Part shown: piece after piece, positions 1 through 64,000 of the stretch
Numbering within the stretch: the stretch's first letter is position 1
Layout: every line of letters starts with the position of its first letter
Translations under genes and position numbers: made by a program
Notes under the pieces: generated by a model
What the model was told of the DNA's origin: nothing
Database searches by the model: none
The model's input: the letters and a program-made list of their open reading frames with translations, nothing else
Assembly: GCA_016937995.1 (NCBI GenBank)
Contig: JAFGVM010000016.1
Span: 101,224 to 165,223, forward strand
DNA length: 64,000 nt
Direction: 5' to 3'
Source of the DNA: Candidatus Delongbacteria bacterium
GTDB taxonomy: Bacteria > UBA4055

Positions 1-798
1 CTCATCGTTATCAAATTTTCTGCCGAATCTTACAAAGAACATATTGTTGTAAGAGTATTCTAGACCAAGTGTCATATACTCACTGTTATCAGATGGGTGA
101 GCAGCTTCTAATAGAACATCAAGCTTATTTACACCGTCTTCCAGAGGAGCATATCTAAGACCGAACACAAATAACATAGGTAATGGTGTATCCTCATCAA
201 AATAAGTGTAATTACCGCCAAAATTTCTGATGGACATACCAAATATTAAGGACTGCCATCCTGTATTATAGTAAGTACCAACATCACCGGCAACAGTCAT
301 AGCCTGCTGATCAGCTAATCCTTCGCTCAAGAACTTCAGAGTTCCACCAACATAGAATTTTGGAGTTAACATTTGTGCATAGGAAGCTCCTATCATCATA
401 TCATATGCTCCAAATGTTCTACCTGTACCATCAGGGAATTCAACAGTTGTCTCATCCATATCCCCTGTTGTCAGATAAGCCATTTGCATACCCATACTTC
501 CGTTTAATTGTGGTAATGGATAAACTACACCTGCATAACTGTACTGAATATCAGCCAGATACATGTTATGAGATGCAACAAATTCCATTGATTTCAAATT
601 CAACAGTCCTGCTGGATTGTAATACAAGGTCGATGCATCATCTGACAGACCAATAAATGCTCCACCCATTGCGAACACTCTTGCGGTTACATCCATTTTT
701 AAAAACGGCATACCTGATGTTCCGGCTTTATCCTGAGCCATAGTAACAGGTACAAAAACCATGATAAGCATCACGAGAATTAGCAGTTTTTTGTTCAT
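1..798 (-). CDS. porV: PorV/PorQ-family outer-membrane beta-barrel, probably PorV (T9SS). Partial: the N-terminus with start codon is at 796-798, and the C-terminus lies beyond the window start.
   Basis: Manual reverse translation from the ATG at 796-798 gives MNKKLLILVMLIMVFVPVTMAQDKAGTSGMPFLKMDVTARVFAMGGAFIGLSDDASTLYYNPAGL. This is a signal peptide followed by the characteristic PorV/PorQ N-terminal block (ARxxAMGGAF..DDASxxYYNPAGL). The reading frame is open to position 1. The gene is not in the ORF table because it is truncated by the window edge. Confidence 0.6.
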   Translation of the reverse strand, partial: MNKKLLILVMLIMVFVPVTMAQDKAGTSGMPFLKMDVTARVFAMGGAFIGLSDDASTLYYNPAGLLNLKSMEFVASHNMYLADIQYSYAGVVYPLPQLNGSMGMQMAYLTTGDMDETTVEFPDGTGRTFGAYDMMIGASYAQMLTPKFYVGGTLKFLSEGLADQQAMTVAGDVGTYYNTGWQSLIFGMSIRNFGGNYTYFDEDTPLPMLFVFGLRYAPLEDGVNKLDVLLEAAHPSDNSEYMTLGLEYSYNNMFFVRFGRKFDNDE

Positions 799-928
799 TT
801 TGTTTCCCCTTTGCTTTATTTTAATTTTTCATTTTCCATATTCTCTTACAGGAACTGTTTTTACAATCCCTGAAAGAAAACATAGATTTAGACAGGCAGC
901 TCCCTGCCTGTCTAAACAAACAACATGA

Positions 929-3118
929 TTATTTAGCTAAAACCATCTTCTTAGTTGATAAAATTCCGTTAACATCTAACTGATAGAAATAAACTCCTGA
1001 GTTTAATTTTGTTGCATCAAAATTAACTTTATGAAGTCCTTTAGCCATTTTGCCGTCAATTAATGAAGCAACTGTCTCACCGTTTGAGTTGAATACAGTA
1101 AGTTTAATATTTGCGTCATTCATTATATTGAAGCTGATCTCTGTACTTGGGTTGAAAGGATTTGGATAATTTTGCATCAATTCAAAGTCCATATCAAGTG
1201 CAGTATGCTCTGATTGAATACCATCAGTCAAAGTTCCAGTGATCTTCCAAGCGTGTAAGAACTGCTGGTGGTCGAAGAAACTGTTTACAGGTGGTTCTAA
1301 CGGGTTAGCTGCATCATAATATTGATTAGCTGCGTAAACCTCGATAGCACCTTCAGTAATTTTTCCGTTTGTAGTGACTGTCCAACCTTCTTCATGAAGA
1401 GTATTTGTATTTGTCACGTTAGTTGCGTAGTAAAGATTGAAAGTTTTACCAGGTATGTAGTCAGTAACTTCTACATGATCTTGATATTCCCAAGTGTCAC
1501 CATCGTTTCCTGAAAAAGACATGAAACCGTCATCATAATATACTGTATCAGGTTCCGGCCACTCATTTAAAGTTGTTCTTCCAACAGGTCTGTCCAGCCA
1601 GGTTGCATAGATCTGACCGAATCCTGCATAACCTATCGCTAATACGTTGAAATTTGACCATACCCATTCAATATCACCAGTGTCAAGACCAACTGAAGAA
1701 GCTACAAAATGAGCAGGGCTCCATTGTACACCTGTATCAGTTATTAGACCTCTGATATGATAATAACCAGCAACAAAATCGTCATCGTTATCATATAACA
1801 GGTAACCAGCGTAATCACCCTGATAAGTTCCACCGAATACACGAACTAACAAGTGAACATAGTCATACTCTGTTGCAACTGCTGAAATATTCCAGGTTAT
1901 GAAAGGATCGTTCATTATAGTGACCATTGTGTCCGGAGGTGTAACTGAAGAATCGATCTCAGTATAAGTACTTCCGTACCAGTCAAATAATTGCTTTGGA
2001 TCCAATTGGAATAATCTTACATCACCGTGTGAAGTATCGTAATTCCAGTTTGGTGACCAGTCACCTGAAGAATCATCTCCACCCCAGTTAGTTGTATACA
2101 TGTAACTGATCTTTGGGTTAAGATCAACTCTTGTTTCTACTGGTACCCATGCAGAATCAGGTGGTACAGTAGTTGAGTCAACTTCAGTCCAGATTGAATC
2201 AGCGATCATTACAAAGTCATCAACATCATTAGCCATTGTTACAGCAATACCTTTACCTGTACCGTTTCCGTAAATATCCTTACAGTAAGCCCATGAAATG
2301 TCGTTCATTATTGTAAGACCGTTAGCATCGTTAGCACAGTCAAGATTTAATTCTGAGTAATCAGTCCATTCCCAGCTTGATGTAACTGCAGGGGTCATCG
2401 ATCTACCAACTACACAGCCAAGTGTGAAATCTTCCATTCCAAGAAGGTCTTGGTTCCATGCCTGTGACCAGTAGTAATATCCTGTTGCAGGATCATAAAC
2501 TGTATCACCGGATCCTGTCCAAGCACCCGGAACAGTAGCTCCACCATCAGTAGCTGCAACTACACCAACGTTCCATGTAGAGAAGTTATATCCCCATGTT
2601 GCATCAGCAACAGCGAACATCGGATAAGCATCACTTGCTACACCGGTAGTAGTGTTATAATCATTGAATACTCCAAAGAAATATCCGTTTATGAAACCAC
2701 AAGCATAAGGGTATCTTCCACCAGGATCTTGTGCAGGTGTCCAGTTGTTTGAAACGTCATAGATAACCTGAGCAGAGCTAAGTAAACTTGCTCCCTGCCA
2801 GTCACCGATAGTTCCACCGATTGTTCCTGAACCTGTTGCAGGATTTAATCTTCTGTAAATAGATCCTACCATTGGAAGTCCGGTTGTATTTCCCATGTCC
2901 CAAGATATCTTTCTGTTGTAACCCTGATACCAGCCATAACCGTTAGCTGATTTATCAAAGTAAGTACTCACTTGACCTGAGTAAGGTGTTTTTGCCATCA
3001 TGGCTTTGTCATTCATAGATGGCTTGATCTGCCACTTACCGCCTTTAATTCCATTAACAGCGAACAATGGAACAGCGATAAACAAAGCCAAACTAAGAAT
3101 AGTCAGTTTTTTTACCAT
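929..3118 (-). CDS. Secreted protein with a T9SS C-terminal sorting domain (CTD). Function unknown; W/Y/G/D/T-rich, probably a beta-rich surface protein.
   Basis: N-terminal signal peptide (MVKKLTILSLALFIAVPLFAVNG). The C-terminal ~80 aa, NPFNPSTEISFNI...KLTVFNSNGETVASL...GVYFYQLDVNG...KKMVLAK, matches the conserved motifs of T9SS type-A CTDs. It is co-oriented immediately upstream of the PorV-like gene. Confidence 0.6.
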   Translation of the reverse strand: MVKKLTILSLALFIAVPLFAVNGIKGGKWQIKPSMNDKAMMAKTPYSGQVSTYFDKSANGYGWYQGYNRKISWDMGNTTGLPMVGSIYRRLNPATGSGTIGGTIGDWQGASLLSSAQVIYDVSNNWTPAQDPGGRYPYACGFINGYFFGVFNDYNTTTGVASDAYPMFAVADATWGYNFSTWNVGVVAATDGGATVPGAWTGSGDTVYDPATGYYYWSQAWNQDLLGMEDFTLGCVVGRSMTPAVTSSWEWTDYSELNLDCANDANGLTIMNDISWAYCKDIYGNGTGKGIAVTMANDVDDFVMIADSIWTEVDSTTVPPDSAWVPVETRVDLNPKISYMYTTNWGGDDSSGDWSPNWNYDTSHGDVRLFQLDPKQLFDWYGSTYTEIDSSVTPPDTMVTIMNDPFITWNISAVATEYDYVHLLVRVFGGTYQGDYAGYLLYDNDDDFVAGYYHIRGLITDTGVQWSPAHFVASSVGLDTGDIEWVWSNFNVLAIGYAGFGQIYATWLDRPVGRTTLNEWPEPDTVYYDDGFMSFSGNDGDTWEYQDHVEVTDYIPGKTFNLYYATNVTNTNTLHEEGWTVTTNGKITEGAIEVYAANQYYDAANPLEPPVNSFFDHQQFLHAWKITGTLTDGIQSEHTALDMDFELMQNYPNPFNPSTEISFNIMNDANIKLTVFNSNGETVASLIDGKMAKGLHKVNFDATKLNSGVYFYQLDVNGILSTKKMVLAK

Positions 3119-3158
3119 TTTTTACTCCTCCTTTAAATTACACATTTTATTGTTAAGT

Positions 3159-5195
3159 CTATTTTTGCAAAGGATCATCTTCAAGATTGAACCAGTTTAT
3201 CATAGAAGTGAACAGATCACTTACTTTTCCTTCCGAATTATCCATGAAAACAAGCGGGAATCCGATATATGCCGTACGGAATACATCTCCTTCTGAAACA
3301 TATCTTGTTGCAATAGCACCTGATTTTCTGTAAACATCTCCACTCAGATTTGTTGTTGCTGTTGCAGCAGGGTTACGCCATTTCAGATCATGGAACAGTG
3401 TATCAGTTCCATCAACTTCGAAAGTAAGATCTGAATTGTAATCAGTCGTTGGAAGATCATAAATTGACTTATACTTCAGTACGATCTCTCCTTTATAAGC
3501 TTCAAATACTGGAATACCTGTTAAGACTGTACCGTTTTCTTTAAGTGAGAACTCAAAGATACTTCCTGCAGGACCGGGATAATTCTTCCAGTACTTATTT
3601 ACCTGTGCACTGTCTACTTTCAGTTCAACGATACCTGCATCAGTGATATGATCATATTTTGTAACACCGATAAAATCGTAATTGTCCTTTTTGTAATAAG
3701 TCGCAGGAAGCAATGGATGACTCGCATCGTACAGGAACTGAGAGAAGAAACTCTTTGATTCTCCTGTTGAATAAGAATAGATCCCGAAATAGTTGTAGAA
3801 GAACGTACACATATCTCTGTTCAGCAGAGCAGCGTTATCGAATACATCCCTTACAGGATCTTCATATTTATTTACATACAGATCGTTAAGCAGGATCGCT
3901 GAATGACCTATGATCATTACTTTACCACCGATGTTCATGTAATCTATAAGCTGTTTCTTATAACTTGCATAAGAGATACCTGAAGATTGCGATCTGTCCT
4001 CTGTTCCGATTATTACAAGTCTGTACTTACTCAATATTTTCAAACTTGGTTGATATAACTGATCAACAGGTACCGGTGCAAAATCTACAACATCGTAATC
4101 CTGTAATAACATCTCTGAACTGTCCGGGTATAGAACATCATAATCTGCATGATAACCTGCATCCTGAAGATATTCTTCATACATTGCTTTAACTTCAACA
4201 CCATCAGGGTTACCTGTGAACTGAAGATAATCAACAGAATTGAACTTAGCATCATCAGTATCATCAACATAAAGGATACCGTGATTCAATTGAGGAGCAA
4301 ATACCGGGAAGTTCACTGTTGCATGATTTTCAGACTCTTCTAAAGCATCATCTCTTACCCAAACTCTGAATGAGAAGTTAGCTTCTGATTTACCCTCCGG
4401 CATATTATCAAAAAGCAAACTTGAGAACTGAACAGAAAGGTTACTTATTGACCATCCCGATTCAGCCAAAGTGTCGATATCATAGAAATCACCGCTTAAA
4501 TTAGTATCGATAGAACACAATTGATATTTGAACTCAAGATCTACTTCAGGTCCGTCCGGATCCTCTCCCATCCATCTAAAATCTATCGGTTTCCAGAAAG
4601 ATGTCTCTCTCTTTAGAACCATTTGAGCTGAGTCAGTACCGATCGTGAACCAGTACTGGTCAAATCCGTTCACACCAAATTTTTGAGAATTGACCATAGG
4701 ATGTTTAGGAACTTTATTCGTTCTTCCGAATATTTTTGATACAATACCTGTTTCACCGTCCTTATCATCAACACCGTATAAGAAAAACTTTGAATAAACA
4801 ATTTCTCTTTTCACTTCTATAGCCTCAAGAATATCAATGTAAGTGGTGCTGTCAACGAACATTATATCCGCATTAAGTTTTGCGAACGGCATTGAAATAT
4901 CAACATAAGAATTTGCTGTTCTTGTCCACAGTGTATCAGCAAGTTCTGTAGCTGCTTCAGCATTGGTCATTGTTGTATCAGTTGTCATACAATAATAGTA
5001 TGTCATACTGGTACCATCCTGATCATTGCCATACCACTGAACTCTAGTTTCTTTGTTACTGATGATATCTGAGGTATCATAGATCATCAGCCTTGGATTT
5101 GTATTGGCCGGCATTTCGCCCGTAATGTCCTGGGTGCAGGAGAAAAAGAGCATTGATGCGAGTAATACAATAAATAATAACATTATTTTTTTCAT
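3159..5195 (-). CDS. Lipoprotein of unknown function.
   Basis: N-terminus MKKIMLLFIVLLASMLFFSCTQD is a signal peptide with a lipobox Cys. No catalytic motif was recognised with confidence. It lies between two CTD-bearing genes in the same orientation with short gaps, so it is probably operonic. Confidence 0.45.
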   Translation of the reverse strand: MKKIMLLFIVLLASMLFFSCTQDITGEMPANTNPRLMIYDTSDIISNKETRVQWYGNDQDGTSMTYYYCMTTDTTMTNAEAATELADTLWTRTANSYVDISMPFAKLNADIMFVDSTTYIDILEAIEVKREIVYSKFFLYGVDDKDGETGIVSKIFGRTNKVPKHPMVNSQKFGVNGFDQYWFTIGTDSAQMVLKRETSFWKPIDFRWMGEDPDGPEVDLEFKYQLCSIDTNLSGDFYDIDTLAESGWSISNLSVQFSSLLFDNMPEGKSEANFSFRVWVRDDALEESENHATVNFPVFAPQLNHGILYVDDTDDAKFNSVDYLQFTGNPDGVEVKAMYEEYLQDAGYHADYDVLYPDSSEMLLQDYDVVDFAPVPVDQLYQPSLKILSKYRLVIIGTEDRSQSSGISYASYKKQLIDYMNIGGKVMIIGHSAILLNDLYVNKYEDPVRDVFDNAALLNRDMCTFFYNYFGIYSYSTGESKSFFSQFLYDASHPLLPATYYKKDNYDFIGVTKYDHITDAGIVELKVDSAQVNKYWKNYPGPAGSIFEFSLKENGTVLTGIPVFEAYKGEIVLKYKSIYDLPTTDYNSDLTFEVDGTDTLFHDLKWRNPAATATTNLSGDVYRKSGAIATRYVSEGDVFRTAYIGFPLVFMDNSEGKVSDLFTSMINWFNLEDDPLQK

Positions 5196-5207
5196 TTCAA
5201 AGCTCCG

Positions 5208-8200
5208 TTATTTAATAATTACAAATTTCCCAATGAACTCGTAGCTGTCATCATCCACATCTTTCACACTGTAAAGATATATTCCGGATACTACAGCCTG
5301 ATCGTTATCGTTGATAAGGTCCCAGGCAGCACCGTATTCACCATATTGATATCTTGCATCAACTCTTGCATTACCGTTATGACCGATAGTCTTAACAAGG
5401 TCACCTGCCAAAGTGTATATCTTAATAACTGATCTTAAAGGTATGTTCATGAAAACTATCTTTCTATCCTGCTCTTTCCAGTCATCAGCACCATCAACAT
5501 TTTCCCAGCCTAAAGATTCATAGTCTGTATCTCCTCTGTAAGGATTTGGTACTACAACAACATCCTCTGTTCCCAATAGTTTTGTAGGGATTACAGAAGA
5601 TCCATTAATTGCAGGGTTTGACTTAAGTGCCGGAGTTCCGGACTTAGGATCACCGAAGTCTGAAGAAGTTACAGCTATATAGCTTTCTTTTGCATATAAT
5701 TTGTTTTGAAGGACGAATTTATACTTGTAATAATCCACATCAACACTGTCTATCGTTCTTGTTGCCGGTGTAGCTGTATATTCATACATTCCTTCCTTAA
5801 TGTGACTTGCAAGAATATCTCTGTTATCTGCAAAAGGTACCAGTTCATAAAAATTACCACCTGAAGTAATTTGAACAGGGAATGGATTTCCCGCTGCAAG
5901 ACTATCCGCAATTTCCTGTGCGGAATAAGGAGATTCAAGATAATCACCTTCTTCATCAACTCTTTCGTAGATGTAGTTATCTTTGTCAACACTGAAGATC
6001 TCTACATAGTTAAGAGAATTTGAATTAGGAGAAACCTGGATCTGATATCCTTCAAAATCCTTTACTCTGGTGAATGGATCTAAAAATTCCTCCGGACCTG
6101 AATAAGACTCAGTACCGTCCTCTTTCAGGAAGAATTCCTTAGAAGCCCACTCAACTACAACATCATTATTTTCATAACTTATCTTTATCTTTGGTGAAGG
6201 CGGTGGCGGCGGTCCTGTAAAATCAGGAACTCCGTCTCCTTTATCTATTCTGCCATTATCAAAACCGTATCTTACCCACTCACCCGGTGTAATTCCTGGG
6301 TATGGATTCAATAGATTATCATATACCACCATATATCCATAACCTTTATCACCGCCACCTTCCTGATTTCCGGTAATTCCGTATACTCCCTCAGGATCTA
6401 CAGCTGGAAGTAATGTTTTCATTCCGTAAGGAAGGAAATGATCTTCATCCACTCCGGTGAATCCCCAAGGATCTACAAAAGAAGTAGTGAAAGCATCGAT
6501 CTCAGAGTTTCCTTCAGTATCATCATCATCAGGTCCACCGTATTCACTTACTGGTGTTGTCCACCAGCATTCTGTTGTAACTTTAGTGTTCGCATATATA
6601 CCGTCAGATCCGACATCCTCTCCATACCATCCGTCACCTTTTTCTTCATCAAATTTGTCCACTATGGTATCATGCATTGGAATATCGTAAACTCTTTCAG
6701 CCCATACAACGTTATAGAAAGCATCATACCATCCTTTGTCATAATACGCAGGATCTATTCCAGAATCAGGATATCTTGCAGTATCATCACCGGTTGCATA
6801 ATTCGGGTCCTGATCTAGTGAAGTATGGAAATTATCATTAACAATGAATGCTAAAGTAAGTTTCAGAGAATCACCATGGGCGAATTCCCAGACAGTTTTA
6901 CTTTGAAGAACATCATCCAGGATACCGTCAAGATTTCTATCAATAGCAACATTTACCATTTTCTCGGTTCCCAAAGGTCCGAATGAAAGTATATATTTTG
7001 TATCAGCACCGTTCGCAATATCATTTCTTGTTTTAAGATCACCGTCATGAACATCATCAGCTGAAGGTAAAGGTTCAGAAGGATCAAGCCATTCCTGCCA
7101 TTTTTCCGCCTGGGCATAAGGTGTTCCTATCATGTATTCAGGATCTGAGAACTCATGATTGTCAACATCAATTATATCATACTGATTATAATCGAATTCA
7201 TCATTTGACATTATCATAAATTTACCTTTATCACCTGCAGGTCTTCCCTCAACTCTACCGCCTGCCAATGGAACAGTTCCGTTATATTCATCATCCTGGT
7301 TGTAATCATCATAACCTTTCTGGAATGGAGTAAGATCATACTTCCATGGCAACGCCAAAAGACTTGGTGAAGGGTCTGAAGGATGGTCTTCCAAAGGTCT
7401 TGGGTGAAGACCTGTTTTCCAGTGTGGTCCCCAGTCTAAAGCTTCATCACCCTGCTCTGCAATATACATGTTGAACGCGTATCTCAGGTTCGGATTAGGA
7501 TTTCTAAGTACCCTAACAGTTACAATACCTGTCGCACCATCAAGAGGAGCACCTGCACCCGGTTCACCGGTCGCTGTTGTTCCCTGAGGTCCTGTATAGT
7601 TCCTTCCATCATTATCAGCCGCCCATGCCAGGTTAAGCTCAACGGTCTTTTGAGTATTTGTTGCAGGATCGATATATCCGTCCCACTTCTGTATAAATCC
7701 GCCAAGATCATCAGCTGAATTAGCTTCCCATTCTCCTCCGATCATTCCGATATCACAATCCAGATAAACACCCATGAAGAAATCATAAAGGTCTTTTCCT
7801 TCTTCACCTCTATTATATAATGTATAGTCGATTATGATGAATTTTTGTGCATAATCATAAGACCAGGCATAGCTTTTCTGTCTTACCTCGATACCCAATG
7901 GAATATGCTCTCTGTTGTCATATTCATCCATACCGGTATAAGGTGTTCTCTGAACAAGTTTGTCAGTAAACATCGTATTGAACTGCTCTTCAGCTGTTGC
8001 AGCAGGATCATATACCTCTTCGAAAAGGCAGCTTATTCTTCCTTCAACATTTGAAGTTTCATACATTCTTCCAAGGATAGAACCTCCTTCATCCTCATCG
8101 AATTTTACCGGCCAACACTCAGTAGGCATCGGATTTCCTGACCATCCTTCGTACGCTGTGGTCGCTAACGGACCCTGGAACACTTTAGCGGCGATATCTG

Positions 8201-8555
8201 TTCCATCCACACTAACATTTACATCAGCGGAATCCTTATATCCACCGAACAGCAGTGCTCCCGCGAATAAAAAATCAGTTCCTGAACCACCTGGCATCTC
8301 GCCGGAAACAGCATTCTTACCTGTACAGGGGTCATCATAAGCACTCGGATTACCGAAATAACCCATATTGTTCATATTCAGCCATAAAAGACCAGCTCTG
8401 TGCACCCTGTTGTTAGGTGTAGGTATGATGGCCTTGGAGTCCTGTCCTGTTTGCAAACCGTCAACACTGCTCGGAGCGGTCTGAGCGGATCTCGAGAACG
8501 CCATCGTAATAAATGCGATCAGTAGTATTGAGGTTATTTGCTTGTAGACTTTCAT
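5208..8555 (-). CDS. Large (1115 aa) secreted protein with a T9SS CTD. Possibly a PorU-like surface protein; this is unconfirmed.
   Basis: Signal peptide MKVYKQITSILLIAFITMAFSRSAQT. Poly-Pro linker (TGPPPPPSPK). C-terminal ...VIKIYTLAGDLVKTIGHNG...AAWDLINDNDQAVVSGIYLYSVKD...GKFVIIK fits the T9SS CTD pattern. The size and the position upstream of porV resemble porU-porV arrangements, but no C25 catalytic dyad could be identified by eye. Confidence 0.55.
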   Translation of the reverse strand: MKVYKQITSILLIAFITMAFSRSAQTAPSSVDGLQTGQDSKAIIPTPNNRVHRAGLLWLNMNNMGYFGNPSAYDDPCTGKNAVSGEMPGGSGTDFLFAGALLFGGYKDSADVNVSVDGTDIAAKVFQGPLATTAYEGWSGNPMPTECWPVKFDEDEGGSILGRMYETSNVEGRISCLFEEVYDPAATAEEQFNTMFTDKLVQRTPYTGMDEYDNREHIPLGIEVRQKSYAWSYDYAQKFIIIDYTLYNRGEEGKDLYDFFMGVYLDCDIGMIGGEWEANSADDLGGFIQKWDGYIDPATNTQKTVELNLAWAADNDGRNYTGPQGTTATGEPGAGAPLDGATGIVTVRVLRNPNPNLRYAFNMYIAEQGDEALDWGPHWKTGLHPRPLEDHPSDPSPSLLALPWKYDLTPFQKGYDDYNQDDEYNGTVPLAGGRVEGRPAGDKGKFMIMSNDEFDYNQYDIIDVDNHEFSDPEYMIGTPYAQAEKWQEWLDPSEPLPSADDVHDGDLKTRNDIANGADTKYILSFGPLGTEKMVNVAIDRNLDGILDDVLQSKTVWEFAHGDSLKLTLAFIVNDNFHTSLDQDPNYATGDDTARYPDSGIDPAYYDKGWYDAFYNVVWAERVYDIPMHDTIVDKFDEEKGDGWYGEDVGSDGIYANTKVTTECWWTTPVSEYGGPDDDDTEGNSEIDAFTTSFVDPWGFTGVDEDHFLPYGMKTLLPAVDPEGVYGITGNQEGGGDKGYGYMVVYDNLLNPYPGITPGEWVRYGFDNGRIDKGDGVPDFTGPPPPPSPKIKISYENNDVVVEWASKEFFLKEDGTESYSGPEEFLDPFTRVKDFEGYQIQVSPNSNSLNYVEIFSVDKDNYIYERVDEEGDYLESPYSAQEIADSLAAGNPFPVQITSGGNFYELVPFADNRDILASHIKEGMYEYTATPATRTIDSVDVDYYKYKFVLQNKLYAKESYIAVTSSDFGDPKSGTPALKSNPAINGSSVIPTKLLGTEDVVVVPNPYRGDTDYESLGWENVDGADDWKEQDRKIVFMNIPLRSVIKIYTLAGDLVKTIGHNGNARVDARYQYGEYGAAWDLINDNDQAVVSGIYLYSVKDVDDDSYEFIGKFVIIK

Positions 8556-8595
8556 TAATCAGTCTCCTAATTATTTTAAATTTTATTATTCGTAT

Positions 8596-11500
8596 CTACC
8601 AAGTGTAGCTGACGCCAAATCTGTAATGTCTTCTTTCTCCGATATGTGAAGGATCAGCAAATCTTTCAGCATAATTAACGTTTTGAGGATTATTATCGTA
8701 ATACTCCTCACTTCTTGCCCACCAGCTTCCGGTATCTGCCCATACTTCCTCAACATTGATCTTGTTGAAGATGTTATAAACATTAAATTCAAGCTTAAGG
8801 TTTCCGTAAGAAACATTGTTCTCACCGGTAAACGCGAAAGTTTTACTGAATTTAATATCAGTACTTGAAGTCCAAGGCAATCTTTCAGAGTTCGTTTCGA
8901 TATCCTCTTCAGCTACTTCATAGTGGTAATATTCCACACTTGGAGTAAAAGGAGTACCGCTTCCGAAACTTGTGTTCATACCAAGGGTCCAGTTATCAGT
9001 GTATGGAAGATTGAAAAGGGTCTCTCCCTTTCCGTAAACAAGAGTGAAGTAAGTTGACAATGAATGTCTTTCATCCCAGATCAACGGGAATTCTTTTACT
9101 TCAAGCTCTTCATCGTCCATATTTGACTCTTCGTCAGATGATTTACCATAAGCATAAGATAATGTATAAGAAAGACCCCATAGGTAATGATCTCTCAAAC
9201 TTCTGTCTACCGAGATCTCAACACCTCTTGACTTACCGTAATCGGAGTTGTAGTAAACTGTTGCATCTGTTACACCGTATTCGTAAGTTTTTGTATTGAT
9301 CATGTCGTAAATGTCTTTAAAATAACCGGTTACATCTATAAGGTAAGAACCCAACTCGTTCACAACACCCAGTTCATACTGAACATTTCTTTGGTAACCA
9401 AGGTTCATATTACCGAATAATGGATCAGCACCAACAGAGGTATTAGGTGCAAATACCTGGGTATAAGTTGGTTTTTGGTATAAATGCCCGTAAGAGAAAA
9501 ATAGTTTTGATGTTTCTGAAATAGAGTGTGAAATTCCAAATCTAGGACTTATTGCAAATATCGTAGGTTCTAATTCTTCCTCATAACCGAATGCCTGTGC
9601 ATCATACTGCTCTTCATAGTAATCTATCGCATCCTGATCAAGAGTTCTCATATCAAGTCTGATACCCGCATTAACAACAAGGTCTTCAAACTCCATTTTA
9701 TCCTGAACGTACATCGAGAATTCAGTTGGAGAATATGCATAAGAAGTTTTCTCTTCACCGTTATACGGATAAGGATCCCCCTCTAAGAACTGACTTGTAG
9801 CTTCGAAGTAATTGATGTAAGGGTTGACGATACTGTAATAATCAAGGTTGTTCAACGAAAGCTCAAAACCTGTCTTGATCATGTGGAACTTATTGATCTG
9901 GTTCGTATAGTTACCTTTGAACTTCAATACTGTATTGTCGAACTTTTGGTAAGTTATCCCGTCAAGATAGTAATCCGGCAACAGGAATCCTGCATTTGTA
10001 TTCCAAGCACCATCATAGTTATAGTCAGAAAAAGATTCTCCATCGTCGTATAGACCATTCGGTGTATCATATGTATCGTTATCATTAAAATCTTCCCAGG
10101 TCGAATAAGAATCCATAACAAGATCTTTATAGTTTGGAATACCCTGATACATATCTTCAGGAGCTCTGTATACCGAGTATGAACCCACATATTCCACATA
10201 GCCACAACCAGGAATGTTGGAAGGAGCATGACCGGGAGTCCAGCCAAGGTTACTGTAATCGGTATCTGAACCTGATTGTCTCCAGCTTGAATAAGCCTCG
10301 AACTCATCAAATCTGTTGTTCCAAGGTCCGTCATAAACATCATTGAACCTTGGGATTGTCTGCTCAACTGATCCCAGAGAAGACCTTAGATCAGCATATT
10401 TTTCTGCAGGATAAGTGATCCTGATCTTCCAGTCCTCGACTTCGAAAGAAACCGGGTTATCGTTAATATCAAAACCATTATAAGTTCTTGTTACTTTCCA
10501 AGTTAGTGTATCTGCCTCGTAGAACTGGCTATTAGCATGATAATCGACCTCACCCCAGAAGTCAGGGACAGTTGTAGTGTTGTCGGTCATAAGACTGTCG
10601 TCACTTACTCTTTTTGTCTGAATTACAAATTCTGATATTTGACCTTCATCCCATACATCATTCGCAAGTAGCTGTATTTTATATTGTGTTCCGGTGTAGA
10701 TCAATCTTTTATGATCCACGAAAGGTTCACCTGTATCAAGGAATCTGTCTCCGTCAACAAAGTGCTCATAAGAACCGATCTGTTCATCATCACTGTAAAT
10801 AAACTGATCATAGTGACCGCTTAAGTTCTCATCAATATAACCCTCGACAACCGAGCTATTATATATCTGGTCAGTCACAGGATTTCCTAAAGCATCAATT
10901 GCAAATCCGGTATAAGTTTTTCCGGTATCCCAGTAATCCCATGCATTGTTATCGTTGGAATCATACAGATAGTCACCATCGTATTGTCCATTACCGTTGG
11001 CATCCACGTAAGTCTCAAGTGCTCCACCATCCTGCTCCTGACCGTTATCCCAGTTTCCATCTTGGTCGAGATCTGTGAAATACTCCCTGTCAAAGAAACC
11101 GTTTTGGTTATTATCAACATAACCCTCTGCATCACCACCATCACGCTTAAAATTTCTAATAAGATCGTCTCTCATAAATGAGAAATTATCAAGATCAACT
11201 GTGAAAACAAACTCGTCAGGTAATTTACCGCCTGGAAGTCTTTCAAAATCCCTGTTATAGTAAGAGAAAATGAAATCGTAATAACTCTGTTGGCTAAGTG
11301 TATGCTTAAAGTTCACGTTGAACACAGTTACGTCAGTTATAAGCTCATCAGCTGTTTGAGGAGTATATCTGTACAACCAGCTGAAATTATAATCATGTGT
11401 TCTGGATTTTGTGTACGATGCACTTAGGTTCATCATTGGAGTTATCTGATATGCGGATTTAAGTATGATATTAAAATTGTTCTGTCTTTTCTGAGCTATC

Positions 11501-12453
11501 TCAAATCCGAAATTTGTTAGATCATAATCACCATATTCGTAATAATCACCTTCTGGATCACCAAGTTCTCTGTAAGTGTTTCCAAAACCGTTCTGAGTAG
11601 TAAAATCTGAAGCTATATAATAAGTCGGCTTTTCACTCATACCAGGAATAGGTATCGGACCGCTTAGACTGAACTCACCTCTTGTATAATCAAGTCTGCT
11701 GTCACCAAGGAAAGTATCCGTAGTATATTTTGCATGTCCTGAAGTTTTTTCCTGATCACCGATCTTCATTACAATGTTAACACTTCCTGAAAGTGCATCA
11801 CCGTATTCCGCATCAGGAATACCTTTTTGTATATTGAATGATTCAACGTTTGCAAAGTTAATAGAAACCGGAGCATCTTTGGCACCGGTAGGGTCACCAA
11901 CAGAAATACCATCGATAACGTAGTTAACCTCACCTGATCTACCACCCCTGAAGTGAAGTTCACCGTCAGCGTCTTTTTTGATACCGGCCTGGCTGCTTAA
12001 AACATCTCCAACCTCTGTAACGGCCTGAGTTTCCATTGTTCCCATATCAACGCTTCTGACGGAGGTCGTAACGTCCATTTCCACTTTTTCTTCCTGAAAT
12101 ACTTCGATCTCAAGCTCTTTAATTTCAATTGCTTCTGAAATTAATTTAAAATTTTGTGAAGTTGTTAAACCTACTCTTACCTTCACATTTGAATAAGTTT
12201 TCGGGGAGTAACCGATGTACTCACATTTCAATTCGTAAGTTCCGGCTCTGACACCGATGATGTAGTAATAACCATCCTCATCCGTTTCAGCACCCCACGT
12301 TTTACCTACTACCATGATATTAGCACCTTCTAACGGCTCACCATTCTCATCAGTTACAATACCTTTGATCTTTCCGGTAGTTCCAGAGAACAGAATCGAG
12401 GAGAAGAGTGCGATCATCAAAATGACGATACTTCTTTTCATAGTTGGCTCCAT
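8596..12453 (-). CDS. Giant (1285 aa) outer-membrane beta-barrel. It has an N-terminal carboxypeptidase-regulatory-like domain, a TonB-dependent-receptor plug-like region, and a long acidic insert.
   Basis: Signal peptide. GKIKGIVTDENGEPLEGANIMVVGKTWGAETDEDGYYYIIGVRAGTYELK is a CarboxypepD_reg fold signature. ELHFRGGRSGEVNYVIDGISVGDP is plug-like. The C-terminal ...RHYRFGVSYTW ends with an aromatic residue, typical of OM barrels. Residues ~438-580 are Asp/Asn/Gly-rich (DNNQNGFFD, DLDQDGNWDNG, DANGNGQYDGD). Confidence 0.6.
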   Translation of the reverse strand: MEPTMKRSIVILMIALFSSILFSGTTGKIKGIVTDENGEPLEGANIMVVGKTWGAETDEDGYYYIIGVRAGTYELKCEYIGYSPKTYSNVKVRVGLTTSQNFKLISEAIEIKELEIEVFQEEKVEMDVTTSVRSVDMGTMETQAVTEVGDVLSSQAGIKKDADGELHFRGGRSGEVNYVIDGISVGDPTGAKDAPVSINFANVESFNIQKGIPDAEYGDALSGSVNIVMKIGDQEKTSGHAKYTTDTFLGDSRLDYTRGEFSLSGPIPIPGMSEKPTYYIASDFTTQNGFGNTYRELGDPEGDYYEYGDYDLTNFGFEIAQKRQNNFNIILKSAYQITPMMNLSASYTKSRTHDYNFSWLYRYTPQTADELITDVTVFNVNFKHTLSQQSYYDFIFSYYNRDFERLPGGKLPDEFVFTVDLDNFSFMRDDLIRNFKRDGGDAEGYVDNNQNGFFDREYFTDLDQDGNWDNGQEQDGGALETYVDANGNGQYDGDYLYDSNDNNAWDYWDTGKTYTGFAIDALGNPVTDQIYNSSVVEGYIDENLSGHYDQFIYSDDEQIGSYEHFVDGDRFLDTGEPFVDHKRLIYTGTQYKIQLLANDVWDEGQISEFVIQTKRVSDDSLMTDNTTTVPDFWGEVDYHANSQFYEADTLTWKVTRTYNGFDINDNPVSFEVEDWKIRITYPAEKYADLRSSLGSVEQTIPRFNDVYDGPWNNRFDEFEAYSSWRQSGSDTDYSNLGWTPGHAPSNIPGCGYVEYVGSYSVYRAPEDMYQGIPNYKDLVMDSYSTWEDFNDNDTYDTPNGLYDDGESFSDYNYDGAWNTNAGFLLPDYYLDGITYQKFDNTVLKFKGNYTNQINKFHMIKTGFELSLNNLDYYSIVNPYINYFEATSQFLEGDPYPYNGEEKTSYAYSPTEFSMYVQDKMEFEDLVVNAGIRLDMRTLDQDAIDYYEEQYDAQAFGYEEELEPTIFAISPRFGISHSISETSKLFFSYGHLYQKPTYTQVFAPNTSVGADPLFGNMNLGYQRNVQYELGVVNELGSYLIDVTGYFKDIYDMINTKTYEYGVTDATVYYNSDYGKSRGVEISVDRSLRDHYLWGLSYTLSYAYGKSSDEESNMDDEELEVKEFPLIWDERHSLSTYFTLVYGKGETLFNLPYTDNWTLGMNTSFGSGTPFTPSVEYYHYEVAEEDIETNSERLPWTSSTDIKFSKTFAFTGENNVSYGNLKLEFNVYNIFNKINVEEVWADTGSWWARSEEYYDNNPQNVNYAERFADPSHIGERRHYRFGVSYTW

Positions 12454-12843
12454 TGTTTATTAATTAAGTCTTTATTTTTTTAATAATAACCCTGCCTTCG
12501 TGTCAAGGTCTGTGATAATATAGTGTTATGAAAATAAAATTGCAAACTAAAAACAAATTTATTTCAATGAATTTACACGCTTTTTAATCCCTGTACAGAC
12601 GATTTTTATGAACATTCTACAGTGAACCTATCGTGTTATTATATCACAATATACGGCATGAGCTAATTATTTCAAATGTTCTTTATCATATCCATACCTG
12701 TTTTTCCCGGTAAATTTTTTTTTAATTTTTTTTTTCAGGTGAATGAACTTTTTTTTGATACCGAGTAGTTAAGTTCGTTGACATTAGTTCATAAAAGAAG
12801 TAAATTTTTCTTTTAATTTCACAAAATTTCTCAGGAGCTTTAG

Positions 12844-14073
12844 ATGCTGTCATCAAAAAATTTATCATCGGTAAGATTTTACCTGTTCATCCTTTTAATG
12901 ATCACAAATATTTTTTCTCAGGAGACCGGAATCGTTAAATCCCTCGTTGACAGCAAGACCGGCATCACATTCAACACCTTCCGGAGTGATTCTACTGAAA
13001 CTGTATTTTATGAAGTTAAAATAGACGGAGGACTTGTTTATGATTCTCCGAAAAATAATGCAGAGCTTGTATATTCAATGGACAAAAACTCTATCGTCGA
13101 ATTTCTAGAGGTAGGACCAAAGAAAAATTTTGTTAAGATAAGGCTTGTGGACACTCCCGGAAATTTTGTAGAAGGCTGGGTAAGGAATAATACTTTATCA
13201 AAAACAAAGCTCTACGGCAGGTCATTTATAGCATTTTCTAAAGAAAGTGGTGAAAAAAAAATGATCGAAAAATTATTCAATCCCAACTGGATCAACATGA
13301 CCGGGCAGAAACTATACTTTGGAGAAAATTTACAGGAAAATGCCTGCATCATAATGAACAAAGGAGATGTTGTTTATATAGATTCACTGGCAAATGGAAT
13401 TGCAAAAGTAAAATATTTAAAGAGTGGCGGAGTTTACTCGACCGGCTATATAAAAACAGAAGCTTTATCTTCACTTGCTGTCATCGACAGTTCAAGAACA
13501 GATTTTGATGATCTGTATAATATGATAGATCCACTGGTGTTAGCTCATGACCTGAATAAAAGCGGCTTTATCTCTTTCACCGGAATGATTATCTCTGATG
13601 AGATCCAAAAAAGCATAAATGAAGATAAGATATGCAGAGAGGTCGGCCAGGACTCGCTTATGTATAAATTCACCTACAGTGAGAATGTAAACGACATAAA
13701 AAAAATATTCATCCGAAAATCAGATAAACCTGAACTACGTTACGCAATGTACAGGATCCTGCCTGATGAAAATATTATAACCAGAGCTGACACGATAAAA
13801 TGTAAAGTTATTGAAATAGTACATACTCCGAAAAGCGCATCAATATCATTGAAGAACATTGAAGAGACAGAGATCACAAATGAGATCTCGAAGTTCTATG
13901 TTCATCATTTGGATAATTTTGATATGGATATTGTTTTTCAGAAAGAAACAAATGAATATTTCTGGGCATATAAAAAGGATCTAGCCACAGGGGAATATCT
14001 GGAGAAAAATTATAAGCCTACCAAGGTTGTCAAAAGAGTAACCGCTTTTAAAAAATACGATCTTGAAAAATAG
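12844..14073 (+). CDS. Hypothetical secreted/periplasmic protein.
   Basis: 409-aa ORF with a hydrophobic N-terminus (FYLFILLMITNIFSQE). No recognisable catalytic motif. Convergent with the following gene. Confidence 0.4.
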   Translation: MLSSKNLSSVRFYLFILLMITNIFSQETGIVKSLVDSKTGITFNTFRSDSTETVFYEVKIDGGLVYDSPKNNAELVYSMDKNSIVEFLEVGPKKNFVKIRLVDTPGNFVEGWVRNNTLSKTKLYGRSFIAFSKESGEKKMIEKLFNPNWINMTGQKLYFGENLQENACIIMNKGDVVYIDSLANGIAKVKYLKSGGVYSTGYIKTEALSSLAVIDSSRTDFDDLYNMIDPLVLAHDLNKSGFISFTGMIISDEIQKSINEDKICREVGQDSLMYKFTYSENVNDIKKIFIRKSDKPELRYAMYRILPDENIITRADTIKCKVIEIVHTPKSASISLKNIEETEITNEISKFYVHHLDNFDMDIVFQKETNEYFWAYKKDLATGEYLEKNYKPTKVVKRVTAFKKYDLEK

Positions 14074-14075
14074 GA

Positions 14076-16010
14076 TCATTCCTTTTTAAAGATATTTCCG
14101 TTAATGATCAATACGGTCAATACCAGAATGACAACTGATGATCCATACATCATCCAGTCAGTCTCCAGAAAACTTACTGTGCTCTCATCTATCGTCTTGT
14201 CATCTATCATTTTCATGACCGATATTGAATAAGCATTATTTACAAAATGGAAAACAATTGCCGGAATTATAGATCCTGACCTTAGAGTGATCATTGTCAA
14301 TAAAACACCAAGTAATGCCGTTTCTAAAAGTGTAAATACGTTCAAATGCATAATGCCGAACATCAATCCTACGATCACAGATACTTTTAACAATGAGTAT
14401 TTTTTCTCCAGCATATACAGAAATATACCTCTGAAAGTAAATTCCTCAAACAGAGCGGGTAAAACTGATATTACAGCTAATAATTGCCAGTAATTAAGAT
14501 CTCCCAATCCGGTTTGGAGCAGATCTGAACTCTCAATTATCCTCGGTATCGGGAAAAAGTAAAAGAATCCGTCTTTAACTATTGAAATAGGGTATCTTGC
14601 AAATAAGCCAAAGAACAATGCTATCAGAAGATAAACAGGATTGAATTTCCTGATCTTCAGTATTTTAAAATAATCTCCGCCGTTCTTTCTGACCATCAAA
14701 ACTATGAAAACTCCAAGAATACCTGCCTGGGAATAGATTAAACCTGATACAATATCTTTTCCCTGAAGATATCCTCCAAGAAGCATATATCCCACCACCA
14801 GGATAGCGAATAAAGTAAACACCATTGCAGGTGAATATGTATTTTCCGAGTCTTTCAGGTTTGAATCCGTTTTTAAAATAGCTTCGCTGTTGAGGTAAGA
14901 TGAACTCAGGTTTATGAAAAAGACTGAATAGGCAAGATTGGCTGCGATCACGATCATGCTGTCAAGCATTACAAATTTATCTACAAGAACTGATTTAATA
15001 ATACCTGCGGAATTAATTATTGGAATAAAAAGCAAACCTCTTTTTATTTCTACACCTTCGAAAGTACCCAACAATGTTAGCAGTAAATATACGATCATGA
15101 TCGGCATGAAAAGTAATTGGCCGGCAGTTGATGATTTTATTTTGCATGAGATAAATACTGATATTGAAGCTATCAGAGTAGTGACAGAAATTACCAGCAG
15201 TAACAATAGAACAATATTGCCTGAATTAAAAGATATTCCAAAGTTGAATACACCGGTGAAATGCCCGTACACCATGAAAGAGATCATTTCAAGAAATGAC
15301 ATCAGTATCCCTGCTAAGAATATAATACCGAGTTTTCCGTAGATTATATCGCGTCTGTCGACTCCGCTTGCCAGAAGCGATTCAAGAGTATTATTATCTT
15401 TTTCTCCAAGGATAACATAGTTGGATATCATAAATGTTCCGACCATAAGTATCAGTATCAGTGACACCGGTAACATTACAGAATGCTTTGAATTTTGCAT
15501 CTCCTCTATGGTGGAAGTATTGAATTCATCAAACTTTTTTGACACCTCATATTCACTGACCCCGATACTCTGATATCTTTCTGATCTGATGCTGTCCCTG
15601 AGAGCGTATATCTTTCCTGATATTTGCTTTGCTTTTATGCTGTTCTTATCATTTTTTGCTGAATAATGGATCTTGAAAGTTGCGAAACCGGTCGAATCTC
15701 TTTCAATATTTATCGCTGCAGTATATTCTTTCAGTAATGAATCCAGATCTCCGAGCTTTTCAACATACTCAACTACTAAAGTTGTGTCCTGGGCATCATT
15801 AAATTGTGAAAGAACTTCTTCTGCAAGAGAATCCCTTTCCACCAGAACTGTTGCTTTCCTTTCATATATTTTCTCAAGTTGTGAACTTACGACTTTTGAT
15901 AGAACTCCGTTAAGCAGCGGAAATGCTATCAATGGTAAAATAAAAACGAAGAATATCGTTTTTTTATCTCTTAGGAGTTGTTTAGCTTCGAATTTAAAGA
16001 TCTTTTTCAT
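14076..16010 (-). CDS. Fusion membrane protein. The N-terminal half is ABC-2-type permease-like (one TM, a large loop, then a TM bundle). The C-terminal part is a CPBP (CAAX-protease-like) intramembrane metalloprotease domain.
   Basis: The N-terminus MKKIFKFEAKQLLRDKKTIFFVFILPLIAFPLL, followed by a ~150-aa loop and then multiple TMs, is the ABC-2 permease architecture. The C-terminal region carries the three CPBP motifs in order: EEFTFR (EExxxR), FGIMH (FxxxH) and HFVNN (HxxxN). No ATPase partner gene is adjacent. Confidence 0.6.
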   Translation of the reverse strand: MKKIFKFEAKQLLRDKKTIFFVFILPLIAFPLLNGVLSKVVSSQLEKIYERKATVLVERDSLAEEVLSQFNDAQDTTLVVEYVEKLGDLDSLLKEYTAAINIERDSTGFATFKIHYSAKNDKNSIKAKQISGKIYALRDSIRSERYQSIGVSEYEVSKKFDEFNTSTIEEMQNSKHSVMLPVSLILILMVGTFMISNYVILGEKDNNTLESLLASGVDRRDIIYGKLGIIFLAGILMSFLEMISFMVYGHFTGVFNFGISFNSGNIVLLLLLVISVTTLIASISVFISCKIKSSTAGQLLFMPIMIVYLLLTLLGTFEGVEIKRGLLFIPIINSAGIIKSVLVDKFVMLDSMIVIAANLAYSVFFINLSSSYLNSEAILKTDSNLKDSENTYSPAMVFTLFAILVVGYMLLGGYLQGKDIVSGLIYSQAGILGVFIVLMVRKNGGDYFKILKIRKFNPVYLLIALFFGLFARYPISIVKDGFFYFFPIPRIIESSDLLQTGLGDLNYWQLLAVISVLPALFEEFTFRGIFLYMLEKKYSLLKVSVIVGLMFGIMHLNVFTLLETALLGVLLTMITLRSGSIIPAIVFHFVNNAYSISVMKMIDDKTIDESTVSFLETDWMMYGSSVVILVLTVLIINGNIFKKE

Positions 16011-16195
16011 AGAAAAGAATGATAAGCATAAATGAAAAATGTTTCAAGGACATTATTTTGTTTATTTGCAAATTGCTGGACATTGGATTTTCGTAGAGTA
16101 ACAGATTCCTGCGTTCACTACGGATCACTGACCGTTTTATTTTGCTTTAATAAGAAATAAATATAGATATTCACTTCTTTGTTTTTTATATTTTC

Positions 16196-17533
16196 ATGAC
16201 ACTAATGCTTAGTATAAATTCGGGAAAACAGATGGAAAACTACATATTCATATCAAGTATACTCACACTTATCATAGCTGTAATAATTCTGATGAAAACT
16301 TCAATTGCATCGAAAGATACTGCAATAGATAAACTGATCGAAAAAAACGATTCACTTATAAAAGATGAATTTTCAAGGAACAGAACTGAGAACGCAACTA
16401 TTTTTAAACAGAACAGAGAAGAGCAGAATAATTCATTTTCAACTTTTGAAGAAAAACTTGATAAAAACACCAGAGAGCAGAATGAGCAGCTTAAGATAAA
16501 ATTTGAAGATCTGATAAATATCCAGAAAGAACTTAACAAAACAGTAGAAGAAAAAACCGAAAAGATCAGAGAGTCGGTTGAGAACAAGCTTAAAGATATT
16601 CAGGAAAACAATACAAAAAAACTCGAAGAAATGAGAGTCACAGTCGATGAAAAACTTCACAAAACTTTGGAAACAAGGCTCGGTGAATCTTTCAAACTTG
16701 TAAGTGACAGACTTGAAAAAGTACAGAAAGGACTTGGAGAAATGCAGTCTCTTGCAAATAACGTTGGTGATCTTCAGAAAGTACTTACAAATGTAAAGAC
16801 CCGTGGTATGATGGGTGAATATCAGCTTGAGAATATACTAGAGCAAATACTGACCATTGAGCAGTATGAAAAAAATGCAGTTACCAAGATCGGCTCTACT
16901 CAGAGAGTCGAATTTGCTGTAATACTTCCCGGTAGAAAAGATGATAAGAAAGTTTATCTTCCAATTGATGCCAAATTCCCTGTGGAAAGTTATATGACAT
17001 TAAATCAGGCTATTGATGATAATAACTTAGCCGAGATATCTACCGAAAGAAAGAAATTCCAGGATGCTGTGAAAAAAAGTGCTAAAGATATTTATGAAAA
17101 ATATATCGACCCTCCAAATACGACTGATTTTGCATTGATGTTTCTTCCAATTGAAGGACTTTTCGCTGAAGTGATGCGAGTTCCGGGACTTTTTGAGGAG
17201 ATAAAGAATAAATATAAAGTCATTATGACAGGCCCTACAACCCTATCTGCCCTTTTGAACAGTCTACAGATGGGATTTAGAACACTTGCCATTGAAAAAC
17301 GAACAAGTGAAGTCTGGGAAGTTCTTGGTGCAGTGAAAACTGAATTTGGAAAGTTTGGAGATATCCTGTCAAAAACTAAGAAAAAACTTCAGGAAGCAAG
17401 TAACGTAATTGAGACTGCTGATGTAAGAACGAGAGCAATGGAAAGAAAACTTAGAGATGTAGAAGAACTTTCTCAGGAAAAAACCGATTCATTGCTGGGT
17501 GAACAGGAATTGATAGAACATATTGAAATTTAA
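16196..17533 (+). CDS. rmuC: DNA recombination protein RmuC. The start may instead be the internal Met at 16232.
   Basis: N-terminal TM, then a long coiled-coil (E/K/Q-rich) and a C-terminal RmuC nuclease-like domain (YLPIDAKFPVESY...ALMFLPIEGLFAEV...). This is the typical RmuC architecture. Confidence 0.7.
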   Translation: MTLMLSINSGKQMENYIFISSILTLIIAVIILMKTSIASKDTAIDKLIEKNDSLIKDEFSRNRTENATIFKQNREEQNNSFSTFEEKLDKNTREQNEQLKIKFEDLINIQKELNKTVEEKTEKIRESVENKLKDIQENNTKKLEEMRVTVDEKLHKTLETRLGESFKLVSDRLEKVQKGLGEMQSLANNVGDLQKVLTNVKTRGMMGEYQLENILEQILTIEQYEKNAVTKIGSTQRVEFAVILPGRKDDKKVYLPIDAKFPVESYMTLNQAIDDNNLAEISTERKKFQDAVKKSAKDIYEKYIDPPNTTDFALMFLPIEGLFAEVMRVPGLFEEIKNKYKVIMTGPTTLSALLNSLQMGFRTLAIEKRTSEVWEVLGAVKTEFGKFGDILSKTKKKLQEASNVIETADVRTRAMERKLRDVEELSQEKTDSLLGEQELIEHIEI

Positions 17534-17549
17534 CGGATAAAGGGAAAAA

Positions 17550-18098
17550 ATGTCCAAACCGGGAGATGGTGGTTTATTTATATTTCTACCTGATGAACTG
17601 AGTGAAAAAATCGTTTCATGGCAAAAGAAACTTAATGAGACCGACAAACCGATGCCTAAGCCTCATGTCACTCTGATATATCCTTCTTTCTTTGACCGGT
17701 CTGAATGGCCGGAGAACAGAAGGTCTGTGGTCGAATGTATAAAGCAGTTCAAACCCTTTTCATTGGAATTAAACAAGATAGATATTTTCAAAGATCCTTA
17801 CTTTCTATGGGTCGGACCCGGTTACAATGAGCAGAATAGAAAGCTATTTGAAATGAACGAGATGCTCGTTAAAAAATTCGAAGATAGAATGACAGGATTA
17901 AATCTCGTTCCTTTCACTCCTCATGTATCAGTGGGAACTTATATCTCTGAGAATAAACTGGATAAATCAAAGGCAGAACTCACAGAGCTGCTGAAGACCA
18001 ATACTCTAAGGTTCGATGTGAAAGAAGTATATTACACGGTTCTGGACACAGATTTCAGATGGAAGATCCATGATCTTATATCTTTGGGAGTGAAATGA
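17550..18098 (+). CDS. 2H phosphoesterase superfamily protein (LigT/ThpR-like RNA 2',3'-cyclic phosphodiesterase).
   Basis: Two H-x-T/S-x motifs, PHVTLIYP and PHVSVGTY, spaced ~90 aa apart. Size 182 aa. Confidence 0.55.
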   Translation: MSKPGDGGLFIFLPDELSEKIVSWQKKLNETDKPMPKPHVTLIYPSFFDRSEWPENRRSVVECIKQFKPFSLELNKIDIFKDPYFLWVGPGYNEQNRKLFEMNEMLVKKFEDRMTGLNLVPFTPHVSVGTYISENKLDKSKAELTELLKTNTLRFDVKEVYYTVLDTDFRWKIHDLISLGVK

Positions 18099-19102
18099 TA
18101 ATTTTAGGAATAGAAAGTTCATGTGACGATACTTCTGCTGCTGTTTTGGAAGACGGTAGAATTTTATCTGTTGTTACACATACTCAGAACGAACATGTTG
18201 AATTTGGCGGAATTATACCCGAGATAGCTTCAAGAGCCCACTTAAAATATATTTCCGAGATAATAAAAAAAGCGTTGAAAGATAGCAATAAAACTCTACA
18301 GGACATCGATGCTGTCGGGGTTACTCACGGTCCCGGGCTTGTGGGTCCTCTTTTAGTGGGAGTAAATACAGCCAAAGGCATTAGTTATTCCCTTGGTGTA
18401 CCGATCATTCCTGTTAACCATATAGAGGCACATATCTTAGCAAATTACATTGAGCATGATAATGAATTGAAGACGCCTTTCGTTGTTTTAGTAGTTTCAG
18501 GCGGACACACCGAACTTATCTACGTTAAAGAAATCGGCCATTATGAACTTATAGGAAAGACAAGGGATGATGCTGCCGGAGAGTGTATTGACAAGGTTTC
18601 AAAAATGATGGGACTCGGTTTCCCCGGTGGAAGGATCATAGATGAACTTGCAGCAAAAGGCGATAATGATTTTCACAGATTTCCAAGAGCTATGAGCGAT
18701 ACTTTAGACTTCAGTTTCAGCGGTTTAAAAACTTCCGTTAAAGTTTTTCTGGAGAAACATGATCAGGAATTTTTAAAAAAGAATATAAACAATATTGCTG
18801 CTTCTTTCCTTGATGCAGTCACTGATTCGTTATCAAAGAAACTTCTTAAAGCTGCAAAGGTCTATAAGTGTGATACTATACTTCTTGCAGGAGGTGTCTC
18901 AGCGAATACTATGCTCAGAAAAAAATTGGATCGTGCCGTCAAACCAAAAAAAATGAAACTATTTTATCCTTCTCCAAAATATTGCACTGACAATGCTGCA
19001 ATGGTAGCGATAACAGCATACAAGAAGACTCAGATGTCCTCAATAAACAGCCTCAATGTTATGGATATGGAAGCTGTTCCTTTCCTTAGGCTTTCAGAAT
19101 AA
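18095..19102 (+). CDS. tsaD: tRNA N6-adenosine threonylcarbamoyltransferase TsaD (Kae1/Gcp family).
   Basis: MIILGIESSCDDTSAAVL N-terminus. HIEAH metal-binding motif (VNHIEAHILAN). GPGLVGPLLVG. Length 335 aa. Confidence 0.9.
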   Translation: MIILGIESSCDDTSAAVLEDGRILSVVTHTQNEHVEFGGIIPEIASRAHLKYISEIIKKALKDSNKTLQDIDAVGVTHGPGLVGPLLVGVNTAKGISYSLGVPIIPVNHIEAHILANYIEHDNELKTPFVVLVVSGGHTELIYVKEIGHYELIGKTRDDAAGECIDKVSKMMGLGFPGGRIIDELAAKGDNDFHRFPRAMSDTLDFSFSGLKTSVKVFLEKHDQEFLKKNINNIAASFLDAVTDSLSKKLLKAAKVYKCDTILLAGGVSANTMLRKKLDRAVKPKKMKLFYPSPKYCTDNAAMVAITAYKKTQMSSINSLNVMDMEAVPFLRLSE

Positions 19103-19184
19103 GAATTTGACTTTATAAGAACCCTATTTTATATTGAACGCATAAATAATAACAACCATAAATAAATTTCATAAGTGATAAGAA

Positions 19185-20126
19185 ATGGATAAAAACGAAT
19201 TGATCGAAAAAATAAATGAGCTAAAAAAGAAAAAAAATGCAGTTATTTTAGTTCATTCTTACCAAAGACAGGAAGTTCATGCTGTTGCTGATTTTATCGG
19301 CGATTCTTTGGCCTTAGCAAGAGAGGCAGCTAAAACTGATGCTGACATGATCGTTTTCTGCGGGGTCGATTTTATGGCTGAAAGCGCTAAGATCCTTTTA
19401 CCGGAGAAAAAAGTTCTGCTTCCTTCAGAAGATGCAAAATGCCCTATGGCCATGATGGCAAATGCTGAAAGTCTTAGAGAAATGAAGAAGAAGTATCCTG
19501 AAGCTGTTGTGATCACCTATATTAACTCTTCTGCGGAAGTCAAAGCGGAAAGCGATATTGTCTGTACTTCAGCAAACGCTTTGGAGATAGTGGAGTTCTA
19601 TAAAGATAAAAAAATCATTTTTACACCTGATAAACATCTTGGTAATTATTGTAAGGAAGTCACCGGAGCTGATATTGTACTCTGGGATGGATATTGTTAT
19701 GTTCATGATGAATTCAGTATCGGTGATATTTATATAGCTAAACACGAACATCCAAACTGTGTGCTTCTGGTGCACCCGGAATCTCCAAAGGATGTTTTAG
19801 ATATTGCTGATTTTATCGGCTCAACTTCCCAGATAATGAGGTTTGTAGATGAAAATGCTGGTAAACTGGACGAAGATGAGGGTTTCATAATCGGAACTGA
19901 AGTTGAGATCGGAAAAGCTTTACAGAAAAAATATCCGGAAGAGAGGATATACAATCTGGCAGAACATGCTGTTTGTACCCAGATGAAAAGAACAACACTG
20001 GAAAAAGTTTATGAATCTCTGATGGAAGAAGAAACTGAGATATTTGTGGAAGAGAGTATTCGTATTAAAGCTTTGAAAGCTCTGGACGCGATGCTGGAAC
20101 TCAGTGAAAAATTAGGGAGTAAATGA
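19185..20126 (+). CDS. nadA: Quinolinate synthase NadA.
   Basis: LVHSYQRQEV...ADFIGDSLALAREAAKTDADMIVFCGVDFMAESAKIL, with conserved Cys positions and the triple-repeat architecture. 313 aa. Confidence 0.85.
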   Translation: MDKNELIEKINELKKKKNAVILVHSYQRQEVHAVADFIGDSLALAREAAKTDADMIVFCGVDFMAESAKILLPEKKVLLPSEDAKCPMAMMANAESLREMKKKYPEAVVITYINSSAEVKAESDIVCTSANALEIVEFYKDKKIIFTPDKHLGNYCKEVTGADIVLWDGYCYVHDEFSIGDIYIAKHEHPNCVLLVHPESPKDVLDIADFIGSTSQIMRFVDENAGKLDEDEGFIIGTEVEIGKALQKKYPEERIYNLAEHAVCTQMKRTTLEKVYESLMEEETEIFVEESIRIKALKALDAMLELSEKLGSK

Positions 20127-20755
20127 TGATAATTTCTTTGCATGAAGAAAATCCGAAGAAAAGAGATATTGATTCCATCGTTGAAACTTTGAAAGATGGA
20201 GGAGTTATTATTTACCCAACAGATACCGGATATTCTTTCGGGTGTGACTTGTTCAGCAAAAAGGGTGTAGAAAAAATAATTCGGTTGAAGAATATTGACA
20301 AAAGAAAAACTTTAAGCTTTGTATGCAACAGCTTTTCTCAGATTAGTGAATATGCAGATATTTCCAATGAAGCACATAAGATCCTTAAACAGCATTTGCC
20401 AGGTCCTTATACTTTTATTTTTAAGGCTTTGAATTCAGTCTCAAAAATAGTATGCGGTGAAAAGAAAAAGGTCGGAATCAGGATCCCGAAGAACAATATC
20501 GACTTTGCATTAGTAGAATCATTAGGGAATCCGATCATCAGCTCCAGTGTTAACAAATATACTGATCTGCTTGAGGATAATATTGTAGCATTGATCGATC
20601 CTGTAGAAATAGACAAAATTCTTGGTAAGCAGGTTGATGTTGTAATAGATTGCGGCATCATAAAACCGGAATTTTCCACAGTGATCGACCTTTCAACTGA
20701 TCTCGTTGAAATTATTAGAGAAGGTAAAGGACCGATCGACTGGTTCACCGATTAA
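20123..20755 (+). CDS. tsaC: L-threonylcarbamoyladenylate synthase, YrdC/Sua5 (TsaC) family.
   Basis: YrdC-domain motifs (IIYPTDTGYSFGCDL, KRKTLSFVC, HLPGPYTFIF). 210 aa. Start codon overlaps the nadA stop. tsaD is nearby. Confidence 0.75.
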   Translation: MMIISLHEENPKKRDIDSIVETLKDGGVIIYPTDTGYSFGCDLFSKKGVEKIIRLKNIDKRKTLSFVCNSFSQISEYADISNEAHKILKQHLPGPYTFIFKALNSVSKIVCGEKKKVGIRIPKNNIDFALVESLGNPIISSSVNKYTDLLEDNIVALIDPVEIDKILGKQVDVVIDCGIIKPEFSTVIDLSTDLVEIIREGKGPIDWFTD

Positions 20756-20771
20756 ACAAAATGGGACCGAT

Positions 20772-21725
20772 ATGAAAAAACTGTCATCTTTCTTACTGAT
20801 AATAACATCTTTCTTACTTGCGGACGGAAAATATGCAGGTGAATTCATCAGTTCAGGAACTGAAGCCCGTAGCCTTGCTCTGGGTAACATCGTTCTTACA
20901 TCCTTCAATTCATCTTCAGCATCTTATTTTAACCCTGCATATCTGCCGATGATAACTGACAAAAATGTCCAGTTATCCCACAGTGAGAGATTTGAAGGAC
21001 TGGTCCGTCAGGAATTTGCTTCTTTCAAAACAAAAATGAACGGACATGATCTTGGGTTTTCAATGATCTGGATGGGTATTGATGATATTATATTGACAAA
21101 ACTTCAGAATGAAGACAGTCTTATCAGCGAAACAAACAGGATTTTACCTGATAAATATGTAAATGATAATGAGTTTGCTTTTTTTGCTTCGCTCGGTAAA
21201 AAATATAATGATAAGATTTTCTGGGGTGTGAACGTAAAATTATTATATAAAACTTTTGAAGAAGAGTCAGCATTCGGGTTTGGTACTGATATTTCAGGAC
21301 TTTATTATATATATCCAAATATAATACTTGGTATGAAAGTGCAGGATGTTACTACCTCCACACTGTTCTGGACTACAGGACTGACAGAGATAGTCAGGCC
21401 CTCAATATTATTCAATGCTGAATACAATAACAGAGTTGAATATTTTTTACTGGATTATAAGGTCATAACCGGAACTAAGATCAGGACCGAGAATTATTCT
21501 GAAAATTCTTTTGCTTCTCTCGGTGTAATGGATTTTGTTCTGAGCGGTGGTATTGAGCTGAAATTCAAGAAAGTATTTATCAGGGGGGGATATAATACCG
21601 ACAATACCTGGTCGGCAGGAAGTGGTCTTGAGTATAAAAATATAACATTGGATTACGCTTTTAAACCTGATTTTGAAGATCTTGGTGACACACACAAAGT
21701 CAGCCTTGCATACTCTTGGGAATAG
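20772..21725 (+). CDS. PorV/PorQ-family outer-membrane beta-barrel, PorQ-like by size (~317 aa). The listed ORF start at 20706 overlaps tsaC; the internal Met at 20772 is preferred.
   Basis: MKKLSSFLLIITSFLLA signal peptide. ...GEFISSGTEARSLALGNIVLTSFNSSSASYFNPAYL parallels the PorV/PorQ N-terminal block (ARxxAxG..SxxYxNPAxL). The C-terminus ends ...LAYSWE (aromatic-rich). Confidence 0.5.
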   Translation: MKKLSSFLLIITSFLLADGKYAGEFISSGTEARSLALGNIVLTSFNSSSASYFNPAYLPMITDKNVQLSHSERFEGLVRQEFASFKTKMNGHDLGFSMIWMGIDDIILTKLQNEDSLISETNRILPDKYVNDNEFAFFASLGKKYNDKIFWGVNVKLLYKTFEEESAFGFGTDISGLYYIYPNIILGMKVQDVTTSTLFWTTGLTEIVRPSILFNAEYNNRVEYFLLDYKVITGTKIRTENYSENSFASLGVMDFVLSGGIELKFKKVFIRGGYNTDNTWSAGSGLEYKNITLDYAFKPDFEDLGDTHKVSLAYSWE

Positions 21726-21728
21726 TTA

Positions 21729-22133
21729 ATGGATAAAGGTTTAGTAAAAAAAACAGATGAAAAATATGCCTATATTGAAATGATGTTGAATTCATCCTGT
21801 ACTTCCTGTGCAAATAAAGGTGTCTGTATGGCCGGTGATAAACCTGCTCTTTTAAAAATACCCAATAAATACGGTCTTACTGAAGGTGATAAAGTAGATA
21901 TTGAATTGACTTCAAACACAAAACTTACATCAGGATTTTTATTGTTCATTTTTCCCATAGTAATGATGATAATCGGTTACTACTCGGCCTTTGTAATTGT
22001 ACCTTCTGACGGAGCTGGAATGATCGGCTCGCTATTCGGATTGACCTTTGGAGTGATAACCCTGATGATCATCAACAAGATTATAACAAAAAAAGGTATT
22101 TTTTTACCTAAACATATAAGAAAGATCTCTTAA
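21729..22133 (+). CDS. Small membrane protein with an N-terminal Cys cluster (RseC/MucC-family-like).
   Basis: CTSCANKGVCMAG cysteine motif followed by two hydrophobic helices. 134 aa. This architecture resembles the SoxR-reducing-system RseC family. Confidence 0.4.
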   Translation: MDKGLVKKTDEKYAYIEMMLNSSCTSCANKGVCMAGDKPALLKIPNKYGLTEGDKVDIELTSNTKLTSGFLLFIFPIVMMIIGYYSAFVIVPSDGAGMIGSLFGLTFGVITLMIINKIITKKGIFLPKHIRKIS

Positions 22134-22164
22134 AGATTTAATACACCTATATCACTTATAACCT

Positions 22165-22992
22165 ATGAAATATCACCTGCAAATAATACGCCCTTTAAAC
22201 CTCCTTATCACTGCGTTTGCCTCTGTGATCGCATATTTTATCGTTGCTGAAAATGTTATATACTTAAATCTTTTGCTCATAATTCTTTCTACCGTTCTGA
22301 CTGCTGGCGCAGGAAATATTATAAACGATATAATTGATATTGACATAGATCTGATAAATAAACCTGATAGACCACTTCCCTCCAAGAACATGAAGATCCA
22401 CTCAGCATATACTTCTTATTCAATACTTGTCATTGGTTCTCTTACATCAGGATATTTCTTAGGATACCACTCATTCGCAGCCGTACTTCTCGTTAACTTT
22501 GTGCTGTTGTTCTATACTATTTTTCTGAAAAGAAGACCTTTCTGGGGTAATTTCGTCGTTGCTTTCATCAGTGGATATCTTTTTTATTTTTGCAGCATAA
22601 CCACTGGAAATTTTACAAGTATAATTCCGTTGGCGATCTCAGCATTCCTTTTTCATTTCATAAGAGAGATCATAAAGGATATTGCTGATATTGAGGGGGA
22701 TAAGAACCAAAGAGCAAATACAATGGCTATAAAACTTGGAGTAAACAGAACTGTACTCATTGTCAAATTTTTGATATTAACTTTAATTGCATATTTAACC
22801 TACTTAATGATCTTCGGAGAATATAGATACTATTTCTCCGCCACTATTCTAGTAGCTGTCTTTCCTGTTCTGATTTTTGTCTTCAGCTTTCTTTTCAGGG
22901 ACATTAAAGATATTAATTACGAAAAACTCAGTCTGATCATGAAGATCGATATGTTTTTCGGCATACTTGCATTCTATTTTGGAATGTTGTAG
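22165..22992 (+). CDS. UbiA-family polyprenyltransferase.
   Basis: Polytopic membrane protein with NDIIDIDIDLINKPDRPLPS (NDxxDxxxD prenyl-diphosphate-binding motif) and a second Asp-rich region (DIADIEGD). Confidence 0.7.
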   Translation: MKYHLQIIRPLNLLITAFASVIAYFIVAENVIYLNLLLIILSTVLTAGAGNIINDIIDIDIDLINKPDRPLPSKNMKIHSAYTSYSILVIGSLTSGYFLGYHSFAAVLLVNFVLLFYTIFLKRRPFWGNFVVAFISGYLFYFCSITTGNFTSIIPLAISAFLFHFIREIIKDIADIEGDKNQRANTMAIKLGVNRTVLIVKFLILTLIAYLTYLMIFGEYRYYFSATILVAVFPVLIFVFSFLFRDIKDINYEKLSLIMKIDMFFGILAFYFGML

Positions 22993-23102
22993 GTTTAATT
23001 GTAACCGATTTTAATAGTCAACTGTAAATTGTCCATTGTAAATTTTAGTAAAATTACTTATCTTATGTCCATTAATAAAATCAACGGTGATCCGCTAAAG
23101 TT

Positions 23103-25532
23103 ATGAATAAATTACTGATCATAGTTATATTCATTATTCTGATTATAAGTTGTACAACTCAAAAACAGCTTGTAACTTTTGAACTTGATTTCAAAGATCT
23201 TGAAGTTAACTGGCAGGAGTCACTTGATAAAGCAAAAGATAATCCAGGCAGAATAAAGACTATTAAAAATAATATCCGGTCAAGATGTAGTAAACTTATC
23301 GAGTATTACAATGATCCGGAGAAACTATATACTGCATATCAGGGATACCTTTTAATAGAAGATAATAATAATGCTGATTCTGTTAAAAAAAATATCATTA
23401 AAAAATTCCCCAAGTCAAAATTCACATTTGAACTGGCAAGCTCAGAATTTTATGACAGACTAAGATCTATCTGGACAAATGATTCTGCGAAAGTAGTCGT
23501 AGTTACAGAACTGATCGATAAATATCCAGAGACAAACTGGCGAAAAACAATGTATCAGTACCTTGTTGCATCATTGAGCAAACTTAATAAAAAAGCACAA
23601 TTGACCACAGCATTAATAAATTTCAGGGACGCATTTCCCGAAGACTATCTCCCTTATACCACTTTTGCGAACTATATGTACAAAGATAAAATTGATACTG
23701 TTTCAGCTTTGGAACATGCTCAGAAAGGATTTGAGCTGTCAAAGAATTACCCTAAACTTGACCACTATCCTGAAATGGAGTGGAATCTTGAAAAAAGAGC
23801 TGCCTGTATAAAAGCAGCTTCAACTCTGGCTGAAATATTGATCGGTAAAAATAATTTCGAAGCTGCAAACAGCATATTAAATGAAGTTCTGACAGGATGT
23901 CCTCTTACTGTGGATGATGAGATCACGTTAGGACAGGTTCATTATCTAATGGCAAAATCTTATACTAAATCCGGCGATAAAGATATGGCTGTTATTAATT
24001 CGATCCTTTCTCTGATCAGAGGTGATTCGAGAAACATTTATTCTGCAAAATCAGACTCACTTCTAAGAAAAATGTCCGGTATGGAAAACTCTACCAACAA
24101 TGAAGTTCTTAATTTTGCACGTGAAAGACTTGGATACATGGGCATAACGTTCACAGATGTATCAGCTGAATACGGATTAAGTGATATTTCTGCGGGAAGA
24201 ATCGCATGGGGTGATTACGACAATGATGGATTTCAGGATATGATGCTGGACGGCAGCAGGATATTCAGAAATATAGATGGAAATAAATTCATTGAAGAAT
24301 CCATTAATATCCTTCCAAAAAACATGAAAGGAAATGGAGGTCTCTGGGCTGATTTTAACAATGACGGAAAACTTGACATTGTAACAAAAGACCCAGAATG
24401 TATCAGAATAAATGTTGATGGCCTTTTCCATAAGATCATGGGAAATGGTTCTATAAAAGACAACAAAATGTCTACAGAAGGTATTGGAGTAGGAGATGTT
24501 AATAATGATGGGGTTCTTGACATTTATTTTGCGAATTATGAGAAGAATTATGTCTTCGAACATGATGAATTTTATCTTGGAATGGGAGACGGAAAATTTA
24601 AAGATGCAACAAAATCATCCGGAATTTTACCTAAAGATGGAATTACGAGAGCTGGTAGAGGAGTAAATTTTGGTGATTTCGATAATGATAAGGACCTTGA
24701 TATATTTGTTTCAAACTACCGGCTTACTGAAAATTTTCTGTTAGTAAATGACGGAAAAGGAAATTTTACAAATAAAGGTGCTGAACTTGGACCTTCAGGA
24801 AATGAAAAGGACGGCTGGTGGGGACATACTATCGGATCAGAGTGGGCAGATTATGATAATGACGGGGATCTTGACCTGTTTTCTGCAAATCTGGCTCATC
24901 CAAGATACATTGATCTGTCTGACATGAGCATGCTTTATGAAAATCAGGGGGCACCGAACTGGAATTTCATTGATCAGAGAAGAAAAGCAGGTATTTTTTA
25001 TGAGGAAACACATTCTGAACCTGCCTGGGGTGATCTGGACAATGATGGACATCTTGATCTCTACATAAATAACGTTTACGAAGGCAGGAGATCATTCCTC
25101 TATATGAGTAATGGTGATAAAACATTCAGAGACGCCACATATTTTTCGGGAACAAGACATTTCAATGGCTGGGGAGTTGCTTTCGCAGATATTGACAATG
25201 ATGGAGACCTTGATATTCTTGCTGCTGGCGGGAAAATACAATTATTCAGAAATGATACAGAAATGCTTGGAAACTGGCTGGAAGTTAAATTGATCACAAA
25301 AAATCACTCTGAAGGTATCGGCACCAGGCTGAGGTTACACAATGATGAGATCAGCTTAACCAGAGAAGTTCAGGGAGGAAAAGGTACAACTAACCAGCAC
25401 TCGCTTATACAGCACTTTGGATTAGGTGACAAAAAAGGACCTTTTACTTTATCAGTTATTTTTCCTGACGGTCTGGAAAAGGATTTCACTATAACCGCGA
25501 TCAACAAAATAATCACTGTTAAAGAAATATAA
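23103..25532 (+). CDS. CRTAC1-family protein: N-terminal TPR-like region, multiple FG-GAP/VCBS repeats, and a C-terminal ASPIC/UnbV-like domain. Lipoprotein signal.
   Basis: LIISCTT lipobox. Repeated DxDNDGxxD motifs (DYDNDGFQDMML, DFNNDGKLDIV, DVNNDGVLDIY, DFDNDKDLDIFV, DYDNDGDLDLF, DLDNDGHLDLYI, DIDNDGDLDIL). The C-terminal ~100 aa resemble UnbV/ASPIC. Confidence 0.7.
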   Translation: MNKLLIIVIFIILIISCTTQKQLVTFELDFKDLEVNWQESLDKAKDNPGRIKTIKNNIRSRCSKLIEYYNDPEKLYTAYQGYLLIEDNNNADSVKKNIIKKFPKSKFTFELASSEFYDRLRSIWTNDSAKVVVVTELIDKYPETNWRKTMYQYLVASLSKLNKKAQLTTALINFRDAFPEDYLPYTTFANYMYKDKIDTVSALEHAQKGFELSKNYPKLDHYPEMEWNLEKRAACIKAASTLAEILIGKNNFEAANSILNEVLTGCPLTVDDEITLGQVHYLMAKSYTKSGDKDMAVINSILSLIRGDSRNIYSAKSDSLLRKMSGMENSTNNEVLNFARERLGYMGITFTDVSAEYGLSDISAGRIAWGDYDNDGFQDMMLDGSRIFRNIDGNKFIEESINILPKNMKGNGGLWADFNNDGKLDIVTKDPECIRINVDGLFHKIMGNGSIKDNKMSTEGIGVGDVNNDGVLDIYFANYEKNYVFEHDEFYLGMGDGKFKDATKSSGILPKDGITRAGRGVNFGDFDNDKDLDIFVSNYRLTENFLLVNDGKGNFTNKGAELGPSGNEKDGWWGHTIGSEWADYDNDGDLDLFSANLAHPRYIDLSDMSMLYENQGAPNWNFIDQRRKAGIFYEETHSEPAWGDLDNDGHLDLYINNVYEGRRSFLYMSNGDKTFRDATYFSGTRHFNGWGVAFADIDNDGDLDILAAGGKIQLFRNDTEMLGNWLEVKLITKNHSEGIGTRLRLHNDEISLTREVQGGKGTTNQHSLIQHFGLGDKKGPFTLSVIFPDGLEKDFTITAINKIITVKEI

Positions 25533-25555
25533 TTAAAGATAATTGAGAAAGTTCT

Positions 25556-26137
25556 ATGAAAAAAAGGTGCTATTGGGTCGGATCAGACCCGATTTATTTA
25601 CAGTATCACGATAATGAATGGGGTGTTCCGCTGTATGATGATAGAACTATTTTTGAATTTTTGATACTTGAAACTTTTCAAGCCGGTTTAAGCTGGATGA
25701 CCATTTTGAAAAAACGCGAAAATTTCAGAAAAGCTCTGGATGACTTTGATTATAAAATAATAGCTGAATACAGTGATGATAAATTTGAAGAATTAATGAA
25801 CAATGGCGGTATTATAAGGAATCGTTTGAAGATAAAAGCCACTATTTCTAATGCTCAGGCTTTTATAAAGATCCAGAAAGAATTTGGATCGTTCAGCAAA
25901 TACATTTGGAAATTTGTTGATAATAATCCAATAGTGAATAACTATACTTCCGTAAAAGATATCCCTGCAAAAACTGAATTATCTGACAGGATCAGTCTTG
26001 ATCTGAAAAAGAGGGGGTTCAAGTTCGTAGGATCAACTATCATTTACTCACATATGCAGGCAACAGGTATGGTGAATGACCATACTCCTGACTGTTTCAG
26101 GTATAAAGAGGTTCAACTGTTAACTGAGAAGAAATAA
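25556..26137 (+). CDS. tag: DNA-3-methyladenine glycosylase I.
   Basis: YHDNEWGVP signature near the N-terminus. ~190 aa. HhH-GPD-like remainder. Confidence 0.85.
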   Translation: MKKRCYWVGSDPIYLQYHDNEWGVPLYDDRTIFEFLILETFQAGLSWMTILKKRENFRKALDDFDYKIIAEYSDDKFEELMNNGGIIRNRLKIKATISNAQAFIKIQKEFGSFSKYIWKFVDNNPIVNNYTSVKDIPAKTELSDRISLDLKKRGFKFVGSTIIYSHMQATGMVNDHTPDCFRYKEVQLLTEKK

Positions 26138-26138
26138 A

Positions 26139-26918
26139 ATGAAAATTATCTATTACATAGCCGTTTGTGTTGTTTTTATTACGGTTGTCTCCTGTGATCA
26201 AAATAATTCAAATAATACCATAATTCCTGCAGAACCTGATTTTACACTTGAAAATATTTACTCTCACAATACCAGCTATTTTACCCAGGGTTTTGAATTT
26301 GTCGGTGACACTTTGATCGAAGGAACAGGACAGGACGGCTTTTCTAAGCTAGTTAAATACAACTATGAAACAGAAAATATTTATGATCAGATATCTCTTA
26401 ATGCTTTATATTTTGGAGAAGGGATAACAATATTTGACAATGTAATTTATCAATTAACATACACATCGGGTAAGTGTTTCAAATACTCTCTCGACAGTCT
26501 TAAATATCTTGGTGAATTTGAATATGACGGAGAAGGATGGGGATTGACTCACGACGACAGTCTGTTGATAATGAGTAATGGATCTTCAACTATATTCTTC
26601 AGGGATCCATTGACCTTTGAGATCATCAAGCAAATATCTGTAAAAGATTCCAACGATTATTCGATTGATGAGCTGAATGAGCTTGAATATATCAATGATC
26701 GAATATTTGCCAATATATGGCATAGTGATGATATTGTCATTATTGATCCAATTACAGGTTATGTTGAAAAAAGAATAAATTTATCTGATCTCAGAACAGC
26801 TGGTGAAGGTACGATCTCCACTTTTAATGTTCTAAACGGGATCGCTCTGCATCCTAACGGCAATATCTTTGTTACGGGCAAGAACTGGCCGAATATTTTT
26901 GAGATAAAACTGAAGTAG
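26139..26918 (+). CDS. Glutamine cyclotransferase (beta-propeller, plant/bacterial-type glutaminyl cyclase).
   Basis: Signal/lipoprotein N-terminus (VVSCDQ). YSHNTSYFTQGFEF...GDTLIEGTGQDGFSKL matches the conserved QC N-terminal block. ~260 aa, beta-rich. Confidence 0.55.
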   Translation: MKIIYYIAVCVVFITVVSCDQNNSNNTIIPAEPDFTLENIYSHNTSYFTQGFEFVGDTLIEGTGQDGFSKLVKYNYETENIYDQISLNALYFGEGITIFDNVIYQLTYTSGKCFKYSLDSLKYLGEFEYDGEGWGLTHDDSLLIMSNGSSTIFFRDPLTFEIIKQISVKDSNDYSIDELNELEYINDRIFANIWHSDDIVIIDPITGYVEKRINLSDLRTAGEGTISTFNVLNGIALHPNGNIFVTGKNWPNIFEIKLK

Positions 26919-27319
26919 AGATATAAATCGTTTTGTCCCTGTTTTTTTATTTACTTGCAGAAGTCAGTAATTTTCACTACAATGTAGTGATATAAAATGA
27001 ACAATCGTTGCTGACACAGGAGAAAAAACGCCATATGGCGTTTTGCCGCACGTTGTGCAAACTTCCACAACATTGGCAAAATGGCGCAACGTGATCATCT
27101 ATGGGTCCGAATGCTTTAGCAGTCATCTAAACTTAAGCATTTTTGATTAGAAAAATCCTCAGATGTTTTACAAATATAAACTTCCGAAAAAAATAAAACA
27201 AATTAAATTCAGCATTGTATTTAAATCTTCGCATGGTTTATAATATCTTTTTTCGTTGCAATTATTTCTCTCAAACTATATATTTTGTTTCCCTAAAATA
27301 AAGACGAACAGGACTATTG

Positions 27320-29086
27320 ATGAGCTATCTTGTTATAGCGAGAAAATACAGACCACTCAACTTTGAAGATGTTATAGGTCAGGAACATGTAACAACTACG
27401 TTGATAAATGCCATCAACAACAACAAAGTTCATCATGCTTATATTTTCACAGGACCGAGAGGTGTTGGTAAAACAACAGTATCAAGAATTCTTTCAAAAG
27501 CACTGAACTGCGAGACAGGAATTACACCAAAACCATGTGGTGTATGTAAGAATTGTAAAGAAATTGACCTTGGTAACAGTCTTGATGTAAAAGAGATAGA
27601 CGGTGCTTCTAACAGAGGTATCGATGAGATCAGGGACCTTAGAGATGATATAAAATTCGCACCTGCTTCATGCAGAAAAAAAATATATATCATTGATGAA
27701 GTCCACATGCTTACTAACCAGGCTTTCAATGCTTTGTTAAAAACATTGGAAGAACCACCTGCACATGCAATATTCATATTTGCCACTACCGAGATAAATG
27801 AAGTTCCTGCAACTATACTCTCAAGATGTCAGAGACATGATTTCAAAAGAGTTTCATCTGAAATTACTTCAAGATCTCTCAAAGAAATCTGTAAGGCTGA
27901 AAATGTAAAAATAGATGATGAATCATTACTATTAATAGCAAGATCAGGTGACGGTTCAGTAAGAGATTCTCAGTCAGTACTTGACCAGGTGATCGCTTAT
28001 TGCGGAAATGACATAACTATTGATAAGTTCTCTGAAGCTCTAGGAGTACCTAAAATAGACATTTATTTTGACCTTCTGGATATAGTTCACGAAAAGAACA
28101 CAGGAAAACTTCTTGAATATATTGACCGGATAAATTCTGATGGAATTAATCTTGTCTCATATATCAAAGGAATACTTGAATTTTTCAGAAATATGCTGGT
28201 TCTCCAGTCCACAGGAAATCACAGTCTGCTTGACCTTACCTCAGACAGCATTAATAAACTTAAAGCTTATCTGAATAGGTACAGTGATAAAGACATTTTA
28301 TTCTTCCTGGACCTTTTAAGCAGAAGTAACTCCAAGCTTAAATCATCACCTTTCATACGAATAGAATTTGAAATTATCCTACTAAAAATTTTACATTACG
28401 ATCCTGTTTCAAAAATAGATGATATATTAGAAAAACTTTCTGCAGTTACCGGAGAATATCCTGTTGATATTAATGAAATAATGTCAAAATTTTCACATCA
28501 GATGACCGTTGCTCCTGCTACGGCTGAAATTGAAATATCACAGGCCGCCCCGGAAAAAAAAACTCCTGAAATAATGCCTGAAGAGGAAATAGAAGCCGAA
28601 ATTGATGAAGATGTTATTCAGGAAACAGATGATCCTATCGAACCTGACTTAGACACTCCATCGGTATCTGTTGAAGAAACTCATGAAGCAGATCTAAATA
28701 TCTCTACAGTTATTGAAAAGTGGGAGAATTTTGTAAAGAACGTTTCTTTAAACATTCCTAATATCGGAAATATGCTTTTTTATGCTGTTCCCGTAGATCT
28801 TAGAGAGAACACACTTGAGATAAAATTTGATCCTAAACACAAGGTTCAGAGAAATTTATGTGAGACTAAAATAAATGATCTGAAAAATGAATTTAATACA
28901 TTCTTTTCAACAACGAATATCGGTATGAAAATTGATGAGGATGATGTAAACCCCAATGAAAGAATCTTAAAAATAAAAAAGGAAAAGAAAAAAACTCAGG
29001 AAGAAAAGAAAAAAGAATTACTTGAAATTTCACCTGAATTAAAATTTCTTTTCGATGACCCTTTTAATTGTAAATTTATCGATTAA
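27320..29086 (+). CDS. dnaX: DNA polymerase III subunit gamma/tau.
   Basis: RPLNFEDVIGQEHV. Walker A GPRGVGKTT. Zinc module CGVCKNCKEI. Walker B/DEAD-like IIDEVHML. Sensor SRCQRHDF. The first ATG is at 27320; the listed 27317 is a TTG. Confidence 0.9.
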   Translation: MSYLVIARKYRPLNFEDVIGQEHVTTTLINAINNNKVHHAYIFTGPRGVGKTTVSRILSKALNCETGITPKPCGVCKNCKEIDLGNSLDVKEIDGASNRGIDEIRDLRDDIKFAPASCRKKIYIIDEVHMLTNQAFNALLKTLEEPPAHAIFIFATTEINEVPATILSRCQRHDFKRVSSEITSRSLKEICKAENVKIDDESLLLIARSGDGSVRDSQSVLDQVIAYCGNDITIDKFSEALGVPKIDIYFDLLDIVHEKNTGKLLEYIDRINSDGINLVSYIKGILEFFRNMLVLQSTGNHSLLDLTSDSINKLKAYLNRYSDKDILFFLDLLSRSNSKLKSSPFIRIEFEIILLKILHYDPVSKIDDILEKLSAVTGEYPVDINEIMSKFSHQMTVAPATAEIEISQAAPEKKTPEIMPEEEIEAEIDEDVIQETDDPIEPDLDTPSVSVEETHEADLNISTVIEKWENFVKNVSLNIPNIGNMLFYAVPVDLRENTLEIKFDPKHKVQRNLCETKINDLKNEFNTFFSTTNIGMKIDEDDVNPNERILKIKKEKKKTQEEKKKELLEISPELKFLFDDPFNCKFID

Positions 29087-29108
29087 CACAACATTAACGG
29101 AGTTATTG

Positions 29109-29444
29109 ATGGCAAATATGAACAACATGGACATGAGCACACTTTTAAAACAAGCTCAAAAAATGCAGGAAGACATGCAAAGGTCCCAGGAACAGTTAGA
29201 GAAAGAAGTCATAGAGGGATCTGCCGGTGGTGGAATGGTAAAAGTCAAAGTCAGTGGAAAAAAGAAACTTTTATCTATTAAAATAGACCCCAGTATATTA
29301 GACCCTGATGATGTTGAGGAGCTTGAAGATCTTGTTATGGCGGCAGTAAATCAGGCTATAGATGAAGCCGATAAATTATCAGGTGAGGAAATGTCTAAGG
29401 TTGTTCCTAAATTACCTAACGGATTTAAAATTCCCGGATTCTAA
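29109..29444 (+). CDS. ybaB: Nucleoid-associated protein YbaB/EbfC.
   Basis: MANMNNMDMSTLLKQAQKMQEDMQ...GGMVKVKVSGKKKLLSIKIDPSIL is the typical YbaB fold sequence. Canonical dnaX-ybaB-recR order. Confidence 0.85.
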   Translation: MANMNNMDMSTLLKQAQKMQEDMQRSQEQLEKEVIEGSAGGGMVKVKVSGKKKLLSIKIDPSILDPDDVEELEDLVMAAVNQAIDEADKLSGEEMSKVVPKLPNGFKIPGF

Positions 29445-29483
29445 CAAAGGTTAAATCATATAATAATTCCTGGATCAAGGCGA

Positions 29484-30077
29484 ATGAATTCCCAGTCAGA
29501 AATATTGGAAAATTTGATAAACAATATCTCCAAATTACCCGGTATCGGCAAAAAATCTGCACGGAGGATCGCCTATCATCTTATCAACACATCAAAGGAT
29601 AATGCTTTAAATACTGCAAATTCAATAATTGAGGCACGTGAAAGACTTGGATTATGCATTGAATGTTTTAATCTTTCTGAAGATAAACTGTGCAATATCT
29701 GTTCAGATCCTTTGAGGAACAGGGATATTATACTCGTAATTGAAAATTTCCATGATCTTTATCTGTTCGAAAAATTAAAGATACATAAAGGTCTATACCA
29801 TGTTTTAGGGGGCCTCCTGAGTCCCCTTGACGGTATCGGACCCGGAACTTTAAGACTAAATGAACTGCTTAACCGCATAAGAATGAATAATACTTCCGAG
29901 CTCATAATTGGATTAAATCATTCTGTTGAGGGAGATTCCACTGCCCTGTACATATCAAACATGCTTAAAGATATCAGCATTAAAATTACACGGCTGGCCA
30001 GTGGTATTCCGGTGGGTGGAGAGATCGAATATACTGATGAGATCACTTTAAAACAGGCTTTTGAGAACAGAAAATAA
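29484..30077 (+). CDS. recR: Recombination protein RecR.
   Basis: HhH N-terminus (LPGIGKKSARRIAYHL). C4 zinc finger (CIECFNLSEDKLCNICSD). Toprim region. 197 aa. Confidence 0.9.
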   Translation: MNSQSEILENLINNISKLPGIGKKSARRIAYHLINTSKDNALNTANSIIEARERLGLCIECFNLSEDKLCNICSDPLRNRDIILVIENFHDLYLFEKLKIHKGLYHVLGGLLSPLDGIGPGTLRLNELLNRIRMNNTSELIIGLNHSVEGDSTALYISNMLKDISIKITRLASGIPVGGEIEYTDEITLKQAFENRK

Positions 30078-30082
30078 TATTT

Positions 30083-30289
30083 TTATTTATCCTGAACAGT
30101 ATCTTTTATTACTTTTGTATTTTTTTGCAGACTTCTAATCTCTTCCAGTATTTCATTTTGATCAACGATCTTATTTTTGATAAGAACTTGTATGAGAGCT
30201 TCTATAGTTATTGTGTTAGTTAAAGCTAATTTTTCAACAGAAAGATCTAATTTTGCTTCAGGTTTATCTTTTTTTCTAAATGACAACAT
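30083..30289 (-). CDS. Small hypothetical protein (68 aa).
   Basis: ORF only. Sits convergent to recR with a 5-bp gap. No recognisable motif. Confidence 0.2.
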   Translation of the reverse strand: MLSFRKKDKPEAKLDLSVEKLALTNTITIEALIQVLIKNKIVDQNEILEEIRSLQKNTKVIKDTVQDK

Positions 30290-30380
30290 TATGAACTCCG
30301 GGTTTTAAATTTAAAATATATTGATTTTTGCAAAATCTTTTATATCTTTTGAACGGTCAATATAAAAGAAAGAACAATCT

Positions 30381-30965
30381 ATGGCAAGAAAATACTTAAT
30401 AACACTACTCTCTCTGTTTATCTTTGTTTCATGCTCAGATATTTTTTCCACAAGAGACCCTGAAGAACCTTATACTGACGGTGACAGTTATATTTCTGAG
30501 TCTGTTTCAGGACTACTCACCAATATGAAAACATCACTTCTTTCACTTGATAAAAATTTTTATGAATCTTTGCTTATTGACTCATTAACAACTGAATACA
30601 CTTACACTTTCATATCAAATTCTCAGGACATATCAGAGCAGGATATTTTTAACGACTGGGGTATCGATAATGAAAAAATTTTCATTAATAACCTGAAAAC
30701 GTCCGGATCGAATTTTACAGATATCGATCTATCATTGAATGACTCTTACAATGAAGCTGAAGATTCATTGAATATCGAACTTGATTACTCAATGAATTTT
30801 ACTGACTCTTCATCAGTTACAACTCAGGTAATAGGTTCGTTTACCTTAAAGATCATCAAAGTTGACGGTCATTTCTGGTATATTAAAAACTGGATCGATG
30901 AGAATTTTGACCTTTCAACAGGTCAAAAGAGCTTTAGTAAACTGAAAGAGCCGTTCGTATACTAA
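30381..30965 (+). CDS. Hypothetical lipoprotein.
   Basis: MARKYLITLLSLFIFVSCSD is a signal peptide with lipobox. Ser/Asp-rich. No catalytic motif. Confidence 0.4.
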   Translation: MARKYLITLLSLFIFVSCSDIFSTRDPEEPYTDGDSYISESVSGLLTNMKTSLLSLDKNFYESLLIDSLTTEYTYTFISNSQDISEQDIFNDWGIDNEKIFINNLKTSGSNFTDIDLSLNDSYNEAEDSLNIELDYSMNFTDSSSVTTQVIGSFTLKIIKVDGHFWYIKNWIDENFDLSTGQKSFSKLKEPFVY

Positions 30966-31045
30966 ATTAACCTTTGATTTTTCATTGACTTTACAAATCC
31001 CTTTTTATATATTCACAAAGTTCAAAAGGTCATTATGAACCTAAT

Positions 31046-31118
31046 GCTCCCGTAGCTCAGTGGATAGAGCAGTAGTTTCCTAAACTATTGGTCGGAGGTT
31101 CAACTCCTCTCGGGAGTA
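31046..31118 (+). tRNA. tRNA-Arg (anticodon CCU). No CCA is encoded; the discriminator A is followed by CAG.
   Basis: Manual fold. Acceptor GCTCCCG/CGGGAGT (G1·U72 wobble). D arm GCTC-AGTGGATA-GAGC. Anticodon arm GTAGT-TTCCTAA-ACTAT (U33, C34 C35 U36, A37). Variable loop TGGTC. T arm GGAGG-TTCAACT-CCTCT. Confidence 0.8.
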
Positions 31119-31320
31119 CAGAGAAGGACCGAGAGAGTTAAACTGAACAGGAAACAACTCCTCTCGGGAGTACAGAGAACGGCCGAGAGAGTTAAACTGA
31201 ACAGGAAACAACTCCTCTCGGGAGTACAGAGAAGGACCGAGAGAGTTAAACTGAACAGGAAACAACTCCTCTCGGGAGTACAGAGAACGACCGTGAGAGT
31301 TCGTGATGATCCGGGTTCGA
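31104..31320 (+). repeat. Tandem direct repeat, 54-bp period, ~3.7 copies (starts at 31104, 31158, 31212, 31266). Each copy begins with the tRNA-Arg T-stem/acceptor 3' strand (CTCCTCTCGGGAGTACAG...).
   Basis: Read directly. Units 1 and 3 are identical (CTCCTCTCGGGAGTACAGAGAAGGACCGAGAGAGTTAAACTGAACAGGAAACAA). Unit 2 differs by AAGGA to AACGG. Unit 4 diverges after GAGAGTT. Each unit can form a 7-bp hairpin, CTCTCGG-N15-CCGAGAG. Confidence 0.85.
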
Positions 31321-31349
31321 ATTAAGCAATCTAAAAAATGAGGTTTACG

Positions 31350-32018
31350 ATGAGTATTGATTTCAAAAGAAAAGCACAGAACGAAGAAATGGGTAAAACA
31401 TACGAATTCATGCTAAAGAACAAAAATCTATTATTGGTATTAGTAGCTTCTGTCGCTGTATTAATCATCATAATGAATCTGTATAAATCCAACGTGGCAA
31501 AGACTACAGCAATAGCTGCAGATAAACTTTATGAGGTAAGCAAAGCTTTTCAGGATAAGGACTATGCTAAAGTAATCGAATTGGGACCCGGCTATGTTGA
31601 AAAATATTCAGGATACGGATCTGCAGGAGATATTCTGATAATTACTTCACAAGCTCTTTTAAAAGAAGGTAAAGTGGATGAAGCAAAAGAAATATTAGAG
31701 AAAAATTTGGGATCTTATAAAGATTTTGGTCCAATAGAATTTGCAGCTAATAATATTCTGGGCGGTATTTATTTAGATAAATGGTCTGAATCAAAAGATC
31801 CAAAAATGGCTGAAAAATCTGCAAAATACTACTATAAAGCTGCTATCGCAGATAACGGTTTTCATAAAGATAAAAGTTTGTACCTTTCAGCTGATTCGTA
31901 TGTAAAAGCAGGTAACATAACAAAAGCAAAAGAATTATTAAAACCATTATATGAAGATAAAGAAGTTGAATATCAACTAAAACAGCAGATCAAATTTTTA
32001 TATGAAGGTTTAAATTAA
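31350..32018 (+). CDS. Membrane-anchored TPR-like protein (YfgM-like architecture).
   Basis: GAGG RBS 7 nt upstream of the ATG at 31350. N-terminal single TM (LLLVLVASVAVLIIIMNL), then a ~180-aa helical repeat region. The listed ORF start at 31338 is less likely. Confidence 0.45.
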   Translation: MSIDFKRKAQNEEMGKTYEFMLKNKNLLLVLVASVAVLIIIMNLYKSNVAKTTAIAADKLYEVSKAFQDKDYAKVIELGPGYVEKYSGYGSAGDILIITSQALLKEGKVDEAKEILEKNLGSYKDFGPIEFAANNILGGIYLDKWSESKDPKMAEKSAKYYYKAAIADNGFHKDKSLYLSADSYVKAGNITKAKELLKPLYEDKEVEYQLKQQIKFLYEGLN

Positions 32019-32037
32019 ATTATCTAGGTTCCATCAT

Positions 32038-32066
32038 TAAAGGCAAACTGTGTTTGCCTTTTTTTA
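32038..32066 (+). terminator. Rho-independent terminator after the TPR-protein gene.
   Basis: AAAGGCAAAC-TGTG-TTTGCCTTT stem-loop followed by TTTTTTATA. Confidence 0.6.
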
Positions 32067-32126
32067 TACATTGCAAATGAAGTTTTTGTATATTTAACTT
32101 TATCAACAAATTATTTAACCGGGAAT

Positions 32127-32873
32127 TTGAATAATTTCATGAAGAAGAATGATACATCAGTAATAAACTCAAAACGGGCAAACAACAATACCGGTATTAA
32201 CCCTGTAACTCTTATGATCATAGTTTTTTCACTGATGTTAACAATAGTATTTTCTGCATCAATATACTATTGTCTTACGATTCTTGTATTATTCTGGATA
32301 TTCAGTATAATGAACGACCTGTTTAATAAATTATTTTTATCACCTTTAAATCAGTTCAAGATATTTATAATTTTTTCTACCGTCTTTATGCTTATCTCAA
32401 ATTATTCTGTGGTAGAATCTGCAAATTACACTCTTAAGATCATAATTTTACTGTTACTCAGCTCAATGCTCAATCAAATATTAGATTACTCATACATTCT
32501 AAGTTACTTTGATTTCTATTTGAGTAGATCCAAACCTTTATTTTTCAGAATTTATTCCAGAAAAGTATTATATTCATTTATTTTAGGATTAAGATCGGTC
32601 TCCGAACTGTTCAAGACAGGATCAAATCTTCAAAGACAACAAAAACTGAGAAGATCAAATACCAGTTCTGACCTGAGATCAAAATTAGCTTTCAATATTT
32701 CGCTGCTTCGAAATCTGTTTATTCAGAGTTTTTACATAGCAAAGTATACTGATAATTACTTCACTGTTCATGGTTTTTCATTTTCTAAAAAGAGAAGCTT
32801 TTATCTGAAAAGGAGATTTTATCTGAAAGATCTTCTATTGATCATTATTTCAATAACATTAGTTATAATATAG
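32127..32873 (+). CDS. Polytopic membrane protein, possibly a divergent EcfT/CbiQ-like transmembrane component.
   Basis: 5-6 predicted TM helices, ~248 aa, immediately upstream of truA; ecfT-truA adjacency is common in some lineages. Only weak motif resemblance at the C-terminus (..TVHGFS in place of ..ARGF). Confidence 0.35.
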   Translation: MNNFMKKNDTSVINSKRANNNTGINPVTLMIIVFSLMLTIVFSASIYYCLTILVLFWIFSIMNDLFNKLFLSPLNQFKIFIIFSTVFMLISNYSVVESANYTLKIIILLLLSSMLNQILDYSYILSYFDFYLSRSKPLFFRIYSRKVLYSFILGLRSVSELFKTGSNLQRQQKLRRSNTSSDLRSKLAFNISLLRNLFIQSFYIAKYTDNYFTVHGFSFSKKRSFYLKRRFYLKDLLLIIISITLVII

Positions 32874-32881
32874 GATATGAA

Positions 32882-33610
32882 ATGAATATAAAGATGACAA
32901 TTCAATATGACGGAACTGAATTTCATGGTTCACAGATCCAGCCTGAAGTCAGAACGGTTCAGGAGGAGATAGAAAAATGTTTAAATACCATTTTTGAAAC
33001 AAATATTATGACGATATTTTCAGGTAGAACTGATGCAGGTGTTCATGCTAAATGCCAAACTATCAATTTTAAGTTGGATAACTCAACTATCCCCCCTGAC
33101 AAGATAATTCATCCTCTGAACAATATTCTTCCGAAGGATATTTTAGCACTTAGGTCTGAAGAGATCGATTCAGGTTTCAATTCCAGGTTTGATGCAAAAA
33201 AAAGGATCTACAGATATTTTATAAGAAGAAATAATGATATTTTCAGAAATAGATTTTCACTTATACACCCTCATGATATTGATATTAAAAAATTTAATGA
33301 ATGGGCGGGAATTTTTGTCGGTGAAAAGGATTTTCAATCTTTCTGCAGTGCAAGATCAGAAGTAAAACATTATGTATGCAATATCTCTGAATTAAAATTT
33401 TTTCAGCAGGAGGATGAAGTGGTAATGGAGATCCATGGGAACAGATTTCTTCACAATATGGTCAGAATTATCCTATCAGCGTTTATGGAGTTAAACAGAA
33501 ATACGCTGAACATTGATGATATTCAGCGTATTTTAGATAAAAAGGATAGAACATTTGCCCCTAAAACAATATCTCCGAAAGGACTGTTTCTCTGGGATGT
33601 TCAATATTAA
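32882..33610 (+). CDS. truA: tRNA pseudouridine(38-40) synthase TruA.
   Basis: SGRTDAGVHA catalytic-Asp motif. ~240 aa. RIYRY and other TruA blocks. Confidence 0.85.
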   Translation: MNIKMTIQYDGTEFHGSQIQPEVRTVQEEIEKCLNTIFETNIMTIFSGRTDAGVHAKCQTINFKLDNSTIPPDKIIHPLNNILPKDILALRSEEIDSGFNSRFDAKKRIYRYFIRRNNDIFRNRFSLIHPHDIDIKKFNEWAGIFVGEKDFQSFCSARSEVKHYVCNISELKFFQQEDEVVMEIHGNRFLHNMVRIILSAFMELNRNTLNIDDIQRILDKKDRTFAPKTISPKGLFLWDVQY

Positions 33611-33611
33611 G

Positions 33612-35378
33612 TTATTCTACACTGTAAGGCATTAATAATACAGGTCTTTTTGAAAATTTCAACGAATTTTCAAGTAATCTTAAACTGCTCTTCAATTCCT
33701 TAGACTCTATCCTGTCAAATATTTTTACAGATGTTTCCATTTCAGTTTCAAATAATTTCTCAGTAAAAGATTTTGACTTTGGGAACATTTCAACGCTATA
33801 ATTTTTTATTCTGGCTATTACAGCAGCTTCTTCTATAGCTTTCTGCAAACCGCCTATCTCATCAGTTAATCCATTCGCAACTGCCTGTTCCCCTGTCCAT
33901 ATTTTACCCTGTGCGATTTTTTCCAGATCATCAAGATCCATATTTCTACCTTTAGATACCCTGTCTTTGAATTCTACATAGGTCTCAGTCATAACTTTTT
34001 TGAACAGGGCCAATTCTTCCTGGGAGGTTGAATCAGTTAAATTGAACAGATCTGCATATTTACCTTTCTCGATCTTTTCATAGTTAATACCGATCTTATC
34101 AACCATTTCTTTAAAATTAGGTATGATAGCAACAACCCCTATTGATCCTGTAACAGAATATTTATCCAGAAATATTTTATCCGCAAAGCTTGAAATATAA
34201 TAACCTCCTGATGCGGCTACCGGTCCCATGGAAACGATAACAGGGATTCTCTTTTTGAGATCACCGATTTTCTGCAATATTAATTCAGATGCAAGAGCTG
34301 ATCCTCCCGGAGAATTGACCCTTAACACCAAAGCCTTTATATCTTTATCTTTTTCGATCTTATCGAATATTTTACTAAATTTTTCAGGATAGATGGTATC
34401 GTCCATATACTCAACATTCCCGTTCCCCATATCTATAGTACCCTCGGCAAAAACAACCGCGATCTTTGAATCAGAGAATGTGTAATTTTCTTTAGGAGGA
34501 TAGTCATTGATCTGGACCAGTTGCTTTTTCCTGATCGATTTATCTCCTAGAAAATCATCATAAGACTGAGTTTTATCGATCAGTTTAAACTGTATTGCCT
34601 CATTCGGGTTGATGAAAGCCAGGTCACCGTTCAATAGCTGAGTTGTAAAAGTATTTTTATCAATATTCCGTTTTGAGGTTACATCATCGATGAAAAGCTC
34701 TAGCCTTGCATCCAGCAGGTCAGTTATACTTTCTCTGAAATTATCAGACATTGAATTTCTTGCGAAATTCTCTCCTGATCCTTTAAAATCCCCGATATGT
34801 ATCACGTTCACGTTTATACCTAGTTTTGTACCGAGATCTTTATAGTATGGAACTGAAATACTGTATCCGGAAAGCATAAGATTTGAAGAATTTGAAGGAG
34901 GCATTACTATTTCGTCAGCATAGATAGCTGCCAAGTAACTGTTTTTATTCATTCCGTTTGAGTAAGCGAATATCTTTTTACCGGATTCTTTGAACTTCTC
35001 CATAGCAACTGAAAGCTCTTTTGTATGTACACTCGAGATATTCCAGGAATCAAGATCAAGAATAATACCTGATATTTTACTGTCATCTGCAGCCTGATCA
35101 ATTGATCTTAAAACTTCATAAAAGGTTAATTCTCTTTTGTTCAGATCCTTAAATCTCATCGAATACAAATTAAATTCATTACTTGGACTTTCTTTCAATC
35201 CGTTAGGAAATGCTAAAACAACATAGCTGTCTTTTTTTATATTAATGTTATCATTCATCTGATCATATGTTATCTTGGAAATGAACAATAAAATGAAAAC
35301 GAACATCACACTGAAAACAATTACTACAGTGAACGTTGTTTTTAAAAACCATTTCAATAATCTTTTCAGTGACTCCAT
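33612..35378 (-). CDS. sppA: Signal peptide peptidase SppA, 67K type (protease IV, S49).
   Basis: N-terminal TM. Two S49 repeats. The second has GPVAASGGYYISSFADKI (catalytic Ser motif) and a Lys-containing block. 588 aa. Confidence 0.85.
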   Translation of the reverse strand: MESLKRLLKWFLKTTFTVVIVFSVMFVFILLFISKITYDQMNDNINIKKDSYVVLAFPNGLKESPSNEFNLYSMRFKDLNKRELTFYEVLRSIDQAADDSKISGIILDLDSWNISSVHTKELSVAMEKFKESGKKIFAYSNGMNKNSYLAAIYADEIVMPPSNSSNLMLSGYSISVPYYKDLGTKLGINVNVIHIGDFKGSGENFARNSMSDNFRESITDLLDARLELFIDDVTSKRNIDKNTFTTQLLNGDLAFINPNEAIQFKLIDKTQSYDDFLGDKSIRKKQLVQINDYPPKENYTFSDSKIAVVFAEGTIDMGNGNVEYMDDTIYPEKFSKIFDKIEKDKDIKALVLRVNSPGGSALASELILQKIGDLKKRIPVIVSMGPVAASGGYYISSFADKIFLDKYSVTGSIGVVAIIPNFKEMVDKIGINYEKIEKGKYADLFNLTDSTSQEELALFKKVMTETYVEFKDRVSKGRNMDLDDLEKIAQGKIWTGEQAVANGLTDEIGGLQKAIEEAAVIARIKNYSVEMFPKSKSFTEKLFETEMETSVKIFDRIESKELKSSLRLLENSLKFSKRPVLLMPYSVE

Positions 35379-35387
35379 AATGCTCTC

Positions 35388-36983
35388 CTAGTCTGAAACA
35401 TTTAAATATTGGATCTTTCCGTCTTTAACACTTACAAAATCGGGAATTATCTTGAATTTCATTTTGTTCGATCTAAGTATTTCCTTATAACTCATGATCT
35501 CCGGTAAAGAAATACTTTTTAAAGAAAATAAAACATTGTTTGCCTCTTCGACCTTCATTATGTCAATCAGGTATTTAATGTTACCCAAAACTGCATAATT
35601 GCCGATATTTTTTCCTAAATATTCATGATTGGTATCAATAAAACCGGTGATCATCATTCCCTCATTTGCCAATTCTGTATCCAAGTTGACCAAAGATTTA
35701 GAAATATCATCAATACCAACAATTACTGTGTTATTAAGAAAAAATTTCATTTTCCTCAACAGCAATATCCTCCAGGCGAACATTAATGAACCGCTGAATA
35801 CCAACATAAGAAAGAGAATAGCTCTGGAAAAAGCAACATTTCTCATAAAAAAAGTTATACTTATCACGGTCAGTGAAATAAAGAACATTGACTTTAAAAA
35901 TTGCCGGTAAGAGTGTTTCATCGAGGTATAAACACTATTCAGCAGAAACACTGTTATGATTATAAATGTATATATGACCGAAACACTGAGATACATTTCA
36001 ATTTTTATCGATGAATAGCCGATCTCTCTGTTTATACCCAGAATGTACATTAGAGGTGTATAGGCAGCAATAGCAAGTACTAATCCACCAAAATATGATG
36101 CAATATCGATAATCGGAAGAATAAATTTATTCAGGAATATCCGGCCAACTGACATTGAATATGCTGTAAAGATCGCCAATTCAAGTATTATCTGAAAAAA
36201 TATCGAATATCTGGAAGAATAATTCTTATTAACAAATATTTTCATTGAACTGTAAAAATATTTTCTAAGCTTAATCCTGTCTTTTTTTGAGCTTTGTCCC
36301 CTAAAATGGATTATTTCTCCAATAGGCACATATTCGATCTTGTAACCCATTTTTTTGATCTGATAACAAAAATCTATATCCTCCCCATACATAAAATAAT
36401 CTTCCGGCATGTAAGTACCTTCATTCAAAATCTCGCGCCGGAATAGCATAAATGAACCCGAAACCGCATCGACCTCTGACACAAGATCATCGTCTATGTA
36501 AAGCAGATTATAGGCTGAAAATAATCTGGAGTTATGAAATACCCTGGCAAGGCCGGAAATATGACAAAAGGAATTCCAGGCGGTCGGAAATGATCTATGG
36601 GATGAAGGATCAATATTACCTTCAGGTCCAATTATTTTGCATGTAACAAGACCTGTTTTAGGGTTGGTCTTAAGATGATCTATCAATAACTTTATTGTTC
36701 TTTCTTTTACGATCGTATCAGGATTCAGGATAAGTACAAAATCCCCTTTGGCGATCTTTAGACCCTGATTATTGGCTTTTGCAAATCCCACATTAGCTTC
36801 ATTGAATATATATGTAATATCACTGAAGCGTGATGTGATATATTCCTTACTATCATCTTTGGAAGCGTTATCGATCACAATTATCTCGTAAGAAAGATCT
36901 GAAACGGTTCTCTTTACAGAATGAATTGTATTCTCAAGAAAGTACTTAACGTTATAATTTACTATTATGACCGAAAGATCCAT
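35388..36983 (-). CDS. Family-2 glycosyltransferase fused to a C-terminal multi-TM domain.
   Basis: MDLSVIIVNYNVKYFLENTI...IIVIDNASKDDS is a GT2 signature. DxD-like region. Then ~6 TM helices. Confidence 0.7.
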   Translation of the reverse strand: MDLSVIIVNYNVKYFLENTIHSVKRTVSDLSYEIIVIDNASKDDSKEYITSRFSDITYIFNEANVGFAKANNQGLKIAKGDFVLILNPDTIVKERTIKLLIDHLKTNPKTGLVTCKIIGPEGNIDPSSHRSFPTAWNSFCHISGLARVFHNSRLFSAYNLLYIDDDLVSEVDAVSGSFMLFRREILNEGTYMPEDYFMYGEDIDFCYQIKKMGYKIEYVPIGEIIHFRGQSSKKDRIKLRKYFYSSMKIFVNKNYSSRYSIFFQIILELAIFTAYSMSVGRIFLNKFILPIIDIASYFGGLVLAIAAYTPLMYILGINREIGYSSIKIEMYLSVSVIYTFIIITVFLLNSVYTSMKHSYRQFLKSMFFISLTVISITFFMRNVAFSRAILFLMLVFSGSLMFAWRILLLRKMKFFLNNTVIVGIDDISKSLVNLDTELANEGMMITGFIDTNHEYLGKNIGNYAVLGNIKYLIDIMKVEEANNVLFSLKSISLPEIMSYKEILRSNKMKFKIIPDFVSVKDGKIQYLNVSD

Positions 36984-36989
36984 TGTACA

Positions 36990-37712
36990 TTAACTCTTTT
37001 TTCCGAATAATTTTGGAAATCTTAATTTCCATACCATAAAAATAGCTTCTTTTACAATATGCTTTCCCATCTTTGAAACACCATCTATCCTGTCAGTGAA
37101 CACTATCGGTATTTCCTTGATCTTAAATCCCTTTTTCCATGATCTGTAGTGCATTTCTATCTGAAAAGAATAACCGTTAGAATGTATATCATCCAGTTTT
37201 ATCGACTCAATGACTTTTCTCTTAAAACATTTAAATCCTGAAGTTGCATCTTTTATCGGCATTCCGGTTATCATACGAGTGTATAATGAAGCTCCCATGC
37301 TCAGTATCAACCTTCTTAGCGGCCAGTTCACCACATTTACTCCCTGAATATATCTTGATCCTATGACCAGATCATAATCTGCTACTGATTCAATTAATCT
37401 TAGAACATCTTTGGGATCATGTGAAAAATCACAATCCATTTCTATTATCAGATCGTAATCCTTATTTAAAGCAAACCTAAAACCCTCGATATAAGCAGTT
37501 CCCAGGCCAAGTTTTCCCTCCCTTTCGATCAGGTTAACTCTTTTCTCCGATCCGTAATTCGTTTTTACGAATTCTCCTGTTTTATCCGGAGAATTATCAT
37601 CGACTATTAAAATATCAATGTTGTCATCAAGATCTAAAACCGTATTAATCATCTTACCAACATTTTCGATCTCATTATACGTCGGAATTATCACTATGGC
37701 TTTATCGGTCAT
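36990..37712 (-). CDS. Polyprenol-phosphate (dolichol-P-mannose-synthase-like) glycosyltransferase, GT2.
   Basis: AIVIIPTYNEIENV...ILIVDDNSPDKTG...GLGTAYIEGF, typical of DPM1/Ppm1-like enzymes. 240 aa. Confidence 0.75.
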   Translation of the reverse strand: MTDKAIVIIPTYNEIENVGKMINTVLDLDDNIDILIVDDNSPDKTGEFVKTNYGSEKRVNLIEREGKLGLGTAYIEGFRFALNKDYDLIIEMDCDFSHDPKDVLRLIESVADYDLVIGSRYIQGVNVVNWPLRRLILSMGASLYTRMITGMPIKDATSGFKCFKRKVIESIKLDDIHSNGYSFQIEMHYRSWKKGFKIKEIPIVFTDRIDGVSKMGKHIVKEAIFMVWKLRFPKLFGKKS

Positions 37713-38171
37713 TTATAATTTACTTCCCATTTTTTTGAATTCAATTAACTTTTGCTTCAGATCATCATTGTTCAATGCCAATATCTGAACTGCAGTTATT
37801 GCAGCGTTTCTTGCACCTGCGTTTCCTATTGCTAAAGTCGGAACAGGAACACCTGCAGGCATTTGTACCATAGATAGTAACGCATCCAGACCATCCATTG
37901 CACCACCCTTCATAGGAACACCAAGTACAGGTAAGACAGTATGGGCAGCAATAACTCCACCCAGATGAGCTGCCATTCCAGCTGCTGCAATTATTATTTT
38001 AACACCGTTCTTATCCGCGTTTTTTGAAAATTCACTCACTTCTTCAGGGTTTCTATGTGCTGACATTATTTTAACATCATAACTGATACCGAAGTAATTC
38101 AAATATGTTTCACAGTTTTTCATAGTTTCAGCATCACTTTTGCTACCCATTACAATTACAACTTCAGACAT
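37713..38171 (-). CDS. purE: N5-carboxyaminoimidazole ribonucleotide mutase PurE.
   Basis: VVIVMGSKSD...SAHR...IIAAAGMAAHLGGV...GVPV motifs. 152 aa. Confidence 0.85.
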   Translation of the reverse strand: MSEVVIVMGSKSDAETMKNCETYLNYFGISYDVKIMSAHRNPEEVSEFSKNADKNGVKIIIAAAGMAAHLGGVIAAHTVLPVLGVPMKGGAMDGLDALLSMVQMPAGVPVPTLAIGNAGARNAAITAVQILALNNDDLKQKLIEFKKMGSKL

Positions 38172-38406
38172 TTTTTCTCCTTAAATTAAAAAAAGATGTT
38201 TATTTCCCATATATTTCCGTTAATGGATCGGTCTATTTGTAATATGAAAAAGGAAAATAGCAAATAACGAACAAAATCGCAATCTAATAACTTAATTAAA
38301 TATTTAAAACCCAATAAAATATTTCTTGATTTCCTATAAAATAAATCATTAGTTTAGTACCTGTCGTATAAATACGAATTTAAAGTGATCACATCAAGGA
38401 ATAGCT

Positions 38407-41397
38407 ATGAGTAATACTTTTACAAAAAAAGATCAGGAAATTTTACTTAAACAGGATTTCATTGAAGAGCCTTTTAGTAAGCTAATGAAAAAAAGAATAC
38501 ACGAAATTCTGTTGATCTGCAGTAAATATGATAAATTCATGCTCGAAGAAGACGGAAGGATCGATGAACAAATATTCCAGGAGTATGTATCAATAAATCT
38601 GAGATATCCTCCTGTATTCACTCAGGTATCAAATCAAACTGAAGCATTTGAAAAACTGAAAGAAAAAGATTTTGATCTCATTATAACAATGGTTAATCTG
38701 GGTGATATTTTACCATTCGAACTCTCTGAAAAGATAAAAAAAGCTTACCCTGCAATTCCTATTGTCGTCCTTACACATTTTTCACGAGAAGTCTCCAACT
38801 TTCTATACAACAAAGATCTATCTCACATTGATTATGTTTTTTCATGGCTGGGAGATTCAAGTATAATGCTTGCAATAATAAAGTTAATAGAAGATTCAAT
38901 GAATGTCGAGCATGACGTCAGGGAGGTTGGGGCGTATGCTATTATCCTTGTTGAAAATTCTATTCGATACTATTCAAGTTACTTACCCAGCATGTATAAA
39001 ATCCTTTTCAATCAAACTCAAGCCTTGATGAAAGAGGGGTTAAATGAGCATCAGAAAACGATGAGAATGAGAGCACGCCCTAAAATAGTTCTTGCGAACA
39101 ATTATGAAAAAGCAATCGAGCTTTATGAAAAATATAAAGAAAATATACTTGGTGTTATATCTGACATTTCTTACGATATAAATGGTAAAAATGACGATGA
39201 AGCTGGCTTGAAATTATGTAGATTTATCAGAAATGAAAATAAATATTTACCGATATTATTACAATCATCTCAATCAAGGCATAAAGATGAAACTGAATCA
39301 ATGAATGCGGCCTTCATTAATAAAAATTCAAAAAATCTTTTGAATAAATTAAGAAAATATATCAGGACTAACTTTGGATTTGGTGATTTTGTTTTTGTTG
39401 ATCCCCAGACGAATGAAGAAATCGGTAAAGCATCAGACCTTCAAAGCTTACAGCATAAACTCGAAATAGTACCATTAAGCTCTTTTGAATACCATGCTGA
39501 TAACAACCATTTCTCAAAGTGGTTCAAAGCAAGAGCGCTTTTTACTTTGGCAGACCTGATAAAGCATAAGAAGCAAAATGATTTTAAAAGTGTTGAAGAT
39601 ACAAGAGATTTCGTAATCAATATTATTAAAAGTTACCGAATCAGCACAGGTAGAGGAACAATTGCAACTTTTGAAAAAGATAATTTTGACAACTATACCA
39701 GATTTGCCCGTATAGGTAAGGGTTCGTTGGGAGGTAAAGGCAGAGGTTTAGCCTTCATAGATTCATTTTTGAAAAGAAATAAAATGACATTTAAGTATGA
39801 CAACCTTACGATCAGTGTACCTAAAACAATTATTATCTCCACTGATGTATTCGAAGAATTCATGGAACTGAACGACCTATATCCCATTGCATTATCCAAT
39901 TCTTCTGATGAATGGATCCTGAAATTTTTTCTTTTGGGAGATATGCCGCCACACCTAAAAGAAAAATTACATTGCATTTTATCTTACTTTAAAGATCCCC
40001 TGGCTATAAGATCATCCAGTTTGCTAGAGGATTCATATCATCAGCCTTTTGCAGGAGTATATTCAACTTACATGATCTCGAACAATAATGTAAATATTAA
40101 TACTCGGGTCACTGAATTATGTCAGGCAATTAAATCTGTTTATGCCTCAACGTTTTTCAAGATCAGTAGAAATTATATGGCTGCAACAAATAATTTGATC
40201 GATGAAGAAAAAATGTCCGTTATTATTCAAGAAATGAGTGGACAAAAATATGTTACAGATGAAAATTCTGAAAGATTCTATCCTTCATTATCGGGTGTTG
40301 CCAGATCTTTGAATTTTTATCCTATAGGTAAAGAAAAACCGAAAGAAGGTATAGTTAACATAGCTGTAGGATTAGGTAAAACTATTGTTGATGGAAATAC
40401 TTCATTAAGATTCTCTCCTAAGTATCCAAAAAAAATACTACAATTATCAAATTCTGAAATGGCTTTAAGGAATACTCAGAAAAAATTTTATGCCCTGAAT
40501 ATGTCAAAACCTTTCATTCCTACTGTTAACGAAAGTGATAATCTTTCTTTATTGAAGATCAACGAGGCAGAAAAAGATAAATCTTTAAAAATGATGGTTT
40601 CTACTTATGATGCCCAGAATGAAGTTCTCAGAGATGGGGATCAGGATACCGGAAAAAAAATTGTGACATTCGCACCTATCCTGAAATATGGTATGATACC
40701 TTTGCCTGAAGTAATAAGAGATATTTTAGATCTGGGAGCAAAAGAAATGAATACTCCGGTAGAAATTGAATTTTCAATGCAAATAAGTACTGACAAAGAA
40801 ATTCCTCATAAATTTCATTTTTTACAGATCAGACCGATCGTTCAAGGACTTGAATTCAGTGACATCACTATATCTGAGGAAGAAATACAAAACTCGATCA
40901 TATCTTCGAATTCTACTCTCGGGAACGGAACAATTGATGATATTACTGACATAGTTTACATAAAACCTGAAAAATTCGATCCTTCTAAAACAGAAGAGAT
41001 TGCAAATACATTAGAAAAATTAAATGAAAAATTCATCAAAAAAGACAGGCATTTTATTTTAATTGGTCCCGGCAGATGGGGTTCTTCTGACCCTTGGCTT
41101 GGTGTTCCAGTTAAATGGGCACAGATATCTAAGGCAAAGGTCATTGTGGAGCATGGATTAAAAAAGTTTCATATCGATCCTAGTCAGGGATCTCATTTTT
41201 TCCAGAATATCACACATTTGAAAGTCATTTATATGACAATCAATCCTTATCTGAATGATGGGAGGATAGATATTGAGAAACTTAATTCTATAAAGAGTAT
41301 TTATGAGAACGATCTTTTAAGACATATACGATTCGATAAAAAATTGTTTCTCAAAGCGAATGGTGCTACCGGAGAAGCGGTTGTTATCATTAAATAA
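38407..41397 (+). CDS. 996-aa protein: tandem receiver-like (REC/pseudo-REC) domains, a central PPDK_N-type ATP-grasp (PEP-synthase/pyruvate-phosphate-dikinase nucleotide-binding) domain, and a degenerate PEP-utiliser-like C-terminal module.
   Basis: N-terminus ILLICSKYDK...DFDLIITMVNLGD...IPIVVLTH and a second KIVLANNYEKAIE...ILGVISDISYD...LPILLQSS are REC-like. GGKGRGLAFID plus LAIRSSSLLEDSYHQPFAGVYSTY...VYASTF...MSVIIQEM match PPDK_N blocks. The C-terminal FILIGPGRWGSSDPWLGVPV...SQGSHFF parallels GGRTSHAAIIARELGIPAVVG but lacks the His. Confidence 0.6.
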   Translation: MSNTFTKKDQEILLKQDFIEEPFSKLMKKRIHEILLICSKYDKFMLEEDGRIDEQIFQEYVSINLRYPPVFTQVSNQTEAFEKLKEKDFDLIITMVNLGDILPFELSEKIKKAYPAIPIVVLTHFSREVSNFLYNKDLSHIDYVFSWLGDSSIMLAIIKLIEDSMNVEHDVREVGAYAIILVENSIRYYSSYLPSMYKILFNQTQALMKEGLNEHQKTMRMRARPKIVLANNYEKAIELYEKYKENILGVISDISYDINGKNDDEAGLKLCRFIRNENKYLPILLQSSQSRHKDETESMNAAFINKNSKNLLNKLRKYIRTNFGFGDFVFVDPQTNEEIGKASDLQSLQHKLEIVPLSSFEYHADNNHFSKWFKARALFTLADLIKHKKQNDFKSVEDTRDFVINIIKSYRISTGRGTIATFEKDNFDNYTRFARIGKGSLGGKGRGLAFIDSFLKRNKMTFKYDNLTISVPKTIIISTDVFEEFMELNDLYPIALSNSSDEWILKFFLLGDMPPHLKEKLHCILSYFKDPLAIRSSSLLEDSYHQPFAGVYSTYMISNNNVNINTRVTELCQAIKSVYASTFFKISRNYMAATNNLIDEEKMSVIIQEMSGQKYVTDENSERFYPSLSGVARSLNFYPIGKEKPKEGIVNIAVGLGKTIVDGNTSLRFSPKYPKKILQLSNSEMALRNTQKKFYALNMSKPFIPTVNESDNLSLLKINEAEKDKSLKMMVSTYDAQNEVLRDGDQDTGKKIVTFAPILKYGMIPLPEVIRDILDLGAKEMNTPVEIEFSMQISTDKEIPHKFHFLQIRPIVQGLEFSDITISEEEIQNSIISSNSTLGNGTIDDITDIVYIKPEKFDPSKTEEIANTLEKLNEKFIKKDRHFILIGPGRWGSSDPWLGVPVKWAQISKAKVIVEHGLKKFHIDPSQGSHFFQNITHLKVIYMTINPYLNDGRIDIEKLNSIKSIYENDLLRHIRFDKKLFLKANGATGEAVVIIK

Positions 41398-41413
41398 TTG
41401 TCAGGAGTTTTAA

Positions 41414-42265
41414 ATGACATTATGTTTTTTTGTTACTGATCTTCATGGTAGGAAAGAGCGTTATGAAAAATTTTTCTCTAAAATTTATTCAGAGAAACCT
41501 GATGTGGTTTTTTTAGGAGGAGATCTCTTTCCAAATTCATTCTCAAATGAATTTAAGAATAAAGATTTCCTTGGAGATTTCTTAGTTGAAGAGCTAAAAA
41601 AAATAAAAAAGAATTTAGGTAAAAAATATCCCAGAATTTTTGTTATACTTGGGAATGACGATGGGCGATCTCAAGAATCCGATATGATCAAATACGAAAA
41701 TCAAGGAATATGGCAATATATTCATAATAAAAAGATCAGACTTAATGAATATTCCATTTACGGTTACTCATACATTCCACCAACTCCTTTCAGTTTGAAA
41801 GACTGGGAAAAATATGATGTCTCAAGATTTGTTGATATTGGCTGTGTCAGCCCTGAAGAGGGTTCAAGAACAATTGAAGTAAGTGATCATGAGAAAAAAT
41901 ATTCTACTATCAAAGATGACCTTAATGAATTATTTCAAGATGATGATCTAAGTAAAGCTGTTATTTTATTCCATTCACCGCCTTATAAAACAAAACTCGA
42001 CAGAGCTGATCTTGATGGAAAAATGGTCGATTTTGTTCCTTTGGATGTTCATGTCGGCAGTATTGCAATACAACGATTTATAACAGACAGATCACCTTAT
42101 TTAACACTTCATGGCCATATACATGAATCATCAAGATTGACCAATAGCTACCTTGATAATATTAACAATACTACAATGCTAAATGCCGCACATGACGGCA
42201 ATGAATTGTCTCTAATCAAATTTCAATTGGAAGACCTTACAACTATACAAAGAGAGATATTGTAA
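41414..42265 (+). CDS. Calcineurin-like metallophosphoesterase.
   Basis: FFVTDLHGRKERY...VVFLGGDLFPN...ILGNDD...ILFHSPP...GHIHE are the canonical MPE metal-binding blocks (DxH, GD, GNHD/E, H, GH). 16 bp downstream of the 996-aa gene. Confidence 0.65.
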   Translation: MTLCFFVTDLHGRKERYEKFFSKIYSEKPDVVFLGGDLFPNSFSNEFKNKDFLGDFLVEELKKIKKNLGKKYPRIFVILGNDDGRSQESDMIKYENQGIWQYIHNKKIRLNEYSIYGYSYIPPTPFSLKDWEKYDVSRFVDIGCVSPEEGSRTIEVSDHEKKYSTIKDDLNELFQDDDLSKAVILFHSPPYKTKLDRADLDGKMVDFVPLDVHVGSIAIQRFITDRSPYLTLHGHIHESSRLTNSYLDNINNTTMLNAAHDGNELSLIKFQLEDLTTIQREIL

Positions 42266-42273
42266 AAGTATAA

Positions 42274-45200
42274 CTACTTTTTATTAACAAATAGAGGTCT
42301 TGCTGCATCAGATACTGCTGATATCTTCATAGCATAGCTGCTCTTGGTCTTTATATCATCATTGTTAATTATGTGAATATCCAGAATATTTTCCAGCTTA
42401 TAACCTGTGTTTAAAAAATTGTAATAACCTAAACTCGTATTCCATGCATCAAGCCAGATCAATAAACCTTCTTTTTGAACCTTATTTCCAATAAAATGTA
42501 TTAAAATATCAATATCGCTGTCAGGCCTTGAAGTAGCATTCTTAGCGCTACCGAAAATATACAGCTCTTTCACTCCAAACCTTTTTGCATCCAATGATTC
42601 GGCTATTTTTTCAACTGCTCTAAGTCTCCATTTCCAATGATAGTCATCTTTTTTATCTATGTTAATTTTGTTAACATCCTTTGTTCGGAAATGATAATGC
42701 TCCCTTGAATTATATTCTTCATTAATATCTCGAATTAATGCTGTTGCTTTATCTGATTCAGCATTCATATATATCTGGATCTCTCTACCTTTAGTTACAT
42801 TTTTGACATCAATTACTTTGATCACATTTGATAGATCTGAATATTTTGGTAATAGATCTTTAAAAATATTTGTACTCTCAGTGAAGAATTCCTCATTAAA
42901 AATAATATCACGATTGTCTGAATACAATGGTAAATACCTTATTCCCGACTCAACAAGATCAAGAAAAAAATGTGTTCCGAAGGAAAGGTCCGGAACGTAA
43001 TCTTTATTCTTCTTAGCTATTTCTATTAACATGCTGGTGTTACTAATATCAGAGTATGAAACAGACACTCCTAATTTGATATCACCCCGACTTCCCCATC
43101 TTCCAGGACCCATTAGTATAAATTGTTTTTTTGGCAATATTTTATTTAACAACCCAATTGCCTTTCCAACATTTTTCATCTCCTCCAATGAAGACAGATT
43201 GCTATATCCCACAGGATCTACATACACAACATGAGATATTCCTTGAACTAAACCATTCGAAATGAATTTATTCGCGGTAAATAATATCTCATTTTGTTTA
43301 ATGTCTTCAGGACAGGTAATTGGTTTGGAATCATAACCCAGATTCTGAGGACGGCATTGTAATAAGTAAAGATCATCTCCATCATGTGCAAACTCAATAT
43401 CAACCGGGTGTTCATATTTTTGTTTAAGTGTGTATAAAATATCGTTCATCTCTTTCATGAAAACCTGGTCTGATAATAAACCATCAAATGTAACTGTAAA
43501 ATTTTCTTTTTTGTAATCAGTTCCAAATTTTTTTGGAGGTAGCAGGTATTTCTCAGAAATTACAGAAACCAGCTTGTTGATTATAGGATAGTTCTTCCCA
43601 CATTTTTTTATAAGTTCATCGATCTTTTTAGTCTCGAATTTTTTAGTTTTAAGATTTATAACGTCGATCTGTTTAGGAGAATAACGAATTTTTTCATCGA
43701 TCGATACATTAACTCTGAGATCAGAATTCTTTGGTGATATAAGTATCGGGTAATCATCACTGGTCCTGTCAACAGCTCTTGTTCCCAATCCCGGAACTAA
43801 TCTTATTAAACCATCTTCTCTTTTGATCCTGCTTGACCATCGATATTCATTATTGCTGAAAGCAACTCCTGCGAAAGCCGGGAAAAAATAATCCCCAACT
43901 TTTTTACCTACAACCTGCTGGATCATTATACCCATTTGTTCGTTGTAATCAAGCAGTTCGTGCTCAGCTCTGTATTGTATAGGGTCAGGTCCAAAAGTTG
44001 AAGCATATACTTCTGAGATTGCATCCATCAGATCGGTCATTCTTTTTTCTTTTGGTCCCTGATTGGCAACGAAAAGACTTTTATATTTTCCGGCAAATGC
44101 AGTACCCATCCTATCCTCTAGTAAACTAGAGCTTCTTATTATAAGTGGAGTGTCCCCAAGATCATCAAGACACTTTGAGAGTTCTTTTATCATTTCTGAA
44201 GAGAAGGGAGAATTTTTAAAGACATGAATAACATATGGATACTCCTGTCGAACGAGACCTATATCCTTATATTTCTGCTCCATTATGTCTTCAAGGTTAT
44301 TATATTTCATAAAATCAAGTATTCCATCAGCTGTTATATACCACGTTTTAGGGATTTTAAGGTTTTTAACCTTTTTAGCATTGTTCGAATCTTCTAACAG
44401 AATATGTGACGCCACGATAAGACCTGCACTTTTTCCACCAAGTTTTCCGAGACTGTGTTCAGGATGAATAAGATTATTTGTTAATTTGTAAAATGAGTCC
44501 ACATTCAGATGCTTTTTTGCAACATCAATAAAGGTTCTCTGATCAGACATGAATTTCCTTATCAAAGCTACAGTAAAACTTTTCTGTCTTAATCCGGACA
44601 ACTCCAAACCCTGCTCTGCAAGGAAATGATACTTCTCCAATGCACTAATGATCTCACTTACTGTAGTTGCATTATTATTCAGTATATTCGCCATAAAAGC
44701 AGAACTTTCCTGCTTTATCCACTTATGCACATTTGTTAAGATTTCTTCCTCGGTCAAGTGTCTTTCGGCAACAGAAAATACATCTGTCAAAGTCATCATA
44801 GAGTCAATGTCTTCTAAAGCTTTAAATGGGAAATTTTTTTCTTTAACACATTCATCAGGAATACTGAATTTTTCTAAAAGCGATTCGGCTTCTTTTACTC
44901 CGTATATACAAAGAAAATTTATCATTTTTCTTGTTATTTTGACAGCAAAACCTTTGTCAGTCCTTGTAAGAAGATCCAAAATGGATCTCCATTCACTTTG
45001 AGTTGAATTCTCTATATTCCCATGATTCCCAAAAACAGTTCTTAACTGCTGGTGAAGAACATATAGCTCAAACTGCTTTCCAATCGTCTCAATAAGTGTA
45101 AGTTCTTCATTGAGAAATGGTCCAATATCTGCTTGAGGTCTTTCTTCGATATAATAGATATTGATCTGCCCAGTCACTTTTCCCTGAACAGTTATTTGTA

Positions 45201-45450
45201 CCTCCTGCATCCAGGGAGTCTCTTCAAATTCTTCAATTTGGAAGATCTTATTTTTATATAGTAATTGTGCTTTACATATTTCCGGGAACTGCCACCCCAT
45301 GGGAAGTATCGTTACAATGTTATAACATACTTCATCAAAGGAAAGTTCTCTATCATTTAATAAATTCTGGATCTCATACAAACATTTGGATTCTTTCGCA
45401 CGTTCATTAAGATCATTTATTAGTCTGGAAAGCAATTTATCATTCTTCAT
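42274..45450 (-). CDS. 1058-aa protein: N-terminal sensor-like region, PPDK_N-type ATP-grasp domain, degenerate PEP-utiliser-like module, and a C-terminal polymerase-beta-type (minimal) nucleotidyltransferase domain.
   Basis: LGKLGGKSAGLIVASHILLE plus LIIRSSSLLEDRMGTAFAGKYKSLF...VYASTF...MGIMIQQV are PPDK_N blocks. FILMGPGRWGSRGDIKLGVSV...SFGTHFF is the module shared with the two paralogs. The C-terminal LYIFGSAKNATSRPDSDIDILIHF is an NTase fold motif (GS...DxD). Confidence 0.6.
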   Translation of the reverse strand: MKNDKLLSRLINDLNERAKESKCLYEIQNLLNDRELSFDEVCYNIVTILPMGWQFPEICKAQLLYKNKIFQIEEFEETPWMQEVQITVQGKVTGQINIYYIEERPQADIGPFLNEELTLIETIGKQFELYVLHQQLRTVFGNHGNIENSTQSEWRSILDLLTRTDKGFAVKITRKMINFLCIYGVKEAESLLEKFSIPDECVKEKNFPFKALEDIDSMMTLTDVFSVAERHLTEEEILTNVHKWIKQESSAFMANILNNNATTVSEIISALEKYHFLAEQGLELSGLRQKSFTVALIRKFMSDQRTFIDVAKKHLNVDSFYKLTNNLIHPEHSLGKLGGKSAGLIVASHILLEDSNNAKKVKNLKIPKTWYITADGILDFMKYNNLEDIMEQKYKDIGLVRQEYPYVIHVFKNSPFSSEMIKELSKCLDDLGDTPLIIRSSSLLEDRMGTAFAGKYKSLFVANQGPKEKRMTDLMDAISEVYASTFGPDPIQYRAEHELLDYNEQMGIMIQQVVGKKVGDYFFPAFAGVAFSNNEYRWSSRIKREDGLIRLVPGLGTRAVDRTSDDYPILISPKNSDLRVNVSIDEKIRYSPKQIDVINLKTKKFETKKIDELIKKCGKNYPIINKLVSVISEKYLLPPKKFGTDYKKENFTVTFDGLLSDQVFMKEMNDILYTLKQKYEHPVDIEFAHDGDDLYLLQCRPQNLGYDSKPITCPEDIKQNEILFTANKFISNGLVQGISHVVYVDPVGYSNLSSLEEMKNVGKAIGLLNKILPKKQFILMGPGRWGSRGDIKLGVSVSYSDISNTSMLIEIAKKNKDYVPDLSFGTHFFLDLVESGIRYLPLYSDNRDIIFNEEFFTESTNIFKDLLPKYSDLSNVIKVIDVKNVTKGREIQIYMNAESDKATALIRDINEEYNSREHYHFRTKDVNKINIDKKDDYHWKWRLRAVEKIAESLDAKRFGVKELYIFGSAKNATSRPDSDIDILIHFIGNKVQKEGLLIWLDAWNTSLGYYNFLNTGYKLENILDIHIINNDDIKTKSSYAMKISAVSDAARPLFVNKK

Positions 45451-45457
45451 ATTACAC

Positions 45458-47185
45458 CTATTTTTTTATAACACCTGATCTGCTTTTACCGTCAACAATC
45501 GTTTTTAATGCTTTATCATATCTTACATGTGAAACAAATTCCAAATCTGTTACATGGTCCAGCGAATTGATCCAATTCCAATCTGTCGGAAAATCATTCC
45601 TCAGAGGAAGATAAAAATATTGAATTTTAAAACTTGTCAGATTATGGAAAAAATGAGAACCCTGACTGAATTCAATATTCATATTTTCTAGACTTGCTTC
45701 AACAATGATCGAAGCTCCTGATATCTGACTCCAGGTTACAGGTATACCCAACCAATGATCTGAACTTCCCCATCTACCGTAACCAATTAAAAGATACGGC
45801 CTCTTTTCGCTTAGCAATTTCGAATTGATCTCTGCAATTTCTTTTGCGATCAATTCTGTCTTTGCAGGATCAAAAGTTTCATGTTTAACAAAAACAATAT
45901 CCTTAATATTGTTGCTTATTCCATTCCCAAGAACATGCTCCGATGCAATTATAGTATCATTTGATGACAACTCTGACCTTTCTAACCTTACATCAGTATC
46001 ATTTACCACCATCTGCCTTACTTGTAGTAAACCGAATCTGTAGGGTTTCTCTGATGAACTGTCTTTGGAAAAAGTCATAGCAAATTCTATCTCAACTGGA
46101 GAATCCATTTTTTCTTCACATACCTTCATCAGTTTTATTAATAGATCGTTAATGGGTATCAGTTCCAATGACAAAATTGGGGCAAAATTGAGAACTCTGG
46201 CCCCGTCCCTTCCTGAGCCGATTGTCAATCTGTCTGTTGTATGATCATATGTGGAAACTAGATTTGAAAGTGTCTCATCTTCTTCAGCAGAATGTATATT
46301 TTCGATCAGCATATATTCTGTTTCATTGATGGGATCATAAGCTGGAGGATCGCCCATATTCACAGACCAGAACTCAGTTTGAGTTAACTTCAACATTTCA
46401 TTAACTGATCCGAAAGGGGGTTTTTTATGTGGATACTTAGGACAGTATATCCATGATAATCCTCCGTCTACAATAGTTTTTCCAAGTCCGAATGCCAAAT
46501 TTACTACACCTTCTTCAGGTAAAGTTTCATTTATGGGATAATAGTTGTATGATTTACCTACACCCGACAAATTAGGATAGAACTTATCTCCATATCTGTT
46601 TCCAATGATCTCCTGGATTATTACAGCCATCTTCTCTTTTCTAATCTCCAGACCTGATGCGGTAAAATATTCCTTTGCATCTTTGAAGAAAGTAGAGGCA
46701 TATACATACTTGATCCCTTCGACCATCTTTGTGAATCTTGTATCTGAGTCGAACTGATTATTCGGTATCATTTTTGTCCCGTAGATCCCGGCAAAAGGTT
46801 TGTACTTTGCATCTTCCAGCATACTTGAAGATCTTATTGCAAGCGGAACATTCACTTTTGAAATTAATTCTCTCAGATCACCCAGAACTGAAAAAGGAAG
46901 CGAAGCATTCTGGAATGCAATTGCAATTTCATCATCACTTTTATCAGAATATGCAATATCGTAGAGGTCGTTCTGTGTCATAAAGTCATCAAAAACACCT
47001 GTTCTCAACACAGTAAAATTAGGTATGTTGACCATAATTTCATCAAATTCAGAAAAATCACTTTCCTTCAATATATTATCAAAATAAATTAAACTGCTTG
47101 CCTTTCCTCCAACTTCCCCTTCTCCAATGAATGAAATATTTTGTTCATCATCGAAAAATATTCTATTAAATTCATTTATCTTCAT
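45458..47185 (-). CDS. 575-aa PPDK_N-type ATP-grasp protein with a degenerate PEP-utiliser-like C-terminal module. Paralog of the two above.
   Basis: IGEGEVGGKASSLIYF. LAIRSSSMLEDAKYKPFAGIYGTKMI...VYASTF...MAVIIQEI. C-terminal YLLIGYGRWGSSDHWLGIPV...SQGSHFF. Starts 18 bp after the stop of the upstream gdh gene on the same strand. Confidence 0.6.
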   Translation of the reverse strand: MKINEFNRIFFDDEQNISFIGEGEVGGKASSLIYFDNILKESDFSEFDEIMVNIPNFTVLRTGVFDDFMTQNDLYDIAYSDKSDDEIAIAFQNASLPFSVLGDLRELISKVNVPLAIRSSSMLEDAKYKPFAGIYGTKMIPNNQFDSDTRFTKMVEGIKYVYASTFFKDAKEYFTASGLEIRKEKMAVIIQEIIGNRYGDKFYPNLSGVGKSYNYYPINETLPEEGVVNLAFGLGKTIVDGGLSWIYCPKYPHKKPPFGSVNEMLKLTQTEFWSVNMGDPPAYDPINETEYMLIENIHSAEEDETLSNLVSTYDHTTDRLTIGSGRDGARVLNFAPILSLELIPINDLLIKLMKVCEEKMDSPVEIEFAMTFSKDSSSEKPYRFGLLQVRQMVVNDTDVRLERSELSSNDTIIASEHVLGNGISNNIKDIVFVKHETFDPAKTELIAKEIAEINSKLLSEKRPYLLIGYGRWGSSDHWLGIPVTWSQISGASIIVEASLENMNIEFSQGSHFFHNLTSFKIQYFYLPLRNDFPTDWNWINSLDHVTDLEFVSHVRYDKALKTIVDGKSRSGVIKK

Positions 47186-47203
47186 TATTATCCCATGTTG
47201 TTG

Positions 47204-48490
47204 TTAGACCCATCCACGAGCTTTACATGCATCCACTACTTTCTCTATAGCCATTATATTTGCAGATACTCTCATTGTCATACTGTTCTTAGTCGAAAAC
47301 TGGTAAACTGAATTGAATGCATATGTCATTTTCTGATCCAATTTCCCCAAGACTTCATCTTTCGTCCAGAAGTAGTTCATATTACATTGTACCTGCTCAA
47401 AATAACTGCAGATAACACCGCCTGCATTAGCCAGAAAATCAGGAATTAAAAAGATATCCTTACTCTCAATTATTTTATCCGCTTCCGGAGTGGTCGGTCC
47501 GTTTGCTCCTTCAGCTATTATTTTAACTTTTGATGATATATTTTCCACATTCTCTTCAGTGATCTGATTTTCTATTGCTGCCGGTATTAAGATATCGACT
47601 TCCTGGAAGAGCCATTGATCACCATCCAGGATATCATACCCCAACTCTTTTGCTCTGGCTTTATCTATACCGCCAAATTGATCTGTAATGTTTTTCAGCT
47701 CTGTTAAATTAACACCACTTTCTTTTTTAAATGAGAAACTTTTTTCATCTTTCTGATCCCAACATGATACACAGATAACTTTACCACCCATTTGAGTATA
47801 AAGCTCGATCGCATACTGACTTACATTTCCAAATCCCTGAATACTCATTGTTGTGTCTTTTGCTTTTAAACTTAACTTTTTCAAAGCTTCTCTTATGGTA
47901 ATGATCACACCATAACCTGTTGCCTCAGTTCTGCCTAATGACCCACCCATTCCTACAGGTTTTCCGGTTATGAATCCCGGCTGTTTCTTTCCTGTTATTA
48001 TTTCATACTCATCCAGCATCCACAACATATGCTGGGGATTTGTCATTACATCAGGTGCTGGAATATCAGTGAAAGGTCCTACATTTTTATAAATTTGTCG
48101 AACCCAACCTCTACAAATTTGTTCCTGCTCCCTTTTGGTTAAGTTATGTGGATCACAGATCACACCACCTTTACCTCCTCCCAGAGGAATATCAGCAACT
48201 GATGTTTTCCAAGTCATCCACATTGATAAAGCTCTTACAGTATCAATTGTTTCCTGAGGATGAAACCTTATTCCTCCTTTTGCAGGACCTCTTGCATCGT
48301 TGTGAATACATCTGAAACCCCGGAAAACTTTTTTACTTCCATCATCCATAGTAATAGGAATGCTGAAATGGAATTCTTTCATCGGGGTTCTCAATAAATC
48401 ACGGGTTGCTTCATCTAATTCCAGCATTTCAGCTGCAGAATCAAATTGTTTTTTTGCCATTTCAAATGCATTGAATGATTTTTTTTCCAT
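47204..48490 (-). CDS. Glutamate dehydrogenase (428 aa, Glu/Leu/Phe/Val dehydrogenase family).
   Basis: IPLGGGKGGVICDP (GGGKGG catalytic-Lys region) and a Rossmann GFGNVSQYAIE. Typical GDH size. Confidence 0.85.
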   Translation of the reverse strand: MEKKSFNAFEMAKKQFDSAAEMLELDEATRDLLRTPMKEFHFSIPITMDDGSKKVFRGFRCIHNDARGPAKGGIRFHPQETIDTVRALSMWMTWKTSVADIPLGGGKGGVICDPHNLTKREQEQICRGWVRQIYKNVGPFTDIPAPDVMTNPQHMLWMLDEYEIITGKKQPGFITGKPVGMGGSLGRTEATGYGVIITIREALKKLSLKAKDTTMSIQGFGNVSQYAIELYTQMGGKVICVSCWDQKDEKSFSFKKESGVNLTELKNITDQFGGIDKARAKELGYDILDGDQWLFQEVDILIPAAIENQITEENVENISSKVKIIAEGANGPTTPEADKIIESKDIFLIPDFLANAGGVICSYFEQVQCNMNYFWTKDEVLGKLDQKMTYAFNSVYQFSTKNSMTMRVSANIMAIEKVVDACKARGWV

Positions 48491-48603
48491 AGCAGTTCTC
48501 CTTCAAGAGTGTACGTTCAATGTATATAACTTAAGGTAGTTTTTAAAGTTTCAGGTAGAAATATTTTATCTAAAATAATTGTCATTTTTATTTAATTAGA
48601 CAG

Positions 48604-48628
48604 AAAAGGCTCCACTAGGGAGCCTTTT
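48604..48628 (-). terminator. Stem-loop terminator candidate downstream of gdhA.
   Basis: AAAAGGCTCC-ACTAG-GGAGCCTTTT perfect 10-bp hairpin, 20 bp after the gdhA stop. Confidence 0.5.
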
Positions 48629-48648
48629 GATGATTGATCAGATTATCT

Positions 48649-49989
48649 CTAGTATCCCTGATCGATCATAGCATCGGCTACTTTTTTGAATCCTGCAATA
48701 TTTGAACCTTTAACATAGTTAACAAATCCATCAGCTTGTGTACCATATTTAACACCCGCAGCATGAATTGAGCTCATGATCCATTTAAGTTTCTCATCAA
48801 CCTCTTCCTTGATCCACGATAGTTTCATTGAATTTTGTGACATTTCAAGACCAGATACTGCAACTCCACCTGCGTTTGCAGCTTTGCCTGGACCGAAAGC
48901 AATTTTGTTTGCAATAAAATAGTTTACCGCATCTGCTGTACAACCCATATTTGATGTTTCTATCACATACTTACAGCCATTATCTACAAGATTTTTTGCA
49001 TCTTCATCATTAAGTTCATTCTGAATAGCACACGGGTATGCCATATCAACCTTGACCTTCCACGGTTTTTCACCAGGAAAGAATTTTGCATTCGGGAATT
49101 TTTCCGCATAAGGAGCAACTACATCATTATTAGAAGCTCTCAATTCAAGCAGATAATTAAATTTTTCTTCAGTGTTCACACCATCTTCATCGAGTATGTA
49201 TCCATCAGGTCCTGAAATTGTAAGAACTTTTGCTCCAAGTTCTGTAGCTTTTATTGCACATCCCCATGTTACGTTACCGAATCCTGAAAGAGAAACTGTT
49301 TTACCTTCCATTGTCTCATTTTTATGTTTAAGCATTTGATCTGCATAATAAACTGCTCCGAATCCAGTAGCCTCAGGTCTTATCAATGATCCACCCCAGT
49401 TCAATCCTTTGCCTGTTAGAACACCGGTATTTTCCGAACGAAGTCTTTTGTATTGTCCGTACATAAAACCTATCTCTCTTCCACCAACACCGATATCACC
49501 GGCAGGTACATCAGTTTGAGGACCAATATATTTTTGAAGTTCAGTCATAAAAGAACGGCAAAATCTCATTATCTCATTGTCAGATTTACCTTTTGGATTA
49601 AAATCTGAACCACCTTTACCACCACCCATAGGTAAAGTTGTAAGACTGTTCTTGAATATTTGTTCGAATCCCAAGAATTTTAATCCACCTAAAGTAACAC
49701 TCGGATGAAATCTCAGTCCACCCTTATAAGGTCCGATAGCATTATTAAATTGTACTCTGTAACCTTTGTTGACCTGAATGTCACCGTTATCATCTTCCCA
49801 TTCCACTTTGAACAGAAAAGCTCTGTCAGGTTCAGTTATTCTGTCAAGTATCTTGGCCTGAAGATAAGAGGGGTTTTCGTTGACCATGTCAATGACTGAT
49901 TCGATCACTTCTCTTGCTGCCTGGATGAATTCTGGTTGAGCGGGGTTTCTCCTCTCAAGCTCAGCCATGAACTTGTCGATGTTATACAT
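48649..49989 (-). CDS. gdhA: Glutamate dehydrogenase (446 aa, GdhA-like).
   Basis: MYNIDKFMAELERRNPAQPEFIQAAREV N-terminus and LPMGGGKGGSDFNPKGKS resemble hexameric NADP-GDH of the GdhA type. GFGNVTWGCAIKATELGAKV is the Rossmann motif. Confidence 0.85.
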   Translation of the reverse strand: MYNIDKFMAELERRNPAQPEFIQAAREVIESVIDMVNENPSYLQAKILDRITEPDRAFLFKVEWEDDNGDIQVNKGYRVQFNNAIGPYKGGLRFHPSVTLGGLKFLGFEQIFKNSLTTLPMGGGKGGSDFNPKGKSDNEIMRFCRSFMTELQKYIGPQTDVPAGDIGVGGREIGFMYGQYKRLRSENTGVLTGKGLNWGGSLIRPEATGFGAVYYADQMLKHKNETMEGKTVSLSGFGNVTWGCAIKATELGAKVLTISGPDGYILDEDGVNTEEKFNYLLELRASNNDVVAPYAEKFPNAKFFPGEKPWKVKVDMAYPCAIQNELNDEDAKNLVDNGCKYVIETSNMGCTADAVNYFIANKIAFGPGKAANAGGVAVSGLEMSQNSMKLSWIKEEVDEKLKWIMSSIHAAGVKYGTQADGFVNYVKGSNIAGFKKVADAMIDQGY

Positions 49990-50165
49990 TTTGATGCCTC
50001 ACAATTAATTTTTTTTTGTTGTTGCATTTTTTTTGCAACGTTATTATAACATCGCTGAATTTATTTAGCGTATTAAATGTTGTCAAGATATATTTTATGA
50101 ATTGTTTACATGTAAAATCTGTAAAAGATTTTATCCGGATCGATCTAACACGGATGAGTTATGTT

Positions 50166-51296
50166 TTAAATTGTATCTTTTGTTAGAATATTTATTAGTT
50201 TTTCAGCTGCGGCTATTGGTGATATCTTACTTTCTATCACATCCTTTTTAACTGAACTTAAAACCTGTTGCACTTCAGTAGAATTATAAAATATATTTTC
50301 AAGTGTTTGTGTGATCGTGGTTTTCAACCATTGTTCAAGCTGATATTTCCGTTTATTTTGAAATTTTCCATTTGAATTCATTATACTATGATGCTTTATG
50401 ATGATCTTCCATAATTCATCAATTCCTTTATTTTCGTAGGAAGAGATCGCTATAACAGGAACCTGCCAGTCAGGATCAAAGTTAAGAGAATAGTGAGTTG
50501 CGTTCTCAAGTTCTTGTTTACAGAGATCAGCTTTGATCACATTGTCACCGTCAGACTTTGAAACAGCTATCGCATCTGCCATTTCCATAATACCTTTCTT
50601 TATCCCCTGAAGTTCATCTCCAGCTCCGGCAATTTGCAGTAAAAGAAAAAAATCCACCATCGAATGAACCAGGACTTCAGACTGTCCCACACCTACAGTT
50701 TCAACAAGTATGATATCATAACCGGCTGCTTCACATAGTATTATAGCCTCTCTTGTGGCTCTGTTCACACCCCCTAAAAAACCTGAGGTTGCTGAAGGAC
50801 GGATGAAAACATCATTCTTACTGGAAAGTTTATCCATTCTTGTTTTATCACCCATCAGACTACCTCCTGAAAGGTTACTGCTTGGATCAACTGCCATTAC
50901 AGCTACTTTTTTCTTCTGTTCAAGAAGATAAAGTCCGAAAGTTTCGATAAAAGTACTTTTACCTACACCTGGAATACCGGTAATACCAATCCTGATAGAT
51001 TTGCCTGAATATGGTAAACATCTGTTTATAATTTTTTTTGAAAGGTCGTTATCTTCTTTCTTCTTACTCTCGATAAGGGTTAGAGCTCTTCCCAAAATTA
51101 CTCTATCACCATTCAATATACCTGTCAGGAAGTCTTCGAGATCTATCTTGCGTTTTTTTTTACTTATAAAGATATCCAGTTTATCATCGGAAATACCTTC
51201 AGGTTTAACTATACCTGCATTAATATTTAATGATGTAAGTTTATCATTTGCCAGTTGATCTATTGATCTGCCGGTCTTATTTTTGTTGCTCATCAC
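50166..51296 (-). CDS. meaB: MeaB/ArgK-family GTPase (methylmalonyl-CoA-mutase-associated G protein). The true start may be an internal Met.
   Basis: GITGIPGVGKSTFIE P-loop. VAVMAVDPSS. GDKTRM switch. AIVVSKSDG-like NKxD block (AVSKSDGDN). The stop of the upstream histidine-kinase gene overlaps the listed start by 20 nt. Confidence 0.75.
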   Translation of the reverse strand: MMSNKNKTGRSIDQLANDKLTSLNINAGIVKPEGISDDKLDIFISKKKRKIDLEDFLTGILNGDRVILGRALTLIESKKKEDNDLSKKIINRCLPYSGKSIRIGITGIPGVGKSTFIETFGLYLLEQKKKVAVMAVDPSSNLSGGSLMGDKTRMDKLSSKNDVFIRPSATSGFLGGVNRATREAIILCEAAGYDIILVETVGVGQSEVLVHSMVDFFLLLQIAGAGDELQGIKKGIMEMADAIAVSKSDGDNVIKADLCKQELENATHYSLNFDPDWQVPVIAISSYENKGIDELWKIIIKHHSIMNSNGKFQNKRKYQLEQWLKTTITQTLENIFYNSTEVQQVLSSVKKDVIESKISPIAAAEKLINILTKDTI

Positions 51297-53922
51297 TGTC
51301 TTCTTTTAAAGTATCCTTTATATTTTTGGCTATGTCCCGGATATTATAAGGCTTTTTCAGGTACTTTTTTACTCCCAGCTTCATTGCCTTTTTTACTCTG
51401 TCACTCTCCGAATAACCACTTACTATTATTACTTTCTGCTTAGGTCTGACCTTGATCATTTCCTTATAAACATCATAACCATCCTTATCTTCTCCAAGGA
51501 TCATATCAAGAAGCACGATATCAGGATCAAAAGATTCTAGGATCGAATTTATATTCTCAACATCACTTGTACCTTCAACATCATAATTTATTTCAGAAAG
51601 AAGTGATTTAGCAATGTCTAACTGAACTTCCTCGTCATCGATCACAAGTATTTTTTCTCCATTTCCTTCAATTGATGTGTTATCTGTTAAGATATCCTCA
51701 ATATATGTGGTCCCTGCGAGAGCTGGAAAGTAAAGATCGAAGGTCGTTCCAGTTCCGACTTTACTTGTAAGTTCAATAAATCCGTCATGATCTTTTACAG
51801 TACCCCATACTACCGCCATCCCAAGTCCAGTTCCGCTCCTTCCCATTGACTTACTTGTAAAGAACGGTTCAAATATTCTTTTCTGATCCTCTTTGGAAAT
51901 ACCTACACCTTCATCAGTTACAGAAAGAACTGCATAATCCCCTTCAGGTATATTAGAAAATCTTAATGATTTATTTTTTGAACTTTCAAATTTTGTTGAA
52001 ATGAAAATTTCCCCACCGCTCATCATAGATTCAGCTGCATTTGTTATAAGGTTAACTAAAACTTTTGAAATTTGGAATTCCGCACCGGATATACTTGGGG
52101 TCGTATCATCCTCTGAAAATCTTAATCTTATGTTTGAATGATATATCTGCAGTTTTTCTATTTCCGGTGATTCAAGTACGTCTTTTACAACTTTGTTAAC
52201 ATTCACCGGTGCGAACTTGTTTACACCACGTCTTGATAAGGATAGAAGGTCCTCAACTATTGAAGCTGCTTTCTCCCCACTTTTCTTTATCGCCTGAACT
52301 TTCTTTCTCAAAGGATCTTCGCTGTCCATTTTCAACATCAGCAGGTCAGGATAAGCAACTATCCCTGTTAAAACATTATTCAGATCATGTGCAACTCCAC
52401 CTGCAAGCCTTCCCAATGCTTCCATTTTTTCACCCTGCGACAATCTGTCTTCCAATGTCCTGTTACGTTCAGTTGTTAGTATAAAGCTTGTAATATCTCT
52501 CCAAACACCTACAAATCCTATAACTTCACCATCCTCTTCAAGTAAAGGATTAATCTTTGCTTCAGCCCATTTTCTTGTATTATCCTTACATATCAATTGA
52601 GCATTGAATATTATCGGGAAATTCACAGAGTTGAAATTATAATTGATCCTTCTTTTAAGTTTTGATATTTTATCCATGGCATCAGGACTCAAATATTCAT
52701 TCTGTTTCAACTTTAAGAATTCATCAGGATCGTATCCCATGAACTGTCCTATAGACCTGGTTATAAAATTGATATTAAATTCCTTATCAGAGGTCCAGAT
52801 AGCATCGGAAACATTTGTTATCAGCAACCTGTATTTCTTCTCACTTTCCTTTAGTTCGTTCTCTATCGATATTTTATCTGTAATATCGGTACTTATTGCT
52901 ACAATTCCTGCAGGTTTTTTGTGATCATTATATATTAACTTACATCTGGATGATGCTACCCTTTTCTTCCCGTTAGGTAAAACACCTGTAACTATCCCTT
53001 CCCATTTTCCTTCCCTGTTAACAGCTTCTATCAATTCTTTTTTTGATATGCTGTCTTCAGATGACTGCTTAATTGATTCAGTTCTGCCAACGAGATCTTT
53101 TCTATCTAATCCAGTATGTTCAAGAACTGCTTTGTTAACATAAAGTATCTTTCCATTTATATCAGTTATCAGGACTTCATCTGAAATATTATACATCACA
53201 TCACTTTGGAATTTAAGATATCTTTCATTTCTTCTTCTTTTGGTAATATCTCTGAAAACCCCAAGGAAACTGATCTTTTTTTCACCCTCAGTAATTCCAA
53301 CTGTCTTCAACTCGACCCAGATTTTATGCTTGTCCTTTCTTTTAAGCTCCATTTCGTATGTATTTACGTCTTTGAACTTTTCAGGTTCCTGCTTCCTGAA
53401 GATGATATCCTTGGCAACAGTTCTCATAGATCTCTTTGAAAGAAATTTTTCTATCTTGGTATTTATGAATTCTTCAGGTGTATATCCAAGATAATCTTCA
53501 ATTGAAGGCGTTATATACGTAATTTTACCATTCATATCCAGAGTTACAATTACATCGCTAACATTATCAGTTATCAGTTGATACTTTTTATTTACATCTA
53601 CACATTCATCATTTTTCTCTTGAAGCTCTCCATTTATCTTCTTTAGATCAGCTTGAAATTTTCTGATCTTATAAATAGTATAAAAAATTATTCCACCTGA
53701 TATCATCAGCAGGTTTACAAAAGCCAATAATATAAGTATCGGGTAGGTTTCTGGTGTATTCTTAATTTGCGGTGAATCCTGAGCAAGTTCGAGTAAAATA
53801 TTCCTGTATTGTAAATAATTCACGTACATGACGATGCTTATCATGGATGAGAGCAATATACTAAGAATTATATAATATTTAGGTTCCCAGGAAAATTTCT
53901 TTTTCTTGAATCTGTTGTCCAA
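51277..53922 (-). CDS. Hybrid sensor histidine kinase/response regulator: N-terminal 2 TM, multiple PAS domains, HisKA, HATPase_c, and a C-terminal REC.
   Basis: RLAGGVAHDLNNVLTGI (H-box). LITNAAESM...DEGVGI...GTGLGMAVV (N/G1/G2 boxes). KILVIDDEEVQ...DIVLLDMILG...KVIIVSGY (REC with phospho-acceptor Asp). Confidence 0.8.
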   Translation of the reverse strand: MDNRFKKKKFSWEPKYYIILSILLSSMISIVMYVNYLQYRNILLELAQDSPQIKNTPETYPILILLAFVNLLMISGGIIFYTIYKIRKFQADLKKINGELQEKNDECVDVNKKYQLITDNVSDVIVTLDMNGKITYITPSIEDYLGYTPEEFINTKIEKFLSKRSMRTVAKDIIFRKQEPEKFKDVNTYEMELKRKDKHKIWVELKTVGITEGEKKISFLGVFRDITKRRRNERYLKFQSDVMYNISDEVLITDINGKILYVNKAVLEHTGLDRKDLVGRTESIKQSSEDSISKKELIEAVNREGKWEGIVTGVLPNGKKRVASSRCKLIYNDHKKPAGIVAISTDITDKISIENELKESEKKYRLLITNVSDAIWTSDKEFNINFITRSIGQFMGYDPDEFLKLKQNEYLSPDAMDKISKLKRRINYNFNSVNFPIIFNAQLICKDNTRKWAEAKINPLLEEDGEVIGFVGVWRDITSFILTTERNRTLEDRLSQGEKMEALGRLAGGVAHDLNNVLTGIVAYPDLLMLKMDSEDPLRKKVQAIKKSGEKAASIVEDLLSLSRRGVNKFAPVNVNKVVKDVLESPEIEKLQIYHSNIRLRFSEDDTTPSISGAEFQISKVLVNLITNAAESMMSGGEIFISTKFESSKNKSLRFSNIPEGDYAVLSVTDEGVGISKEDQKRIFEPFFTSKSMGRSGTGLGMAVVWGTVKDHDGFIELTSKVGTGTTFDLYFPALAGTTYIEDILTDNTSIEGNGEKILVIDDEEVQLDIAKSLLSEINYDVEGTSDVENINSILESFDPDIVLLDMILGEDKDGYDVYKEMIKVRPKQKVIIVSGYSESDRVKKAMKLGVKKYLKKPYNIRDIAKNIKDTLKEDSDEQQK

Positions 53923-54021
53923 ACTTCACCCCGTACGTATTTAACTTTCGCTTACGTTATTTACGGGCGGATAATGATCCGCCCTTACATTTATTTTCGT
54001 TAATTGTAGATTCAATTTTAC

Positions 54022-54930
54022 CTAGAATAACTGATAATTCGTTCTGAAGAAGAATACCATATTTCTATTGCCTTCATTGTAACTATCATCAGGAGTATCA
54101 GTGTATAAAGGTATTTTTGCCCCAGCTACAAATTCAAAAAGATTGATAGGATATTTAACTACTGGTTTTAAATCCATAAAGATTGTTTTATCCATTCCTT
54201 CTACACCGTCATTTTCACTATTTGCATGCATTCCATAGTTCGCATTAAGCCCAAATGTAAGATTGTACTGCCATCTGTAGTCTGCACCTACAACAAACAA
54301 GAAATTGTCACCTCTATCATGTTCAATATCCCAATCATCAGTATATTTACCGTTCATAGTATAAATAATGTTTCCTTTGTAAGTGAAATCATCCATAAAA
54401 TAATATGCTGATATGGCTCCAGTTATATCAAGAGTTTCTGTAGTGAGAGAAACAGTAACTCCATCACCAGCATCAGCTTTATCATCTCCAGTAGGTAATT
54501 TTGCTGTTACATTAAAATCAAGATAAGTATTTTGTTCCGCGAGAAATTTACCATACGAAAAACCTATTGAAATATCACCAATACCACTAGCGCTAAGATC
54601 CGACATTGGAACATCACGAGACATAAAGTAAGGTATGGTTGCACTCACACCAAATTCTCTCCATCTGTACCATATAGGTATGTTAAGTTTCTTATAGAAT
54701 TCTGAGATCGATGCTTCGGCTGATGCTGTCATATCCTGTTCGGGAGTATTGTCCGGAGTATCATTTGTTGCTGTACCGATTATATCAGCCACTGCCATTG
54801 GTTCTGTTGTAATTATTTCATCCGCAGTTGTATCACTTGAGTGAGTATTATTGTAATCATCGTAATACTCTTCCTGAGCATAGATAAAGCCGATCGAGGC
54901 TAAGATCAACATTAGTACCATTCTTTTCAT
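54022..54930 (-). CDS. Hypothetical outer-membrane beta-barrel protein.
   Basis: Signal peptide MKRMVLMLILASIGFIYAQ. Alternating hydrophobic pattern. C-terminal ...FFFRTNYQLF with terminal Phe. 302 aa. Confidence 0.4.
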   Translation of the reverse strand: MKRMVLMLILASIGFIYAQEEYYDDYNNTHSSDTTADEIITTEPMAVADIIGTATNDTPDNTPEQDMTASAEASISEFYKKLNIPIWYRWREFGVSATIPYFMSRDVPMSDLSASGIGDISIGFSYGKFLAEQNTYLDFNVTAKLPTGDDKADAGDGVTVSLTTETLDITGAISAYYFMDDFTYKGNIIYTMNGKYTDDWDIEHDRGDNFLFVVGADYRWQYNLTFGLNANYGMHANSENDGVEGMDKTIFMDLKPVVKYPINLFEFVAGAKIPLYTDTPDDSYNEGNRNMVFFFRTNYQLF

Positions 54931-54965
54931 TTTCCTTCTCCTTTTTATTATTTTAAGTTTTTATT

Positions 54966-56096
54966 TTAATGAAGCCTTTTCCAAATCTCATCATTAACTT
55001 CAAATATCTGATCGATCGTAGGATCTTTTATCTTCTTGTGCTTAGATATTTCTTCCTCTACATTCTTAACAATGTCAGTGAATTTGATCTTCCCTTTCAA
55101 AAATTTGTAAACCATAATTTCATTGACCGCATTAAGAACTACAGGAACAGTTCCTCCTTCTTTTATCGCTTCTATAGCCACATTAATAGCAGGAAACATT
55201 TTCGTATTCGGGTCAAAAAAGTTCAATGTACCAAGCTTGTGCAGATCCAGCTTCGGAAGATCAAGTTTCTTCCTTTCAGGATAAGTTAAGGCATACTGGA
55301 TAGGTACCATCATATCAGGCAGACCCAGTTGGGCAATTACTGATCCGTCAATGAACTCGACCATTGAGTGAATGATCGATTCCGGATGGATAATTATTTC
55401 AATTCTTTCAGGACCCAGATCAAATAAATGAACAGCTTCGATAAGTTCAAATCCTTTATTCATCATTGTTGCTGAGTCTATACTGATCTTATCACCCATA
55501 GACCAGTTCGGATGTGCCAAAGCATCTTCGATAGATACATCTTCCAAACTGTCCTTTCTATCTCGAAACGGTCCACCTGAGGCTGTTAATATTATCTTGT
55601 TAATAGCAGAGTATTCTTCTCCGTTCAAAGACTGTAATATCGCTGAATGTTCTGAATCGATCGGAATTATCTTACTCCCGAATTCTTTCATCAGTGATTT
55701 TACATTTTCTCCGGCCATTACTAGAGATTCTTTATTTGCTAAAGCTATAATTTTCCCGTTTTTAGCAGCATTGATAGTTGGTCTCAAGCCAAATGACCCG
55801 ACTATCGCATTTACGACAATATCAACATTTTTATCAGAAGTTGCCTGGTCAAGACCCTCTTCTATTGTTAATATCTTTATCTTTGATGTCCCCAGAATAT
55901 CTTTCAGATCCTGATAGAATTCTTTATCAATGATGACATATTCAGGGTTATATCTTAACGCCTGATCTGCTAATTTTTTAAAATTATTGTTCGCGGAAAG
56001 ATATTTTATCTTGAATTGACCTTTTAAATTATCAATTACTTTTAAAGTGCTATCACCAATAGAACCTGTTGAACCCAAAATGGAAAGTTTCTTCAT
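54966..56096 (-). CDS. dxr: 1-deoxy-D-xylulose 5-phosphate reductoisomerase.
   Basis: MKKLSILGSTGSIGDSTLKVI (NADPH-binding N-terminus). LANKESLV. DSEHSAI and other DXR blocks. 376 aa. Confidence 0.9.
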   Translation of the reverse strand: MKKLSILGSTGSIGDSTLKVIDNLKGQFKIKYLSANNNFKKLADQALRYNPEYVIIDKEFYQDLKDILGTSKIKILTIEEGLDQATSDKNVDIVVNAIVGSFGLRPTINAAKNGKIIALANKESLVMAGENVKSLMKEFGSKIIPIDSEHSAILQSLNGEEYSAINKIILTASGGPFRDRKDSLEDVSIEDALAHPNWSMGDKISIDSATMMNKGFELIEAVHLFDLGPERIEIIIHPESIIHSMVEFIDGSVIAQLGLPDMMVPIQYALTYPERKKLDLPKLDLHKLGTLNFFDPNTKMFPAINVAIEAIKEGGTVPVVLNAVNEIMVYKFLKGKIKFTDIVKNVEEEISKHKKIKDPTIDQIFEVNDEIWKRLH

Positions 56097-56216
56097 TTAA
56101 ACCCCGTGGTTAGTGTTTCTTTCCCTGAATTTTTATTTAATATAGCTAACTGTTATAAATTACACAACTATTAATTTATAAATATTCACGCGGGGAAAAA
56201 TTTGAGAATTAATTTT

Positions 56217-58064
56217 TTAAAAAGAAGTAAGGTCAGATAAATATTTCACATTGAACTCAATCCTGTGAAATCTGTCCGAATCGATCTCATCATAACCTGA
56301 ACCTATAGTTCCAGAGTCAGATGTAGAATCTTCTGAAATGCCGAAAGTAAATAAAATATCCCTGTAGCTGTATGAAACAAAACCGTAGATGCTCTTACCG
56401 GACCCTGAATAAGATATCAGTCCCGGATACAGACCAATGTCATAAAGTCCTGCATACATAATTGTCGACCCTTGTGTGAAATATACATCGGCTCCAAGTC
56501 TTATCAAAAATCCCTCACTAAGATCCATGGTGAAAGTTTGAGAGAACAAATATCCATATCCATCATCGTACCAATCTGAATATTTAAAGTAACTCGATAC
56601 TTTCGATCTATTAAAATTGTATTGAATTTTTAATCTTGAATCAATTTTGTTAATTGTTGAATAAAGATCATCATCGTATATCTCATAGTTCTTATATTTA
56701 CTCTGACAATTTAGAGAAATATTTCTATTCGTAATATCCAGTTCAGCCTTAACTTCTCCCCCGGGTAAATATCCTGTATCATACTCAGAACTAAAATAAT
56801 TACTGCTAAAAATAAAATTTACTCTTTTGTACAGGTTACCTTTAACTTTGAATCCTATGCTGTTCTCCTTATCACCATCACCCTGTTTTAAAATCTGAGA
56901 TGATAAGGACAGTCGATCCTTCTCTATCCTGCTTAAATACATACCTGTCTTAAGTTTACTGGATGTAAATGATGAACTCAGGATAAAATTATTTTTACTC
57001 AGATCTGTTGCATCGCTGAATTGTATAATGAAGTTATTTTTAAACTTTTTTTTGAGCTGAAATTCGCCAAGAATACCACTATGCAGCTCGGAATTATCTG
57101 CAAGTTCTTTTGAGTAGGTTTCCTCCGAAACGGATATACAACTTGAAAGATCATTATATATGAACTGATAAGAAATACCTTTTAAAAAATGCTTCTCATT
57201 GTGATAGCGTTCTATTTCATTCACAGTTCTGGTATAGGAATTAAGGTTTACCGAATTTATTAAATTATCTGATGTAAGTACGACAGAAACTGGCTTCTCA
57301 CCGTAGAATAATGCAATATTTGAATTACGAAATTCCTGAGATACATAAAAGCCGTTGAACCCGTAATAATCCATACTGGACAAGCTTGATCTCGCAGGAT
57401 CTTGGAACTTGAAACTTTGTTTCAAAGCAAATGGATCGATGAACATAGATTCATACTGCAATAAGCCTGTTACAGAGAAAAAACTGAAATGACCGAGAAT
57501 GATCTTGGAACCAGTATTTGTATATTCCAAAGAAAACTTTAGATTATCTGTGTATGAGATCTCCCCTGCTTCTTTTTCAGTAAGAAAAGACAGCTGCATA
57601 TTATCAGTTTTAACCTTGATCTTGTTCAAATAATAGCTTTGATTTCCTAAATAATTAGAGTCCTGATAACCGATAGTTTTTTCCAGAAGTCTTTTTGTTC
57701 TGAACTGGTATGTTAGATCATTTTTTACAGGACCTTTTTCTTCATACACTATCATTTGATCAAGCAGCTTTGCAATATCATCAGTAATTATTCCCTCTGA
57801 GACAAGATTATTCAAGTCTTTTATCCTGTCTGACTTGGAGATACTGTCAAAGATCTCAGAAGCTGTTATTTCATCGATATACGGTAATGAATAAATTTCA
57901 TATTCTGAGGCTGTGTTGATATTGATAGGATTTGATCTGAAATGGTCGAACAGACTTGTAAGTGACTCTTCATCCAGTTCACTTTGATCTATCGCTGATA
58001 AAAATACGGTTATCAGTAAAATAGCCAGAATTACATTATATCTCATAAACGATACCGACCGCAT
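56217..58064 (-). CDS. Secreted protein with a ComEA-like helix-hairpin-helix motif near the N-terminus and a large beta-rich C-terminal domain. The start may be the internal Met at 58046, which avoids overlap with the upstream gene.
   Basis: Signal peptide. INTASEYEIYSLPYIDEITASEIFDSI resembles the ComEA HhH repeat (iNtAsxxEL..LPGIGxxxAxxI). The remaining ~500 aa are Y/S/N-rich, beta-barrel-like. Confidence 0.45.
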   Translation of the reverse strand: MRSVSFMRYNVILAILLITVFLSAIDQSELDEESLTSLFDHFRSNPININTASEYEIYSLPYIDEITASEIFDSISKSDRIKDLNNLVSEGIITDDIAKLLDQMIVYEEKGPVKNDLTYQFRTKRLLEKTIGYQDSNYLGNQSYYLNKIKVKTDNMQLSFLTEKEAGEISYTDNLKFSLEYTNTGSKIILGHFSFFSVTGLLQYESMFIDPFALKQSFKFQDPARSSLSSMDYYGFNGFYVSQEFRNSNIALFYGEKPVSVVLTSDNLINSVNLNSYTRTVNEIERYHNEKHFLKGISYQFIYNDLSSCISVSEETYSKELADNSELHSGILGEFQLKKKFKNNFIIQFSDATDLSKNNFILSSSFTSSKLKTGMYLSRIEKDRLSLSSQILKQGDGDKENSIGFKVKGNLYKRVNFIFSSNYFSSEYDTGYLPGGEVKAELDITNRNISLNCQSKYKNYEIYDDDLYSTINKIDSRLKIQYNFNRSKVSSYFKYSDWYDDGYGYLFSQTFTMDLSEGFLIRLGADVYFTQGSTIMYAGLYDIGLYPGLISYSGSGKSIYGFVSYSYRDILFTFGISEDSTSDSGTIGSGYDEIDSDRFHRIEFNVKYLSDLTSF

Positions 58065-58824
58065 GAGAATATTCTAGATCGAAATGATATGAAATCGCAT
58101 AGGAGAACTGGTATTTTAAATATCTGATCGCAAAACCCGAATTAACACACTTAGGTTCAAAATTGTATCCCGCTGACAGAACAAAAGCATCAATTGGTTT
58201 ATAGCTTATACCGGTCTTTATATTAGCTTTATACCTGTCATCTTTCTCCAGACCCAGATAAACATCTAGCGTATTCAAAGATCTGTAATGAAAATTCAGG
58301 AACATTTCCATTGGTATATCTATATTATCATTTTCGTAAGCATAAAGGTTTTTTATTGAACATATGACTTCCAGATCATCAACTATTTTATAAAAAGCAG
58401 TTAGATCAACTCCTGCGGTATAACTATTTTTAAACTCAGTATGCAGATAGAAAAGCGATATTCCCGGACTTATCGTTAGATCATCAGTATGAAAAATTGA
58501 TGAGGAAAGCTGAAGAGTATTTTCTCTGTAGGTACTGTTCCCGAAATTAATGACTCTGATATAAGAATTCTTACCTAGTACTTTAGTTTGAAATGCAACA
58601 TCCTCACGGGAGAATTCAGTGATACCGTAAGGGTGAAGAAAATTTAGGGATAGATATTTTTTGTCTGTATTTAAAGCAGGTATGGTTGTATCACCTGTTT
58701 GGAATCCCGAGACATTCCCTGAAGCGATCGTTTGAGGAGATATTATAATATTTTCTAATGAAGCGAAAATATTTCCTGCAAAGATCATTAACGACATATA
58801 AAATAATATCTTCCTCAATATCAT
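58036..58824 (-). CDS. Hypothetical outer-membrane beta-barrel protein.
   Basis: Signal peptide MILRKILFYMSLMIFAGNIFAS. Amphipathic beta pattern. Aromatic-rich C-terminus. Confidence 0.35.
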   Translation of the reverse strand: MILRKILFYMSLMIFAGNIFASLENIIISPQTIASGNVSGFQTGDTTIPALNTDKKYLSLNFLHPYGITEFSREDVAFQTKVLGKNSYIRVINFGNSTYRENTLQLSSSIFHTDDLTISPGISLFYLHTEFKNSYTAGVDLTAFYKIVDDLEVICSIKNLYAYENDNIDIPMEMFLNFHYRSLNTLDVYLGLEKDDRYKANIKTGISYKPIDAFVLSAGYNFEPKCVNSGFAIRYLKYQFSYAISYHFDLEYSHAVGIVYEI

Positions 58825-59720
58825 TCCCCTTTCGGATGTGCTTTTTTATATACTGCTTTCAATCTTTCCAGTGAGACATGAGTATATACCTGTGTCGTTG
58901 ACAGACTTTCATGCCCTAGAAGCTCTTTAACTGTCATAATATCAGCTCCCTGATCAAGCATATGCGTCGCAAAAGTATGTCGTAAAATATGAGGTGATGT
59001 CTTATTCACTGTTGCCAGTCTTTTCAGTTTATCTCTGACGATCCTCTGTATCTGTCTTTTTGACAGGTGTTTTCCATTTTGCGAAATAAACAGATAATCG
59101 GTCTCATTTTCATTCTCAGATAAAATATCTTTTCTGAATGACAGATATATTCTGTATTTCCTTTTTATATGATCAGAAACAGGCAGTATTCTCTGCTTGG
59201 AACCCTTTCCAAATACAGATATAGTACCTTTTGTGTGATTTATCGTGTAAACTGTCATATCATAAAGTTCACTGAGACGGATCCCTGTACCATAAAAAAA
59301 TTCAAATATCAGACTTTCCCTTGCTGAGAAGAAATCTCCCTCATCAAAGCTTTCCATAATATTTTTCATCTGCACTGTACTTACGAATTCAGGCAATCTT
59401 TGCTCAGTTCTGATAGAATTTATCGTAGAACCAACATCTTTTTCAATAATATTATTTCTGAACAGGTAATTGAAAAAGCTTTTGAATGAGGCGATCCTTC
59501 TGTTGTAGGTTTTCTTTGAAAGTTTTTTTAATACCATATCTCTCAGATATGGCCTGATCTTTTCCTTTGTGATCTCTTTAATGTTCAGATCAACCTCAGA
59601 TCTTTTGTAAATGTATTCATAAAGGTCCAACAGATCAGTTCTGTAACCTTTTATAGTATTTTGAGAATAATTTCTTTCGTTATTCAAATATTTTAAGAAC
59701 TCTTCAATAAGATCTTTCAT
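58821..59720 (-). CDS. xerD: Site-specific tyrosine recombinase, XerC/XerD family.
   Basis: The C-terminal HILRHTFATHMLDQGADIMTVKELLGHESLSTTQVYTHV is the canonical Xer catalytic box (R..H..R..Y). 299 aa, Xer-sized rather than phage-integrase-sized. Confidence 0.8.
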   Translation of the reverse strand: MKDLIEEFLKYLNNERNYSQNTIKGYRTDLLDLYEYIYKRSEVDLNIKEITKEKIRPYLRDMVLKKLSKKTYNRRIASFKSFFNYLFRNNIIEKDVGSTINSIRTEQRLPEFVSTVQMKNIMESFDEGDFFSARESLIFEFFYGTGIRLSELYDMTVYTINHTKGTISVFGKGSKQRILPVSDHIKRKYRIYLSFRKDILSENENETDYLFISQNGKHLSKRQIQRIVRDKLKRLATVNKTSPHILRHTFATHMLDQGADIMTVKELLGHESLSTTQVYTHVSLERLKAVYKKAHPKGE

Positions 59721-59954
59721 AACGCTGAATCTTCAATAGTTTTGCTAAAAAATAATTATACCTAATCTTCACAGATAAAACAATTCAAAAATATTGATTT
59801 TTAAAGATAAATAAATTTTGAGTGTGTAATTTCCAGACTTCTCAAAAACGAGTAATACAAGGAGAAACATTTTTTATAAGTGGAGTTTAGTGACCTGAAC
59901 GATACGAAATAAAAAATAATTAGAAGCCGTAATACGAAGTTTCTCAGAAGTCAA

Positions 59955-59990
59955 AAAAAAAATAGAGCAGGAATTCCTACTCTATTTTTG
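59955..59990 (-). terminator. Rho-independent terminator immediately 3' of tRNA-Ser(GCU).
   Basis: On the minus strand: TAGAGTAGGAATTCCTGCTCTA hairpin followed by T10. Confidence 0.55.
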
Positions 59991-60077
59991 CGGGGAACAC
60001 AGGATTCGAACCTGCGGAAGGGTTACCCCTTCAACAGTTTAGCAAACTGCCGCTTTAAGCCTCTCAGCCAATTCCCC
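59991..60077 (-). tRNA. tRNA-Ser (anticodon GCU), class II with long variable arm. No CCA encoded.
   Basis: Manual fold of the reverse complement: GGGGAAT-TG-GCT...AGC-G-GCAGT-TTGCTAA-ACTGT, variable arm GAAGGGGTAACCCTTC, T arm GCAGG-TTCGAAT-CCTGT, acceptor 3' GTTCCCC, discriminator G. Confidence 0.75.
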
Positions 60078-60085
60078 GTTTAGAA

Positions 60086-60195
60086 TCAAGAGTGTTTATG
60101 CTCTTGAATTCTTTTATTTTAGGATCAAGAGTGAAGTTATGAACTCTTAATTCTAAAATCCTATGTAAACAAGAGTGTTTTTGCGAACACTCTTG
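60086..60195. repeat. Three related stem-loops (each containing CAAGAGTG / CACTCTTG) in the spacer between the two tRNA-Ser genes.
   Basis: Hairpins at 60086-60107 (TCAAGAG-N8-CTCTTGA), 60127-60148 (AAGAGT-N10-ACTCTT) and 60170-60195 (CAAGAGTGTT-TTTGCG-AACACTCTTG). Read directly. Confidence 0.5.
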
Positions 60196-60204
60196 AAATC
60201 TCAG

Positions 60205-60288
60205 CGGAGGATGAGGGACTCGAACCCCCAAGGGCGCAAACCCGGCGGTTTTCAAGACCGCTGCCTTACCAATTAGGACTAATCCTCC
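60205..60288 (-). tRNA. tRNA-Ser (anticodon UGA), class II. No CCA encoded.
   Basis: Reverse complement folds as GGAGGAT-TA-GTC...GGC-A-GCGGT-CTTGAAA-ACCGC, variable arm GGGTTTGCGCCC, T arm GGGGG-TTCGAGT-CCCTC, acceptor 3' ATCCTCC, discriminator G. Confidence 0.75.
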
Positions 60289-60314
60289 GTTCTCGTGGAG
60301 AGACCTCCGCTTTT

Positions 60315-60353
60315 GAGAATGCAAAGATAATGCATTTTTGAAAACTTGTCAAG
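60315..60353 (-). promoter_or_regulatory. Sigma-70-like promoter candidate for the tRNA-Ser pair.
   Basis: Minus strand reads TTGACA-N17-TATCTT about 30 nt upstream of the tRNA-Ser(UGA) 5' end. The FCB lineage may use a different consensus, hence low confidence. Confidence 0.3.
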
Positions 60354-60404
60354 AAATTTTGACAGGTAAAATTACAAATTTTTTACATTTTAAAAAATTA
60401 ATTC

Positions 60405-61274
60405 TTAATTCAGTTTTTCAAGCTTGACCAATGCACCGGCGACCCATGTCGGTTTAGGTTTTTCATAAATTATGCTCATATCATCGCTGACAACATCCAG
60501 TATTTCACTCTTAAATGATCCAATTAAATATCTGAGTACCTGACCGACATCCCTTGCATCACTTTTACTTTTGACACTGAATTCATTATATGCCGAATAG
60601 TCACCTTTTGAAAGTATATCCAACCCTTTGTTTATGGTAATTTCAGCAAGTTGAAGACCACCTTGTTCAGGTTCTAGTGCCAACCCGATCGGATCACCAT
60701 ATCCCGCACCATGATGAAAAAGATCACCTGTAGCAACAATTACCGCATTGCTGAATTGAGCTTTCAGCTCTTGCATCCCCGGTATCTTATCAGGTGAACC
60801 TCCTGCTAAATATGGGTATCTTAAGATTAATTCAGGAGATTTAACATTTCTTCTTTTGATCTCCTCGTTCCAAAGAAATAAGAAATTTAGCAAAGAGAAT
60901 TCGTTTTCCCATTCTTTTCTAAAATCTAATCCCGGACCCTGGATTCCCCAGAAAACTTCTTTTTTAGGATCACCACCGTATGCAACACGTTTTCTGGCAT
61001 CATCAAGTTCTTTCGTTAATGCGTGTAGAACTCCAAGTACGATCACCTTATCTTTTCCACTGTTCAAACAGGCATGAACAACCGCAGCTGTCTGATGACC
61101 GCAAATTTCTATATTACTATGTGGGAATATTAATGATCCTCCTGATCTAAGCACGTCAGCAAGATCCCATTTCATACCCTCATTTAAAATTTCGTCAATT
61201 TGTTCTTTTTTTAAGTTAGAATGCCTTTTTATGGCTTCCTGTTTGAAATCAGGTATAATATTTTCCATATTCAC
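60405..61274 (-). CDS. Hypothetical protein with His-rich motifs (possibly Memo/LigB-like metal-dependent enzyme).
   Basis: 289 aa. FPHSNIEICGHQTAAVVH and DLFHHGAGYGD blocks suggest metal-coordinating His clusters. No confident family assignment. Confidence 0.3.
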   Translation of the reverse strand: MNMENIIPDFKQEAIKRHSNLKKEQIDEILNEGMKWDLADVLRSGGSLIFPHSNIEICGHQTAAVVHACLNSGKDKVIVLGVLHALTKELDDARKRVAYGGDPKKEVFWGIQGPGLDFRKEWENEFSLLNFLFLWNEEIKRRNVKSPELILRYPYLAGGSPDKIPGMQELKAQFSNAVIVATGDLFHHGAGYGDPIGLALEPEQGGLQLAEITINKGLDILSKGDYSAYNEFSVKSKSDARDVGQVLRYLIGSFKSEILDVVSDDMSIIYEKPKPTWVAGALVKLEKLN

Positions 61275-61344
61275 CTCTCATGGTTTTCTACTTACAATTT
61301 AAACATAAACTTTTTAATTTGTTATAATTTTATTGTTCGGTTAA

Positions 61345-62486
61345 ATTTGAACATGGAAATAATTGAGAATGTATATATTCATATCCCTTTTTGTGATAGT
61401 AAATGTCCATATTGTGATTTTTACTCGATCACAACACAAGATAATTCCATAAAAAACAAATATGTCAGTAAATTGCTCGAGGAAATTGAACAATACTGTG
61501 ATATTATCTCACCAAATATTAGATCTGTTTATATCGGGGGAGGAACTCCTAACTCTCTTGATGCTCTCAGTCTGGAAAACTTACTTACCGGTTTATTAAA
61601 CCAGATCCATCTTGCAGAGGGCTACGAATTTACAGTAGAAGTAAATCCGGGATCTGTTACTGAAGAAAAATTAAAATTATTCAAAGAATTTGGGATTAAC
61701 CGATTATCTGTCGGATCTCAGACATTTTTAAAGAAAGAGTTGAAAACATTGGGAAGGACACATTCTCCTCAGGATATATTTAGAACTTTTAATACTGCAA
61801 GAAAACTGGGGTTTAACAATATAAATTTAGATCTTATTTTTTCTATTCCAGGACAAACAATCAATTCCCTGATCTATACTTTGAATAAGCTTGCCGAACT
61901 GGATCCTGAACATATATCCGCCTATATGCTGACATATTATGAAGGAACAGAATTTTACAGAAGATCGGTAAAAAAAGATCTCATAAAAATTGTTGATGAT
62001 ATTGAAGTGGAATATTATGACTTTGTTAAGGAATTCTTAGGATCAAAAGGTTTTGAGCATTATGAATTATCGAATTTTTCTAAAAAAAATAAAATGTCGA
62101 ACCACAATCTTAACACATGGAATTTTGGAGCTTACATTGGACTGGGTACTTCCGCCCATTCATTTTATTTAGACTCACGTTGGTTCAACGATAACAATGT
62201 AAAGAATTACATTGATTTAAAATTCAATAAATATCCAAATAGATCGACCCTAAGTCTTACAGACAAAAAGAATGAGTATATCATGCTCGGGTTAAGAAAA
62301 ACCAGTGGTATTTCACTTGAAAACTACAATAACTTTTTTGGTAATACTATTGATTTTGATTTTAGGAAAAAAATCGGGAAATATCTTGAAAATAATTATT
62401 TAATACTGGACGAAAGCAGGCTTTATTTAAATCCCGAGAAGATAAACATTTACAATTCGATCGTATCAGACATTTTACTGGATTGA
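61345..62486 (+). CDS. hemW: Radical SAM family heme chaperone HemW (HemN-like). The start is taken at the internal Met; the listed ORF begins upstream at 61221.
   Basis: MEIIENVYIHIPFCDSKCPYCDFYS is the CxxxCxxC radical-SAM cluster in the HemN/HemW context. IGGGTPN. ~380 aa with HemN_C-like tail. Confidence 0.8.
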
Positions 62487-62492
62487 CCTTCT

Positions 62493-62795
62493 TTAGATCT
62501 CGTAATCCACAACATGATGATCTTCAGTGACATTATCAATATATTCTCTTACTATCACGTGCTTGGGATGTCTAAGATAATGATCCAGATCAGCCCTATT
62601 ATCAAATTCTGAGTAAAGAACAATATCGTATGAAGAAGGAGAATTTGAAAAATTCATACCCACTTCAAATTTCTTTATCTCAAATATATTTGGTTTGAGG
62701 CTTTCTAATCTTCTTTTTACTTCCATTGCATTGCCGATCTTCAATGCAACATCAGAGTCTTTTTTCATACTCCACATTACTATATGCTTGATCAT
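62493..62795 (-). CDS. Dabb (stress-responsive A/B-barrel) domain protein.
   Basis: 100 aa. MIKHIVMWSMKKD...EFDNRADLDHYLRHPKHV is a typical Dabb pattern. Confidence 0.6.
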   Translation of the reverse strand: MIKHIVMWSMKKDSDVALKIGNAMEVKRRLESLKPNIFEIKKFEVGMNFSNSPSSYDIVLYSEFDNRADLDHYLRHPKHVIVREYIDNVTEDHHVVDYEI

Positions 62796-62826
62796 ATATC
62801 CTCCGATTACTTTTTAATGAATATTA

Positions 62827-63468
62827 CTATTTGGCTTTTTTATCACCCCAGATAAGTTTATGCAACTGTATCTGATATCTTACATTCAATTCATCACTCA
62901 ATATTTTTTCCGCGAATTCTTCATCTGATATATTTGAGTTAAAAACTCTTGATACCAGTATTGAGCGATCAGTTTCTAAATTGTTTTTTTTTATAATATC
63001 CTTCATTTCATTATAATCAAAAAAGTCCGATAAAACAAACTTTATTTCATCTTTTTTTGTAAGAATTTTAAAATTTTCCGTTAAAAAAGAGTCTGATTCT
63101 CCTGAACTGTGGAGTTTAATATCAACAATTTTGACAACTTCATCGGGAATATTCTTCAAGGAAATTGATCCATTCGTTTCCAGTAATATTTTGTATTCCC
63201 TGGCGATCAATTGTTCGATCAAAGGTATCAATTCATCTTTTTGTAGCAGAGGTTCCCCACCGGTGAACTCTATCAAATTAGTGTTAAATTTTTCAATGAT
63301 CTTAAGAAGTTCTTCGGCACTGTGATCTTCACCTTCGTAGTATGCATATGCAGTATCACACCAACTGCATCTTAAATTACAGCCAGATAATCTTACGAAA
63401 GTACAGGGAAGTCCCATGTATGAGGACTCTCCCTGTAACGATCTAAATATCTCATTAACTTTGATCAT
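62827..63468 (-). CDS. queE: 7-carboxy-7-deazaguanine synthase QueE (radical SAM).
   Basis: MIKVNEIFRSLQGESSYMGLPCTFVRLSGCNLRCSWCDT is the diagnostic QueE N-terminus with the CxxxCxxC cluster. 213 aa. Confidence 0.85.
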   Translation of the reverse strand: MIKVNEIFRSLQGESSYMGLPCTFVRLSGCNLRCSWCDTAYAYYEGEDHSAEELLKIIEKFNTNLIEFTGGEPLLQKDELIPLIEQLIAREYKILLETNGSISLKNIPDEVVKIVDIKLHSSGESDSFLTENFKILTKKDEIKFVLSDFFDYNEMKDIIKKNNLETDRSILVSRVFNSNISDEEFAEKILSDELNVRYQIQLHKLIWGDKKAK

Positions 63469-63477
63469 ATACGATGA

Positions 63478-64000
63478 CTAGTAAATTTCATTTTCCTTAT
63501 CAAAGACCAGATTGACAAATTTATCATTTTTCAGATCTGAATTTTCGTTGACAGAAACCAACCCCTTAAGGTTTTTAGATGTGCTTACAGTGTTAAATAT
63601 CATCTCAGGTCCTGAACGAACTATGTAATTGAAAGAATTTACTTTAATGTCCTGATTATTGTCAGGGTCCATCAAGTCTTTAATTTTATCAAGCATACTT
63701 TGATATTCGTCCGTTCTATCTGTTGGTACAAGAATAAGGTTATTCGTGAAGACCTTATTCTTTATGACCATATCCACCTCTGCTTTCTCAAAAGGAATAA
63801 GAAATATTATTGGTGAATCTGTTGAAAATTTCTTATAGAACTCGTACTCATCAACAAAAGGTTCCACGTTCTGAATACTTCTAATGAACAGCTCTTTATC
63901 CTCAAAGTGATCTCCCCAGCTTGATCCGAAATTAAGCAACTTGTTAATTTCTTTGTTAACAAGACTGAACGTTGAATCCCCTGAAACGATCGGATAATTT
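63478..64000 (-). CDS. Hypothetical protein. Partial: the frame stays open through the window end, and the listed start is a TTG, probably internal.
   Basis: Manual extension of the reading frame upstream of 63939 shows no stop before position 64000. No recognisable motif. Confidence 0.3.
   Translation of the reverse strand, partial: NYPIVSGDSTFSLVNKEINKLLNFGSSWGDHFEDKELFIRSIQNVEPFVDEYEFYKKFSTDSPIIFLIPFEKAEVDMVIKNKVFTNNLILVPTDRTDEYQSMLDKIKDLMDPDNNQDIKVNSFNYIVRSGPEMIFNTVSTSKNLKGLVSVNENSDLKNDKFVNLVFDKENEIY

Follow-up and report, generated by a model that had tools for sequence, protein, structure and literature searches.

The tRNA-Arg(CCU) gene of this Candidatus Delongbacteria genome is followed directly by a tandem array of 54-bp units, each of which contains a copy of the 3' end of the tRNA. 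We analyzed the array within a stretch of 64,000 nucleotides (hereafter, the window) and at the same locus in related genomes. It is almost certainly a real, conserved, tRNA-derived tandem repeat, and its units probably fold into an RNA hairpin of the sense strand that is maintained by selection. The element is conserved at the post-tRNA-Arg position across Candidatus Delongbacteria and has so far not been described. To the reading that we prefer as a whole, namely, a lineage-conserved, structured repeat which derives from the tRNA, has been expanded by slippage and acts as a processing or insulating module, we assign a probability of roughly 45%; the processing or insulating role taken by itself is more tentative. 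If this reading holds, the array represents a new structured RNA element of an uncultivated phylum, made from a recycled tRNA 3' end.

The array and its parent tRNA gene

The tRNA-Arg gene was called by ARAGORN at 31046–31119, as tRNA-Arg(CCT), and matches the Rfam tRNA model over 31046–31118. As stated in a first-pass annotation, made from the sequence alone, the tRNA ends at A73 without an encoded CCA; the sequence reads GGGAGTA and continues as CAG. All three tRNA genes of the window lack an encoded CCA and have C74. The other two are tRNA-Ser genes with ordinary trailers, in which no array-like repeat was found. The neighbors of the array are dnaX, ybaB, recR, two hypothetical genes, a TPR gene, truA and a gene for an S49 peptidase. 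The TPR gene, which has an alternative in-frame ATG at 31338, encodes a YfgM-like membrane protein with an exact match already present in public data. Homologues of this protein fall into 37 clusters, and the named ones are nearly all from Candidatus Delongbacteria.

Tandem Repeats Finder detects a single array at 31101–31301 (period 54, 3.7 copies, 95% matches, score 374), which is by far the strongest tandem repeat of the window. The sequence CTCCTCTCGGGAGTACAG is found exactly at 31104, 31158, 31212 and 31266 and at no other site in the window, whereas the longer AACTCCTCTCGGGAGTAC, corresponding to tRNA nt 57–73 plus C74, starts at 31102, 31156, 31210 and 31264 and thus forms a direct repeat downstream of the intact tRNA. 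All 18-mers occurring at least three times in the 64 kb are confined to 31101–31287 (starts 31101–31270), and a junction-spanning 40-mer has three matches in the window versus none in 100 shuffles. The array is therefore a head-to-tail series of partial tRNA copies adjoining the functional parent tRNA-Arg (Table 1). Copies of the unit outside 31099–31281 were found neither in the 64 kb nor in the flanks of related loci, using a 3-mismatch pattern search and an nhmmer profile; in other loci, the profile matches only at the post-tRNA position. The approximately 3.7 tandem copies described in the first-pass annotation are thus recovered, as are the identity of units 1 and 3 and the divergence of unit 4, which sets in past GAGAGTT. 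The 3-nt change ascribed to unit 2 was slightly overstated, since it consists of two substitutions in a 3-nt stretch (GGA to CGG). The C74 of unit 1, at 31173, is also the first base of unit 2. Terminal partial units similar to that of the window are present in L006, L023, L024 and L064.

Table 1. Features of the tRNA-Arg(CCU) locus, with coordinates in the window
Feature	Coordinates	Strand	Basis or remark
Sigma-70-type promoter-like site, TTGACT-17-TATATT	30985–31013	+	10/12 matches; putative function
tRNA-Arg(CCU), 73 nt, discriminator A73, C74 at 31119	31046–31118	+	ARAGORN; Rfam RF00005, 67.4 bits
Spurious 61-aa ORF within the array	31080–31265	-	From 54-bp (18-codon) periodicity
Parent copy of the repeated segment, AACTCCTCTCGGGAGTAC (tRNA nt 57–73 + C74)	31102–31119	+	
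Unit 1	31119–31172	+	Folds alone, -14.0 kcal/mol, z -2.0; nhmmer E 8e-14
Unit 1, linker	31119–31128	+	
Unit 1, 5' arm CCGAGAGAGTT	31129–31139	+	
Unit 1, inner hairpin and junction	31140–31155	+	
Unit 1, tRNA-derived 3' arm	31156–31172	+	
Unit 2, variant; two substitutions create closing AC:GU pairs	31173–31226	+	-15.4 kcal/mol, z -2.4; nhmmer
Unit 3, identical to unit 1	31227–31280	+	nhmmer; sequence comparison
Terminal partial unit: linker and 5' arm CCGTGAGAGTT, without tRNA-derived partner downstream	31281–31301	+	
Unique leader with T-loop-like GGGTTCGAAT (stemless) and RBS GAGG at 31340–31343	31302–31349	+	Read from sequence
TPR_21/YfgM-like membrane protein gene, 222 aa from ATG 31350	31350–32018	+	Pfam TPR_21, TPR-S
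Intrinsic-terminator-like hairpin, 10-bp stem then TTTTTATACAT T run	32039–32061	+	Ends the putative transcription unit

The units do not belong to any described class that we considered. In a search of 30900–31500 against Rfam 15, only the tRNA scores above the gathering threshold, the other matches (E ≥ 0.2) being far below it. The first-pass annotation had considered that units might score as fragments of a tRNA, but neither ARAGORN nor the Rfam tRNA model (E ≤ 10, same interval) detected a second tRNA or tRNA fragment among them; ARAGORN likewise finds one tRNA per related locus. No CRISPR family reaches its threshold, and the whole 54-bp unit repeats, so that the unique spacers expected of a CRISPR array are absent. 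A coding array was also rejected: one plus-strand frame is open throughout and has AGA/AGG codons, but it lacks an early start codon, and units elsewhere are mostly 52, 53 or 55–57 bp long, mostly not multiples of three. The minus-strand ORF had rightly been regarded as spurious, and the array is a source of such ORF calls.

Misassembly, a concern already raised in the first-pass annotation, would imply that a de Bruijn cycle was joined or counted wrongly when the metagenome-assembled genome was built. Logan contigs from run SRR13394436, assembled independently from short reads, do break at both edges of the array, with L001 stopping inside the tRNA and L002 restarting inside the last unit, and other assemblies collapse the array or hold N gaps there. 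However, dozens of independent assemblies, which differ in sample, pipeline and species, contain units, and these have sequences particular to their lineage as well as compensatory changes. Those of the window, moreover, bear distinguishing substitutions. An artefact is thus hardly conceivable. The existence of the array is not in doubt; doubt concerns only the exact copy number, since the contigs of SRR13394436 confirm the distal junction of the array (last unit) but not the number of units. The array is a recurrent breakpoint in short-read metagenome assemblies of Delongbacteria.

The locus in other Candidatus Delongbacteria

Units are present at the syntenic locus, between tRNA-Arg(CCT) and the YfgM-like TPR gene, in approximately 14 of the approximately 18 Candidatus Delongbacteria lineages sampled (L006/L007/L014, L013, L009–L012, L015/L051–L060, L017, L022, L023, L024, L061–L063, L064/L065 and L067). 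The TPR proteins of the unit-bearing lineages are 41–73% identical to that of the window. Units of the other lineages measure 52–57 bp and number from 0 to 9 per assembly, counts that are unreliable because identical units are merged in short-read assemblies, some of which are also gapped by Ns or interrupted within the array. Such arrays are thus common in relatives, as the first-pass annotation had envisaged for an element with a known annotation, but they are unannotated and match no described family. A protein-based scan of genome contigs returned two loci, both already in the sample. Five short-period satellites that contain GGGAGTA (L016, L018–L021) came up in the metagenome pattern scan as well but are unrelated.

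Lineage by lineage, the unit copies are identical to the local tRNA end. The T-loop variants CAACTCC, CAATTCC and CGATTCC are each common, within a lineage, to the tRNA, the copy and (as the complement) the 5' arm. Judged from these sequences, the tRNA evolves in step with its copies and with the complementary arm, which would amount to concerted evolution of a functional tRNA gene with both its partial duplicates and the arm that pairs with them. The copy of the L015 lineage still has the sequence AGGTTCAACTCC... and corresponds to tRNA nt 51–74, with the T-loop motif GGTTCRANYCC present; in the window, the same motif has decayed to GGAAACAACTCC. The proposal that the junction represents a decayed T arm is thereby borne out. 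Degraded forms are also found: L068/L069 have lost the 5' arm and carry an orphan copy with two substitutions, the copy of L004 has decayed and pairs poorly with its 5' arm, and L003 retains only a miniaturized hairpin remnant. Since at least one lineage, L066, has no unit and others have remnants only, the module is dispensable.

A duplicated tRNA 3' part downstream of the intact gene, in direct orientation, resembles the traces of mobile elements. The 3' ends of tRNA genes are classic attB sites, and integration leaves partial tRNA genes as attL/attR direct repeats (PMC9897764). The units could accordingly be scars of one or more site-specific integrations at tRNA-Arg(CCU), the elements having since been deleted; such an origin of the first unit would involve an attP with AACTCCTCTCGGGAGTA plus the spacer sequence. 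The start of the repeated segment in the T loop counts in favor of scars, as Williams is said to have described the T loop in 2002 as a common sublocation of crossover. However, no integrase or cargo adjoins the array or any syntenic locus in the ~18 lineages, and only 35–40 bp separate the copies. The spacers are homologous within and between lineages and, thus, were not acquired independently. Moreover, 2.9 million viral contigs scanned with the 15-mer of the tRNA 3' end yielded neither a related tRNA-Arg nor a related att site; the 26 matches are all unrelated tRNAs or chance hits, none tied to tRNA-Arg or the trailer. Known att fragments flank kilobases of cargo and an integrase, are normally single and drift from the tRNA (PMC9897764), whereas the Delongbacteria array has a spacing of ~35 bp and several identical copies that co-evolve with the tRNA and the complementary arm. 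Integration scars are therefore very unlikely, and the preference for tandem amplification expressed in the first-pass annotation stands.

Hairpin structure and covariation of the units

Each unit corresponds to one extended hairpin, in which a purine-rich 5' arm and the tRNA-derived 3' arm enclose a small inner hairpin. The same extended hairpin is the minimum-energy fold in 12 of 13 lineage units and the centroid in the 13th; fold z-scores range from -2.0 to -4.6 in those 12, against -0.6 for L023. Two elements singled out previously find their place in this structure. The 7-bp complementarity CTCTCGG/CCGAGAG is real but is part of an 11-bp helix with one bulge, and the supposed constant tail does repeat but constitutes the 5' arm, which pairs and covaries with the tRNA-derived segment. 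Units 1 and 3 of the window lack the closing AC:GU pairs.

The structural alignment is a manual one, with N treated as a gap, since MAFFT on its own failed to align the inner portion of the units correctly. Canonical pairs occupy 92.7% of its 220 pair cells, versus 34–52% when the partners are slid by 1–3 columns, counts that are biased towards the structure. Two-sided changes occur at p59 (G:C or A:U, 10:3), at p57 (U:A or C:G, 11:1) and in an inner pair (U:A or G:C, 6:4), the compensatory changes falling at T-loop positions 57 and 59. The covariation score was reached by none of 500 shuffles, a control that overstates significance, since the alignment was fitted to the structure and the lineages are related. 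Where changes in the arms depart from Watson–Crick pairing, they yield G·U or U·G (5 cells) and in no case A·C, a pattern indicative of an RNA structure of the sense (tRNA) strand.

A neutral minisatellite could mimic part of this pattern. In that scenario, the 3' end of the tRNA and its trailer were duplicated by chance and multiplied by functionless slippage, complementarity being kept by hairpin-templated quasi-palindrome correction together with homogenization against the selected tRNA. Variation in unit number between assemblies and the loss or degradation of the unit in L003, L004, L066 and L068 are consistent with it; homogenization with the functional tRNA would alone suffice to constrain the 3' arm, and the function of the array is itself conjectural. 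By contrast, the 5' arm, which is not tRNA-derived, has been conserved to a far greater degree than linker, junctions and loops in lineages with a TPR identity of only 41–47%, and at several arm positions all 13 units have the same base; neutral intergenic DNA so diverged would be unalignable. The strand-specific bias towards compensatory and G·U changes indicates RNA rather than DNA, and the inner hairpin covaries as well. We thus consider a neutral origin of the pattern unlikely and prefer the selected hairpin.

Folding of whole precursors is less straightforward. Computed minimum-energy folds do not take the form of a cloverleaf plus n hairpins but prefer other arrangements, in which the trailer arm captures the 3' strand of the tRNA itself while the acceptor stem is closed by a distal copy. 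We read these folds as degeneracy among identical 3' strands rather than as a specific alternative fold; the cloverleaf plus n hairpins would depend on the order of co-transcriptional folding. In several lineages, the helix can extend across A73 and C74 (GUAC:GUAC), which is at odds with a free discriminator base.

Derivation of the unit from a whole tRNA by internal deletion was rejected, given that the part outside the copy aligns to tRNA nt 1–56 no better than shuffles do in 10 of 11 lineages, with L015 being the sole exception in global alignment (p = 0.011). By eye, the 5' part of the unit resembles the acceptor 5', D-stem 3' and anticodon-stem 3' strands. As far as sequence comparison goes, only nt 57–74 (nt 51–74 in L015) are securely derived from the tRNA.

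Transcription, possible role and comparison with known systems

The promoter-like site TTGAC(T/A)-17-TATATT is kept upstream of the tRNA in all aligned lineages and was also called in L066 and L010. No plus-strand promoter-like or terminator-like site was called between the tRNA and the TPR gene. With the promoter of the tRNA as the only one ahead of the TPR gene, the array is probably a spacer within a tRNA-Arg/YfgM-like-mRNA co-transcript. The earlier suggestion of a leader for the downstream TPR gene fits this layout, in which the terminator-like hairpin follows that gene. The array itself is not an intrinsic terminator, as it lacks a U run and the sole plus-strand site lies after the TPR gene. 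Minus-strand terminator calls within the array reflect the self-complementary ACTCC...GGAGT of the tRNA copy. The trailer of L066 looks terminator-like but was not called in the scan.

The position of the array between the sole promoter-like site and the TPR ribosome-binding site raises the alternative of a contingency locus. Here, the number of units would tune expression of the YfgM-like TPR protein through the length, structure or stability of the 5' leader, with slippage supplying heritable and reversible variation. L009 and L010 encode an identical TPR protein but have 9 mixed A/B units and B plus 6 A units, respectively, in different order, and scaffolds from a single species, L051 and L054, contain arrays that are longer and unresolved. 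Much of the variation may, however, be assembly collapse: L011 and L012 correspond to L010 with the A cycle collapsed, and L052–L058 show one unit where more are seen in L051 and L054. Furthermore, systematic pairing of the last unit with the ribosome-binding site was not seen, and a contingency locus leaves unexplained why the 3' arm copies the tRNA. We regard it as quite unlikely. Mycobacterial MIRU-VNTR loci are comparable in that their tandem units of ~50 bp are embedded in a transcription unit, share the orientation of the operon and differ in copy number between strains. MIRUs, however, are scattered over numerous loci and do not originate from a neighboring tRNA, whereas the Delongbacteria unit occurs at one locus only (in the 64 kb and related flanks), is tRNA-derived and has a probably selected hairpin. 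The array could be used as a strain-typing (VNTR) marker.

According to the preferred reading of a processing or insulating module, an ancestral Delongbacteria tRNA-Arg(CCU) gene would have gained a short trailer module directly downstream. Its 3' arm would be a copy of tRNA nt 57–74 (nt 51–74 in some lineages) and its purine-rich 5' arm (CCGA-x-GGAGUU type) the complement of the copy, both closing around the small inner hairpin. Because the copy repeats the parent tRNA end in direct orientation, the module could grow and shrink by replication slippage or unequal exchange. The same process would give 1 to 9 or more units and keep the copies identical to the functional tRNA end by concerted evolution. 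In a transcript driven by the strong tRNA promoter, the array would form the spacer between tRNA-Arg and YfgM-like mRNA, and its hairpins would let the complementary trailer arm pair elsewhere than with the tRNA, leaving the latter free to fold. With its base at nt 71–72, followed by A73 and C74, the unit hairpin has the geometry of an acceptor/T-arm-like helix. Through such tRNA-end-like helices, the tRNA 3'-end machinery or another endonuclease may split the tRNA from the mRNA, and cleavage at the hairpins would define or stabilize the 5' region of the mRNA. The lack of an encoded CCA in the three tRNAs of the window suggests an RNase Z-type 3'-end pathway. The position of the helix base is only suggestive as regards cleavage by RNase P or RNase Z. 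If this reading holds, the locus would offer a simple, testable system for the separation of tRNA and mRNA in a co-transcript, in a bacterium with tRNAs lacking an encoded CCA.

It is doubtful, at best, that the array is instead a cassette of processed small RNAs driven by the tRNA promoter, with units of 52–57 nt being cut between A73 and C74 by the tRNA 3'-end machinery. Each transcript may then yield several identical hairpin RNAs, the function of which would lie in the hairpins or in the spare tRNA 3' strands. They may buffer the folding and maturation of the rare-codon tRNA-Arg(CCU) against the complementary trailer or, alternatively, titrate a factor recognizing the T-arm/acceptor strand of the tRNA. 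Such a cassette, if real, would define a novel class of bacterial RNAs linked to a tRNA, with slippage setting their copy number.

For the processing or insulating module, we propose the plant mitochondrial t-elements and acceptor-like stem-loops, which are RNase P/RNase Z processing signals (PMC1920247), as the working analogue. In both cases, a tRNA-derived or tRNA-end-like helix is located where an mRNA end is needed, and genuine tRNAs nearby punctuate the transcript. However, t-elements are degenerate cloverleaves that keep GGTTCRANYCC, are single-copy and dispersed, and have experimentally mapped ends (PMC1920247), whereas the Delongbacteria units are simple extended hairpins in tandem, have GGTTCAACTCC only in some lineages and are known from sequence.

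In architecture, the array is reminiscent of the trnF(GAA) pseudogene arrays found in plastids of Brassicaceae, Solanaceae, Asteraceae and other angiosperms (PMC3786074). These consist of partial copies of 32–73 bp, varying from 1 to 7 between taxa, which are clade-specific and non-coding and are thought to be products of illegitimate recombination or slippage (PMC3786074). Both systems have short head-to-tail partial copies adjoining a functional parent gene. If the preferred reading holds, the array would be the bacterial equivalent of such tandem tRNA-pseudogene arrays and also of the tRNA-like punctuation of transcripts, both of them known from organelles. Copy number may vary between related taxa in Delongbacteria too, as assemblies show 0 to 9 units and L009 and L010 differ in unit order, but the counts are confounded by short-read collapse (L011/L012, L051–L060). 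The trnF copies are located upstream (5') of the gene and include mainly anticodon, D and T pieces, usually without acceptor strands (PMC3786074), whereas the Delongbacteria copies lie downstream and comprise the 3' part of the T loop, the 3' strands of the T stem and acceptor stem, the discriminator and C74. No conserved complementary arm or hairpin has been described for trnF copies, which are seen as pseudogenes, whereas the Delongbacteria units have a covarying arm. The hosts also differ, namely, plastids in the case of trnF and a free-living bacterial phylum in that of the Delongbacteria array.

Partial tRNA copies downstream of tRNA-Arg(CCU)

The tRNA-Arg(CCU) gene of the window is directly followed by an array of tandem units that carry copies of the 3' end of the tRNA itself. 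The first-pass annotation described a canonical tRNA ending at A73 with no encoded CCA, and ARAGORN and the Rfam tRNA model agree, A73 being followed by CAG. The 54-bp period was recovered by Tandem Repeats Finder as one strong array, CTCCTCTCGGGAGTACAG recurs exactly four times, and a junction-spanning 40-mer has three matches versus none in 100 shuffles. On direct comparison, units 1 and 3 are identical and unit 4 diverges, as reported, after GAGAGTT. Unit 2 is indeed a variant, but its supposed 3-nt change consists of two substitutions inside three adjacent bases. The earlier observation of the array is confirmed, as is the minus-strand 61-aa repeat ORF within it.

Features of the window
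Feature	Position	Details
Small ORF	30083-30289	minus strand
Leader hairpin of tRNA-Arg	31020-31045	GTTCA...TGAAC
tRNA-Arg(CCT)	31046-31119	ARAGORN call
Rfam tRNA model match	31046-31118	67.4 bits
Stop-free frame 2	31060-31320	plus strand, 86 codons
61-aa ORF	31080-31265	minus strand
Unit profile HMM match	31099-31281
Tandem array	31101-31301	period 54, 3.7 copies, 95% identity, score 374
Exact CTCCTCTCGGGAGTACAG	31104, 31158, 31212, 31266
T-loop-like motif	31310-31325	CCGGGTTCGAATT
TPR protein start	31350	ATG, preceded by GAGG
C at position 74, no CCA	regions of 31118-31119, 59990 and 60204	three of three tRNA genes
tRNA-Ser(GCT) and tRNA-Ser(TGA)	59990-60288	minus strand, 126 bp apart
tRNA-Ser spacer repeats	60090-60210	contain CACTCTTG

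The syntenic locus was retrieved from about 18 lineages; their TPR proteins share 41–73% identity with that of the window. A tRNA-Arg(CCT) gene lies just upstream of the TPR gene in every one of them, and about 14 have at least one unit of the same design directly 3' of the tRNA. At the locus devoid of units (L066), an AT-rich 10-bp inverted repeat (AAGAAATTGT...ACAATTTCTT) and TTTTG follow the tRNA at positions 810-900; this feature was not among the calls of the terminator scan.

Units found 3' of tRNA-Arg at the window and related loci (L numbers; short-read counts are lower bounds)
Locus	Units
Window	3 + partial
L009	9, of two types
L010	7
L064	2 + partial
L011, L012, L067	2
L017	at least 2, array cut by contig end
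L006, L007, L014, L023, L024	1 + partial
L013, L015, L022, L052-L058, L061	1
L004	decayed unit
L003, L005, L008	remnant without inner part
L068, L069	5' arm lost
L066	none

Assemblies systematically break at the array, and the exact number of its units is uncertain. Of two short-read contigs from the window's own sequencing run, one stops in the tRNA and the other starts in the last unit, which independently confirms the distal junction and leaves the copy number unconfirmed. In public scaffolds of one related Delongbacteria species, runs of N fall exactly inside the array (L051, 1281-1414; L054, 1259-1362), and sister assemblies have one unit or break within it. Three further contigs (L059, L060, L065) begin inside the array, and L011 and L012 resemble L010 with identical units collapsed. 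Simple collapse cannot account for the difference between L009 and L010, which encode an identical TPR protein and differ in unit order.

Within the window and the related loci, the units occur only after tRNA-Arg. A dispersed repeat was rejected there, since the unit profile HMM matches the window only within 31099-31281 and the other loci only at the post-tRNA position; the window's two tRNA-Ser genes have ordinary trailers. Metagenome contigs scanned for pairs of tRNA ends spaced 36–52 nt apart yielded five of the Delongbacteria loci and five unrelated satellites that contain GGGAGTA with no tRNA nearby. These satellites are short-period arrays in L021 (14-bp GTCTGTCGGGAGTA), L016 and L019 (39/49-bp units) and L018 (64-bp spacing), and a 63-bp repeat in L020. 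No Rfam family matches the array, and the suggestion that a unit might score as a tRNA fragment found no support with ARAGORN or the Rfam tRNA model, neither of which scored any unit as a tRNA or part of one. A coding array was rejected as well. Plus-strand frame 2 stays open from a point within the tRNA across the entire array (repeat ...LSGVQRRTERVKLNRKQ...). It lacks a start codon and relatives do not conserve it, so we regard the open frame as a side effect of the 54-bp period; most units of other lineages measure 52, 53 or 55–57 bp. The frame holds AGA and AGG codons, AGG being the codon read by tRNA-Arg(CCU). The motif just 3' of the array nearly matches the T-loop consensus (GGTTCGAAT); it lacks a stem to go with it and is not called as a tRNA, and could be left over from a further tRNA-derived piece.

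Duplicated tRNA 3' ends are also what site-specific integration leaves behind as att scars, the alternative that the first-pass annotation set against tandem amplification. Its argument that no integrase or cargo is adjacent holds in every lineage, including among the genes around the array in the window, and the spacers are homologous to each other; an integration scar is thus unlikely. Viral contigs scanned for the 3' 15-mer of the tRNA gave nothing related. Four of them (L036, L045, L048, L049) carry an unrelated phage-borne tRNA with the 3' end of a different tRNA about 20 nt on (GGGTTCGATTCCCACCGTCCGCTCCA), a classic att-type arrangement that contrasts with the array. Prokaryotic partial tRNA genes are otherwise ascribed to CRISPR spacers or the integration of elements (PMC9897764); the hallmarks of these were looked for here and not found. 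At the DNA level, the nearest described phenomenon is the tandem trnF pseudogene arrays of angiosperm plastids, with one to seven partial copies of 32–73 bp beside the functional gene; these copies, unlike the Delongbacteria units, are found 5' of the gene and without acceptor strands, and no complementary arm has been described for them (PMC3786074). We class the array as a tRNA-derived tandem repeat, in which the probably selected hairpin, the downstream position and the phylum-wide conservation are new. It is real, conserved and not previously described: searches of the open-access literature for bacterial tandem partial-tRNA repeats 3' of a tRNA, and for Delongbacteria, gave no description of the element.

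The unit hairpin

The unit structure is well supported. Counted from C74 up to the following A73, each unit starts with a purine-rich linker of 2–9 nt. Next come a 5' arm (AC-NN-CCGA-x-GGAGUU type), a small inner hairpin (CUG-AA-CAG in the window, CCUU-GAA-AAGG or CCU-GCAA-AGG elsewhere), a short junction and a 3' arm identical to tRNA nt 57–73, after which C74 follows. The junctions had been likened to a decayed T arm, and this is supported by the L015 lineage, where identity of the copy to the tRNA reaches back to nt 51 (AGGTTCAACTCC...). The proposal that each unit derives in full from the tRNA by internal deletion failed a shuffle test. GGAGUU pairs with AACUCC (nt 57–62) and, across a small asymmetric loop, CCG(A) with (U)CGG (nt 65–68); an internal loop facing G69 and A70 and closing pairs with G71 and U72 complete the helix, the closing pairs being missing in window units 1 and 3. 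The 7-bp hairpin noticed initially is real and forms part of this extended helix. When single units were folded, the common extended hairpin was the minimum-energy structure in 12 of 13 lineage units and the centroid in the thirteenth, with energies from −13 to −23 kcal/mol. Compared with dinucleotide shuffles, the 12 have z-scores between −2.0 and −4.6, and L023 has −0.6.

Because MAFFT misaligned the inner part of the units, 13 units were aligned by hand with N as gap, and the aligner kept this alignment. In the resulting alignment, which is fitted to the structure and whose units are related, 92.7% of 220 cells hold canonical pairs, versus 34–52% when the 3' partners are slid by 1–3 columns. 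Three pairs change on both sides, with few independent compensatory events (at least two at position 59, one at position 57): position 59 is G:C in ten units and A:U in three, position 57 is U:A in 11 and C:G in one, and one inner-hairpin pair is U:A in six and G:C in four. The observed covariation score was reached in none of 500 shuffles. The tRNA, its copy and the 5' arm change in concert: the T-loop variants CAACTCC, CAATTCC and CGATTCC are common to real tRNA and copy within each lineage and complemented in the 5' arm, and in B-type units (L010_B, L017, L067) the copy has a 3-nt deletion and the 5' arm is altered to match. Several 5'-arm positions are invariant across lineages with only 41–47% TPR identity, although this arm lies outside the tRNA; linker, junctions and loops vary freely across the same lineages. 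In L068/L069, slippage between a pair of GGGAGTAC motifs has apparently removed the 5' arm, and the copy left behind carries two substitutions; the decayed copy of L004 pairs poorly with its 5' arm. Non-Watson-Crick substitutions in the arms are all G·U or U·G (five cells, no A·C), an asymmetry expected of RNA of the tRNA's strand and not of a DNA hairpin. We conclude, with a probability of about three in four, that the hairpin is a selected sense-strand RNA. To RNA and tRNA biologists, its self-copying design and concerted evolution would be unexpected; no long-standing question hangs on the array yet.

Locus layout and possible working

The locus is ordinary chromosomal DNA (~34% G+C) with the order dnaX, ybaB, recR, a small minus-strand ORF, a 194-aa hypothetical, the tRNA, the array, a TPR_21 (YfgM-like) membrane protein gene, a hypothetical, truA and, at the end and on the opposite strand, an S49 peptidase gene. 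The TPR protein is identical to one from a Candidatus Delongbacteria metagenome-assembled genome, and a profile search gave 37 homologue clusters, of which those with a source name are Delongbacteria except one labelled Clostridiales. A strong promoter-like site, TTGAC(T/A)-17-TATATT, is conserved upstream of the tRNA in all lineages; the coding strand from the tRNA to the TPR start has no promoter-like or terminator-like site, and a canonical terminator follows the TPR gene. This layout makes the array most likely a spacer within a tRNA-Arg/TPR co-transcript. An intrinsic terminator within it was rejected, there being no U run and no plus-strand call.

In Bacillus, tRNAs without encoded CCA undergo endonucleolytic RNase Z-type 3' processing followed by CCA addition. 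By analogy, the tRNA genes of the window, all with C74 and no CCA, suggest the same route. Tentatively, the hairpin units could be a processing and insulating module. They would offer a partner to the trailer arm, a competitor for the 3' strand of the tRNA if left unpaired, and their helices, ending at nt 71–72 before A73 and C74, would offer a place to cut the transcript or stabilise its 5' region. A role as RNase P/Z signals has likewise been proposed for the t-elements and acceptor-like stem-loops of plant mitochondria (PMC1920247). We keep this function hypothetical because minimum-energy folds of the whole precursor favour mixed arrangements, with the tRNA's own 3' strand paired to the trailer arm and a distal copy closing the acceptor stem, and because in some lineages the unit helix can extend across A73 and C74. 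In DNA, the parent end and its copies form direct repeats, through which slippage or unequal exchange would expand, contract and homogenise the array.

The window's clade (L003, L004, L006) conserves the leader hairpin of the tRNA, in place of which the L009/L015 clade has another leader (TCGATACTCTTT..AAATAG). The tRNA-Ser spacer contains several copies of an inverted repeat (e.g. AAGAGTGTTCGCAAAAACACTCTTG, CAAGAGCATAAACACTCTTG), and a canonical terminator, a hairpin plus T10, lies 3' of tRNA-Ser(GCT). The small minus-strand ORF has no Pfam match, and its position is conserved in all sampled Delongbacteria lineages (66–75 aa in the window and L003-L064). It sits upstream of the 188–194-aa hypothetical gene. 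The gene before it is recR in the window's clade; in the other clade, a GFO/IDH/MocA oxidoreductase or LPG-synthase gene precedes it.

Follow-up and report, generated by a model that had tools for sequence, protein, structure and literature searches.

Glutamate dehydrogenase (GDH) stands where carbon and nitrogen metabolism meet, and to our knowledge the bacterial enzyme has no described covalent regulator dedicated to it in the way that glutamine synthetase has GlnE and isocitrate dehydrogenase has AceK. GlnE and GlnD are nucleotidyltransferases of the pol-beta superfamily which reversibly nucleotidylate an enzyme or a regulator of nitrogen assimilation according to nitrogen status. Phosphotransfer through histidine is represented by PEP synthase, pyruvate, phosphate dikinase (PPDK) and rifampin phosphotransferase, whose PPDK_N-type ATP-grasp domain, common to them and the proteins described here, is joined to a phospho-His swivel domain. 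PtsP (Enzyme I-Ntr) couples a GAF domain to a PEP-dependent His phosphotransferase, and in split dikinases of the HpeHI and phenylphosphate-synthase type the ATP-grasp is on one subunit and the swivel and substrate domains are on the other. VadK of M. tuberculosis (Rv1127c) is a PPDK-derived kinase that autophosphorylates on a His and regulates enzymes of the methylcitrate cycle (PMC13400623).

Here we describe three related ATP-grasp proteins encoded beside two GDH genes in a 64,000-nucleotide stretch of DNA (the window). Literature searches returned no description of this protein family or of its linkage to GDH.

Results

Layout of the locus

The K996 gene (996 aa, 38407..41397, + strand) is followed by a metallophosphoesterase gene (283 aa, 41414..42265, + strand), and on the - strand lie the genes for K1058 (1058 aa, 42274..45450), K575 (575 aa, 45458..47185), GDHa (428 aa, 47204..48490) and GDHb (446 aa, 48649..49989). 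K996, K1058 and K575 are 100% matches to annotated MAG proteins (P0391, P0121 and P0001 respectively). The ORF coordinates reproduce the gaps given in a preliminary description of this sequence (18 nt between GDHa and K575, 7 nt between K575 and K1058 and 16 nt between K996 and the metallophosphoesterase), and the genes, motifs and accessory domains named there are real. A scan for promoters and terminators gave sites no more numerous than in shuffled sequence. The PADLOC defence-system models returned only generic partial matches to the nucleotidyltransferase and the metallophosphoesterase, and membership in an anti-phage defence system was rejected on these grounds.

A common ATP-grasp core

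K996, K1058 and K575 share a core consisting of a PPDK_N-type ATP-grasp followed by a module of ~175 residues with two invariant loops, GxGRWG(S/T) and SxG(S/T)HFF. Pfam PPDK_N scores were 132, 197 and 114 bits respectively against a cut-off of 27. Seven motifs (GGK, RSSSxxED, FAG.Y, VYASTF, IIQ, GxGRWGS and SxG(S/T)HFF) are invariant in the three proteins and across two sets of 58 and 56 orthologues, in agreement with the earlier claim that the paralogues have PPDK_N-type motifs in common. The ATP-grasp catalytic motifs do not vary in either orthologue set and can be aligned with E. coli PpsA by hhalign (89.5%). The domain covers residues 440-813 of K996 (39724..40845, + strand, 132.5 bits), where GGK, RSSSxxED, FAG, EIEF and LQ.R are invariant among the paralogues, and residues 336-705 of K1058 (43336..44445, - strand).

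The inputs attached to the core differ: K1058 has a GAF sensor, K996 has a receiver and K575 has no input domain. A further architecture combines GAF sensor, receiver region and core in one protein. The family comprises ~2,300 sequence clusters and is present in Acidobacteriota, Bacteroidota, Ignavibacteria, Chloroflexota, Zixibacteria, Cloacimonadota and others, with orthologues 50-57% identical across phyla.

The K proteins form a distinct, uncharacterised branch of the PEP-synthase/PPDK/rifampin-phosphotransferase ATP-grasp family. In public records they are annotated as 'phosphoenolpyruvate synthase' or 'pyruvate, phosphate dikinase', but that they are ordinary housekeeping paralogues, correctly annotated, is extremely improbable. 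The NCBIfam models, whose cut-offs are roughly 500-1350 (~600-1060 for the PEPS models), gave 67 bits at most, the Pfam search found no PEP-utilizers domain (PF00391) even at E<=10 and no PEP-utilizers_C TIM barrel, and sequence similarity to PDB entries is confined to part of the ATP-grasp (E 0.02). We reject this identity on the Pfam and NCBIfam results, which bear out the view that the proteins differ from ordinary PEP synthases and PPDKs. No GGxTSH phospho-His motif was found by regular-expression search. The rifampin-phosphotransferase model NF041857 gave 21-32 bits against a cut-off of 999 and no rifampin-binding domain is found between ATP-grasp and swivel positions, the ATP-grasp of K575 (to ~residue 397) running straight into the C-terminal module. 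Pfam and NCBIfam searches detected no small-molecule acceptor domain.

An invariant histidine in the C-terminal module

The module spans residues 823-996 of K996 (40873..41394, + strand; GPGRWGS, SQGSHFF), 716-912 of K1058 (42715..43305, - strand; GPGRWGS, SFGTHFF) and 398-575 of K575 (within 45458..47185, - strand). It had been called His-less, with no conserved His aligning across the paralogues. This is incorrect, as His930 of K996 (41194-41196), His827 of K1058 (42970-42972) and His511 of K575 (45653-45655) align within SxG(S/T)HFF. The residue is invariant in every orthologue and extra architecture examined (five architectures) and is placed by prediction at the N-terminal end of a helix that follows a low-confidence loop.

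Alignment of the modules with phospho-His swivel domains had been proposed in the preliminary description; sequence comparisons did not show homology between the two. Pfam returned no swivel domain in the module at E<=10, and a PDB profile search gave a single match to a longin domain (E 0.012) with the His aligned to a Tyr, which is probably spurious. Comparisons with the swivel domains of PpsA and PtsI by hhalign were negative, and a swivel alignment of 12 sequences, taken from E. coli and plasmid genes, gave a probability of <1%, also with hypothesised insertions deleted. The best tiny local alignment in hhalign followed the register originally suggested (GGRTCH on GRWGS, LGIPAV on LGIPV) and left the canonical His in a gap. 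Both this register and an alternative one that we tried (TDPDW on SSDPW, GGRTCH on SQGSH, terminal DG.tG.V) are putative, and a true swivel domain is a candidate identity only.

Sensor, receiver and nucleotidyltransferase domains

K996 consists of a degenerate receiver, a second receiver, the ATP-grasp and the His module. The first receiver-like domain (residues 70-127, 38614..38787, + strand) scores 40 bits with Pfam Response_reg against a cut-off of 30.2; its acceptor Asp position is degenerate (IITM, read from sequence) and it has few conserved positions among 13 orthologues. The second (~residues 176-320, 38932..39366, + strand) has a weak REC-fold match to Pfam OKR_DC_1_N and contains Asp253 (codon 39163-39165), which is invariant in an alignment of 13 K996-type proteins and supplies the phospho-acceptor position expected of a receiver. 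Tandem receivers with partly degenerate acidic pockets had been reported here; the degeneracy holds for the first domain but not for the second.

K1058 is made up of a GAF sensor, a helical linker, the ATP-grasp, the His module and a minimal nucleotidyltransferase. Its N-terminus (residues 1-145, 45016..45450, - strand), earlier described as sensor-like, has a GAF fold with invariant ERAKE.C.. and Cys23/Cys59, and this GAF-type sensor is also found on classical histidine kinases. The C-terminal domain (residues 937-1058, 42277..42642, - strand) matches Pfam NTP_transf_2 (29.5 bits vs 21) and Polbeta (27.4 vs 26.9) and shows the minimal pol-beta pattern hG[GS]x9-13Dh[DE] plus a third carboxylate (G967-S968...S978-D979-I980-D981, D1024). 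G967, S968, D979 and D1024 do not vary among 56 K1058 orthologues and D981 hardly does, and the pol-beta-type assignment made from the sequence stands. The NCBIfam MntA match is weak.

K575 is a stand-alone ATP-grasp (residues 24-397) and His module with no input domain. In some lineages it is fused to K1058 in proteins of ~1630 aa, and the two may act jointly.

The metallophosphoesterase

The product of the gene next to K996 scores 45 bits with Pfam Metallophos and has intact DLH, GGD, GNDD, H and GHIH motifs, a calcineurin-like arrangement (DxH/GD/GNH(D/E)-type/H/GHxH) distinct from the PPP-type GDxHG/GNHE variant. In 38 of 61 loci the 3' end of the K1058 gene has an orthologue of the metallophosphoesterase gene no more than 700 bp away, mostly convergent, and about a third of K1058 loci have none; among ten REC-type loci elsewhere it was found only at one, which also carries a 1058-type gene. 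A calcineurin-like enzyme in the cluster had been correctly recognised, but the gene whose conserved partner it is, at the 3' end, is the 1058-type and not the 996-type.

Conserved linkage to glutamate dehydrogenase genes

GDHa is a hexameric glutamate dehydrogenase of the archaeal/RocG type and the first gene of a conserved gdh-K575-K1058 unit. It has ELFV dehydrogenase domains (Pfam, above cut-off) and a GGGKGG catalytic loop and is close to solved GDHs in the PDB (E 1e-122); as it falls below the NCBIfam GdhA_Arch equivalog cut-off (473 vs 750) it represents a distinct clade. GDHb is an NADP-type (E. coli-like) enzyme (NCBIfam PRK14030, 791 bits, cut-off 743) and is probably part of the same functional neighbourhood. 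REC-type members of the family in other phyla are flanked by GDH genes that are close to it in length.

GDHa is directly upstream of K575 in 64 of 71 K575-anchored loci, and a K1058-type gene follows K575 in all of the 74 K575-anchored loci scored for it. When loci were anchored on relatives of GDHa a family member was directly downstream of the GDH in 58 of 65, and 31 of those 58 have K1058 and no K575. The REC-type branch is linked to GDH genes of other families, which adjoin eight of ten K996 orthologues from other phyla (mostly ~445 aa, once 1046 aa); at the remaining two loci no GDH was found within 6-8 kb. Some Bacteroidota have the order GDH, 1158-1230-aa protein, 990-aa protein, GDH. 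The GDH-linked arrangement is kept in bacteria of >10 phyla, and apart from the metallophosphoesterase the neighbourhood survey found no other recurring neighbour. The survey recommended in the preliminary description has found the GDH association conserved, and the gdh-K575-K1058 operon proposed there is supported at the level of gene order, which is strongly conserved in many phyla.

Discussion

The presence of a family of this size almost always beside GDH genes makes it a strong candidate GDH regulator, and since the arrangement is kept in so many phyla the likeliest reading of the K proteins is an undescribed GDH switch. We put the probability that the locus is a signal-controlled enzyme system dedicated to GDH, covalently modifying or otherwise regulating it, at roughly 45%. 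A regulatory or signalling role, which had been suggested earlier, fits the GAF and REC inputs and the occurrence of the same type of sensor on histidine kinases. The other suggestion, phosphorylation of polymers or antibiotics by analogy with known dikinases, finds no counterpart in the K proteins, where no carbohydrate- or drug-binding domain was found and the conserved neighbours are GDH genes only.

By analogy with PEP synthase, PPDK and rifampin phosphotransferase, ATP would be cleaved on the ATP-grasp and the phosphoryl group carried on the invariant His. As the proteins have no small-molecule acceptor domain, the phosphoryl group would go to an acceptor outside them, for which the likeliest candidates are the GDH of the neighbouring gene and a protein that controls this GDH. 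Clade-specific residues of GDH (His115, His154 and Tyr285) are candidate sites of modification. In K1058-type systems the C-terminal nucleotidyltransferase may write a nucleotidyl mark as a second layer, and the adjoining metallophosphoesterase may erase phosphate or nucleotidyl marks. Co-encoded GDH isoenzymes could in this way be switched or balanced in response to the nitrogen, carbon or redox status that the GAF and REC domains sense. This fuller picture of a widespread post-translational control, with GAF- or receiver-gated ATP-dependent His-carrier writers, a nucleotidyltransferase writer and metallophosphoesterase eraser in one branch, and GDH isoenzymes as their targets, is put forward more tentatively than GDH control as such. 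Such control could be the missing mechanism behind older reports, in which Bacteroides GDH was reportedly inactivated reversibly in vivo and trans-acting genes downstream of gdhA were said to affect GDH activity. B. thetaiotaomicron BT1971/BT1972 were considered as possible family members and dropped, BT1971 being a catalase.

Some features sit less easily with control of GDH. Cross-phylum identity as high as that of the family is seen more often in metabolic enzymes than in regulators, though lateral transfer of the module could be another cause. The C-terminal module gave no sequence match to the phospho-His swivel domain; two of the ten K996 orthologues are without a nearby GDH, and the metallophosphoesterase is not universal at K1058 loci.

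The conservation of the sequences, together with the tight operon arrangement with a metabolic enzyme, would suit small-molecule dikinases that act with GDH in a short metabolic route on a substrate tied to glutamate, 2-oxoglutarate or NAD(P), with chemistry as in rifampin phosphotransferase, HpeHI or phenylphosphate synthase and the metallophosphoesterase acting on the product. The closest folds are indeed those of the small-molecule dikinases RPH and HpeI, and two-component dikinases exist (PMC12167813). We nevertheless regard such a route as unlikely, as no equivalent of the RIF-binding, HpeH or PEP-utilizers_C substrate domain is present, GAF/REC inputs fused to the core are unusual for pathway enzymes and no other pathway gene recurs. 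The GDH neighbours moreover span three families or size classes, which points to the enzyme or its activity over any one pathway.

The receiver of K996 with its invariant Asp, a hybrid PAS histidine kinase upstream in the window and the precedent of VadK raise the question as to whether the phospho-His instead feeds a non-canonical phosphorelay like that of VadK or PTS-Ntr, passing to a receiver Asp (e.g. in K996) or to another regulator, with nitrogen metabolism controlled broadly and GDH merely a co-regulated neighbour. This has a low probability, a shade under that of the metabolic route, since a gene that merely shared a regulon with GDH would not be expected to adjoin it so closely and so widely, there is no further conserved partner protein and at many loci K1058 is the sole companion of GDH, a REC protein being absent. 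Less probable again, and improbable in absolute terms, is a nucleotide-signal module in which the nucleotidyltransferase of K1058 makes a second messenger or nucleotidylated metabolite, the metallophosphoesterase degrades it and the ATP-grasp supplies or senses nucleotides. Both catalytic domains have intact motifs, invariant in the nucleotidyltransferase, and the metallophosphoesterase gene goes with that end of the K1058 gene where the nucleotidyltransferase is encoded, but the K996-type and 1158-1230-aa architectures have the GDH-linked core with neither of them, and the domain is of the minimal MntA/KNT type, in which the nucleotide is known to be moved onto proteins or drugs and not cyclised.

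Confirmation of GDH control would establish a new class of bacterial signal-transduction output in which GAF or REC domains gate an ATP-grasp/His core, would correct thousands of 'PEP synthase / PPDK' annotations and would make the old observations of reversible GDH inactivation directly testable.

Comparison with known systems

Compared by description, the K family resembles VadK in being dikinase-derived, in having lost a central-metabolic dikinase role and in the regulation of metabolic-pathway enzymes, which for the K family is the proposed role. VadK differs in its origin from a canonical PPDK, in its methylcitrate-cycle target and in having no reported GAF/REC/nucleotidyltransferase fusions. 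PtsP takes its phosphoryl group from PEP via a TIM barrel, whereas the donor in the K family would be ATP via the ATP-grasp, and K loci are without a conserved nearby gene for an HPr/NPr-like acceptor. GlnE and GlnD target glutamine synthetase or PII and not GDH, have no ATP-grasp/His module and rely for removal on a second nucleotidyltransferase-like or HD domain instead of a metallophosphoesterase. Unlike the split HpeHI-type enzymes, K575 and K1058 each have a full ATP-grasp and His module. In relation to rifampin phosphotransferase, PEP synthase and PPDK, the K family is without a Pfam PEP-utilizers domain, GGxTSH, the PEP/pyruvate TIM barrel and the RIF-binding domain, and adds to the common ATP-grasp the GxGRWG(S/T) and SxG(S/T)HFF loops, fusions to GAF, REC and nucleotidyltransferase domains and the linkage to GDH.

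Gene content and domain assignment

The gene for K996, the PPDK_N-type ATP-grasp protein of 996 aa (38407-41397, +), is followed by that of the metallophosphoesterase, MPE (41414-42265, +, 283 aa). On the opposite strand lie the genes of its paralogues K1058 (42274-45450, -, 1058 aa) and K575 (45458-47185, -, 575 aa) together with those of two glutamate dehydrogenases (GDHs), GDHa (47204-48490, -, 428 aa) and GDHb (48649-49989, -, 446 aa). These ORF coordinates agree with the intergenic gaps of 18, 7 and 16 nt quoted in the preliminary description, and K575, K1058 and K996 are each identical to an annotated protein of a Candidatus Delongbacteria MAG. By Pfam, all three K proteins contain PPDK_N, scoring 114-197 bits where the cut-off is 27; K996 also has Response_reg, K1058 has NTP_transf_2 and Polbeta, the 283-aa protein has Metallophos, and each GDH has ELFV dehydrogenase domains. 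Public records label the K proteins variously as hypothetical, 'PEP/pyruvate-binding domain-containing', 'phosphoenolpyruvate synthase', 'pyruvate, phosphate dikinase', 'nucleotidyltransferase domain-containing' or 'CheY-like'. The curated NCBIfam models of PEP synthase, PPDK, rifampin phosphotransferase (RPH) and PigC/RedH scored no higher than 67 bits, far below their cut-offs of ~500-1350, and the reading as ordinary PEP synthases or PPDKs is excluded.

The opposite strand upstream of K996 (33612-38171, -) carries purE (AIR carboxylase), an S49 signal-peptide peptidase and a pair of family-2 glycosyltransferases, one of which has a CoA_binding_3 domain; these are ordinary genes showing no conservation with the K system. 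Directly upstream of gdhB and on its strand are a 376-aa MeaB-type GTPase (50166-51296, -) and an 881-aa hybrid PAS-PAS-PAS/HisKA/HATPase/REC sensor kinase (51277-53922, -), which overlap by 20 nt and are not conserved at other loci; the kinase could serve as an input to the K996 receiver. A 117-aa ORF antisense within the K1058 gene (44648-45001, +) is most likely a chance ORF.

Conserved motifs and the C-terminal histidine module

K996 shares 42% identity with K575 over their common part and 26% with K1058. The three paralogues share the motifs GGK, RSSSxxED, FAG.Y, VYASTF, IIQ, EIEF and LQ.R without variation, and the same seven are invariant in 58 K575 and 56 K1058 orthologues and line up with their counterparts in E. 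coli PpsA (hhalign probability 89.5%). Judged by this conservation and alignment, the ATP-grasp domains of both K575 and K1058 look catalytically competent. The C-terminal block reported as common to all three proteins is indeed present in each, but it had been described as His-less and this is wrong, since an invariant His within it (H930 in K996, H827 in K1058 and H511 in K575) is retained across the paralogues, including two extra ones from Chloroflexus, and in a further Bacteroidota architecture. The established facts are that the ATP-grasp is followed, at the position of the dikinase His domain, by a module in which one His and a Gly-Arg-Trp-Gly loop are invariant.

Sequence comparisons gave no proof that this module is a swivel, the phospho-His domain of the dikinases. 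It had no Pfam match even at E<=10, and a profile search against PDB sequences returned only a longin match, probably spurious (VAMP7, E 0.012, K575 residues ~491-554, window ~45524-45715, -); in that borderline alignment, probably due to chance, the invariant His pairs with Tyr. Comparisons by hhalign with the PpsA or PtsI swivel regions, and with a 12-sequence swivel alignment (E. coli and plasmid genes), were not significant. The swivel register first proposed, pairing GRWGS with GGRTCH and LGIPV with LGIPAV, does correspond to the best small local hhalign alignment, but this is not significant and leaves the canonical His in a gap. We infer a second register in which SSDPW would pair with TDPDW, IVE with IVT and SQGSH plus helix with GGRTCH plus helix, and in which the terminal (D/N)GxxGxxV of K575 and K996 would pair with the swivel ending DGxxGxV. 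This register is consistent with the predicted order of secondary-structure elements, and the full-length hhalign alignment reaches as far as strand 1 of the PpsA swivel. The predicted model was confident for K575 (pLDDT 84.6, pTM 0.85) and moderate for K1058 (pLDDT 74.8), and in both the invariant His begins a helix after a low-confidence loop, the GxGRWGS loop being likewise of low confidence. Foldseek matched RPH at E 7e-13 and gave alignments to PPDK spanning 600-700 columns, a length which suggests that these alignments continue through the PPDK central domain.

Linkage to glutamate dehydrogenase genes

A scan of species-representative genomes for K575 yielded 80 loci spanning Delongbacteria, Ignavibacteria, Acidobacteriota, Zixibacteria, Cloacimonadota, Chloroflexota, Aminicenantes, Eisenbacteria and others. 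Among loci with enough flank, GDHa lies directly upstream of K575 in 64 of 71 and K1058 directly downstream in 74 of 74, often with a 4-nt start/stop overlap. Clustering of all neighbouring ORFs at K575 loci gave no other recurrent gene besides GDHa, K1058 and MPE. In the reciprocal test, starting from 80 metagenomic GDHa relatives (68-74% identity), a family member was directly downstream in 58 of 65 loci, with K575 first in 27 and K1058 following the GDH without K575 in 31; five of the seven exceptions still have K1058 or MPE nearby. Taken in both directions, these counts make K1058 the core partner of the GDHa clade and K575 a frequent addition. The existence of ~1630-aa K575–K1058 fusions argues that the two act together.

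GDHa itself belongs to the ordinary hexameric GDHs and matches those of Thermococcus and Pyrococcus at E 1e-122. The operon-linked clade (147 sequences) carries invariant residues unlike both the archaeal GDH 1euz and GDHb, namely Cys112-Asp113-x-His115, Gln153-His154, Trp244 within a small insertion and Tyr285, which are candidate contact or modification sites. In GDHa (47204-48490, -) the segments concerned are residues 112-115, 153-154, 243-249 and 285.

K996 orthologues (54-57% identity) occur in Bacteroidota, Saprospiraceae, Riflebacteria, Spirochaetales and Lentisphaeria. Of ten surveyed on long contigs, eight directly adjoin GDH genes and two do not; the adjacent GDHs are mostly ~445 aa, near GDHb by size alone, and one is of 1046 aa. 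A recurrent Bacteroidota layout consists of GDH(-), a 1158-1230-aa protein, a 990-aa protein and GDH(+), the larger protein combining a K1058-type GAF sensor, a K996-type receiver region and the ATP-grasp/His core. At all four loci with this architecture (L173:4505-7981, L175:4278-7970, L178:2447-6004 and L180:2519-5995) its gene is just upstream of the 990-aa K996 orthologue, between two GDH genes. Across the K575/K1058, K996 and 1158-1230-aa neighbourhoods, a single protein family in several architectures is thus linked to GDH genes that fall into three distinct families or size classes. Searched against 1.84 billion cluster representatives, the C-terminal module profile matched 2,293, their lengths clustering at the architectures found here.

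Other features of these loci were also observed. A Chloroflexus MAG encodes paralogues of 770 and 848 aa (L018:191-2503, -, and L018:16138-18684, +) with differing N-termini and no nucleotidyltransferase, at a locus holding three further GDH genes. A three-gene complex (NuoE-like, NuoF-like, and Fer4_20 + Pyr_redox_2 + molybdopterin) recurs beside K996 genes (L174:62-6107, L175:12650-18794, L177:9016-14947 and L178:10601-14979), with GDH also present in three of the four; the complex is a possible redox partner of GDH, linked through NAD(P)H. On a Lentisphaeria contig (L176:2166-7690) a gene for GAF-containing PtsP (Enzyme I-Ntr) adjoins the 1046-aa GDH, which is divergent from the K996 orthologue, with a 445-aa GDH on the opposite side.

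Accessory domains and the metallophosphoesterase

Receiver 1 of K996 is degenerate, with IITM at the acceptor position, and in receiver 2 Asp253 is invariant in 13 sequences. The stretch joining the K996 receiver region to the ATP-grasp (residues 358-410, window 39478-39636) has a weak Pfam DUF5752 match (E 0.024), also faint in the Bacteroidota relative at L173:4505-7981. The N-terminal sensor type of K1058 (ERxKEL.C motif) is also N-terminal on classical histidine kinases at three other loci (L039, L076 and L079) and is therefore a genuine signal-input domain. Within this GAF sensor (45016-45450, -) C23 (KE.KCLY) and C59 (PEIC) are invariant in 56 orthologues and missing from some histidine-kinase copies, a pattern that hints at redox or cofactor sensing. 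The K1058 nucleotidyltransferase belongs to the minimal MntA/KNT type, with a weak match in NCBIfam; its residues G967, S968, D979 and D1024 are invariant, whereas D981 is nearly invariant. MPE retains the full set of metal-binding motifs, with GNDD where PPP protein phosphatases have GNHE. At 38 of the 61 K575-anchored loci with enough flank, its gene is no more than 700 bp from the K1058 stop, in convergent orientation in about 86% of cases. The pairing of MPE with the 996-aa gene suggested previously did not persist: among ten K996 loci of other phyla MPE is found in one, which has K1058, so the conserved pairing is between MPE and K1058.

Proposed function

The K proteins form a distinct family related to the dikinases, in which the ATP-binding motifs are intact; it has an invariant His module, GAF and REC inputs and no acceptor-substrate domain. 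Their linkage to GDH genes is near-obligate, and the nucleotidyltransferase and MPE are tied to one branch. We propose that a phosphoryl group would pass from ATP onto the His of the K core and then to GDH or a GDH regulator, that the nucleotidyltransferase and MPE would add a nucleotidyl-writer and eraser layer, and that the co-encoded GDH isoenzymes would be switched by nitrogen, carbon or redox status. All domains are of known kinds; the novelty lies in how they are combined, in a His module peculiar to this family and in the dedicated GDH link. Our search of the literature found no account of the family or this linkage, and there is a substantial chance that together they constitute a new regulatory system.

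A small-molecule dikinase acting in a route with GDH is possible, as enzymes of this type are the nearest structural matches and the sequences are highly conserved, but such an enzyme sits poorly with the missing substrate domain, the fusions to signalling domains, the linkage to GDH genes of several families and a neighbourhood devoid of any further pathway gene. A broader phosphorelay to which GDH is merely a neighbour, or a nucleotide-signal module, is possible too, though less likely.

The proposed control of GDH by the K family fits the reversible inactivation of B. fragilis GDH in vivo reportedly described by Yamamoto et al. in 1987. GlnE and GlnD work through nucleotidyltransferase logic, and in this they parallel the proposed system, as does PtsP (EI-Ntr) in its GAF-plus-His-carrier logic. 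An older paper in the reference list of PMC4539542, reportedly on trans-acting genes downstream of gdhA that affect GDH activity, fits GDH control as well. VadK is an example of a PPDK derivative turned regulator of metabolic enzymes (PMC13400623).
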